DNA of 64,000 nucleotides. Origin: Scyliorhinus canicula (taxonomy: Eukaryota). Positions 1 to 64,000 of this stretch are shown here, one piece after another (position 1 is the stretch's first letter; each line of letters begins with the position of its first letter). The notes under the pieces were generated by a model. That model ran no database searches, had not been told where the DNA came from, and was given only the letters and a program-made list of their open reading frames with translations. The stretch covers positions 120,568,636 to 120,632,635 of the forward strand of contig NC_052161.1 in the NCBI RefSeq assembly GCF_902713615.1, read 5' to 3'. The translations under genes and the position numbers were made by a program.

Positions 1-563
1 GAAATTTTCCACCTTAACGGACATGCTGAAAACAAGTCTGCGCCTTTCAAAAGACAACAGATCAACATATTTGTGGATTACCTTGTGCAGCTGGTTCCAC
101 GGCAGCATGAACAAAGAAAGCACCATTTAAGAGTTGAACATGAAGAATAAACCTTCACAGCATGTATAACATTCCCGTCTCATTGTTAACAATACAATTT
201 CATGGAAGTTTAATGGTAGGGATATGGTCCTGAATGGGACGACACCTCCAGCAACTTCATTCGAGTTGTTGCTCTTCTAAACGTGGGACGTAACCAAAGT
301 TTTTAACTGGGTACAGTACTGGTGCCAATGGAACAGTTTTTCGAATCTGTTTTTGGGATAGCTGGTCCATATTTGGTACCAATCCTTTGTTGACTGGTCA
401 GTGAGAGTGAACTAAAACAGATAAAGTAGTGACTATCAAGGGTTCCACATGGTGGCGTTGCTCTTCATTAAAACATTTAGTGAACTGCAAGTATGATTCA
501 AGTATTCCTGACTCTTTCCTTCTGAAAATGCCAACATTTGGAATCCTTGGGATTAAACAGTAC

Positions 564-3500
564 CTGCTTTCTTCCCAAATTCACCCTCCAGTTCTGCCTG
601 TGTTCCTGTTAGAGGCAAATCAACCATCTCCATGGTAACAACTTCTGCTAATGCCTCTTCCCGTGTCCAAATAATTCGACCTGTGAAAACAGTGGATGAT
701 CCTGAGACCTCTGCTGCAATCTAAAAATCACACTACTTGTGGACACTCACTATGGCCCGATGGGCCTGCTCCTGTAGCTGCGAGTGGTGCAGAGCGCCTT
801 GTCAGGACTAACTGCTTTCCTCCTCCTTGCCTGAATTCCCAAAGTGTCAGGGGTACAAACCGGAGGAGTTCAGAATAATTCCAGTCTTTCCTTCAGTGTT
901 GGAAAGCTGTTGCTTGTTCTGCACCTTCCTACAACAGTACAGGTCCATTCATGACTCAATGTACAGGGATGTGAGGAGGAAAGAGGTCTCACAACCCCAC
1001 AATCTTATCGAGAAAGAGAGAGAGACACTGCATAATTCATCTCAGGTTTAAATCAATCTTGCCTCAATTCAAAGGAGCACCAAAAATAAAGGTGTGGCCA
1101 TATATGCCAACCTTCAAGAACAGTTTGAGCAGGGATGCACTGCCATTAACACAGTTACAACACATGCATCGCAGAGTATGAAGTATGATGCAAATTGCCA
1201 CCTTTGCAATCTAGGGACCCAGGTTGGATGGCACGATAGCACAGTGGTTAGCACTGTTGCTTCACAGCTCCAGGGTCCCAGGTTCGATTACTGGTTTGGG
1301 TCACTGTCTGTGCGGAGTCTGCACGTTCTCCCTGTGTCTGCGTGGGTTTCCTCCGGATGGTCCGGTTTCCTCCCACAAGTCCTGAAAGACGTGCTGTTAG
1401 GTAATTTGGACATTCTGAATTCTCCCTCTATGTACCCAAACAGATACTGGAATGTGGCGACTAGGGGATTTTCACAGTAACTTCATTGCAGTGTTAATGT
1501 AATGCCTACTTGTGACAATAAAGATCATTACGGTTCAATTCCCGGCTCAAAGATCATTATTAGTGAATGTTTTAGGTTGATAAAATCTTGGGGCAACTAT
1601 ATTTGTTGACCCCAAGGCAAGCTCTTGCTGAGACTCCTCACGCACCTGGTTGTTGGATGAAGATCAGCGCATGGTCAAGAGTCTGTACCAGTGCACGATA
1701 GCCAACAGAGTCATCTTTCTTCTGGAATGCATGAATATACAGCTGATGGAGAAGAGGGTGAACATGTGAGATGTGTGCACAGAAAAGACACATGGATTCT
1801 CTCAGACTTTAGTGAATGGGTTAGAAATGTTCCTTCTAAGTTATGTAGAAGATACACAAAATTAAGTTCTGAAGTTCTGATGTGTGCAACTGCCACTAAG
1901 TCTCAGTTACTTCTCAACAGTTCACCTCTCATCGCCTTATTTGCTCAGTCAGGTTTGTGTCAGTCCCATGTTGGCTTCTGTACTTGCATGAAGCCAGTGC
2001 ATTAATCATTACTAATTCAGATGATACGAGACTGATCCCAGCTTCCTTCTGCCCTACATCCTGTTCTCGTTCTTGCCCAGCAACCTCCCGGTCACCCCTG
2101 CTCCCTCGCCCAGAAACTAGCCCCACATCCAGGCCCCTCCTGCCCAGCAACCACCCAAAACCCTTGCAATCTCCACTCACAGCAGCAAACCCCACTGTCC
2201 CAATCACATCCTCACCTGCTCAGGTTGGCCACAGTTTGGGTCCAGGTTGAAGTTCATGGCAGTGTCCAGTAGGCGCCTGCCATTCTCTGCTGAGTACAGA
2301 TTGACACTAAAAGCCTGAAAGACAAAACAAAATGCCAGTCAAAAGAGCAACCTTACAGCAACTTCCCCAGTAGATAGCTAGGCCGGTCTCCTGGGAGGCC
2401 AGACCCATGGGACTGATCAGCACTCAATCCAACAGAGCACTGCAATGGGAACAGGAGAGGAAATAAGGTAACTGGAGTTTCAGCAATGATGTCACTATCA
2501 ATATTCCAAGGAGACAACCTGTTCTTCTTCAAATAGCATCTGTGGTTTTTTCTTTTAAAAAAATAAATAAATTTAGAGTATCCAATTCTTTTCTGTCCAA
2601 TCATTGGGGAATTTAGCGTGGCCAATTCATCTACTCAGCACATCTTTTTGGGTTATAGAATTTACAATGCAGAAGGAAGCCATTCGGTCCATCAAGTCTG
2701 CACCGGCCCTTGGAAAGAGCACCCCACCTAAGCCCACTCCTCCACCCTATCCTTGTAACCCATTAACCCCACCCCACCTTTTTGGACACGAAGGGCAATT
2801 TATCATGTCCAATCCACCTAGCCTTCATCATAACCTGAATAATGTTCCCCAATTAACTTGTTTGTCTCAATGAAAAACAAATAAGACTGCAGCATTAGCA
2901 GAAAAAGAGTATAACATTCCTACATTTTCAAAACCCAACATCTTAATTACTGTGCGTTGCACTGGGGAGTCTGCTAATCTATGAATAACATATTAACGGT
3001 TTAATTTAACAATGCAATTCCTATGTTACCTTTATTTTCTAATGCATTTCAGTTCTACCATACCCATTTGTCATGTTTAAACTTTCTTATTCATTTCATT
3101 TAACTCAGTTCTCCAAGGTAGGTTAAAGTTCATACAGGCTAGATCCAGAGTAAAGCTCCCCTACCATACAAAGGGTATCAATTTCACTTCAGGTTTAAAA
3201 AATTTTTTTTTTCTTACCGTTTTATTTTTAGCTGTCATCACAGCCGCCACCACCTTGTCACCAGTTGTAGCAAAGGACACCAACACAGCCTGCAAAAAGG
3301 AAAACAATTAGGCCCGAAGGAACAGAATTTCATGGAGATTTAGCAATAAACAAAGCAGAAATTACTCTGCTGTTCATTTGGCTGGTCCTGAAATGCAACC
3401 CTACCCCCCCAAAGAAATGTGCCCTTATCAGCGTCTTCTACGTCACAACTTCTTCATTGTAAAACACTCAGGAAACCTGCAAGCCACCAAAATCTTCATT

Positions 3501-6500
3501 TTGAAAACTCCACAAATAAATTTATATTTTCCAAGCTTCGCTTGCACCAAAATATTTGGCTTCAAACTGACTCAGCAAGAGAAATTCTCACTCTCCACTA
3601 TGTATTAGGGCAAGCTAAACATTTAGATCAAGAATATCTGCAATGCCGAGTAAGGTGATGGATCCAGGAGCCAGAAGCCGAGTGGGTGCGTGCGGAGGAG
3701 GCCTCCTGCATGGGGACCTCCCTCCGGGCCCTCGCCACGGCAGCACTCCCATCCCCACCCAAAAAACACTCCAGCAGCCCAGTGGTGACAGCCACCCTCC
3801 AATCCTGGAACCAACTGCGGCAGCAATTTGGCCTGAACAAAATGTCGGACAAGGCTCCCATCTGCAACAACCATAGGTTCAAACCAGCACTGACTGACGC
3901 CACCTTCAAAAGGTGGAGGCAGCACGGGGGGACACTGACAGTCAGGGACCTATACACGGACGACAGGATCGCAACACTGGACGAACTGACAGAGAAATTT
4001 CGGCTAGCTGGGGGGAAACGAGCTACGGTACCTGCAGCTCAAAAACTTCCTACGAAAGGAGACAAGGACGTACCCACAACCGCCACGACAGACACTACTG
4101 GAAGACCTACTGGACGCAAGTATCCTAGAGAAAGGGAACTGTAGCGACATGTATGACCGACTGGTAGAAAGGGACGACACCGTACTGGACGCAACAAGAA
4201 GGAAATGGGAGGACGACCTGGGGATGGAGATAGGGTGGGGACTCTGGAGCGAAGCACTGCATAGGGTCAACTCCACCTCCACATGCGCAAGGCTCAGCCT
4301 GACGCAACTAAAAGTGGTACATAGAGCCCACTTAACAAGAAACCGTATGAGTAGGTTCTTCCCGGAGGTGGAGGACAGATGTGAACGGTGCCAAAGAGGC
4401 CCGGCCAACCGCGCCCACATGTTCTGGTCTTGCCCCAGACTTGTGGAGTACTGGACAGCCTTCTTCGAGGCTATGTCCAAAGTGGTGGGGGTGAGGGTGG
4501 AGCCATGCCCGATAGTGGCGGTCTTTGGGGTTTCAGACCAGCCAGATCTATTCCTGGGGAGGAGGGAGGAGGGCGGACGCCCTTGCCTTTGCCTCCCTGA
4601 TGTAGCCACCTAAGATGGACACTGGGCTACCAAAATGGCGAACTGCTAAGGCTGCAGGGAGAAAACAGTCTTAGCCAGGACAAGCAGCTTGCAGAAGGAT
4701 AATTAGCATTCTGCACGTATCGAAACCAGTTTATGGCCAGGTGCAGGATCTCAGCTTAAGGTGTAAATGGCAACAACGATTTGCATAGTAATGAGGTGAT
4801 CCAGATCTAGGCCCACACAATAGCAACATTTGGGTTTGAATGGATACTTTGAGTGGACGCCCAGACGAAACGGCACCAGAAGTATCCATCACAAAGCACC
4901 ATAGAGACCGCCCCACCCATCGAGAAGAGACCCTCAGATTGGGGGATTTGTAAGATATCGATTGGGAAATGACCCAATCGATACATGGCAGGTAAAGGCC
5001 CGCCCCGAAGAGGCACGGACATTGGGGGACCTATAAAGGTAGACCCCGCACATGGTTCTGTCTGTTGTTGCTCCGGCTTGCTGTTGACTCCGGCCCAGAT
5101 CTGCTGTTGCATCCTGCCTCCGACCCCAGCCTCCAGATCCTGTCTTTCATCACCGGCCGTTGAGCACCAGCCATCGTTCAGTAAGTGCCAAAACGACGCT
5201 CGCTACGTGACCCCGGCATTGCTTATACTCTAGCCGACTATTAGAGAACAGAAGGTGCAGTCCAGAAAGGAACAAAGGCCTTGTCCCCTGACCTTGCTGG
5301 TTCCTACTTAGATAAGTATTTAGTCGTTTAATAGTAGAAATAAGTATTAGTCTTTAGCGTATGCATGCGTATTTATTATATTTGTATAATAAATATCAAT
5401 CGTTTGAACTTACTAATCGGTGTATAGTTTTATTACTTTGAACCTGACCTTGATATACTTGTGAGGTGTCTAAATACGGCACCTGGCGACTCCGAGCTGA
5501 AATTACATACACAGAGCTGTAGTAGTGTTAAGCACACGGCCTTTAAACGGAGGCGTGTTAATACACTCCAATAAACGCGTAATACACTCAAGTAAAACGT
5601 GCAACACTGATCACCCGCCATAGAATCCTGTTTGGCTGGCGGTCAGCAGCACCGCCCAGAGCTGCAGACTGGCTGTCCGACCTCTCGGAATCTCTCCAAA
5701 TGGAGAAAATCAAATTCGCCATCCGAGGGTCGGACGACGGCTTCCACAGAACGTGGGAGCCATTCATGCAACTGTTCCGGGACCTGTTTGTGGCCAACGT
5801 ACAAGAGGAAGAATAGTCGGGGGGCCAAGAATCAGGGGAAAATGGACGGGAATCGGGGGAAGGTAGCCGGGGGGTGGGGGGTTTGATGGCTAGCTAAGGC
5901 CCAAAACCAAACTGTAAATAACTGCCAATAAACATGTGCCTCGGCCATATTGGGGAATGTAAAATATGTATGCCGGCTGAAGGGGGGAGGCCACAGTTAT
6001 TATTACGAAGATGCTTACCTGTAAATATATATGTTAATTTTTGCGTGTTCTTTTTTTTTCTCTCTCTCTAACAATTTGTAATTTGTTCAATATAAAACAT
6101 GAAAACTGAATTAAAAACATTTATAAAAAAAAAAGAATATCTGCAATGCGATGAGGCCCAACTAATAACAGCAGCCTTTCAGTGGAATGCAAGGTCAGGC
6201 TTCATAACAAAGATGGAAGATAATCAGCAATCAAATGGTCTCTCTCAATGAGCAACTCAACACAATTAGCATTTGTCAAGCTAGCAGTTCCTCGACATGC
6301 ACCACATGATCTTGCTTACATTAATGTCGGTACATCAGCCTGTACCCTAGCTGGAGTGTTAAGCACTCAACGACTGTTCATTTCTTACCTGTACAAAGTC
6401 ACGTAGTAGGCTGAATATTCCCTCATGCAGCTGTAATAATGCATAACGGGTCTCTGACAACTGGAGACAGAATTGAGAAGACGAGGCCACCAGTGGAGAT

Positions 6501-9500
6501 GACTGAGTTGTTAAAATCTTTCCCTCAAAACCCTCAGCTAGTTCCAGCTCTAGAGACTACAAGTTAGAAGCAGAGAGAAATAGGAAAAGCAGTAAAGATG
6601 AAAGCAGGCAATGAATACAGCAAAAAAAAAGTCAGCACTTCCCAAACGCAAACAATAAAATTATTTTTGTTGCCAAATTTGCAGCAACCATAAATAGTTG
6701 AGCAGTAAAAGAGACAAAGTCTTTAACCTACACAGACACACCTGTGCACATTCATTGTTTTTTTGGACATCTTTTTCTTGGCATTTCACATATTTATAAA
6801 CAGTTGTATATATATATAGCTGATTTACTTTCTTGTACAGAGAGGTTTATTTTGTCCTTCTTTTAACTGACCCTATGTACATTTCGCTGGCCTCTGGATC
6901 GGTATATAGTTCCCCCCCCCCCCTTCCTCGATGCCCCCTATCCTTCCTTTCCTCCCCCCACTTTCCCTTCCTCCTCCTCCCCCCCCCCCCCCGAACAGTT
7001 TTGGAACAGGCCGACAGACTGCTCCCAACAAACTGCTCCCAAGTATCCAGGAAGCCTTCCTTCGACCCTCAGATGGTGTACTTAATATTCTCCAGGTGGA
7101 GAAATTCCGAGAGGTCAGCGAGCCAGTCTGCAGCCGTGGGTGGTGCTGCCGATCGGCAGCCGAGCAGGATTCCCCCGGCGTGCGATTAGGGAAGCGAAAG
7201 CTAGGGCATTAGCCCCTTCCCCGGGTTTAGCTCTGGCTGCTCCGATACCCCAAAGATTGCCACTATTGGGCATGGCTTCACCCTCAGCCCCACAACCTTG
7301 GACATTGCCTCGGAGAAGGCTGTCCAGAATCCAGCAAGTTTGGGACGAGCCCAAAATATGTGGATGTGGTTGGCCGATCCCCTCTGGCACCATTCACATT
7401 TATCCTCCACCTCCGGGAAGAACCTGCTCATTAGGATTCTGATCAGGTGCACTCTGTGCATCACTTTGAGCTGCATTAGGCTTAGCCTTTGCAGGAGGAG
7501 GTGGATTTCGCCCTGCTCAGTGCTTCGCTCCAAAGTCCCCACCCTACCTCTGTCCCCAGTTCGTCCTCCCAGTTCTGTCTGGTCCTGTCCAGTGCTGTTT
7601 CAGCTCTATCCAGTAGCTGTCCATATATTTTCCCACATAGCCCCCCTTCTCGCTGCATGTGCCCATCAGGTCCTCGAGTAGTGTGTTTTCTGGAGCCCCA
7701 GGGTACCCTACTGTCTCTTTGCGGAGGAAGTGTTTTATTTGGAGGTGTCTCATTTGCTGTCTGACAATTTTATCAGTACTTCAGTTAAAATTTCAATCTG
7801 CTTTGCCTACTTGACATTTTCAAACATTTCACACTAGCGAGCAAAAACCTCTGGCCAGCTGTGGATGGAAGGAGGTTCCCATCACTGGCTAACTATGGGA
7901 GGAGACAGGTTCTCAAACGTGATCCACAGTGGTGGACAATGAACGAAAGCAAAACTCAAAGGGAGAAATACGTTTTTCAAGGGAACAGCATCCTGAATCA
8001 CATTTATACAGCCTATTAACATTGACAGAGACCCAGGGAAGCATGGTGGCGCAGTGGTAGCACTGCAGTCTCACGGCGCCAAGGTCCCAGGTTCAATCCC
8101 GGCTCTGGGTCACTGTCCGTGTGGAGTTTGCACATTCTCCCCGTGTCTGCGTGGGTCTCACCCCCACAACCCAAATATGTGCAGGGTAGGTGGTTTGGCC
8201 ACTCTTAATTGGAAAAAAAATGAATTGGTCAATTTACATTTTTAGAAAAGAATAATATGAAGCAGAGTGTAAAGGTCAATGGGTATTTTTCATGTGAGAG
8301 GGAGGTTTGTAGTGATGTTCCTCAGGGGTCAGTACTGGGACCTTTGCTTTTCCGGAAATATATTAATGATGTAGATCTTGGTGTGCAGGGAACAATTTCA
8401 AGGTTTGCAGATGATACAAAACTTAGAAATGTTGTAAACTATGAAGAGGGCAATGCAGAACTTCAAAAGGGTATAGACAAGTTGGTGGAGGGGAAGATAG
8501 GTAACAAATGAAGTTCAAAGCAAAGTGTGAGGTGATTTTGCTAGGAAGAACATGGCAATATAAAATATGGGGTAACATTCCTAAGGGGATTCAGGAGCAG
8601 TGGATCCTGGGTGATGTATAGATCATTGAAGATAGGACAGGTGGAGAGAGCACTTAGTAAAGCATATAGTATTCTGGACTTTATTATTAGGGGCATTAGA
8701 GTACAAGAGCAAGGAGGCTATGCTCAACTTATCCCAGACACTAGTTAGACCTCAGCTGGAGTATTGTGTACAGTTCTGGACACCACACTATAGGAAGGAT
8801 ATGAACACATTGGAGAGAGTGCAGAAGAGATTTAGGAGAATGGTTCCAGAGATGTGAAACTTCAGTTACAAGATTAGATTGGACAGGTTGGGACTGTTCT
8901 CTTTGGAGGGAAGTACACTAAGAGGATATTTGACAGAGATGTTCAAAATCGTGAGGGAGCTAGACAGAGTAGGCAGGAAGAAACTGCTCCCACTCGTAAA
9001 AAAGATCAAGAATATGAGGGCACAGATTTAAGGTGATTTGCAAAAGAAGCAAATGTGATGCGAGAAAAAAATGTTTTCACACACCCAGTGGTTCGGGTCT
9101 GGAATGCACTACCCAGAAGTAGGGTGGAGGCAGGTTCAATCAAGGCATTCAAGAGGACATTGGATTGTTATTTGAATGAAAAAATGTGCACGAGTATGAG
9201 GAAAAGGCAGTTAAGTCACGAAACCTGTTTGGAGAGCAGGTGCAGACACAATGGGCTGAATGGCCTCCTTCTGCACCATAACAATTCCATGATTCCGTAA
9301 TTTGCATCACATTAGCTCAGAGTGAAAAGGGAATGGGAGACCTACAGAGTGTTACTCAGTCGTTACCTGTAAAACAACCTGCTCAGGTTCTTGAGCAGAT
9401 TCCAATGGCAATATCCAAAGGGAGTGAGATTCGGTGTCTATGCAGGTCAAGATTCCATCCCCAACAACTCCACAAAGATCCTGCAATCGTCGGATCCAGG

Positions 9501-12500
9501 GGGTCGATATAGTCACCTGATCATGGAAAACAGAAATTTTTAATCAGGAAAGAAAAGGCCCACTTCCTTGTATCTCTGCAGGAAGGTTAGCGACAACTTG
9601 CAATGGACAGCACTCATCCCCAATGCAACACTCTCAGTATCATGGAGTTTAATAATGAGCCGAATATAGTTACAGATCCTGCATTCTCTTGTCATGGCTC
9701 CAAATGGCTGGCAAGGCAAGAGCAACGTCCCCCACACAAAATGAGAGTGGAAGGAAAAGTAACGTTTAAACATAATTCTAGGTATTTAATGTTTCAGCAC
9801 TCACAAAGGGCTAGCACCTAGTAACAAGAGCCAACCAAGAGTGAGATCTACAGGAGCGAATAAGATCTTATTTGAAATCACATCAGTGACCACAAACAGC
9901 ATCAAGTGCATTCCCTCAATAAACACCATAGTTTTATGCTAGCTTTTTATCTATTGCATCTCCCTCTCCACATGATATTTTTCTCTTGCTAGTTTCCTTC
10001 AATTCGAATGATCACATTTCCATTGCCCGGAACCCCCATTTCCAAACCTGCGATCACCTGTTCGATAATTTTCCCATCGTCAATGTCATAGAGAACGATG
10101 ACAAGATGAGAGCCAGCAACCATTCCTACTAGGTACACTGTGCCACTTCCTCCCGAGTATAGGAGTTGATACTGGACCTTCTCACTGAGTGGAAAAAAAA
10201 TAGAGAAATGAAAAAAATGAAAATCACTTATTGTCACGAGTAGGCTTCAATGAAGTTACTGTGAAAAGCCCCTAGTCTCCACATTCCAGTGCCTGTTCGG
10301 GGAGGCTGGTACGGGAATTGAACCGTGCTGCCAGCCTGCCTTGGTCTGCTTTCAAAGCCAATGATTTAGCCCAGTGTGCTAAACCAGCCCCTGTAGAAGT
10401 ACATTAAATATCAGATAGTCAACAAACCAATAATTCCTGCCAGCCTTAAGCATGCAGACAAGCAATTTTAACTTGAGATATACTTCCGCTGCACAGCAAA
10501 AACGGTTTACAAATTTCAACCCCCACCTATTGTGTGGCGAGATTCATCATTGCAGGTATATGGTGAAGTTACATTTTCCATCAGTAGGAAAGCAGTTAAT
10601 GACATGCTCCGCGCACTAGAACAGACAGTAGCTGCCCCCGTCAGGCATCCTGATTCAAAAGCAGACCAAGACAGAGAAACTAGGGCACAAGCGAAAATAA
10701 AACTATTCACATATTTAATTTCAAATCAACATTAGATGGCTCTGGGAGACTTTTCATCTGTAAAGTGGGAAGTTTGCAGATCTTCAAACATAGCTCAACA
10801 CCCCTTGTGGCTCTGCATCAGAATAAATATCAATTGTTGGAAAATGCGCACATCAGGAGCATGAACGAGTCACAGCAGGCTTCTATAAAGCTCCAACAGT
10901 AACCACTTCTCCCCAACCTCTGTTATTGATATTCAAAACCCGTTTACATCAACTGTTAAATAACCAACCATCATGTCACAGGTTAATACACATACAGCTT
11001 CCTTACCTTTCTGGTAAAGCTTCACTCCATTTCTGATGTCCATTTGAGAGATAATGAAGTGAAATGGATGCTTTCTTCAAAACGGCAATGTGCCTGACTC
11101 CTTCAGCAGAGCCGACAAGGCAACCCGTCTGAAAACTGAAACAAACTTGTAAATTCAGAAAAGCAGAAATATATTTTTTTAATAAATTTAGAGTACCCAA
11201 TTATTCTTTTCTAATAAAGGGGCAATTTAGCGGGTCCAATCCACCGAACCTGCACATCTTTGGGTTGTGAGGATGAAACCCATGCAGACACGGGGAGAAT
11301 GTGCAAACTCCACACGGACAGTGACCCGGGGCTGAGATCGAACCCGGGTAGAAAAGCAGTAATCGTCACACCCGTAATTCTTCCCAGGGCAAACAGTTTG
11401 AGTATCAACCTGCAAATCCTTCAAACACACACCAACGGCAGGCAGTAAGAGTGGGAATCATGGTCAGCCATGAAAGATGGTGTCTCTCCATCACTGTCCA
11501 CAGCTCCAGACTGCAACATGAAAACGTGGTCTCCTGTGTCAACTGTAACACCATCATTACTAATCCTTTCCAGGGGTAATAAGATTCAGACCATATTTCA
11601 CTCCTGGCTATCGATATACTCGATATAAAATACCAATAATCCACAATTAAGATTTCAACTGCTCACTGTGATCCCCCCCCCCCCCCCCCCCCCCCCCAGT
11701 TTGATATTGATGTAATGGATCTATTCAGTATCAAGTTCACCATCAAGCTAATTGTAGCCATCATCCTTTCCTTGGTAATAAACAATTGAAAAGGCAGAAT
11801 TGAAGTTCTTGATGCTTTTCACCAAATTTAATGCAAAGGAATAATCAGGGGCTCTGCTAAGTAACTGACCAGAATTCTCCAAATTATGGTACCTCATAAA
11901 AGCAGCAATAAAACAGTATTTCCTCTCCTTTCTTCAATTGTCTCCTCTCCACAGAAGAACATATTGGCTCAGTGATAAGGGCTTTTTTCTGCTCAAACAA
12001 TCAGCTGCATCCATGTGTTGGACACTGTCAGGAGACAGGGGCATCACTGCTAAGCCCGATATGATCCTTACCTTTTTTCCAATTAAGGGGCAATTTAGCA
12101 TGGCCAATCTACCTATCCTGCACATCTTTGTATTGTGGGGGCGAGACCCATGCAGGCACGGGGAGAATGTGCAAACTCCACACGGACAGTGACCCGGGGC
12201 CTGGATCGAACCCAGGTCCTCAGCACCGTGAGGCAGCAGTGCTAACCACTGTGCCACCGTGCTGCCCAGATCAGGAGCTGACTCACAGACCTTCCCCAGT
12301 TTAAATGCTGGACAAGGGGGCAGAATGTATGATCTTCCTGCTCTGTTTAGCTCAACTACATACTGGATAAACTCAAGAAGCTAGTGGGGCAGGGTGCCAG
12401 GTAAAAGTAGTGTGTCTGGGTGATGCCTTGAAAAAGAATTGGTATTTCAGCAGATCAGAGACTTGGGCACTAATAATTTATTTTTATAGCAACATCTTTT

Positions 12501-15500
12501 AGGAACCATCACACATTCAATTACTCGAAACCTGCATAACTGAAATAGTAACAAGTGAACAAGTGCAAATGTCAGAAACAATGTGATTTCAAGTGTGCAG
12601 ATGAGGAACTGCAAGAGAATCCCTCACCGAGATTCTTCCTGCAATCAGTTCCGTCCACTGTTGGGTGTCAGTGCTTTAGAGCCATGCAGTTCTCACCTTC
12701 CAGTCTCGAGCAGGAACTCCCAGTTCAAGCCACCAACGTTTGTATCCCATGAGCGCAGCAATCGTCCTCCTCCTGACACAGTCAGCGCATCTGTGAAAAA
12801 TCAAAAGTACTAAATCTCCCTGAACCCACAAGAATCTCTACGACTAAGTTTAATTAACAAAACACTTAAATGAATTACCATAATAGTACAATGAAATTAG
12901 TTAATTCTTGCTTTTGAGAGTAATCCTGCGTTACTACTTTTAAACCAAAGTTAATTCAGAATGGACCAATTGGATTAAACCAGAATGGGACTAACATCCT
13001 TTCAGGGTCTGGCAGTTCAATAGCACGGTAGCACAGTTCCTTCACAGTCCAGGGTTCCAGGTTTGATTCCCAGCTTGGGTCACTGTCTGTGTGGAGTCTG
13101 CACGTTCTCCCCGTGTCTATGTGGATTTCCTCCGGGTTCTCCGGTTTCCTCCCACAAGTCCCAAAAGACATGCTGTTAGGTGAATTGGATATTCTGAATT
13201 CTCCCTCCGGGTACCCGAACAGGTGCCAGAATGTGGCGACTAGGGGCTTTTTCACAGTAACTTCATTGCAGTGGTAATGTAAACCTACTTGTGACAATAA
13301 AGATTATTATAATTATTAGAGAGGACAGGGTGTAAAAGAGGTGTCACAATATTGATCAAGGAGCCAATTACTGCAGTAAGGAGGTATGATATCTTAGCAG
13401 GCTCCTCAGTTCAGGCCCTATGGGTGGAATTTATAAATAAAAATGGGCCAATCATGTTGCTGGAAGCGTACTATACACTCCCAAACAGTCAGGGAGCAGA
13501 AATGTAGACAAATCTCAGAGTAGTGTAAAAATAATAGGGATTTCAACTTCCCCCAATATTAATTGTGATAGGCACAGTGCAAAAGGTTTAGAGAGGCTAA
13601 ATTCGTAAAGTTCAGCCTGCACTTGGGAAATCCTACAAGGAGGGGAACTGTACCCATTCCCTAATTTTAGGGAATGAAGCCTGGCAGGTGGTAGAAGTAT
13701 CAGTGGGGGGAGCATTTATGTGATAGTGACCATAACTCAGTAAAGTTTAAGGTAGTTATGGAAAAGGGTAAAGATGGATCAGAAATAAATGGGGGAATTG
13801 GGGGAGGGCTGATATTAACAGGATAAGACAGGATCTGGTAAAAGTGGACTGGGAGCAGCTATATGCAGGAAAATCCACATCAGAGCAGTGTGAGTCATTC
13901 AATAGAGAGTACAGAGCCAACTTGCTCCCATTAAAGGTAAAGGGTGAGACCTAAAAGTCCAGACAACACAATGTCAAGGGATGTTCAGGAGTGGATTTTA
14001 AAAATGGGAGGTGTATGGCAGATACAGGGGGCTCAAAACAGTGGATGTCCTAGAGTACCGAAAGCGCAGAGAGTACTAAAAAAGAAATTAAATGGATCAT
14101 GTGATTTAAGTGCGGGAGCAATTGTGTTTTCACGAGCTCATCTTTTACCCCTTATTTTATCCTGACAAACAACCCATAATTATTTGATCCTGGTATGATC
14201 TGTGCTATGTTCCTGGAAGATCCTGGCTAATAATCACTGTACTGTACTAGATTTGGGGGATTTGTTGCAAGTTGTGGTTATACGTATCCCCTTAGAACTA
14301 ATGTCTTTGCAATATTTTTCTCTATTTCTTTTTTGTTATTTTGGGGTTAAAGAATTGTAAACTGGACCCTGCAAAGGTACAGGCAGGTCTCACGTCTGAG
14401 AAAAATATATTATGATGTGTCATTGGTGCCTCTGGTATGCATGGAGTTGGAGGAGGTAGGTTTTGATGCACACCTGTTCAGGACACGAAAATCATATCCT
14501 ACATTTTCTCTGGCTGTATGAGCAATTGCTACAGATGAAGGTGTGCACCATTTTACCACATTTTCATGGCTTTATCCTCTTCTTCCTTGTTCTCTAGCTC
14601 AGGGGTGGGCAAACTACGGCCCGCCAAAGGTCTTTATGCGGCCCACCAGGTCATTAAAAAAAAATGTATTTTTAAAAACAAATATTTATTTACTTTTTTT
14701 AATTTTTAATTTTTTTTTAAGGTTAATGGGGGGGGGGGGGGTTGGGTTACTTACTGGTATAGGGTGGATACGTTGACTTGAGTAGGGCGATCATTGCTCG
14801 GCACAACGTCGAGGGCCGAAGGGCCTGTTCTGTGCTGTTCTATGTTCTATATGAGGCGCCCAGAATCATAACCAGGTGAAGTAATTATTTTACTTAATAT
14901 ACTATGCGGCCCTTTAAAATTGTGAATTTCTGAATGTGGCCCTTGCACGGAAAAGTTTGCCCACCCCTGCTCTAGCTTATCCATTCACCATTTTTCCTTG
15001 TGTAAATAGAGACACCAAGTTTAATGATTAAGCTGAACCAACTGTGTTGGTGTTCTGTCTTTTTCCATATTCATTCAAGTACACAGAAGCATTTCTACTG
15101 TACTGCACCAGTTGTGAGGGTTTGTTGCATTATTAGTAAAAATGGGAAAACTCTAAAATGAATTTTTTGTTTTAAATGAGGAGCCAAGAGGGGGCATGTA
15201 GAAACACTGGTGGGCAAAATAAAGGAAAAATCCCACGTTGTTTTATTTTTTTTAATATAAATTTAGAGTAATCAATTCATCTTTTTCCAATTAAAGGCAA
15301 TTTAGCGTGGCCAATCCACCGAACCTGCACAACTTTGGGTTGTGGGGGCAAAATCCACGCAAACATGGGGAGACTGTACAAATTCCACACGGAGAGTGAC
15401 CCAGAGCCAGGATTGAACCTGGGACCTCACACACATTTAGGCAAACGGGTAACCAGGGGAAGAATGCGGCCCATTAGAGACCAAAATGTCAATCGGTGTT

Positions 15501-18500
15501 TGGAGCCGGATGATGTAGATGAGGTAATTAAATTTAGTATTTTGCATCTATATTTACTATGGAGTAGGACGACTGAAAGCAGGGATAGGGACTGTGATAG
15601 AATTGAACAGATTTGCATTGAGAAAGAAGTGATGTTAATGGTTTTGGAGGCTTAAAGTAGATGCATCCTAGGCTGCTGTGTAAGGCAAAAGCGGAAAATG
15701 CAGGGCTCGGACATGAATTTTCACATCCTCTCTGGCCACAGGAGAGGTGCCACAGGGCTGGAGGACAGCTAATGTTTTACGGACATCCATTATTCAAGAA
15801 GGGACGTTAGGAAAGAGCAGGTAATTACAGGCCAGTGAGTCTAACATTCGTGGTAGAGAAATTATGGAAAAAATTCTGAGGGACAGAACTAATCTCCAAT
15901 TGGAGAAGCAAGGATTACTCAAAGATAGTCAGCATGGCTTTGTCAGGGGGAGATTGTCTCACAAATGTAATTGATTTTTTTTGAGGTGACTAGGTGTGTA
16001 GATGGAGGCAGGGCAGTTGATGTAGTCTATATAGATTTCAGTAAGGCTTTTAACAAGGTCCTGCATGGGAGACTGATTAAGAAAGTAAGAACCCATGGGA
16101 TCCAGGGCAATTTGGATCCAAAATTGGCTTAGCAGTAAGAGGCAGAGGGTGATGGTCAACGGTTATTTTTGTGACCGGAAGCCTGTGTCCACTCGTGCAC
16201 CACAGGGATCTGTGCTGGGTCCTTTTCTGTTTGTAGTGCACATTAATGATCTAGACGTGAACATGGGGCGTATGATCAACAGGTTCGCAGGACACAAATA
16301 TTGGGTGTGGTAAATAGAGATGAGTAAAGTCTTGGATAAGAGGACAATATAGATGTGTTGGTCAGAACAGAGCCAAATGGAATTTAACCCTGCAAAGTGG
16401 GAGGTGTTGCATTTTGGGAGGACTAACAAGGCAAGAGAATATACACCGGTAGGACTCTAGAATATACAGAGAACCACAAGGACCTTGGGGTGCACGTTCA
16501 CAGATCCCCGAAAGCAGCAGGACAGGTAGATAAAGTGGTTAAGAAAGCATATGGGCAACCGATCAAACCCCAGAACGGGGAAAAAGCCTAGCATGGCTAG
16601 GGAGTTAGGGGCCTTCATGGAATAGATGGGGGCGGTGGACCCATTGAGGTTCCTGCACCTGGGAGAAAAGGAGTTCTCGTTCTTTTCGCAGGTGCACAAG
16701 GTATACACCCGTATCGACTTCTTTGCAGTGGGGAATTTGGTGCTCCAGGGATCATGGGAACGGACTACTCTGCGATCGTTATCTCCGACCACGCTCCACA
16801 TTATATGGATGAGAGGTTGGAGACAGGCTGGGCCCAGCGCCCCACATGGAGGCTGGACATGGACCTCCTGGCCGACAATGCTTTCTGCCAAAATATATCT
16901 CAGGCCACAGGCGATTACGTTAGTAACAACCAAAACGGGGAGGTCTCACCCTCCACGTTTTGGGAGACACTGAAGGCCATGATCAGAGGAGAGATCATAG
17001 CCTACAAGGCAAGTAGAGATAGGGAAGAGGGTGGCCAGGCAACAGCTAGTGGACTCCATTCTGGAAGTCGATAGAAAGTACTTCGAGGCCCCGACAGTAG
17101 GGCTGCTGGCAGAGAGGAAAAAGTTGCAAATGGACTTTAACCTGTTATCCACTAGGAAAGCAGTGTACCAATTCCGTCAGACAAAAATTCGCACCAGTCC
17201 TGGCCCCACACCTAAGGGACATGTTCGCGGACTCACTGGCATGGGGCACCCTGCCCCCAATGCTAGCGCAGGCCACAATCCCATTGATACCCAAAAAAGA
17301 TAAAGACCTGACGGAATGTGGATCATACAGACCCATTTCACTGCTGAACGTGGATGCGAAAATACTCGCAAAGGTGCTGGCCAAAAGGCTGGGGGGCTGC
17401 GTACCAGAGGTGGTCGCAGAGGACCAAACAGGCTGTCAAGGGTAGGCAGCTCACTGCGAATGTCAGGCGGCTGCTGAATGTGATAATGACCAGCCCCCGG
17501 GGAGAGAACACCAGAGGTGATAGTCTCCCTGGACGCAGAAAAGGCCTTTGACAGAGTCGAATGGAGCTACCTCCTCGAGGTACTGGAACGGTTTGGGCTA
17601 GAAGCGGGATTCACCGCCTGGGTGAGGCTCCTGTACAACGCTCCCAAAGCGGGTGTCCGAACTAACACCACCAGCTCTGAATACTTCCAGCTACAGAGAG
17701 GAACAAGACAGGGCTGCCCCTTGTCCCCACTCTTGTTCGCGCTAGCGATCGAACCACTGGCGATAGCCCTGAGGGACGCAAAAAGCTGGAAGGGAATCTG
17801 GAGAGGAGACAGAAAGCACAGAGTCTCACTCTATGCAGATGACCTGTTCCTCTATGTCTCAACGCCACAGGAGGGACTGAAGGCAATACTACAAATACTG
17901 AAAGAGTTTGGAACCTTCTCGGGCTACAAACGTAACCTGGGCAAAAGCGAGACATTCCCAGTGAACCCAAAAGGGGGAGGCACAGAACTGAAAGGGCTCT
18001 CGTTTAAAACGACCCAGAACAGAATCCGTTACCTTGGGATCCAAATAGCCAGAGACTGGACACAGATCCACAAGTGGAACCTGACCAGCCTAGTGGAGGA
18101 AGTAAGAAAAGACCTTCAACCGAGGGGCACACTTCCACTCTCCCTGCCGGATCTCTAGCAGCATTTATGCTATAAGAACAAAGGAATCTTTGATTAAAAG
18201 GCAGGTAGAAAGATCATTCATTTCCTTGTCCTTGCAACTGCACCAAATTCAGGGGTCGACTATCAAATTCAACAGACAGTAGGTGGGCCCACTTGATTTT
18301 TTTGCTCAATCATCGGTCACGGTTTGCCTGACAGTGAGCAACTTGTTCTATTATTTGCAGGTTTTTAAAAAAAAACATGCTTCACTTGCAACTCTTTGGA
18401 ATAAGGCAACATTTCCACAGCATGTTTCATTTTTGATGCTTTGAATGAGCTTTGTTCTATAAAATTGGAATTGCTTTTCAGAAAGCTTTTGGAGTGGACA

Positions 18501-21500
18501 ATATACACTGGTCATGCCGTGAGGGAACAATGAAAACTCTGTTCCCCGTGAACTGATGATGGGAAATTATGCAGCTAGTGTTTTGTATTGGACAGAATGT
18601 TTCAAGAAGCAATATGTAGCTGTAGTGGAGCTTCTTTGTGAAAATCGTAACATTGTAAACCTTAGGCTGGTATGGGGTAAGGAACATCTGTGTAGCTCAC
18701 CCGTGACCCGAATCTTAACATTAATTACAGCAAACTCAACGACACAAAATAGAAAGATGTTGAGGAAATATATGCGCCTGAATTTATTCTAATACCTTTT
18801 AGCTAATCATTTTCACAAACATGTACAGCAATTGCACGGAATCAAATATTATGGATGAAAATGCCAAACCATGAACACTAAATTGCACCTTGATTTGGAG
18901 TTCTTACACCTAGCTTATCATGCTATGTAAAAAAAAACACCCACAGAAAACAATCTTTGTAAAGTATGTAGTCATTATCTAATATATTGCTTTCAATTTG
19001 ACACATAGCATGGCTGTGTAACAGAAGTTACAGAGTGTAACACAAAATGATCCCAAACCAGGTGTTGTTAAAAGAGAGAAAATAACAGGTAGCACGGTGG
19101 CGCAGTGGGTTAGCCCTGCTGCCTCACGGCGCTGAGGTCCCAGGTTCGATCCCGGCTCTGAGTCACTGTACGTGTGGAGTTTGCACATTATCCCCGTGTT
19201 TGCTGGATTTCGCCCCCACAGCCCAAAGATGTGCATAGAACATACAGTGCAAAAGGAGGCCATTCGGCCCATCGAGTCTGCACCGACCCACTTAAGCCCT
19301 CACTTCCACCCAATAACCCCTCCTAACCTTTTTGGTTATCATGGCCAATCCACCTAACCTGCATGTCTTTGGACTGTGGGAGGAAACCAGAGCACCCGGA
19401 GGAGACCCATGCATACACGGGGAGAACGTGCAGACTCCGCAGACAGTGACCCAGCGGGGAATCGAATCAGGGACCCTGGCACTGTGAAGCCACAGTGTGA
19501 AGCTATCCACTTGTGCTACCGTGCTGCCCACAAAGGGCAGGCTAAGTGGATTGACGACACTAAATTTCCCCTCAATTGGAAAACTACATTTTTAAAATTT
19601 TAAAACGTGGATTGCTGAATTGTGGTGCACCCTGTGTCCCGCCCCTTATATGTGATTGGTCACTGTTGGTTCGCTTCAACATTCTGGGGCATATCTGAGC
19701 AATCGATTCAGTTGGAATAAAGTGGGTGTGCCATGGAATTGGTTGTTTCATTGCAGTCTGCCATGTTACTGAAAGGGTTGGGAACCATTGGATTAGAATA
19801 AAAGATGCTTGATGGTTGGCGCAGACAAGATAGGCCAAAGTGTCTCTATTTGTTCTGTAAAACTCTAATTCCCTCTGCCAATTGTTTTTCAAATTTGCTA
19901 CCTCTCCATCCTCTTCAGTCTGGAGTTCAACAACATCAAATTAATGATGTAATTGCAGAGAGGGTCAATCCTGCACAAGATTCAATGCTTGGGGTGCTGG
20001 AAACATTATATTGTTTTGCTGTCATGGATATAACAGAATTAACTGATTCACGATTTTCACGCCAGCAAAAGCGCAGTTAGTTGAGCATGGCATTTAGACA
20101 TAGGATGAAACAATAATCTCCCAATAGGGGGGCACGGTGGCAAAGTGGGTTCAGTTCCGGCCTCGGGTGACTGTGGAATTTGCACTTTCTCCCCGTGTCT
20201 GCGTGGGTTTCCTCTGGGTGCTCCGGTTTCTTCCCACAGTCCAAATATGTGCAGATTTGGTGGATTGGCCATGCTACATTGCCGCTTCGTGACCAAAAGG
20301 TTAGGTGGGGTTACTGGGTTACGGGATAGGATAGGAGCGTGGGCCTAGGTAGGGTGCTCTTTCCAAGGGTCAGTGCAGACCCGATGGGCCTCCTTATGCA
20401 TGTAGGGATTCTATGAAATCGAGCAAGAATTATCTGTAGAGTCACTGAGATTTCACTAACGCTTATAGAAAGCCATAATATGAACAGTACAAGTTAAATA
20501 GAATTGAATGGACTGCACCCACCCTGTCCATAGAACAACATCAGATCCACATTCCCCTCAGGGCTTTCTTTATCCACCTGACGCCAGACTGCAAATCAAA
20601 ACAAAAACAACAATGCTGAGATAAGTGACAGTTTGTAATCCGAGTAGAATTAATCCCAGCAATGTCAACTCGACAACACTCACTGATTTCGCCATTCCTC
20701 AAGTTGATAGAAGCAATCACGTTATTCTCTGTTGCAACCATGAGTTTCCTTGAGTTCTGTGTAGGTGCATCAAAATGTGCAAACCGGGGCTTTCCAACAT
20801 ATTGTCGTCGCCTTAAAAATTAAAACAGAAGCATTGTGCATTTGACTACTAGAGAATTATAATAAGAATTGTGACTATGGCATTAACTCAGTCACAATAC
20901 AACACAACATAGAATAAATCATTCAATCCATCACACCTGTGCGGTCTCTTTGAAAAAGCCATCCAGTTAGTCCCAGTCTTACTCTTTCCCCATAGACCTG
21001 CAATTCTTAAGAGTATTTATCCAATTCCCTTTTGAAAGGGGTGGCACGGTGGCTAGCACTGCTGTCTCACAGCTCCAAGGACCTGGGTTCAAATCCAGCC
21101 TCGTGTGACTGTCTGAAAGGAATTTGCACATTCTCCCAGTGTCTGCATGGGTTTCCTCCAGATGCCCCGGTTTCCTCTCAGTCCAAAGATGTGCGGGTTA
21201 GGTGGATTGGTGATGCTAAATTGCCCCTTAGTGTCCAAAAGGTTAGATGAGGTTACTGGGATAGGGTGGAGGCGTGGGCTTCAGTGGGGTGCTCTTTCCA
21301 AGGGTTGGTGCCTTTACTGCAAATTCTATGATTTTTTGAAAGTTACAACCGAATCTTCTTACATCACTTTTTCAGGCTGTGCATTTTGCAGTTCATAACT
21401 CGCTCGTTAAGTAAAAAACGTACTTTTTGACAATTACCATCAATTATCTTACCTTACAACATATCGACTCTCCTACCAGTTGTACCCAATCTATTCTTCA

Positions 21501-22154
21501 GGTGACTCTGTCCAAACACTTTTGAAATTATACCATTTAGCTTTTATTTTTTTAAATTTAGAGTACCCAATTGTTTTTTCCAATTAAAGGGCAATTTTGC
21601 GTGGCCAATCCACCTACCCTGCACATCTTTTGGGCTGTGGTAACCCACGCAGACACGGGGAGAATGTGCATCCAGGGCTGGGATTCGAACCCGGATCCTC
21701 AGCGCTGTAGGCAGCAATGCTAACCACTGTGCTGCCCTACCATTTAGTTTTCATTACCTATCCGTATTCTACTTTCCCAAATGCTTCAGGTTTAATTCGA
21801 AGTTTGTCGAATTTCAGTCAGTTGGTGGGGTTTTCAGTGAATTCACAACAGTCACTGATTCCGCCCCTCTCCTGCCCCGTTTTGGGCTGAGAGCTGCCTG
21901 TTCTCCCGAGGCTCGACCTGGGAGAAAACAAACCTGCCGCTCGCCCTCGGGCCCTCCCACACCTGGTTTCCAGGGGAAAGCAGGGAACCGGCGGCCCCGA
22001 GTGACTGCTGCAAACCTTCTTCTTCAGAACCCCACCCTCGCAGGCCTCTCCTCCCAGCGACTCACCAGTCGAATTTCCCGACTTGATCCTCGTAAATCGC
22101 CGCTGCAAACTCAAAGAGAGCGAAAAGGAGCCAAATGCCAGAGAGAACCACCAT
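564..22154 (-). CDS. EMC1: ER membrane protein complex subunit 1, coding exons 1-12 (gene continues past the left edge)
   Basis: Exons with GT-AG boundaries and consistent phases: 22066-22154 ([30 protein letters not shown]), 20684-20811, 20523-20588, 12697-12790, 11007-11135, 10058-10184, 9367-9516, 6389-6556, 3218-3289, 2216-2314, 1646-1742, 564-680 (…[22 protein letters not shown]). Motifs match human EMC1 as recalled ([10 protein letters not shown], VATEx[18 protein letters not shown]). Confidence 0.96.
1228..1530 (+). mobile_element. V-SINE with third tail type (…GTAACTTCATTGCAG…TGTGACAATAAAGATTATTA)
   Basis: Same head; a near-identical copy sits at 13022-13318. A related tail occurs on short elements at ~10210, 23700, 24010, 37625, 56510. 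Confidence 0.8.
3647..6132 (+). mobile_element. 5'-truncated L1-clade LINE in an EMC1 intron
   Basis: 17-bp TSD AAGAATATCTGCAATGC (3630-3646, 6133-6149). ORF2 C-terminal QLKVVHRAH…CERC…HMFWSC motif and polyA tail. Confidence 0.93.
4601..5606 (+). mobile_element. Solo LTR (~1 kb, Gypsy-like) nested in the L1
   Basis: TGTAG…CAACA termini, 4-bp TSD CTGA (4597-4600, 5607-5610), TATAAA at ~5032 and AATAAA at ~5388. Confidence 0.87.
6765..7760 (-). mobile_element. L1 3' fragment
   Basis: ORF 7201-7542 (QLKVMHRVH…CEWC…HIFW) is homologous to the other L1 C-termini in this window; 3' UTR runs toward ~6765. Confidence 0.85.
8255..9290 (+). mobile_element. CR1 LINE 3' fragment
   Basis: [19 protein letters not shown] and WNALP motifs plus a CR1-type 3' tail. 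Confidence 0.88.
13318..16555 (+). mobile_element. Fragmented CR1 LINE (endonuclease to RT), interrupted by a ~1.1-kb insert, a MITE and a SINE
   Basis: SDH endonuclease end near 13725; SQHGF, DFSKAF and PQGSVLGP motifs at 15920-16250. Confidence 0.8.
14600..14969. mobile_element. hAT (Charlie-type) MITE
   Basis: 16-bp TIR CAGGGGTGGGCAAACT / AGTTTGCCCACCCCTG and perfect 8-bp TSD CTCTAGCT (14592-14599, 14970-14977). Confidence 0.93.
16556..18150 (+). mobile_element. L1 ORF2 internal fragment (APE end plus RT)
   Basis: [40 protein letters not shown] and YADD motifs. No polyA tail or TSD. Confidence 0.9.
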
Positions 22155-22473
22155 CACTGCTCGGTCCTCCAGAATCCCAGAATGCAATGGGGGAAGCTGG
22201 GTCCTCCGCTATCCCAGAGCGCACAAGAGAGTCCGCTTCTCCCCAACGGTGGGAAAGTTTCCTCCCGGCGCCCAGAGTCTGTGACCAGGAGCCTCCTGTT
22301 TGGACGATTCAATCAGCCCGATGGGTCGTTTACAGGTCTGATCTCTCGGACCTGGTTTTTAAACCCTGAATAAATGTTCCGGCGGAGTGAAGGCGCCCAT
22401 AATCCCATCAGACTGCGCGGCACGGGGTCCTGAGCGCACCGAGGCAGCGTGAGCGGCGAGAGACTGAGAGGCA
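22155..22473. promoter_or_regulatory. EMC1/MRTO4 bidirectional CpG-rich promoter with ZNF143/Staf-like motifs
   Basis: 319 bp separate the divergent ATGs. CpG-rich over ~21880-22800. TCCCAGAATGCAATG at 22175-22189 and TCCCATCAGACTGCGCG at 22403-22419 resemble SBS motifs. Confidence 0.8.
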
Positions 22474-25400
22474 ATGCCGCGATCCCGGCGCGACAAGCGG
22501 GGTAAGACTCTGCTCTGTCCGGGGAGATGGACCCAGTCAGGGGGTTTTGGTGGAGGGGAGGCCGCGATTTGACCTAATCCGAGAGTTTCCAGGAACTTGG
22601 ACTCGGGGCTTAAAAGCTCGGTTCCTGTCTCGCTGGTTGAATTGTTCAATCCACTCACTCCTTTTTATATCATTTCCGCAGTTTCTCTGACTAAAACAAC
22701 AAAGAAAGGATTGCAGATCAAACAGAACCTGATCGAGGAGGTGAGTCGTTAATCGTATTGACTCCGTTGCAGCAGTAAGAGCGGCGCTTCGGGCCTCTCC
22801 CTCTACATAGAACACATACATACAGTGCAGAAAGAGGCCATTCGGCCCATCGAGTCTGCACCGACCCACTTCAACCCTCACTTCCACCCTATCCCTGTAA
22901 CCCAATAACGCCTCCTATCCTTTTTTGGTCACTAGGCAATTTATCATGGCCAATCCACCTAATCTTTGGACTGTGGGAGGAAACCGGAGCACCAGGAGGA
23001 ATCCCACGCAGACACTGGGAGAACGTGCAGACTCCACACAGACAGTAACCCAGCGGGGAACTGAACCTGGGATCCTGGTGTTGTGAAGCCACTTGTGCTA
23101 CCATGCTGCCCATATTCTATTCTATCCCATTGTCTGAGGCACAGACCGGGTCTTCTCGTCATTTTCGACTCTGGGAAAATCTTTTCCCCGCCTCCCTTCT
23201 CAAATACCTTACACAAACTCCCAACTCTTTGGTTCTCAAAACTTTTCGCTAGCTGCAATTTTTGTCCAGTAAATTCCTCGCTCTTCCCCTGCCCTGGTAC
23301 AGCCCATTTTTGCTGTCTAAATTAGGGAGATCTGGCTGGACTGTAACAAGAACAAAAATAATCCCTGACTTGTCTATAATACTGATTTGTATCCTTGAGC
23401 CCGTCCACCTCTCAACTCCTCCAAGTGAGAGGAACCCTTGAACCTCTGACATTAAAATTGAGACTTCTGTTTGGCCTCCACACCAATCCCTTGGTTTTCT
23501 TTGCTCGCCAAATTATGATTCCTGCCTACCCCTGTTTTAACTCTCAACCTCTCTTTCTCTATCTCCCCTAATGTCATCTCTTCCTCTTAACCAAGATACT
23601 GAAATCCAATACTGCCCCTCCTCAGCCCATTATACGAACCTGCATGGACCCTGGTCTGGCAATCCATGAAATTTGTAATTTCATCCTTGTGTACCAGCCT
23701 TCCTGAACAGGCGCCGGAATGTGGCGACTAGGGGTTTTTCACAGTAACTTCATTTGAAGCCTACTTGTGACGATAAGCAATTTTCATTTCATTCATTTCA
23801 CTTCAAATCCCTCTATGGCCTTGCTGCTCCCTTGTCTTCCCATATTGTGATTGCTCATTCAGCCGTCAGGGTGTTAAATTGTGAATTTCCTTTGCTAAAC
23901 TTCTCGTTCTTTAAAGCCTAGCTTTGTCCAATCTTTTGGTCAGCTGTCCTAATATTCCTTTGTGGGGCTGTGTATCAAATTATGATTGATAATCCTGTGA
24001 AGTTGAAAATTGAAATGAAATGAAAATTGCTAATTGTCACAAGTAGGCTTCAAATGAAGTTACTGTGAAAAGCCCCTAGTCCTCACATTCCAGCCCAGTT
24101 CGGGGAGGCTGGTACGGGAATTGAACCGTGCTGCTGGCCTGCATTGATCTCCTTTAAAAGCCAGCAATTTAGCCCTTTGCTAAACCAGCCCCTAGTTTGG
24201 ATATTTTTCTAAATTCAAGTGGTTATAAACATGCAAGTTGCTATAGGGTTAATTAATCCCTTAATTAAGCTGGTGGGAAATGGCCAAAGTATGCTGATGT
24301 TTTGTATAAACCCTTAATTGTCGTCTTGTCTTTTTAGTTAAGAAAATGTGTGGACACCTACAAGAACGTCTTTGTCTTTTCTATTGAGAATATGAGAAAT
24401 AATAAACTAAAGGACATGCGGAGTGCCTGGAAACATAGCCGGTGAGTCACTGGGATTTAAGTGTGTGTCGTTCCCCCCCCCCCCCCCGGACACATACCAA
24501 CTTCAGTAAAATGGGTACTAGGTGGATTGATTTTATTTGCGTTGTGCAGAGGAGGAACCTAGGAATGGTAGTAGGCCATTCAGCCCCTTGATTCTGTTCC
24601 ATCATTGAATTCAACTGGCTGATGTATGTCTTAACTCCATTTAACCTGTCTGATACTTGCTCCTTTGACGCCAACATCTAAACAAAAATCGTATCAGCTT
24701 CAGTTGTGAAATCTCTGTAACCCTCAACAGTTCCAAGATGAACACCTAATTGCATCTGCCACAGTTTTGCCCACTTAATATATCACTGCCCTTTGAAGCT
24801 TTTCATTGCTATCTACACTATTTACTGTGGCATCTGACTTAATTTCAGCAGCAAACTTAATGTACAGCTTCCGATTCCTTTATTAAAGTCATTTATGAAT
24901 ATCATGAAAAGAGAAGAGCCCAGTACAGATCCCTGGGGTCATCGCTAACATTATCCTGCCAATTTTGAGTGCAAGTGCATATCAATTCTTCTTAGGCCGT
25001 CCCTCAGAGTTGAGGATGAATTACCTCCACACTAAAAATGAGTTCTCAGGCGTAACCTACAGTCTCTGTCATAGGTCTGGTAGGTGGCGGTGGAGGGGTG
25101 GGTGGATTGGGTGCCTGGGTTACCATTGACTGTCGATGCTTGGCTTCAGCTTGCTGTCAGCAATGAAATCAAGGTGTTTTTTCTCCATTTTGGGCAATCT
25201 TGGGCCATGGATTCGCAGGTGTCAATGGAATGCTGCACTCTTTCAGCGTGGCTTTGAGGTTGGCCTTGAAAGTGTTTCTTCTGACCTGCTGGGGCTCTCT
25301 TGCCATGTCGAAGCTCCAAGTAGAGCGCTTGTTCCGGAGTCTCATGTCAAACAGTCGGACGATGTGGCCTGCCCACTGCAGCTGATCATACACGGTCAAT

Positions 25401-27871
25401 ACTTTGTTCTGGGGATGTTGGCCTGAATGGGAACACTGACGTTGGTGCACCTATCCTGCCAATGGATTTGCAGGATCTTGTGGAGACGGCAGTGATGGTA
25501 CTTCTCCAGGGTTTTGAGGCACATGCTGTACATAGTCCAAGTCTTTGAGCCAGAGGTGGGCAGATATCAATACTGCTCTGTAGACCATGAGCTTGGTGCC
25601 AAGACTGAGGTTCCTGGTCTTCAAACACTCCTTTCTTCGGGCGACCAAAGGCTGTGCTGTCACAATGAAGGTGCCCTGAACTTGTCGCCGATTTCTGTCC
25701 TTGTTGACAGTAGGCCCCCAAGTATGAAAAGTGGTCTACGTTGTCTAAGACCTAGTCATGGGTTTTTATATCCTGGGGGGGGGGGGGGCTGTGCTACGTG
25801 TAAGGGCCTGGTTGATAGAGGACCTCTCTTATGGGTGCTTAGTGTAAGGCCTATGCTATTGTAGCCTGGATGAAGATATTGACGATGGCTTGGAGCTCAG
25901 TTTCCAAGACTGCAGAGGCGCAACCAAAGTCTTCATACTGTAGTTCACTGACAGGATGGGGCAACCTGAGATCTGGTCTGCAGATGGCAGAGGTTGAAAA
26001 GATTCCCTTTTGTTCTGTAATTTAGCTCCGTTCTAGTGGGGAGCGTGCTGAGGGTGTGGTGGAGCGTTGCAGCCATGAAAATTGAGAAGAGCATCATTGG
26101 ATCCATTGGTCAGGATCAGGGCTTGCATGTCATCGTGGAGCAGGCAGAGGATGATGACAAACATTTGGGTGCAGCCGGAACTGGGGACACGCCATAATTC
26201 CTTGCGGTTGACAGTGTCAACGGTCGATGTGAGGTCATGGATAAGGGATGGTGCTGCTTTCTGCATTTCTTTTGTAGTTGCTGTACAGTGACGATCATGT
26301 CCATTGTGCCCCTTAGTGAACGGAATCTGCATTGCGACTCGGAAGAGCTCCTCGGCCACAAGCAGGTTATTAAGGAGACATATCAATTATCCTTGCACTG
26401 TCCCCTACCTCCTCAATTATTTACCCAAGTCAAATAGATTGCTTTCAGTTCCATGTGCTGTCATTTTTGCTATCACCCGCCTCTGGGTCACTGTCCGTGT
26501 GAAGTTTTCACATTCTCCCCGTGTTTACATGGGTTTCACCCCCACAACCTAAAGCTATGCAGGGAAGGTGAATGCTCACACTAAATTGCCGCTTAATTGG
26601 AAAAAATGAATTGAGTACTCAATTTATTTTTTTAAAAGTGCTATCACTCTCTTGTGCAAGTAAGTGTGAAACTTCTATTTTGTGTTTGTGCAGGTTTTTC
26701 TTTGGTAAAAACAAAGTGATGATGGTGGCCCTAGGAAGAGAACCAGCAGACGAATACAAGGATGGTTTGCACAAGGTGAGTTGTCAGTGACTGGATCATG
26801 TATGGGATCTCGGACTCCATCTTTGAGCCTACATTTCCAGAATGCAACTCAAAAGTTTATATGGTTAACATTTCAGGTCTATCTTTTTCTCAGTTGTGAT
26901 GAAAAGTCATTGATATTAATCATTAACCCTACATTGCTTGCTTAGATCCTGAATATTTACAGCATCTACAGAATTTTATAATGTATTTTCCTCTAGGTCA
27001 GTAAACAGTTACAAGGTGAAGTAGGCCTTCTGTTCACGAATCGCACAAAGGCGGAAGTGATTGAGTGAGTCTCCCAACATTTTTTCCTGTCGACTTTCCC
27101 TCTGACCTGTTCCCACTCTTATTTTAATTCTTTAGCCTTTCTGCAGAGTTCATCAATACTGTCTGTTGAATCTGCTCCAATCTGTAGGTGGTTTGATCAA
27201 TACACTGAGTCCAATTTTGCTCGTGCTGGGAATATAGCTACAATGGCTGTTAGACTAGATGCTGGACCACTGCCACAGTTCATACACTCTCTTGAGCCAC
27301 AGCTGCGGCAGCTTGGATTACCAACCACATTGAAGAAAGGTACGGTAAAAGCAATGGCAACTTGTGCAAACTGGGCTTTTCTTCTCCACTATTACATGTG
27401 AAAGAATAAAATTTGGAACAGTAGGCAGTAGTTGGGTTTTACTTGTGTGGTCTCTGTCTCCTAGGCGTTGTCACATTATTGTCTGATTATGACGTGTGTA
27501 AAGAAGGTGCCTCACTGACCCCTGAACAAGCACGTCTTCTGGTGAGTCGTTATTTTATTTTTTAAAACTAACTTTCAGAAACTTGAAATTACTGAGAAGC
27601 AGCTGGAATGTACCAATGAAATGGGGAAAATTAACTGCATGTCATAATATAACTTCCTAAAAATGCTCTTTTCAAATACTGTTGATATTGGACACAATTT
27701 CTTAATTATGCACTCTCTCTTCTCTCCCAGAAACTTCTTGGTGTTGAGATGGCGGACTTCAAAGTGACAATAAAATGTATGTGGAATTCCGAGACTGGTG
27801 AATTTGAGCAACTGGCAGCAACTGGTGAAAGAAGCAACAAAGAGATTGAGATGGACGATGAACAGGAGTGA
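22474..27871 (+). CDS. MRTO4: mRNA turnover 4 homolog (60S ribosome assembly factor), complete, 8 exons, 236 aa
   Basis: Exons 22474-22501, 22682-22740, 24338-24441, 26694-26775, 26997-27064, 27188-27339, 27465-27541, 27731-27871 total 711 nt, all GT-AG. Translation [15 protein letters not shown]…[14 protein letters not shown]…[11 protein letters not shown]…EQE*. Confidence 0.97.
24986..26392 (-). mobile_element. RTE-clade LINE 3' fragment
   Basis: [19 protein letters not shown] and [10 protein letters not shown] motifs; 3' end …CCTAAGAAGAA. Confidence 0.8.
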
Positions 27872-27995
27872 CTGGAGGTTCAAGGGCTGCAGTGTGTGCC
27901 ATCAGTAGTAACCATCGGTGACAAATGAGCAATGCCACAAACATTTAGGATATCCGATATTGCAATAATGGACACCAACTTTAATGTGGATTTTT

Positions 27996-28001
27996 AATAA
28001 A
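27996..28001 (+). terminator. Probable MRTO4 polyadenylation signal AATAAA
   Basis: AATAAA ~125 nt after the stop codon, followed by T/GT-rich sequence. Confidence 0.65.
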
Positions 28002-28237
28002 AGTTTGGAACTTTATTGGCTGGGTCTCGCCTATTGGTGGAAGAGGCATGAAATGTAGGAGTTTAATGGTCTGTACTGACCTCCAGGAAACTGACTGATT
28101 TACCATCCTGGTGTTATAGACAAACTAACTCTTGTTTATACAGCTCCTTCCTGAGTCTTTCACAGCTGATGAACAGTGTGTAGTCACAATTGTAAGTGGC
28201 AGCCAATTTATGGGCAAGATACCACTATAGCAGTGAG

Positions 28238-29757
28238 CAGTGGTGTTCTTCAAAGCCTTTTTTCCCCAGAGACCCACTTTTGTCAACTGGCCAACCTTTG
28301 CGACACACACCAAGTTCACTTGCTTTTTAATGCGAAAGTGGAGCCTGTTTGGTCCTCGTGATCTGGCTCTAATCAGATTCAAAGGAAGAGAGGGCAATGC
28401 TTATTATCAGGAGCCAACTTCAGCATAACCAATTCACCTAACAAGCACGTCTTTCTTGATTTTTACCATCTTTGTGAAATCTGAAAATCCAACCTCGCAT
28501 ATGTAGGTCATTGTGAAGGCAATAACGACAATCTGCTTGTTTTGCTCAGCACTGGATACTCTTGGATGATGCTTCAAGAATACTGACAACGTTTAGCTTG
28601 TTTATGATGCCGTATCACCGTTCAGGTGCAGCAGATAGTCTTTTAATTTGGAGTCAGCTGTAAGTTAATATCTGACTGGGCGGCACGGTGGCACAGTGGT
28701 TAGCATTGCTGCCTAGGGCGCTGAGGACCCGGGTTCGAATCCCGGCCCTGGGTCACTGTCTGTGAGGAGTTTGCACATTCTCCCCGTGTCTGCGTGGGTT
28801 TCACCCCCACAACCCAAAGATGTGCAGGATTGGCCACGTTAAATTGCCCCTTAATTGAAAAAAATGAATTGGATATTCTAAATTTATTTTTTAAAAGTTA
28901 ATATCTGACTCTGGGATCTTCACCTCAAAAGCAATTTTTCACCCTCAACTTGCCTCTTTGCGAGGTAGCACAGTGGCGGTGGTTAGCACAGCTGCCTCAC
29001 GGCACCATAATACCAGGTTCAATCCTGGCTCTGGGTCACTGTCCGTGTGGAGTTTTCACATTCTTCCTGTGTTTGTGTGGGTTTTGTCCCCCACAACCCA
29101 AAGATGTGCAGGGTAGGTGGATTGGCCATGCTAAATTGCCCCTTAGTTGGAAAAAAGTAATTGGGTACTCTTATCTAAATGAAAAAACTTACCTCGTTTG
29201 CCAGTACTTCCCTGCATATAAGACACATGGGCTTTGCATCCTTATTTGCGTTGGCACAATTGATAAAATCATGCCTCAATAAATCATCTTTATACTTCTT
29301 CGTTCCCGAGTTCAGTTTCTTATTTGTAGGTTGTTAACCAGAGGCCATGGAGCTCTGTACGGAGCCAATACTATCACTGCTTTGTCTTGCCCTCCAGTCT
29401 CCTGAGCAGCTCTCTCCAGCAGATTCAGTTCTGAGAACTTGTCCAGTAGACATTGTGAAAACCATCCAGCTTCACAGTTCTCTTCCTTTGCTTCCGAGCA
29501 GCTATAAAATAGAAGAAATTCCTCCATGATTTGGTGCCAAAAGCAAGTACATAGAGGGTGCCTGACCTGCTCACTGCTGATTGGAAGACTGCACAGGGTC
29601 TTTCCATTTCCATTTAAAAGGCGGTTGTGATGGCCATTCTCACTAAAAATGTTGGTAGAGGCTATGAGTCACTTCTCCCGTGCTTGGGAACGCCGCAGCC
29701 GATCGCTCAGCAACCCTCCTGACACCCACAGGTCGCTACCCACACTTTGAAAAACAC
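28238..29757 (-). mobile_element. Deleted hAT Charlie/Buster-like element (copy in duplicate block 1)
   Basis: TIR-like ends GTGTTCTTCAAAG / CTTTGAAAAACAC; paralogous to 56227-57668; right TSD TTTTATAT at 29758-29765. Confidence 0.7.
28678..28894 (+). mobile_element. tRNA-derived V-SINE (HE1-like), short A-rich-tail type; representative of >30 copies in the window
   Basis: Pol III A/B boxes (TGGCACAGTGG…GGTTCGAATCC), V-domain GTGGAGTTTGCACATTCTCCCCGTGTCTGCGTGGG, 16-bp TSD AAGTTAATATCTGACT. Others at ~8037, 11175, 12070, 15255, 21550, 38109, 38470, 46460, 53546, 55901, 56862, 57745, 61105. Confidence 0.9.
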
Positions 29758-30412
29758 TTTTATATCTACAGACACAAAGCCAAGATACCAGTTTAACATC
29801 AGGGACATAATTCAATAAGACTGGAATAAACAGTTAGTCTCACTAATAATGAGGAAACTACATCATTGTTGCAAAAACCCCATCCGGTTCATTAATGTCC
29901 TTCGAGAGGAAATCTGCTATCCTTGCCCAATCCGACCTACATGTGACTCCAGATGCACAGGAATATGGTTGAGTTTTAACATGCTCAATCAAAAAGCTGG
30001 GCAAGCCAGTCAGTTGTATCAAACTGCTACAGGAAAACAAGCAGTGTGGGTGTATCTACCCACATAGACTGTAGAGATTCAAAAAGCTAGACCACTTTCA
30101 AGGGTAATGAGGAACGGACAGTAATGATTCAATGCTGGACTTGCATCCCAAAAACAACTTAAAAAGAGAAAGCATAACACTCATGACTGGCTGCTGAAAT
30201 TCTGGAATGAACCTTGAACTCCCAACATTCCAACACTGGTTAGTGTGCTGCCCCTCAGCTACAACTGTTAATGTTCTGTAATATAATTGTAAACAATTAC
30301 ACAATGCCCTCAACCCCAACTACAGAGGTTATAGTGACACCAGTGTTGGGAAGGTAACGATGTAACCAGTTTTATTTAGTAGTTTACACTGTAAATGCGA
30401 ACATAGGAATTT

Positions 30413-30709
30413 TTTTTTAATAAACATAATCCGATGAACGACCTTAAATTGTATCAGGCTGAGTTTGGCACATGTTGCGGTCGCGTTGACTCTACTCAAT
30501 GCGTCTGCCCACAGACCATCCTCTATCTCTCCTCCCAGCTCCTCCTCCCACTTGCGCTTCAGCTCCTCGGTCTGCGTCTCCTCTGACCCCATAAGTTCCT
30601 TGTAAATGTCCGAGACGCTCCCTTCTACCCACCCTCTGGAAACTACACTGTCCTGTATCCCCCTTAGCAGTAGGAGCAGTAGAAGGTTGCCCCCTGTTTA
30701 CGTAGGATG
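30413..30709 (-). mobile_element. Short internally deleted L1 insertion
   Basis: 17-bp TSD TGCGAACATAGGAATTT (30396-30412, 30710-30726). Encodes KWEEELG…QFKVVHR joined directly to a polyA tail. Absent from the paralog at ~60600. Confidence 0.88.
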
Positions 30710-30864
30710 TGCGAACATAGGAATTTATACCAATCTGTGAAACAAGGACACCAATACATTCTCACTCTTGGACATTCATAGTGTTTCAGAGGAATCCTCC
30801 CATGTGTGATGCAATAGATGATTCAAGCACTAACAAATGTGTAAATGGTCATTCAGTCTTGGTT

Positions 30865-30870
30865 TTTATT
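30865..30870 (-). terminator. Probable AKR7A copy 1 polyadenylation signal
   Basis: TTTATT on + (AATAAA on -) ~390 nt past the stop codon; conserved in copy 2 at ~60758-60763. Confidence 0.5.
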
Positions 30871-31257
30871 CTCCACTGGAGATAGATTTGAAACAAATAT
30901 TTTACAATTTCAGTAACAGCTTTGATTCCGTTTACAGTTTGTGTTGACAGTTCAACTCTCCAACAGTTGTGAGATCGGAGTAACTAAAGAAGTCCTCAAA
31001 GTTCAATCTTATTTCTCTTGCTGGTGTTTCTGTCCTCTGCCTTATTCCTTATCACAGGACATTGTAACTCAACCATCTGTATCTGTAAAATAATTTCCCA
31101 TTGCAGCTTAGCAATTGCAGTTACCTGAATCATTTCATCCGCATCCAGACCCATCAATTGATAACTTTGTTAAATCTGATTCTAAGAATGGATGATAATT
31201 CTTAAATTCATTATTTCAGTGCGTATATTTAAGAAGCCTTCCTTATCTAGGTCTGTG

Positions 31258-36371
<5,114 letters not shown>

Positions 36372-36436
36372 GGCGTCCTGGGCTCCGCCGAGCAGAGTTC
36401 TGAACACTGCTGGAGAATAGACAGGAGACCCAACCT

Positions 36437-36935
36437 CCCAAACCCCGCCCACCCGAGAGCACGTCCCAAACCCCGCCCACCCGAGAGCACGTACCAAACC
36501 CCGCCCACCCGAGAGTACGCCCCAAACTCCGTCCACCCGAGAGCACGTCCCAAACCCCGCCCACCCGAGAGCACGTCCCAAACCCCGCCCACCCGAGAGC
36601 ACGTCCCAAACCCCGCCCACCCGAGAGTACGCCCCAAACTCCGTCCACCCGAGAGCACGCGCCAAACCCCGCCCACCCGAGAGCACGTACTAAACCCCGC
36701 CCACCCGAGAGCACGTACCAAACCCCGCCTACGCGGGGGCACGCCCGAAACCCCGCCCACTCGAGAGAACGTACTAAACCCCACCCACCCGAGAGCACGC
36801 CAAAGACCCCGCCCACCGGAGGGCACGCCCAACTACCCTGCCCGCCTTAGGGCACGCCCCAAACCCCGCCCACTCCAGGACGCGTCACCAAACCCCGCCC
36901 ACTCCATGAAGCATGCCACAGCCCTGCCCACTCCA
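36437..36935. repeat. 28-bp GC-rich minisatellite (AAACCCCGCCCACCCGAGAGCACGTCCC)n, ~17 units, upstream of AKR7A copy 1
   Basis: Directly visible 28-bp periodicity. A variant unit recurs at 36511 and 36623 (112 bp = 4 units). Units decay rightwards. Confidence 0.95.
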
Positions 36936-37289
36936 TGGTGGGTTCCACAAACCCATCGTGTCAGAGATGGCACTTGGGCCAAAGGGGATCAAAGGATATG
37001 GAGGAAGACGGGATTAGGCTGTTGAGGTGGCAATCAGCCATGATCATAAGTAAGGGTGGAACAGGGCCGAATGGCCTCCTCCTGCTCCTATATTGTTTCT
37101 AACCGTGTCCACTCTAGAGCATGTCCACAAACTCCATCCACTCCAAGCGCCACCAAACCCCACTCCCCGGAACGTCTCCAAACTCCGTCCACTCCCAGGT
37201 ACTTGTCAATTCTAAAACCAGTGATGCAAATGACATTGAATACCAACTACTCATGGTTCTCAGAAATGGTAATTTCCAGTCCCATGTGA

Positions 37290-38880
37290 AGCAAAATGTT
37301 TTTCACAATAATACTGCAGAAGAGGCCTTGTGGCCCATCGAGTCTGCACCTACACAAGAAAAACACCTGACCTGCCTACCTAATCCCACTTGCCAGCACC
37401 TGGCCCATAGCCTTGAATGGTATGATGTGCAAGTGCTCATCCAGGTACTTTTTAAAGGATATGAGGCAATAGTTATTCCCTATTTGCGCCCCTCATGATA
37501 TTGTACACCTCGATTAGGTGAATTCAACATTCTGAATTCTCCCTCTGTACCCGAACAGGCACCGTATGGCAACTTGGTGATTTTCACAGTCACTTCATTG
37601 CATTGTTGATGTAAACCTGATGTAGGGGCTGTTTAGCTCACAGGGCTAATCGCTGGCTTTGAAAGCAGACCAAGGCAAGCCAGCAGCACGGTTGGATTCC
37701 CGTAACAACCTCCCCGAACAGGCGCCGGAATGTGGCGACTAGGGGCTTTTCACAGTAACTTCATTTGAAGCCTACTCGTGACAATAAGCGATTTTCATAA
37801 TGTAAGCCAACTTGTGACAATAATAAAGATTATTATCATGTCACCCCTAAGTCTTCTCTGCTCCAGCAAAAATAACTCAAGCCCATCCAACCATTGAATA
37901 TTTCCTTGTCACATTACTCCTTCCAAACTGTATCGCCTCACACTTTTCAGGGTTACATTCCATTTGCCACTTTCTGCCCATTTGACCATCACATCAATAT
38001 CTTCCTGTAACCCAAGACACTCAACCTCATTGTTAACCATCCGGCCAATCTTTGTGTCAACCCCAAACCACCTGATCCTACCCCCACATTGTAATTTAGG
38101 GCACCCAGAGAGCAGCACGGTGGCCTAGTGGTTAGCACAGCTGCCTAACGGCACTGAGGTCCCAGGTTCGATCCCGGCTCTGGGTCACTGTCCGTGTGGA
38201 GTTTGCACATTCTCCCCATGTCTGCTTGGGTTTCGCCCCCACACCCAAAAATGTGCAGAGTAGGTGGATTGGCCACACTAAATTGCCCCTTAATTGGAAA
38301 AAATAATTGGGTAATCTAAATTTTAAAGAAAAAAAAGAAAAATTTAGGGCACCCAGCACAGGTCCCTGTGGTACACCACTGAACGCTGGCTTCCAGTCAC
38401 TAAAGCAGCCTCTGTCATCACCCTTTGTCTCCTACACCTAAGCCAATTTTGAATCCACCTTATCAACGTAGGGCAGCATGGTGGCGCAGTGGGTAGCACT
38501 TTTGCCTCACGGCGCCAAGGTGCCAGGTTCGATCCAGGCTCTGGATCACTGTCTGTGTGGAGTTTGCACGTTCTCCCGTGATTGCGTGGGTTTTGCCCCC
38601 ATAACCAAAGATGTGCAGGCTAGGTGGATTGGCCACGCTAAATTGCCCCTTAATTGGAAAAATGAATTGGGTACTGTAAAACAATTTTAAAACTTACCTT
38701 GTATCCCACATACAATTCTTCATAAGTTTCCCATCTGGGACCATGTCAAAGGCATTGATGAAATTCATGTAAACAACATCAACTACACCACCCTCATCTA
38801 AACACCTGGTCACATGCTCAAAAAATTAAATCAAATTTGTTAGGCACGACCTCCCTCTGACAAAGCTATGCTGACTATTC
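37290..38880 (-). mobile_element. Fragmented CR1 with nested SINEs
   Basis: DTKIGR…LQEDID motif (ORF 37909-38118), PQG region near 38365, CR1 tail near 37320-37460. Confidence 0.7.
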
Positions 38881-39722
38881 CTGGATCTTTTTGGTATTCA
38901 TCAGACCAAGCCTAGAATTGTGATTGTAGTTGAAGACTGCAATTATCAGCAGACAGCTTAATTTCTGCCATGATAGATGATGAAGCAATTTGCATATATG
39001 TAATATCTTTCATTTAGTTAAAACATCCCTAGGAAACATTATCAAACAAATCTTCACACCAAACATAAAATGCTGAATAAACTCAGGTCTGGCAGCCTCT
39101 GTGGAGAAGAACAGAATTAACATTTCAAGTATATGACTCTTCAGAGCTGAAGACGGGCAGAAACTTGACAGATTATATACTTGAAGAAGGGGTTTGAGAA
39201 GGTGAAATAGAATAAAAGTTCAGTCAGGCACGGTGAGACTGAGGGGAGCTTAAGGAAATATTAACAGGTGGTAGAGCAAGTAGTTGTATGAAGCATTTTA
39301 AAGGACAGGGAGGAACAGAGGCAGAAAAGTTTTCGGAAGGGATTCCATAACTGAGGGGTAGGTAGAGCAGAGTGTTTAAAATCAGGAGTACACAAGAAGC
39401 CAGAGTTGGAGGAGAACAGAGATTTAAATGGGCAGTTGGGCTGGAGGAGGTAAGGAGAGAAATTGAAAGTTAGGATGAGATTTTAAAATCCAGGGGATAC
39501 CGGTTAATGTAGGTATGTAACTGGATGGAAAGTCATTGAAATAGCTGAAGACCAGTATATCCCTAAAGAACAAATGTCTACGTATACAGTCAAGCAACAC
39601 CGACAATATGGAGGCAAGATACAAGAAAAACTATCAAGCAACCGAGAGAAATATAGAAATCAACAGGAGAAAACAAGAGCTTCAAAACTGGAAATAGCTG
39701 TTTGATTGAAAATGTGGTTGTC

Positions 39723-42700
39723 GGGACTTCCGATGGCGGCTATGAAGGAGTAGGTTGCATACTTGGTGGCTCCCGTTCGGGTCGGAACTTTGGACCTTTT
39801 TCCCCGATTTTTTGTCAGATCTGAAGTGGAAAATCGATGTTGGACGCAATTGTGAAGAGGAATCCTACATCAGTGCATGGAGAAGCGGACCAGGAGTGCT
39901 CACAAAGGAAGAAATAGGCAAACGGAGAAGGCTTGGACTGAGGCTGCTACGGGTGAAAGCATGGCGGACGACCGGAGTCCTGGCTCGACAAACCAGCGGT
40001 CGATGCAGCAGTTGATGCAGTTTATACAGGAGGGCTTCGCCAAGCAGAAACAGGAATGCTTGGACCTGATTAAGGACTTCGATTGCGCGGCTGGAGCTTA
40101 GATTGGATGCTCAAGACCTGGCGATCCAGAAAGTGGAGAAGGCACTGACTGAGCAGGAGGAACACCAAGCTGCAGTGGAGTTGGAGGTGGGGATGTTGAG
40201 AGACCAACAGAAAAGACTCCAGGAGAAGGTGGAGGATCTAGAGAACAGGTCCCGCCGGCAGAACCTGAGAGTCTTGGACCTCCCAGAGGGATCCGAAGGA
40301 ACGGACGCAGGGGCATACATAGCGGCTATGTTTGAGAAGCTACTGGGGGAGGGGACGTTCTCCTGACCCTTGGAGGTAGACAGGGGCCACAGATCTCTAC
40401 AAGGAAGCCGCGTGTGGGTGACCCCCGAGAGCAATGGTGGTGAGATTCCACAGGTACCTGGACAAGAAGTGCATTCTACGGTGGGCCAGGCAAACGTGGA
40501 TCTGCAAATGGGAGAACAGTGTCCTGCGTATATATCAGGATCTGAGCGCAGACGTGGCCAGGAGAAGAGCGGGGCTCAACCATATAAAATCGACCCTTTT
40601 AAGAAGAAGGTAAAGTTTAGACTACTGTACCCGGCCTGTCTTTGGGTTACGCACGAAGAGCAACATTTCTATTTTGATTCGCCCGAGGAAGCGATGGACT
40701 TTGCAAGACGGAAAGGGCTAGTATTGGACTGAGGTATTTGGATTGAACTTTGCTGCAGTGTTCATGTGGTTTTCTTTTTTGTTTTTCTCTCTTCTCTTCA
40801 GTTAATTTTAAAAAAAAAGAAAAGTTTTTGTCTTCGGTTGTTACTTGTAATGCCTTTTGTGTTGAGTTGGGGTCTGCGGACGAGCTGCTTGAGTTAAAAT
40901 TTGCATTTGCACTGATGGGGGTTGGAGGTGTGAATGTTAGATGTTTGATGTTTGATCTTTTTGATTTTCTTTGCGTGTCTCTTTTGGGCAATTGGGTTGG
41001 GATTGTTTACATTTGCATATGTGTGTCCGGGCGGGAGGGAACAATAGGTGGGGAAATGGCTGGTGCCATGGGCAGGGGGCCAGCAAGCTAGCTGGGCGGG
41101 CTAGCTCACGGAGGCGCAGTGGGGGGTGAGCAGATGGTATGCTTGTTGGAAGGGGCTGTGTGTATGGTGCTGTTACTGAGGGGGAGGGGAACTGTTCTGC
41201 TGACAGGGGAGGGATTTTTGCTGTGGGACAATAGGGAGGTCGGGGATAGAGGCGGCCTGGGGGCGGGCCTGTGGATGCTTGGGGCATGGGCTGGAGACTG
41301 GTCCAGAAAGGTGATGGCTGATCGGCGGAGAGGGGGGATGAGAAGCCCCCCAACCAGACTGATCACATGGAATGTAAGAGGGCTAAAAGGGCCGGTTAAG
41401 AGGGCAAGCGTGTTCGCGCATTTGAGGGGACTGAAGGTGGACGTGGCAATGTTGCAGGAGACGCACCTTACATTAACTGGCCAGGTCAGACTAAGGAAGG
41501 GATAGGTCTGACAGGTTTTCCACTCGGGGCTGGACTCTAAGACTAGAGGGGTCGCGATCCTGATTAATAAACGAATGTCATTCGAAGCTGGAAGAATAGT
41601 TGTGGACGTGGGGGGCCGGTACATAATGGTCAGTGGAAAGCGGGAGGGGCTGTCGATGGTACTCGTGAATGCGTATGCGCCGAATTGGAATGATGTGGAG
41701 TTCATAAGGAGGATGTTGGGAAGGATCCCGGACCTGGATTCACATAAGCTGGTAATGGGGGGGGGGGGGGACGGACTTCAACACAGTCATTAACCCAGTG
41801 ATATACCGATCTAGCTCAAGGACAGGCAGGGTGCCAGCAATGGCAAAGGAACTCAAGAGGTTTATGGAGCAGATGGGGGGGGTGAACCCATGGAGATTTG
41901 GGCGGCCGAGAGAGAAGGAGTTTTCCTTCTATTTGCACGTGCATAAAGTGTACTCCCGGATTGACTTTTTAATCCTGATCAGGGCTCTACCGATGGGCGT
42001 AGTGGACATGGAGTACTCAGCGATTAAGATCTTGGATCATGCCCCGCACTGGATTGACCGACCGGTGAGCAAGGAGAGTAGCCAGCGCCCGCACTGGAGG
42101 CTGGATGTGGGACTTTTAGCTGATGAGGAGGTGTGTGGCCAGCTGAAGAAATGTATCCTGAATTATCTGGAAGTCAACGACACGGGGGAAGTTTTGGCTG
42201 CGTGGTCTGGGAAGCGCTGAAGGCGGTGGTTAGGGAGGAGCTGATATTGTATTGGGCCCACAGGGAGAAGGCAGACAGAGCAGAGATGGTCCGACTGATA
42301 AAGGAAATACTCCAGGTCGACAGGAGGTATGCGGAGACCCCAGAGGCAGGGCTTCTGATGGAACGATGGAGGCTACTGGCGGAGTTTGGCTTGTAGAGCA
42401 GCTGAGGAAGGCGAGGGGGGCGATCTATGAATATGGGGAGAAGGCCAGTAGAATGTGTGATGATATGATCTGCATACTCGTCTGCCATTGGGCCAGAACG
42501 TCGGCTTACCATTGGCCCTGGTCGGTCATGTGCCTCTCGACCGATTGGCCGAGAGGCTGAGTTAACCACGCCTCTATTAACGAGGTATAAATGCTCAAAC
42601 GCCTGACGATCGTCCCTTTCCACTGTAGACGATCGCAGAGCTGTGTTCTAGTTAATTAAAGCCAGACTTTGGTAAATCACTCGCCTCTCGTGCAATCGAT

Positions 42701-45450
42701 GGTACATCAGAATGCTTGTGCAGCAGCTCAGAAAGCAGGAGGCGGCCAGGGGCTTGGGAAAGTAAGGGTCCGAGATGGGAATCTGGTCGGAGATTCAGCT
42801 GGGGTCAATAAGGCGTACGAGGAATTCTACAGCAGACTACGAGTCGGAATCCCCACCGGGGCCAGAGGGGATGAGGCAATTCTTAGGGGGGCTGAAGTTC
42901 CCAAAGGTTGATGAAGACTTGGTAGAAGGGCTGGGAGCCCCGATTGGGTTGGAAGAGATAGCAGATAGGCTGAAGGCCGTGCAGTCGGGAAAAGCCCCGG
43001 GACCGGATGGGTACCCTGTGGAGTTTTACAAAAAGTTCTCTGGGATGCTGGGGTCACTGCTGATGAGGGCATTCAATGAGGCAAGGGAGAATGGGGGGTT
43101 CCCCCGACGATGTCACAGGCCACTATGTCATTGATCCGGAAGCGGGATAAGGACCCAGAGTTATGCAGGTCCTACAGACCGATCTCCCTACTAAATGTAG
43201 ACGCCAAATTGTTGGCTAAGATCTTGTCCTCAAGGATTGAGGACTGCGTCCTGGATGTGACTGGGGAGGACCAGACGGGATTTGCTAAGGGGAGGCAGTT
43301 GGCGGACAACGTAAGAAGGCTGTTGAATGTTATCATGATGCCCCCCGAGGGTAGGGACGTAGAGGTAGTGGTCACAATGGACGCAGACAAGGCATTTGAC
43401 TGGGTGGAATCTGAGTATCTGTGGGAGTTATTGGGGCGGTTTGGAGTTGGGTGGGGCCTCATTGACTGGCTCAGGCTACTGTATCAGGCGCCAATGGCAA
43501 GTGTTTGGATGAACAGGCTGACATCGGGCTATTTTAGGCTACACTGGGGGACAAGCAGGGGTGCCCCCTCTCCTGCTGTTGTTCGCACTGACCATAGAAC
43601 CGCGGGCAATTGCGTTGAGAGCCTCAAAGGGCTGGAAGGGACTGGTCTGGGGGGGGGGGGGGGGGGGGGGATGTTGAACACAGAGTCTCGCTGAACGCCG
43701 ACGATCTGCTCTTATATGTGTCGGACCCATTGGAAGGGCTGGAAGAAATTATGGGGATTCTGGGGGATTTTGGCCGGTTTTCGGGGTATAAATTGAACAT
43801 GGAGAAAAGCAAGATGTTCGCGATCCAGGCAAGGGGGAAGGAGAGGCGATTGGGGGAACTGCCGTTTAGAGTGTTGGGGGAAGTTTCTGGTACCTAGGCA
43901 TCCAGGTGGCACGGGAATGGGAACAGCTGCACAAGCTAAATCTGGCCCGACTAGTAGACCAAATGAAGGAGGGTTTTCGGAGGTGGGACGTGCTCCCGCT
44001 GTCACTGGCTGGGAGGGTACAGACAGTGAAAATGATGGTTCTGCCGAGATTCCTGTTTGCGTTTCAGTGTCTCCACATCTTTATTCTTCGATCCTTTTTT
44101 AAACGGGTCAACAAGATGATCTCGGGCTTTGTATGGGCGGGTAAGAACCCGCGAGTTATAAAGAGGATGTTGGAGCGCAGCCGGGGGAGGTGGGGGGGGG
44201 CGGACTGGCACTCCTGAACTTTAGTAATTATTACTGGGCAGTGAATATAGCCATGATTAGGAAGTGGATGGTGGGGGGGGGGGGGGGGGGGGGGGGGGGG
44301 GGCTCGGTGTGGGAGCGAGTAGAGGCAGCATCTTGTAAGGCCACTAGTCTGGGGGCATTGGTAACGGTGCCTCTACCGTTCCGGCCGGAACGCAACTCCA
44401 CCAGCCCCGTGGTGGTGGCGGCCCTGAGAGTCTGGGGGCAATGGAGGAGACATGTGGGAGCAGAGGGAGCATCGGTCTGGTCCCCAATCTGTAATAATCA
44501 CCGGTTTGCCCGGGAAGGTTAGATGGAGGGTTCCGGAGATGGAAGCGGGCAGGGATAGAGAGGATGGGCGATATGTTTATAGAGGGGCTTTCCCAGCTTG
44601 AGGGAGCTGGAGTTGAAATTTGAACCGACGGGAGGGAGTGAATTTAGGTACCTGCAGGCGCGAGACTTCCTACGAAGGCAGGACTCAACCTTCCCACTCC
44701 TGCCAACCAAGGGGGATACAGGACAGGGTAGTTTCCAGGTGTTGGTGAGAGAAGGGAGGGTTTTGGACATTACGTTGAGTAGAGTCAACGCGTCCACAAC
44801 ATGTGCCAGGCTCAGCCTGATACAGTTTAAGGTCGTTCATCGGGCTCACATGACAGTGGCCCGGATGAGCAGGTTCTTTGGGGTGGAAGACAGGTGCGCA
44901 AGGTTGCGGGAGGACCAGCAAACCATGTCCAGCTGCCCAAAGCTTAGGGGATTCTGGCAGGGGTTTGCAGACGTCATGTCCAAAGTATTGAAAACAAGGG
45001 TGGCACCGGGTCCAGAGGTGGCAATTTTCGGAGTGTCGGAAGACCTGGAAATCCAGGAGGAGAAAGAGGCAGATGTTATGGCCTTTGCTTCCCTGGTAGC
45101 CCGGAGACGGATACTATTAGCTTGGAGGGACTCAAAGCCCCCGAATTCGGAAACCTGGCTATCTGACATGGCTAGCTTTCTCTGTTTGGGGAAAATCAAG
45201 ATCGCCATGAAAGGGTCGATGTCAGGGTTCACCCGGAGGTGGCAGCCGTTCGTCGACTTCTTCAGGGAGAATTAACCGTCAGCAGAAAGGAGGGGGGGTT
45301 AGTTTAATGTAGAATAGGAGTCTAGAAAAGATGGGACCTGTGAGAGAGGAAGATGGCTTTTGCACTATGTTTATATTTGTATGTACATTGTTTCTTCTGT
45401 TACTGTTATAAAACCATAAATACCTCAATAAAATGATTATCAAAAAAAAA
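39723..45450 (+). mobile_element. Full-length decayed L1-clade LINE (ORF1 plus ORF2 with APE and RT)
   Basis: 15-bp TSD GAAAATGTGGTTGTC (39708-39722, 45451-45465). ORF1 from 39877 (LENRSRRQNLRVLDLPEG). ORF2 has ITWNVRGL, LQETH, KAPGPDG and [18 protein letters not shown] and polyA tail present; many stops and frameshifts. Confidence 0.95.
42456..42709 (+). mobile_element. Solo LTR nested in L1 ORF2
   Basis: TG…CA termini, 5-bp TSD GAATG (42451-42455, 42710-42714), internal TATAAA. L1 frame YGEKASRM|L resumes across it. Confidence 0.85.
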
Positions 45451-48130
45451 GAAAATGTGGTTGTCACTAGATTATGTGAGAGAGAAACCAGGCACTTCAG
45501 TCCTGTCAGTTTAAAGCCAGTTGTGGAAAGCTATTAGAATTGGTCATTGGGGGCAGAGTGCCTATGAACTTTTTTCTCTATTTGTCCATGGGATGTGGGC
45601 GTCGCTGGCTGGGCCAGCATTCATTTCATCACTGATGGCATTTAAGAATCAACCTCATTGCTGTGGGTCTGGAGTCACATCTAGGCCAGACAGGAATAAC
45701 AGATTTCCTTCCCCAAAGGACATTAGTGAACCAGATGGGTTTTTACGACAGTCGACAATGGTTTCATGGTCACCTTTAGACTTCGAATTTCAGATTTTTA
45801 TTGAATTAAAATTTCATCACCTGCTATGGCGGGATTCAAACCTGGGCCCCAGATCAGGACTCTGGGTCTCTGGATTACTAGCCCAGTGACAATACCACTA
45901 CGCCACTGTCTGCCGCTAACTGGAGCTGAGCAGAAAGCCAATAAAGATTTGTTAAGGACATGTCATGTGAGACCAATTTACTTGAATGCTTTGAGAGGCA
46001 GTTGCTTACAAAGGTAGATAAAGGAATCAACAAATATTAATCAAATAAACTACCAGAAAGCATTTGCTAATGTTGCACAGAAAAAAAACATCAAAACTGC
46101 AAATGCACAATATTGGGTTGGAAATTGAAGACAATGGGGATAAAGTACTCAGGTTGGCAGGAGTGACATGGTGTAGGGATGCCGTGGAGCCTCAATTTGG
46201 TTGAAGAAAGAATTATATATGCAAGGTGACACCAGGTTAGCAGAGACAGTTAAGTAATCCAAATAGGACGAGAAAATTGCAAAGGGAAACAGGAAGTTTG
46301 AGTAGAAAGTACTGTAGCAAATTAATACAATGTGGGTAAATAAAAGTCACCTACTTTGAACTCAAGGTATTTTCTGGGGACCATTCTATGAAATTCTCTC
46401 CCCCAAACTCCTCTCCATTGTCATTCAAGATTCTTAAGATCCACTTCTTTGATTGAGCTTTTTAAAAATAAATTTAGAGTACTCAATTCTTTTTTTCCCA
46501 AATAACGGGCAGTTTAGTGTAGCCAATCCACCTAGCCTGCACATCTTTGGGTTGTGGGGGGTGAGACCCACGCAGACACGGGGAGAATGTGCAAACTCCA
46601 CACGGACAGTGACCTGGAGCCGGATTCGACCCGGGTCGTCAGTGCTGTGAGGCAGCATTGCGAAACACTGCGCCACCATTTGGTCTAAGCTTTTGATCAT
46701 CCCTCCTAACATCTCGTTCTCTAGTTAAACATCTTTGTGTCTTATTATACTTCTGTGAAACACCTTGGGCAATTTCCCTACACCACGAGAAAGGATCATA
46801 GAATTAGAATCACAGAACTTACAGTGCAGAAGTGGGCCATTCGGCCCATCGAGTCCGCAATGGACCTTGGAAAGAACATGCTACTTAAACCTACACATCC
46901 CCGTATCCCAGTAACCACACCTAACATTTTTGGACACTAAGGGCAATTTAGCATGGCCAATCCACCTAACCTGCACATCTCTGGACTGTGGGAGGAAACC
47001 GGAGCACCCTGAGAAAACGCACGCAGACACAGGGAGAACATGCAGACTCCGCACAGACAGTGACCCAAGCTGGGAATTGAACCTGGGTCCCTGGAGCTGT
47101 GAAGCAACAGTGCTAACCACTGTGTTACCATGCCACCCTAAGAAAGAAGGAAGTGAACTTGGAAATTGTGCTTTTAAAGAAGCTGTTAATAAATTTCACA
47201 CAATATCCTTTCAACAGTTTAATATTTATTTAAATACTTTATTTCCTGCAATTTAGAAACAGTACAAAGACAAAAAAATACACAAACGTGACACAAATTC
47301 CTGTTTCTAATTTATAAAATATCTTTTACGCAGCCAGTTTCTTTCATATCGCGATGCAGTTGAAACCAAAGTTTCATCCCTCTCCAGGATACTGCAACCA
47401 GTCTCTGGTGGGGTAGGACAGGCTTGCTCCCTCCTGTCTGATGAAGGCCATAATCTCGCACACTGGTGACTAATTCCATATTATGGAAGCAGGGAGAAAA
47501 CCACTGGGATGGCTGCAGAATCTAGATTACAAGTCTTGTGCATTTGTACAATGCTGTATAATTGCTCTGCAGTCTGTTCAGAGTCTGACCACTAAGTTAA
47601 AAAGCAATGCCTAATCATGCAGGAGATAAGCTATTTCAAAGCTCAACCGAGAACCATAAAATTACACCAAATTTCATCTCATCCTCAATGCATGTAGCAC
47701 AATGCAATGTGCATGGTCAAACCACAAATTATCTCGACAGTACAAAGGGGTTAAAACCCATAGATGCCAATTCTCGGGATTTGATCCCTGCTCATGTTTC
47801 ACATTAACACGAGTTTTGAAAGTTCTCTTCTACCCCACCAGTCAGTTCAATGATGAAACATGTCCAGTATCTTGGGATCTGTTTGATTTGGTAATGTGGC
47901 TACTGGAATTGAAGTGCAATCAGGAGATTTTCTGAGCTCTCTCCTCAACATACAACTGCATCTATAAAAAAGTTTTTAAAAACATGAATCAACTGCAAAT
48001 CTCTGTGTGTATAGTGGAAAGCAACACTGCTGAATACATCAGTTTATAAAGAGTTACTGTTATCATTTCCTTCTGATATAATATCAGCAGCAGCAGTTAC
48101 AATAAACTGGGGTAATTCTACAATCCCATG

Positions 48131-51100
48131 CAGTGGCGGACTGGGTCTAAAAATATTGGTTGCCAAGAGACAAAGGGGACCCACCCACAACTACAATGCT
48201 ATCATTTAATTTTCATAACGAATAAATAAAATTTTCAAAAAATACATATGGAAAAAAGGGTACAATTAAAACTTTTGTGGAAAAAATGTGTATTTCTTAG
48301 TAATTACAGTGTACATGTACTGTACATATTACTGGCAGTAGATACCAAATACAAATACAGAATGTTATAATTGAATTTTTTATTTATTTTTTTAAATTTT
48401 AAGTAATTGGTTGATATTTTTTAATAGTTTACTGCACAATTTACACATTAACAGATAGTTCAAAAGCACAATAGAGCATTGCATGCAGTCCACTATATTA
48501 AGAGCAATCGTTTGTGTTCGCTAGATGATTGTGCGAATCTGCCAATAATTGCTTCTGCATCCAATTCATCTAACAATTCCTTTTCAATGGATAGCAACAT
48601 GTATGATTCCAAATTCTCCTCAGACAGCGAATTTCTTAACCTTGTCTTTATGATCTTTAGCTTTGAAAATGTCCTCTCACATTGGACTTGAGTAACTGAT
48701 AGTGTGCAGATGACTTTATAAAGTTCATAAAGGTTATCATATGCTTTGTCATGAAGTCTGTTGGATGCCAGAATTTGTAATACACACGATGGGCAAGTGC
48801 TGCAAATTTTACAATTGTTGCAACTGGAATCCATATTCTCACCATCATTAAGCAATAGCTTTAATACATCAAAGTTTGAAGCAAAAGAAAACAATTCCAA
48901 TATTACTTGATCTTTGCTGATTTGTGGAAACAGCTTAATAATACCTTCCAATGCTTCATCTTCAAGGCCCTTCTCTGCAATAGTTTTAAACTTTGCTGGG
49001 TCCAAGCAGGACAAATCTTTATACAACTGTTTGTGTTGTACAAAGCGTGATTCTAGTGACTGGACAATGCGATCCATTATGAGGTTAAACACATTTACTC
49101 GAAAATCAGCTAGAGAATCTGAGGAATTTCTTTCATCATCAATAAGCTAATCTGCCATTCTTTTCTTCTTTCTCTGCCTCTTAATTGGCAATGCTGTTTC
49201 CAACGCATCAATTTCCAATGTTTGATTTTCATCCATATTCATCTGTGAAATCCTGTCATTACATTTATTTACAAATTCCAAAGCCTTGCTGTGAACGTTA
49301 TCAAATGTTCTTGTCTGTTCCTTCAACTTTATTGTAGCTGAATCTACCAAACTCCATGCAGTAAACATATCTAAACCACTTGTCTGTAGATAACTTGATA
49401 ACGGGGTTGTGGTTTCAAATATATACAAGTAAGTAAATGCTGTCAATATGGTTTCAAACTTTAGAAGACTTTGAAATAAAACATTTGCTTCATGTTTTGT
49501 TTTTGCATCAAACTTTTCTGAATCTTGTATCATTGATAAGCATGTCAATAGATTTACGAAAGTACTGGCAGCGGCATCATCAAAACGTCCAAATATAGTT
49601 GTTGCTGCATTGGATTTTCCTGACCATCTGGTCTCACCAATTAGCTTTAATCGTTTCATTTATTCTTGTCCTAAATGTTTTCCAACAACTTCTATCCATA
49701 CAGCCATTCTCTTGTATCATGCTTTCACAAAAGTTGCTATATTCTGGAGAAAATTGAAAAAAGAAACTGCAGGCATACAACATTTTGTTGTTTCAGTTAT
49801 CACCAAATTCAAGACATGGGCATAGCACCATATATGAACATGTTGATCAGCTACATCAGCAATTTTACTTTGTAAACCATTATACTGGCCATGGTAGCTT
49901 GCAGCGCCATCTGTGCTATCAGATAAACATTTTTGGGGGTCAATTTTAAGATGCTGTAATGTTTCACTCAATAGGTCAAAAAGTCCCTGTCCTGTACCAT
50001 CATTACTTGGCACAACTGAAAGTAGTCGCTCACAGATAATACCTTTAAGCACATACCAAATAATAATGCTAAACTGATCGATGGATGAATTACCTTGTGT
50101 TGATACAACCTGAATAGAATAATATTTTGCTTGAGAAACTTCATGACTAATTCTTTCTTGTATCATATTCTTCATAATTTTGATTAACATGTTTATAGTT
50201 ATTTTACTCAGGTATGTAACAAGTCCACCACAGCCTTTACTTTGAGCCTTTCCTTGTTGCTCTAATTGTTTGATTCTTTGTTTAGACTTGTTTTGCACTG
50301 CAGAAACGTGAGCTGCCATAATGGGGTCATATTTTGCCATCAACTGCACTGTAGCTAAAAAATTGCCACGATTCAGAACCTCATTATCTAGAGTGTAGGC
50401 CGATTCATTTCTGTGACCTTGAAAAGAAAGTGCTTGCTTGCCAAACATCTTTATGATGTCTATAATCCTCATGACAATACTCGCATGTCATTGCATCATC
50501 ACCATGAGCATTGTTTCTTGCTTCAATACTTCTTCTTTCCTTTTAATTAGTGATGCTACAAAAAATTTATCTAAGGTGCCATCATTAACCACACTGATAT
50601 ATTGCCGAGCATTTCTGACATGTGTTGTTGTTGATTCATGTAAAGTCAAGCTCTGGCTAATACGCCTGTAGTCACTAAAGCCATGTACAAAGGGTGATGG
50701 ATTACAAGTGTTGGGAAACTCAAAGGCTAAGCAGTATGAACAATATAAGCATCTATTTTCTTTGTTATATGTTAGCCATTTTCTTGGGACTGAGTCATTC
50801 ATAATTTTCCTCGCATACAAACGAGCATCAAATGGCAGATCATCAAGTGGCTGAAGTGGATGTTCAGCAAAAAACTGTTTTAGCTTTGCTCGTGATGGAT
50901 ATTGGAAGATTCCAGTAATTGATCTTTCATTTTCTTGCGTAGGTTCATTTACAGGATGTGCTTCAGAAACCAAGTCATTTATGTTTGAAGGAATATCTGA
51001 TTCCCTGTCACTAGTTGAAGCTATGTGTTCAGATGTTGCAACTACAGGCAGTACAGATACCGGAACAAGGAAGCCAGAAGAAATATTGGGCCTGGGTTGA

Positions 51101-52544
51101 TTGGTAATGGATGCACTTGTATTTGTCTCTACATTCAAAGTAGCTCTTCTCTGTTCTTGTAACTCGCATGTCATTGCATCATCACCATGAGCATTGTTTC
51201 TTGCTTCTTGATTATTTGTTGCAGAACTGGATATTGATGTGGATTGTGCTTGTGGTATTATAAACTCTGTAATAGGCCTGCATCGCTTGGCTGATTCCTT
51301 CCTTTCTGCTTCTTTTTGTTCTTTGCATTTTAGTGACCCAGATTTATGCTTTTTCTTTTCCATGCTGATAGGGGTAATATTCCTGAACTAAAAACTTAAT
51401 TAAAAATAGCCCACATTGGGAAAAATGAATATTGATGATTGTAAGAATAACTTGAAGGAACGCCAGATAAACCCCTACTTGATAAAAAATATAAAATAAC
51501 TTACTTACACTTCAATAGGCTATATTCATTAGTCAATACTACTGTGGCCTATGCAGCTTCAGAAGAGGAGACAATCCACTGTCCAGTGTTCACACCAGCA
51601 AGCAACTGAGACAACTGTTGAAACTTAGAAGTTTGGTCCGACTATAGTAAGACATTAAGAATGGTCCCACGACCAGTTAACATGTCCAGTTTGGCACCAG
51701 TGTAGTGTTACAAGTCACAACCCTTTGAGCTTACCGATCATGGCATTTCACTTCAATATCTTTGACCTCATGATTCACGGTCAAAGGTACTGCTTCTCCT
51801 TTTCGGTGACCTCACGACCCTATGTACTGCTTGATATCCTTTCAAGTTGCCGACCATCTCAAATCACGAACTGTAACTTTATCTTTAAATTCACACACTC
51901 TTGCTGAAAACGTGGATTTCCAACTACGTCCGACCCGGGTGAACCAGCCCCCCCCCCCCTCCCCCCTCCACTCCTTTTCACATCCGTTTAGCACTGCTTC
52001 GTTCCTTCATACACAGTGATTATTTGTTTGTTTCTTTATTGCATTTTTATTTGGTATTGCTCTTTTTAAAAACAATTATATTTTATTAAGTTAGAATACA
52101 AATCTCAGGAAAGAAGTTGGAGATTTATTTATCTAATTAATTATAATTTTTAAGGGCCCTTCAGAGATTCATGGGCCCCTTCTTGGCTCTCCGGGCCCCA
52201 GACCGATGTACCGGCTGAACCAAGACTACTGCTTGATATCCTTTGAAGTTGCCGACCATCTCAAATCACAAATTGTAACTTTATCTTTAAATTCACACTC
52301 TTGCTGAAAACATGGAATTTCCTTAATTATGCCCGACCCGGGCCCCCCTATTCCACATCCTTCCACTACCTCCCCTGCTTTGTTCTTTTTCATGCACTGC
52401 TTATTTGTGTCCTGTTCTCTTTTTTTTCTTATTCCTTTTTATTATTAAAACAGTTGTCTGTGTTTGTTTCTTTATTGCATTTTTATTTGATATAGGGGCC
52501 CACTTGCCATCGGGCAAGCTGGCACCCTGGCCAGTCCGCCACTG
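48131..52544 (-). mobile_element. Full-length inactive hAT transposon (ZMYM1/Tip100-like transposase)
   Basis: Perfect 14-bp TIR CAGTGGCGGACTGG (48131-48144 / 52531-52544). Imperfect TSD ATCCCATG / ATCATG. Transposase fragments 50488-51363 (TTF-type Zn finger), 49717-50472 (DUF4371-like), 49147-49659 (ETRW), 48493-49092 (CERTFSKLK dimerisation motif), broken by stops and frameshifts. Confidence 0.93.
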
Positions 52545-52764
52545 ATCATGCATCTGGCATCTAATGGTTTCAGAACTTCATAGAAAACAAATTTGAATGG
52601 ATGATCTTTCATGTGCTATTTTCAACAAATGGCCTCACTTACCACCCAAAGCTACCACCTAATACATTCTTCTGGTCAATAAAAGTTTCATAAACATCTA
52701 ACAAGTTTACAATCAAAGCTCATGAGCTACTACACAAGAACCACAAACAGAACATAAGACACCC

Positions 52765-53234
52765 TGTCTTGTTATGCTCTTAGCGTTGCATAAGCGGCTT
52801 CCTTGTGATGCACTTGACAAAGGAAGGTTTAGACGTGGAGATAACTTCAACATGTTTATTAAACTATTTACGCTTCTTCTACTCGGGTTCGCCACTACTG
52901 TTAATTCTTCTATAGCTACTCAGACTGACTAACCAGTCTGCTACAATCCACGTGGTGGGAGTGATATTGAATCAACCGTGTCTCTACTCACTGACTGTCT
53001 CCACTGGAAAGAGGAAGATCATGTGTGTTGTGTCCTTTATATATGGGTTGGTGTAATGCCCTCCTGTGGTCGTGTCACCTGTGTGTATCGTGAATACCCA
53101 TTGGTCATGTCCTATCTAACTGCTCTATTGGTTGAGTGTCTGTGTCATGTCTCTGGTGCTCCCTCAAGTGTCTAGCTAGCCTACATGTATTTACATTAAC
53201 CCCTTGTGTGTTTACAGTGATGCATATCACCACA
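52765..53234 (-). mobile_element. Solo LTR
   Basis: TG…CA termini, 5-bp TSD CACCC (52760-52764, 53235-53239), TATA and AATAAA on the minus strand. Confidence 0.8.
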
Positions 53235-56226
53235 CACCCCTTCCTAGAATTAAAGGTGTTACCTTAAGATATCTGATGTCAGTTTTCAGTGGGATTAACC
53301 GTGGCTCTCGCATGTTCACTTCCTGTTCATCAGCATAGATCCATGGGAAGTCCTGCACCAGAATGGTGTTGGATAACGACCTCCAGGATATTGATCGAGT
53401 GACAAAATGGGAATTGTGATGATACGTGTCCAAGTCAGGAAAGCACGTGACTTGAGGGAAACTTACAGGTGACATTGTTCCACACGATGTTTCCGCTTAT
53501 AGTATTTTAGTGGTAGCTTGTTGGATTAGAGATGTTCTTGAAACAGGGCGGCACGTGGTACAGTGGTTAGCACTGCATTCTATGGCGTTGAGGACCCGGG
53601 TTCGAATGCCGGCCCTGGGTCACTGTCTATGTGGAGTTTGCACATTTTCCCCGAGTTTGCGTGTGTTTCACCCCCAAAATCCAAAGATTCATTGGTTAGG
53701 TGGATTGGCCACGCTAAATTGCACCTTAATTGGAAAAAGATAATTGGGTACTCTAAATTTATTTTTTAAAAGAGGTGTTCTTGAAACAAGCTTTATGCTA
53801 GTGGCGTAGATGGTGGATATTGAATTCAGTGAGTGGTGTTTCTAACCAGATGTTGCATGTATCCCATCGAATCAAATGGAGAAAATTATGTCACAATTCT
53901 TAGTTGAGCCTTCTGGATGACAGGGGAAAACTTGAGGGGCTAGGCGGCGAATGTTTTGCCCTGGCCACAGTAATGATATGGCCAATTCAGTTAAGCTACT
54001 GGTCAGTGTTGTTGATGCTGACAATCCTGAATGTTTATGGCGTTTTCTCCTTCCAAAGGTTGCCGAACTGTCCACCGCCATTCCCAACTAGATGTAGTGA
54101 AGCTACAGAACGTTTCCTTGATCCAATGACTGGAAAAATGTATAATGTGAACACTCACAATCATCCACACATTGCATAGCACAGACTTTAGCCCAGTGTC
54201 TACCCAGATGGTATACTCACCTTTATAATTTGAATTTTCTCCATGTTTCAAGTGGCAACATCTCGTGTATGAACCAAGACAGTAAAGGTATAGCCTAGAA
54301 ATAAACAGCACAATTCGAATCCATATACGGGAGGAAAATCCAGGAGGAATTTATTCCAGCTTCTGCATTCAGTATTGCTTTATAAATTTCTGCAGTCATG
54401 CTTCCGCAGTAGCTCAACAACTCGTCCACAGAGCGCTGCCGGCCTTGAAAGTCCCAACTCAATTCCCACTCGGCTAAATTAGCTGAGCATCTGGTACAGC
54501 AGTTAGGGTTAAAAAAGCTTCAGTGATGTACTGAAGGAGTGTTGCATGGTGTGAGGTTTGTTGCTTTGGATGAAACATTAAATCGCCTGCCTGCCCATGC
54601 TACCAATACTAACAAAAACAAATGATCAGGTTATTTATTTATTTGCTTGATGCTGTGGAAATGTAGGTTTCTGACTAATATAGCAAATGGATGATGGGAT
54701 GCTTGGCCATAATTATAATGTCCCCACAAAACAACTGACAGGGCAAGAATAAGAAACAATCTATTTGAAAAACATTATCAGTTAAACATAAATTGACATC
54801 TGAAACCACAGACCTTGTGCAAAGCACTTTGACCTTGTTAAAGTGAGTATGCAGCCAGAAATGAAGCAGACCCCTTAACTGTGTTAACCCCGTCTTTAAT
54901 TATATCAATGGGAAATTAAAAAGTTATCACAAACTGTCACATACAGACAGAAAACGTATTGTGCTCCTTTCATTGTAGTTTCGCTTCTTAAAACAATCTG
55001 TTTCTGTATATAGTTACACACATAAGCTAATTAACTCAGAGTCATGAATTACCTGTTTACTCCAGAGTATAAATATATCAGAATAACCATTGTACTGCGG
55101 ACTCTTTCCCTAACCGTTCATAAGGTGCAGACACCCTTTGTGCAAGTAAAAATGAAACTAACTGTGGATGTTAAACTTATATTTTATTGTCAGAATCTTA
55201 CTCAGAATCGGGTTTTCAACAATGCATGACTGTGTTAGACACGTACTGGCCATACATTTGCCGACTAAAGAGTAACATTTCTAGACTAGGCTTGAAAATC
55301 AAGAATTGCCATTGACATGCATTTTCAAAAAAGCAGGTAAAAAAATGACGGAAATACGCGACATCCATAAATGTCAGTAGAAAAATATGAATTAACAATT
55401 TAGTCTGAGAGTGTTCCACCAAGGGGCATAGTGGTTAGCACTGCTGCATCACAGCACCGATGATCCGGGTTCAATCCCAGCCCCGGGTGACTGTCCATGT
55501 GGAGTTTGCACATTCTCCCCATGTCTGCTTGGGTTTCACCCATACAACACAAAGATGTGCATGTTAGGTGGATTGGCCACGCTAAAGTGCCCGATCATCG
55601 GTGCGAATGCGCAGTGCGGCCAAATTTTTTTAATCTGTTCCTGGCCATTTTGAAGGCCTCTCGCAGCCGCGTGATCGGAAGCGCCGCCATGGATGGCTCC
55701 GCGACCTTTCCTGACACCCACCCGCGGGTCGCGTCCCCGAGTTTGACAATGCCTGTTATTGACTAAATAACTCTTGTTTTTACAGCTCCTTCCTGAGCTT
55801 TTCACAGCTAATGAACAGCTTTGGCATGTAGTCACGATTGTAGGTGGCAGCCAATTTATTGGTAGCACGATACCACTAGAGCAGTGAGCAAAATGATCAT
55901 TTTTTTTTCATTTTTTTAAATAAATTTAGATTAGCCAATTATTTTTTCCAATTAAGGGGCAATTTAGCGTGGCCAATCCACCTACTCTGCACATTTTTGG
56001 GTTGTGGGGGCGAAACCCACGCAGACACGGGGAGAATGTGCAAACTCCACACGGACAGTGACCCAGAGCCGGGATCGAACCTGGGACCTCAGCGCCGTGA
56101 GGCGGTTGTGCTAACCACTAGGCCACAGCAAAATGATCATGATCAGCTTCTTGGTAGATGATCGAGGAGAATAGATGTTGACCAGAATGTCCTACTTTTG
56201 GAATAAGGCCCTCGTATATTTTATAT

Positions 56227-57668
56227 CAATCTTTTTCAAGCCCTTTTTTCCCCTTGACCTACTTTTGTCAACTGGTCCACCTTTGCAAGGAACGCCACGG
56301 TCACTTACCTTTAATGCGAAAGGGGAGCCTGCTTGGTCCTCATGATCTCACTTGAATCAGGTTCACAGGCGCAGAGGGCAAAGTGCATTCGAAGATGCAG
56401 ACTTCAGCCAGTTCCTTTGTGCCATCATCGTGAAAACTGAAAATCCAACCTCGAACTTGTAGGTCACCGTGAAGCCAATAGCAACAACATGCTTGTTTGA
56501 AATGAAATTAAATGAAAATCGTTTATTGTCACAAGTAGGCTTCAAATGAAGTTACTGTGAAAAGTCCTTAGTCGCCACATTCCGGCGCCTGTTCAGGGAG
56601 GCTAGTACAGGAATTGAACCTGTGCTATTGGCCTTCTTCTGCTTTATAAGTCTACTGTGCTAAACCTGCCCCTCAGTCAGCACTGATACTCTTGGGTGTT
56701 GCTATTAAGAATACTGACAGCTTTTAGCTTATTAATGATATGCATTCACAGTTCTGGTACAGCAGGATAGTTTTTTCATTTGGAGTCAGCTGGAAGGTAA
56801 TATCTGACTCTGGAGTCTCTCCCTCAAAAGGAATCTTTCACCCTCAGCTTACCTCATTTGCCGGGGCAACATGGTGGTGCAGTGGTTAGCGCTGCTGCCT
56901 CACGGCACCAAGGTCCCAGGTTCAATCCCAGCTCTGGGTCACGGTCCGTGTGGAGGTTGCACATTCTCCCTGCGTTTGTGTGGGTTTCGCCTACCACAAC
57001 CCAAAGTTGTGCAGGGTAGGTGGATTGGCCACACTAAATTGCCCCTTAATTGTAAAAAATGATTTGGATACTCTAAATGAAAAATAAAACTTATCTCATT
57101 TGCCAGTACTTCCCTGCATATAACACACATGGGCTTTACATCCTTATTTGCATTGGCACAATTGACAAAACCATGCCTCAATAAATCACCTTTATACTGC
57201 TTTGTTCCGAGTTCAGTTTCTTATTATAGGCTGTTAACCAGAGGCCCTGAGCTCTGTACGGAGTCGACGCTATCACTGCTCTGTCCTGCCCTGCACTCTC
57301 CTGAGCACCTCTCTCCAACAGATTCAGTTGAGATCCTGTCCAATAGACACACTGCAAAAACCATCCATCTTCACAGTTCTCTTGCTTTGCCTCTGAGCAG
57401 TTAGAAAATGGAAGAAATTCCTCCGTGATGTGGCACAAAAAGCAAGTACATAGAGGGTTCCTGACCTGCTCACTGTTGTCACTTCTTGCAGGAAGACTGC
57501 ACACGGCCTCATTTCTTCCCATTTAAAAGGCGGCTATGATGGTCATTCTCAATAGAAATGCCGGTAACGGCCACTAGTCACTTCTCCCGCGCTTGGGGAC
57601 GCCGCAGCCGATCGTTCAGCGACCCTCCAGACACCCACAGGTTGCCCGCCACACTTTGAAAAACCCTA
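56227..57668 (-). mobile_element. Deleted hAT Charlie/Buster-like element (copy in duplicate block 2)
   Basis: 8-bp TSD TTTTATAT (56219-56226, 57669-57676), degenerate TIRs, and BED-finger remnant HGFVNC…PMCVICREVLANE (ORF 56939-57181). Interrupted by SINEs. Confidence 0.75.
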
Positions 57669-58658
57669 TTTTATATCCACAGTCACGAAGCCAAGGTTAA
57701 CATCAGGGACATAATTCAGTTTATTAATGTAAATCTGAAGGTTGGTGCATTGGTTAGCATTGCAGCCTCACGGCACCCAGGACCCAGATTCGATCCTGGC
57801 CCCAGGTCACTGGCTGCATGGAGTTTGCACATTCTCCCCGTCTCTGCGTGGATCTCACCCCCACACCCCAAAGATGTGCAGGGTAGGTGGATTGGCCACG
57901 CTAAATTGCCCCTTAATTTAAAAAATAGATAATTCTGGAATAAACAGCTAATCTCACTAATAATGATCAGAAAACTACGTAATTGTTAGAACATGGAACA
58001 TACAGTGCAGGAGGCCCTTCAGCCCATCGAATCTGCACTGACCCACTTAAACCCTCACCTCCACCCTATCCCCACAGCCCAACAACCCCTCCTAACCTTT
58101 TTGGTCACGAAAGGCAATTTATCATGGCCAATCCACCAAACCTGCATGTCTTTGGACTGTGGGAGGAAACCGGAGCACCGCTTTTTGTTGCAAAAACCCC
58201 ATCCGGTTCATTAATGTCCTTCGAGAGGAAATATACTATACTTGCCCAATCTGACCTGCATGTGACTCCAGATCCACAGCAACGTGGTTGAGTATTAACA
58301 TGCTCGATGAAAAGGCCAGGCAAGCCATTCAGTTGCAGACTGCAGGGATTCAAAAAACTAGGCCACTTTCAAGGGTAATGAGGAACGGACAGTAATGATT
58401 CAATGCTGGACTCACATCCCAAAAACAACTTAAAAAGAGAAAGCATAACACTCTCTCATTACTGACTGGCTGCTGAAAATTCTGGAATGGACCTTGAACT
58501 CCCAACATTCCAACACGGGTTAGTGTGCTGCCCCTCTTATACAACCGTTAATGTTCTGTAATATAATTGTAAATGTCAGGCAATAATTACACAATTCCCT
58601 CATCTACAAGTACAGAGGTTATAGTGATACCAATGTTGGGAAGGTAACAAAGTAACCA

Positions 58659-60573
58659 CCGTACTTTCCGGACTATAAAGCGCACCTGACTATAAGCCGC
58701 ACCCACTGATTTTGAAATTTTTGTTTTATTTTGAACATAAATAAGCCGCACACGTATATAAGCCGCAGGTGCTTACCGGTACATTGAAACAAATGAGCTT
58801 TACACAGGCTTTAACAAAATACGGCTTGTAACAAAAATAAAAAATTAGCGGTAAAGAATAGCCTACCAAGAAAGTCATTGGTCACTGTGGAGCGAAATCA
58901 ATCCGATTAAGCTCTTAAGATTAACATAGAATCATCAGTTTGAAACATTAAAAATAAATAAATCATGTGTAAAAAGAAGTATTTTATTACTGATCGTAAT
59001 CAAGATATCACCAACCCAGGTGATCAGAGTCACTATCCTCCTCTTGTGCACTGAAACCACTGAAGTCATCTCCTTCAGTGTCAGAGTTGAATAGCCTCAG
59101 AATTGCTTCATCTGATGTTGGATTGTTTTCATTGTCGCTCTCATCACTTTCATCCGGAGGCAAATTTCCCGCTGAGCTCATGCTGCCCTCTTCAACATGC
59201 AGCAATCCAGCTTTTCGAAACCCGTTGATGATAGTGGATTTTTTAACAATGCTCCACGCTGTCAGGACCCACTGGCAGACTTGACCATAAGTTGCTCTTC
59301 GCATGCGGCCCGTTTTAGTGAAGGATTTCTCCCCACTTGTCATCCAAGCCTCCCACTGAACACGAAGCGCCACCTTAAATGCACGATTTAAACTGATGTC
59401 GAGTGGCTGTAAATACTTTGTTGTGCCCCCAGGAATCACAGCTGGAATTGAGTTTGTCCTCTTGATGGCTTCTTTCACAGAATCTGTTATGTGGGCCCTC
59501 ATGCTGTCCAAAACGAGCAATGCCTTGTTCCTGTGAAAGAATCCTCCCGGTCGCTTGCCGTAGCACTCCGTATGCCATTCATGCATTAGGCTTTCCGTCA
59601 TCCATCCTTTCTTGTTGACTTTCACAACAATTCCTGTAGGGAATTTTTCTTTTGGTATCGTCGTGCGTTTAAAAATCACCATCGGTGGAAGCTTTTCTCC
59701 CGATGCCGTGCAACTCAGAACACAGGTGAAGTGCGTTTTTTCATGCCCAGTTGTTTTCAGCATGACGGATGATTCACCTTTCCTGTTGACAGTCCGAGTG
59801 AGAGGCAGGTCAAATGTCAGAGGAACCTCATCCATATTTATGATATTGTGCGGGCCAATGGAATGCTCTGCTATCATTGCATCAGTGAATTTGCGGAAGT
59901 TTGAAATTTTTTCCTCGTAGTCGGGAGGGAGCTGCTGACACAAACTCGTCCGTACCCTGATGGACAGGCCTTTACGTCTCATAAATCTGAGACACCACGA
60001 TGGTCCACCTCTAAAATTCTCAAACTTCATTGCGGTGGCGATTGTTTTGGCTTTCAGTCGGATCTGTACAGTTGAAACACCTCGGCCGTCTGCTCTCTGC
60101 ATGTTGACCCAGTCTTCGAGCTCATTTTCTAGTTCGGGCCATCTGCTTTTCTTCCCTCTGAAAGCTTTAGTCGTCTTTTTGCACTGAGTCAATTCCTCAC
60201 GCTGCTGTTTCCAACGTCTTATCATCGACTCATTAAGACCAAGCTCTAGTGCAGCAGCTCTATTTCCTTTCCCAACAGCCAGATCGATCGCCTTCAACTT
60301 GAAAGCTGCATCATATGCATTTCTCCGTGTCTTTGCCATGATGAGGGTGACAAAATGACTACCGTAATCAGAATGATGGGATGTTTGAGCGCGCTCGATT
60401 TAATCTAAACAGTAAACTAAAAAGTTACATTGTTTTACCTTGACCCGTTACGCAATTTCATTGGTTTAGTGAAAAGAAAGCGGGAAAAATCCATAAATAA
60501 GCCGCGTCGTTGTATAAGCCGCGAGGTTCGAAACGTGTGAAATAAGTCGCGGCTTATAGTCCGGAAAGTACAG
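58659..60573 (-). mobile_element. Full-length pogo-superfamily DNA transposon (DD35D, POGK/Passer-like)
   Basis: 20-bp TIRs with 1 mismatch (CCGTACTTTCCGGACTATAA at 58659-58678 / TTATAGTCCGGAAAGTACAG at 60554-60573). Subterminal TAAGCCGC repeats. Absent from the paralogous site at ~30368. Confidence 0.93.
59008..60339 (-). CDS. Intact 443-aa pogo transposase (Brinker-like HTH, CENP-B HTH, DDE_1 domain)
   Basis: Uninterrupted ORF with YDAAFKLKAI, GGPSWCLRFMRR, NMDEVP, LVLDS and LQPLD; 35 residues between the 2nd and 3rd Asp. Confidence 0.92.
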   Translation of the reverse strand: MAKTRRNAYDAAFKLKAIDLAVGKGNRAAALELGLNESMIRRWKQQREELTQCKKTTKAFRGKKSRWPELENELEDWVNMQRADGRGVSTVQIRLKAKTIATAMKFENFRGGPSWCLRFMRRKGLSIRVRTSLCQQLPPDYEEKISNFRKFTDAMIAEHSIGPHNIINMDEVPLTFDLPLTRTVNRKGESSVMLKTTGHEKTHFTCVLSCTASGEKLPPMVIFKRTTIPKEKFPTGIVVKVNKKGWMTESLMHEWHTECYGKRPGGFFHRNKALLVLDSMRAHITDSVKEAIKRTNSIPAVIPGGTTKYLQPLDISLNRAFKVALRVQWEAWMTSGEKSFTKTGRMRRATYGQVCQWVLTAWSIVKKSTIINGFRKAGLLHVEEGSMSSAGNLPPDESDESDNENNPTSDEAILRLFNSDTEGDDFSGFSAQEEDSDSDHLGW

Positions 60574-61353
60574 TTTTATTTAGTAGCTTCCACTGTAAAT
60601 GTGAACATAGGAATTTATACCAATCTGCCTGTGAAACAAGGACACCAATATATTCTCATTCTACGACATTCATCTTGTTTCAGCTGAATCCTCCCATGTG
60701 TAATGCAATAGATGATTCAAGCACTAGCAAATGTGTAAATGGTCAATCAGTCTTGGTTTTTATTCTCCAATGGAGATAGATTTGAAACAAATATAATTTT
60801 ACAATTTCAGTAATAGCTTTGATTCTGTTTACAGTTTGTGTTGACAGTTCAACTCTCCAACAGTTGTGAGATTGGAGTAACTAAAAAAGTCCTCACAGTT
60901 CAATCTCATTTCTCTTGCTGGTGTCTCTGTCCTAGGCTAGTCCTCTACCTCATTCCTTATCACAGAACATATAACAGCCATCTGTATCTGTAAAATAATT
61001 TCCCACTGCAGCTTAGCAATTGCTGGCAGACATAATCATTTACCTGAATAATTTCATCCATATCCAGACACACTAATAGTTAACTTTGTCAAACCTGTCC
61101 CACCTCCACGTCACTGTGCGTGTGGAGTTTGCACATTCTCCCCGTGTCTGCGCGGGTCTCACCCCCAGAAACCCAAAGATGTGCATGATAGGTGAAATGG
61201 CCATGCTAGATTGGCCCTTAATTGGAAACAAATTAGTACTCTAAATTTACAAAAAAAAACTTTGTCTAACCTGGTTCGAAGAATGGATGGTGATTATTAA
61301 ATTCATTATTTCAGTGTGTTAATTTTAAGAAGCCTTCCTTATCTTGGTCTGTC

Positions 61354-63323
<1,970 letters not shown>

Positions 63324-63635
63324 CTATAAAGAAATCCACATTAAAACATTCTGCTTTTTACAAGTTATTTCACAGTAGCAAGATCAGCAAACACCAACTG
63401 CATCATTAATGGAAACCCTGCCCTCACCACAAAATAAAGCCATGCAAAGCTGTAGCATCAGATCATCTCAGAAATTGCTCAAAGTGTTTTCTATGATATA
63501 TATCACTCTAAAGAGCACGACTGTTTTATACCTTTTGTTACAAGACCCAATGACATAAATCCTTTACTGGCGTTTGAAGGAATGTTGGCCATGACTCAAG
63601 CAGATCTCCCTGCTCCGCATCATAAATCGTGACTT

Positions 63636-63950
63636 GGGCAACACGGTAGCACAAGTGGATAGCATTGTGGCTTCACAGCGCCAGGGTCCCAGGTTCAATT
63701 CCCTGCTGGGTCACTGTCTGTGAGGAGTCTGCACGTTCTCCCCGTGTCTGCGTGGGTTTCCTCCAGGTGCTCCGGATTCCTCCCACAGTCCAAAGACGTG
63801 CAGGTTAGGTGGATTGGCCATGATAAATTGCCCTTAGTGATCAAAAAAGGTTAGAAGGGGTTATTGGGATAGGGTGGAAGTGAGGGCTTAAATGGGTTGG
63901 TGCAGACCCGATGGGCCGAATGGCCTCCTTCTGCACTGTATGTTCTATGT
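63636..63950 (+). mobile_element. V-SINE with CR1-derived tail (HE1-like); representative copy
   Basis: Same head; tail GGGCCGAATGGCCTCCTTCTGCACTGTATGTTCTATG. Others at ~19235, 20128, 21040, 22805, 35610, 46810, 57990. Confidence 0.88.
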
Positions 63951-64000
63951 GATGGGATCTTTAACATCTGCTGAGTAAGAAAGTTAGGATGAGGAGCTAA

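Follow-up and report, generated by a model that had tools for sequence, protein, structure and literature searches.

The 64-kb window (the whole stretch of DNA that was analysed) contains, between its two AKR7A copies, the last three coding exons of MAD2L2, the gene encoding REV7. We consider it likely, with a probability of roughly 0.8, that this fragment is an unprocessed, 5'-truncated MAD2L2/REV7 pseudogene that arose by a simple head-to-tail tandem duplication. On this explanation a REV7 tail lies between the AKR7A copies because MAD2L2 is the neighbour of AKR7A and the duplication copied its tail. The three marks by which an unprocessed partial duplicate can be tested were all found: introns are kept, the 5' truncation falls at the breakpoint, and disabling mutations are present.

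The pseudo-exons, termed A, B and C, lie on the minus strand at 54221-54294, 53263-53352 and 47920-47961 and represent MAD2L2 coding exons 6, 7 and 8 of eight. Exon A, located by its splice sites and by tblastn, lies between an acceptor ending in tttctag/GC and the donor AAG/gtgagt, and translates as (G)YTFTVLVHTRDVAT, an in-frame stop and NMEKIQIIK. For exon B, recognised by its splice sites and a MAD2B match, the acceptor is gtgcag/GAC and the donor AAG/gtaaca; it reads DFPWIYADEQEVNMREPRLIPLKTDIRYLK, and its open frame matches solved MAD2B chains (E 2e-10). Exon C follows the acceptor ttatag/ATG and encodes MQLYVEERAQKIS plus the stop codon, a peptide that matches the C-terminus of Scyliorhinus torazame REV7 at 100%. 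The two introns measure 868 nt and 5301 nt, AG/GT is present at every boundary, and the exon boundaries are those conserved in MAD2L2. Together the exons spell approximately the last 68 residues of REV7 (residues 143-211 of 211), and about 90% of these match shark REV7. A tblastn search of the window with shark REV7 returned E values of 8e-14, 2e-08 and 7e-03 for the three exons, so that their identity as REV7 is far above chance.

The remainder of the gene is missing from the window. REV7 residues 1-142 gave no credible tblastn match anywhere in the 64 kb, and skate MAD2L2 exons 1-5 gave no tblastx match there. Compared with MAD2L2/REV7, the HORMA-domain subunit of DNA polymerase zeta and shieldin, to whose coding exons 6-8 it is homologous, the fragment is thus without the first 142 of 211 residues and most of the HORMA domain; with residues 143-211 only, it holds no complete HORMA domain in an open frame. 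These results bear out the preliminary description, which had reported an intron-containing REV7 fragment with three spliced-type exons at these places and no upstream exons. Two other classes of copy were considered and rejected: a processed pseudogene is ruled out by the introns at conserved boundaries together with the native synteny, and a functional REV7 gene by the absent residues 1-142, the in-frame stop and a frameshifted stretch.

The surviving exons carry several lesions. In exon A, a TGA at 54250-54248 replaces an Arg CGA codon, and there are two missense changes (Cys>Tyr and Val>Ile). Skate carries CGA at the same codon, which agrees with an earlier guess of CpG-type decay from CGA to TGA. 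Exon B contains a further missense change (His>Tyr) and, as an addition to what had been described before, deletions of 2 nt and 1 nt spaced 17 nt apart, which turn MTSDILK into DIRYLK and shift six codons. The missense changes number four in all and fall at positions invariant across the elasmobranchs compared. In a comparison of 13 sequences from sharks, skates and rays, the final 68 residues of REV7 are invariant except for the last two positions and one residue in Narcine. The fragment bears four or five non-synonymous changes and two indels in 206 nt, a load that fits the per-lineage change of about 0.06 per site expected from the divergence of the two copies. With its in-frame stop and frameshifted stretch, the fragment cannot make REV7 protein, and, judged from the sequence, the coding lesions show no constraint at the protein level. 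We infer that the fragment is functionless.

The fragment forms part of a duplicated unit whose limits are well defined. The last exon of MRTO4 lies on the plus strand at 27740-28020 (ending in EIEMDDEQE, with the stop at 27869-27871 and a poly(A) signal at 27996), and the unit begins about 115 nt past that signal. Copy 1 of the unit extends from the MRTO4 3' flank to MAD2L2 intron 5 (28112-55753, now ~27.6 kb). Its first part (28112-37300, minus strand) contains the sequence downstream of AKR7A and then the whole of AKR7A copy 1, with exon 1 at 36293-36120, exon 7 at 31437-31258 and a CpG-rich promoter region. Copy 2 starts at 55754 with the AKR7A downstream region and 3'UTR, followed by AKR7A copy 2 on the minus strand up to position 64000; exons 7 to 3 of this gene lie within the window (61354-63323). 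Homology between the units begins at 28112 and 55754, respectively, and is still running at the window's end. Both AKR7A copies remain under constraint. At the duplication junction (55753/55754), MAD2L2 intron sequence meets sequence homologous to 28112 onward, 1459 nt upstream of exon A. The coordinates confirm that the fragment sits at the AKR7A duplication junction, co-oriented and downstream of AKR7A copy 2; a block start at about 55760 had been proposed, and copy-to-copy homology sets it at 55754.

Noncoding DNA of the two units is separated by K2P distances of 0.09-0.17, and copy 2 has acquired a SINE (55904-56126), a pogo element (58659-60573) and a second SINE (63635-63949) in its own lineage. 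These differences bear on the idea of an assembly artefact, in which the AKR7A units would represent two haplotypes or a false duplication and the fragment would be the genuine end of MAD2L2, altered by sequencing errors; we regard this as hardly credible. A divergence of 9-17% in noncoding DNA, accompanied by whole transposon insertions (pogo and three SINEs), is far above haplotype level and argues against the haplotype reading, and read errors would not account for as many as seven independent changes in a protein that is otherwise invariant. In addition, the stretch is present in DNA runs of the same organism, and runs from two other samples contain 34-50% of the 31-mers sampled from 52545-55900.

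The source of the REV7 exons becomes apparent from the gene neighbourhood in other elasmobranchs. In 9 assemblies from eight species, a HORMA/MAD2L2 gene is followed 0.9-9.8 kb downstream by a co-oriented Aldo_ket_red gene. These assemblies include Leucoraja erinacea, Scyliorhinus torazame, Carcharodon carcharias, Cetorhinus maximus and Heterodontus francisci; three assemblies that share one protein, two of them Chiloscyllium, were also counted. The elasmobranch order is DRAXIN(-), MAD2L2(+), AKR7A(+), with Draxin seen upstream in skate, in an older S. torazame assembly and in the three assemblies that share one protein. In Cetorhinus, MRTO4 comes next after AKR7A on the opposite strand (one assembly). 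A tblastx comparison of the skate locus with the window recovered MAD2L2 exons 6, 7 and 8, the 3'UTR and AKR7A exons 1-7 in the same order. The spacing is similar as well: the poly(A) signal of the fragment lies ~10-11 kb from AKR7A copy 1, and in S. torazame 9.8 kb separate the intact MAD2L2 from the AKR gene. One catfish has MAD2L2 without AKR7A beside it, and adjacency of the two genes is shown here for elasmobranchs only. No relevant paper emerged from a literature search on MAD2L2, AKR7A2 and synteny.

Our result is mainly a correction of the earlier reading, which human gene order had misled. It had been claimed from that order that replication template switching had brought DNA from a remote MAD2L2 locus to the junction, making this a complex duplication. 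The sharp junction, which is not repeat-mediated, speaks for such an event, and a CpG-rich 152-nt piece abutting it would be in keeping with a junction formed by replication or end joining. In the nine elasmobranch assemblies, however, MAD2L2 is the adjacent upstream gene rather than a distant one, and the fragment retains its native order, orientation and spacing to AKR7A copy 1, 3'UTR included. Capture from a distant locus is therefore extremely unlikely; with the two genes side by side in sharks, skates and rays, no exotic mechanism is needed.

The tandem duplication would have proceeded as follows. The ancestral minus-strand order would have been MAD2L2, AKR7A and then the convergent MRTO4, as in other elasmobranchs. 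The duplicated segment would have reached from the MRTO4 poly(A) flank, across AKR7A and the spacer that separates it from MAD2L2, to a point within MAD2L2 intron 5. As the fragment stands at the native place of the MAD2L2 tail relative to AKR7A copy 1, one breakpoint inside MAD2L2 suffices. The upstream unit would have kept its connection to MAD2L2 exons 1-5 and should therefore form a working MAD2L2, whereas exons 6-8 and the 3'UTR of the downstream unit would have been left without the promoter and the first five coding exons. These orphaned exons would since have decayed neutrally, accumulating the nonsense change, the two frameshifting deletions and the four missense changes described above. 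From the gene order in the nine other elasmobranch assemblies, we predict an intact MAD2L2 just past the window's end, upstream of AKR7A copy 2. Such an outcome is ordinary for a tandem duplication.

A different topology would have the AKR7A segment alone (28112 to about 37300) copied into MAD2L2 intron 5, leaving the three exons as the sole tail of the gene. AKR7A copy 2 runs off the window end, so that both topologies look alike within the window. The insertion would, however, imply a MAD2L2 gene that encloses an AKR7A copy and is either dead or misassembled here, with exons that bear a nonsense change and two frameshifts in a protein otherwise invariant across elasmobranchs. Loss of REV7 is also unlikely given its role as a core component of both polymerase zeta and shieldin. 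Moreover, the intact S. torazame gene, which encodes 211 aa and spans 17.7 kb, has no AKR gene inside; its AKR neighbour lies downstream. Taken together, this evidence renders a nested insertion quite unlikely.

Beyond the coding exons, the fragment retains a MAD2L2 3'UTR remnant on the minus strand (47220-47919), also missing from the preliminary description. About 300 nt after exon C align to the skate 3'UTR with ~75-78% identity, and poly(A) signals are found at 47243, 47230 and 47223. On the other side of the fragment, the kept 3' part of MAD2L2 intron 5 (minus strand, 54295-55753) fills the space between exon A and the junction. It contains a SINE (55425-55601) and, abutting the junction, the unique CpG-rich piece of 152 nt (55602-55753; CpG observed/expected 1.19). 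Should this piece prove to be filler, the duplication would have been slightly less simple than a clean tandem event. The boundary itself is sharp, with no repeat shared across it. A blastn comparison of 54295-55760 with the skate locus revealed intron similarity only over 16 nt beside the exon, along with SINE-like matches, and an Rfam scan of 53660-57000 gave no match.

The intact splice sites, 3'UTR and poly(A) signals raise the question of whether the fragment has been co-opted, either by supplying alternative terminal exons and a poly(A) site to transcripts that read through from AKR7A copy 2, or as a separate non-coding transcript. It is co-oriented with AKR7A copy 2 and lies ~6.3 kb downstream of the poly(A) signals of that gene; the CpG-rich piece at 55602-55753 is a candidate promoter; and presumed RNA runs contain 20-27% of the words sampled from 53200-54400. 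This share is close to the SINE share of the same interval (230/1201 nt, ~19%), so that it may be a repeat signal and was not counted as expression. The absence of protein-level constraint argues against co-option as well, which we consider unlikely overall, though such a use would be compatible with an origin by tandem duplication. Very doubtful, too, is the proposal, drawn from sequence features, that the REV7 tail could serve as a working end of a transcription unit, by readthrough from copy 2 or by transcription from the CpG-rich piece into a non-coding RNA with the MAD2L2 3'UTR. If true, such an RNA could vie with the genuine MAD2L2 message for its regulators.

For annotation, the decoy REV7 exons could corrupt gene models and read mapping for both MAD2L2 and AKR7A in this shark. 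Cetorhinus has a single AKR7A between MAD2L2 and MRTO4, which dates the duplication of AKR7A to after the divergence from lamniform sharks. Beside two AKR7A copies under constraint, the fragment also offers a small yardstick of neutral decay.

Among known systems, the fragment resembles unprocessed partial pseudogenes that border tandem segmental duplications; such pseudogenes keep introns, splice sites and 3'UTR, have lost the promoter and 5' exons because the duplication breakpoint fell inside the gene, adjoin a duplicated neighbour, and gather nonsense and frameshift changes. It does not differ from them in kind; its oddities are the CpG-rich junction piece and a ~4.4-kb hAT DNA transposon relic on the minus strand of the last REV7 intron (48131-52544). 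The relic ends in perfect 14-nt terminal inverted repeats (CAGTGGCGGACTGG), and its transposase frame, interrupted by a few stops, includes a C-terminal piece that matches Dimer_Tnp_hAT. With complex duplications of the FoSTeS/MMBIR type, the locus shares a sharp non-repeat breakpoint and possibly a short filler; it differs from them in that the REV7 segment comes from the adjacent gene and keeps its native order and orientation. A decayed REV7 copy is likewise found in another catshark, S. torazame, as a processed MAD2L2 retrocopy (scyTo_0012784, P0157). That copy is intronless (a 564-nt gene), nearly full-length and adjoins a kinesin gene, whereas the fragment described here contains introns, represents just the 3' end and occupies its native locus.

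Three minus-strand exons lying between the two AKR7A copies encode the C-terminus of REV7 (MAD2L2): exon A (54294-54221), exon B (53352-53263) and exon C (47961-47920). Exons A and B are bounded by canonical splice sites on both sides; exon C has a canonical acceptor and finishes with the native stop. Splice sites and tblastn placed all three, to the base, where the preliminary description had them. The open frame around exon B matched solved human MAD2B chains (E = 2e-10), and REV7 proteins were recovered by a phmmer search of the whole library, with the little skate protein P0001 as top match. Using shark and skate REV7 queries, exons A, B and C were the sole credible tblastn matches in the 64-kb window. 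Residues 1-142 gave no credible match in the whole 64 kb, confirming the earlier report that upstream exons are missing. Skate (Leucoraja erinacea) MAD2L2 comprises eight coding exons, and only exons 6, 7 and 8 have equivalents in the window. Past the exon C stop, ~300 nt can still be aligned with the 3'UTR of skate MAD2L2 (identity about 75-78%), and poly(A) signals (47243-47223) follow this remnant.

The preliminary description attributed these exons to a piece of a distant MAD2L2 locus captured during a template-switch duplication, reasoning from the human gene order, in which MAD2L2 lies megabases from EMC1-MRTO4-AKR7A. Elasmobranch gene order does not support this origin, as MAD2L2 adjoins AKR7A there. 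We compared gene tables of Leucoraja erinacea, Scyliorhinus torazame, Carcharodon carcharias, Cetorhinus maximus, Heterodontus francisci, two Chiloscyllium assemblies and a third assembly with the same protein. Directly downstream of intact MAD2L2, at a distance of 0.9-9.8 kb, they place an aldo-keto reductase gene that has the same orientation and encodes 346-351 residues. Draxin is found upstream of MAD2L2 on the opposite strand wherever the flank extends that far, and in Cetorhinus MRTO4 lies 1.4 kb beyond the reductase, on the opposite strand. The adjacency is absent in one catfish examined, and we therefore claim it for elasmobranchs only.

The window repeats this arrangement. On the minus strand, REV7 exons 6-8 and the 3'UTR are followed by a spacer of ~10-11 kb, AKR7A copy 1 (minus strand; from exon 1, 36293-36120, to exon 7, 31437-31258) and the convergent MRTO4 (stop at 27869-27871, poly(A) signal at 27996), and a tblastx comparison of the window with the skate locus revealed exon-by-exon colinearity. 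SINEs and a LINE-like element occur in the spacer. The stretch at 40000-46000, lying between the REV7 3'UTR and the promoter of AKR7A copy 1, has a high GC content and a strong GC skew, and its plus-strand frames resemble LINE endonuclease and reverse transcriptase (e.g., ...FSFYLHVHKVYSRIDFLI...); this is probably an L1-like insertion making up much of the 10-kb spacer.

Self-comparison showed that the AKR7A units are homologous from 28112/55754 to the window end, interrupted only by unit-private insertions (SINEs at 28675-28897 in copy 1, and at 55904-56126 and 63635-63949 in copy 2, and a pogo element at 58659-60573 in copy 2). The homology boundary is sharp, with the MRTO4 3' flank on the left of copy 1 and, on the left of copy 2, unrelated sequence that runs on into the REV7 exons; the duplicated unit is therefore 28112-55753. 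It begins ~115 nt past the MRTO4 poly(A) signal, and its other end falls within intron 5 of MAD2L2, 1459 nt before exon 6. Head-to-tail duplication of this unit, a plain tandem event, would yield the observed arrangement, so that capture from elsewhere is not needed. The AKR7A duplication would thereby have taken in only the 3' end of the adjacent upstream gene, MAD2L2, and the second unit, only part of which lies in the window, is predicted to carry intact exons 6-8 still joined to exons 1-5. The fragment is an ordinary unprocessed, 5'-truncated pseudogene that probably arose from tandem duplication. This kind of pseudogene is well known, while the present instance appears undescribed according to a literature search. 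The main value of the result is the correction of a human-based synteny assumption; it also flags decoy REV7 exons for annotation.

Directly inside the duplication junction lie 152 nt (55602-55753) that are unique within the window, with a GC content of 0.60 and a CpG observed/expected ratio of 1.19 (vs 0.34-0.48 in flanking sequence). No Rfam match was found for this piece; possible origins are a CpG islet within a MAD2L2 intron, part of a young element, or filler from junction formation. If filler, the joining step would be end-joining or replication-based, but even then the REV7 segment would not count as captured from a distant locus. The 152-nt piece includes the strings GCCGCCATGG, CGGAAG and GCGAATGCGCA, which resemble YY1, ETS and NRF1 sites.

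Among 13 sequences from sharks, skates and rays, the C-terminal 68 residues of REV7 are identical save the final two positions and one Narcine residue; in the chimaera Callorhinchus one further residue differs ahead of the exon 7/8 boundary, where its protein prediction runs off. Relative to elasmobranch REV7, exon A carries Cys>Tyr, Arg>stop and Val>Ile, and exon B His>Tyr. The end of exon B reads DIRYLK instead of MTSDILK owing to a 2-nt deletion and, 17 nt on, a 1-nt deletion that regains the frame after a local frameshift. Nucleotide alignment to skate supports the earlier guess that the stop arose by a CGA>TGA CpG transition, and the missense changes and two deletions extend the damage listed then. 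Given these further lesions in exons A and B, the sequence argues for pseudogene status without resting on the TGA alone. Over 206 nt, the REV7 exon sequence shows four or five non-synonymous changes and two indels, a load consistent with neutral decay since the duplication.

Cetorhinus has one AKR7A between MAD2L2 and MRTO4, and the duplication therefore postdates the split from lamniform sharks. Noncoding divergence between the units is 0.09-0.17 (K2P), versus 97-98% identity of the AKR7A exons common to both copies; on this comparison, both copies appear to be maintained under constraint or partly homogenised by gene conversion. Across the five common exons (31258-33739 and 61354-63323), only ~8 of 224 residues differ, and introns differ by 8-13%.

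Same-organism DNA sequencing runs contain the fragment stretch. Runs guessed to be RNA contained 20-27% of sampled words of 53200-54400, a share that is not evidence of expression because SINE sequence fills about a fifth of this interval. This tRNA-headed SINE (~220 nt) occurs in dozens of copies in the 64 kb at 80-94% identity, with sites including 28675-28897, 53543-53772, 55425-55601, 55904-56126 and 56864-57096, and marks several post-duplication insertions.

Inside the last REV7 intron lies a 4.4-kb hAT DNA transposon relic (48131-52544) whose terminal inverted repeats match perfectly over 14 nt (CAGTGGCGGACTGG); the 8-mers on either side, ATCCCATG and ATCATGCA, are not a clean target-site duplication. 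Its transposase spans >940 codons in one frame (51387-48496) with only a few stops, and a C-terminal piece matches Dimer_Tnp_hAT (E = 7e-09). The AKR7A copy 2 downstream region contains a pogo-type element (58659-60573) with an intact 443-aa minus-strand ORF (60339-59008), for which no called gene is on record. The element is absent at the matching copy 1 site (around 30367), and its insertion thus postdates the duplication. S. torazame has another REV7-like gene model (P0157, GCA_003427355.1), which is 564 nt long, lacks introns, carries several deletions and adjoins a kinesin gene; it is a processed retrocopy unrelated to the fragment.
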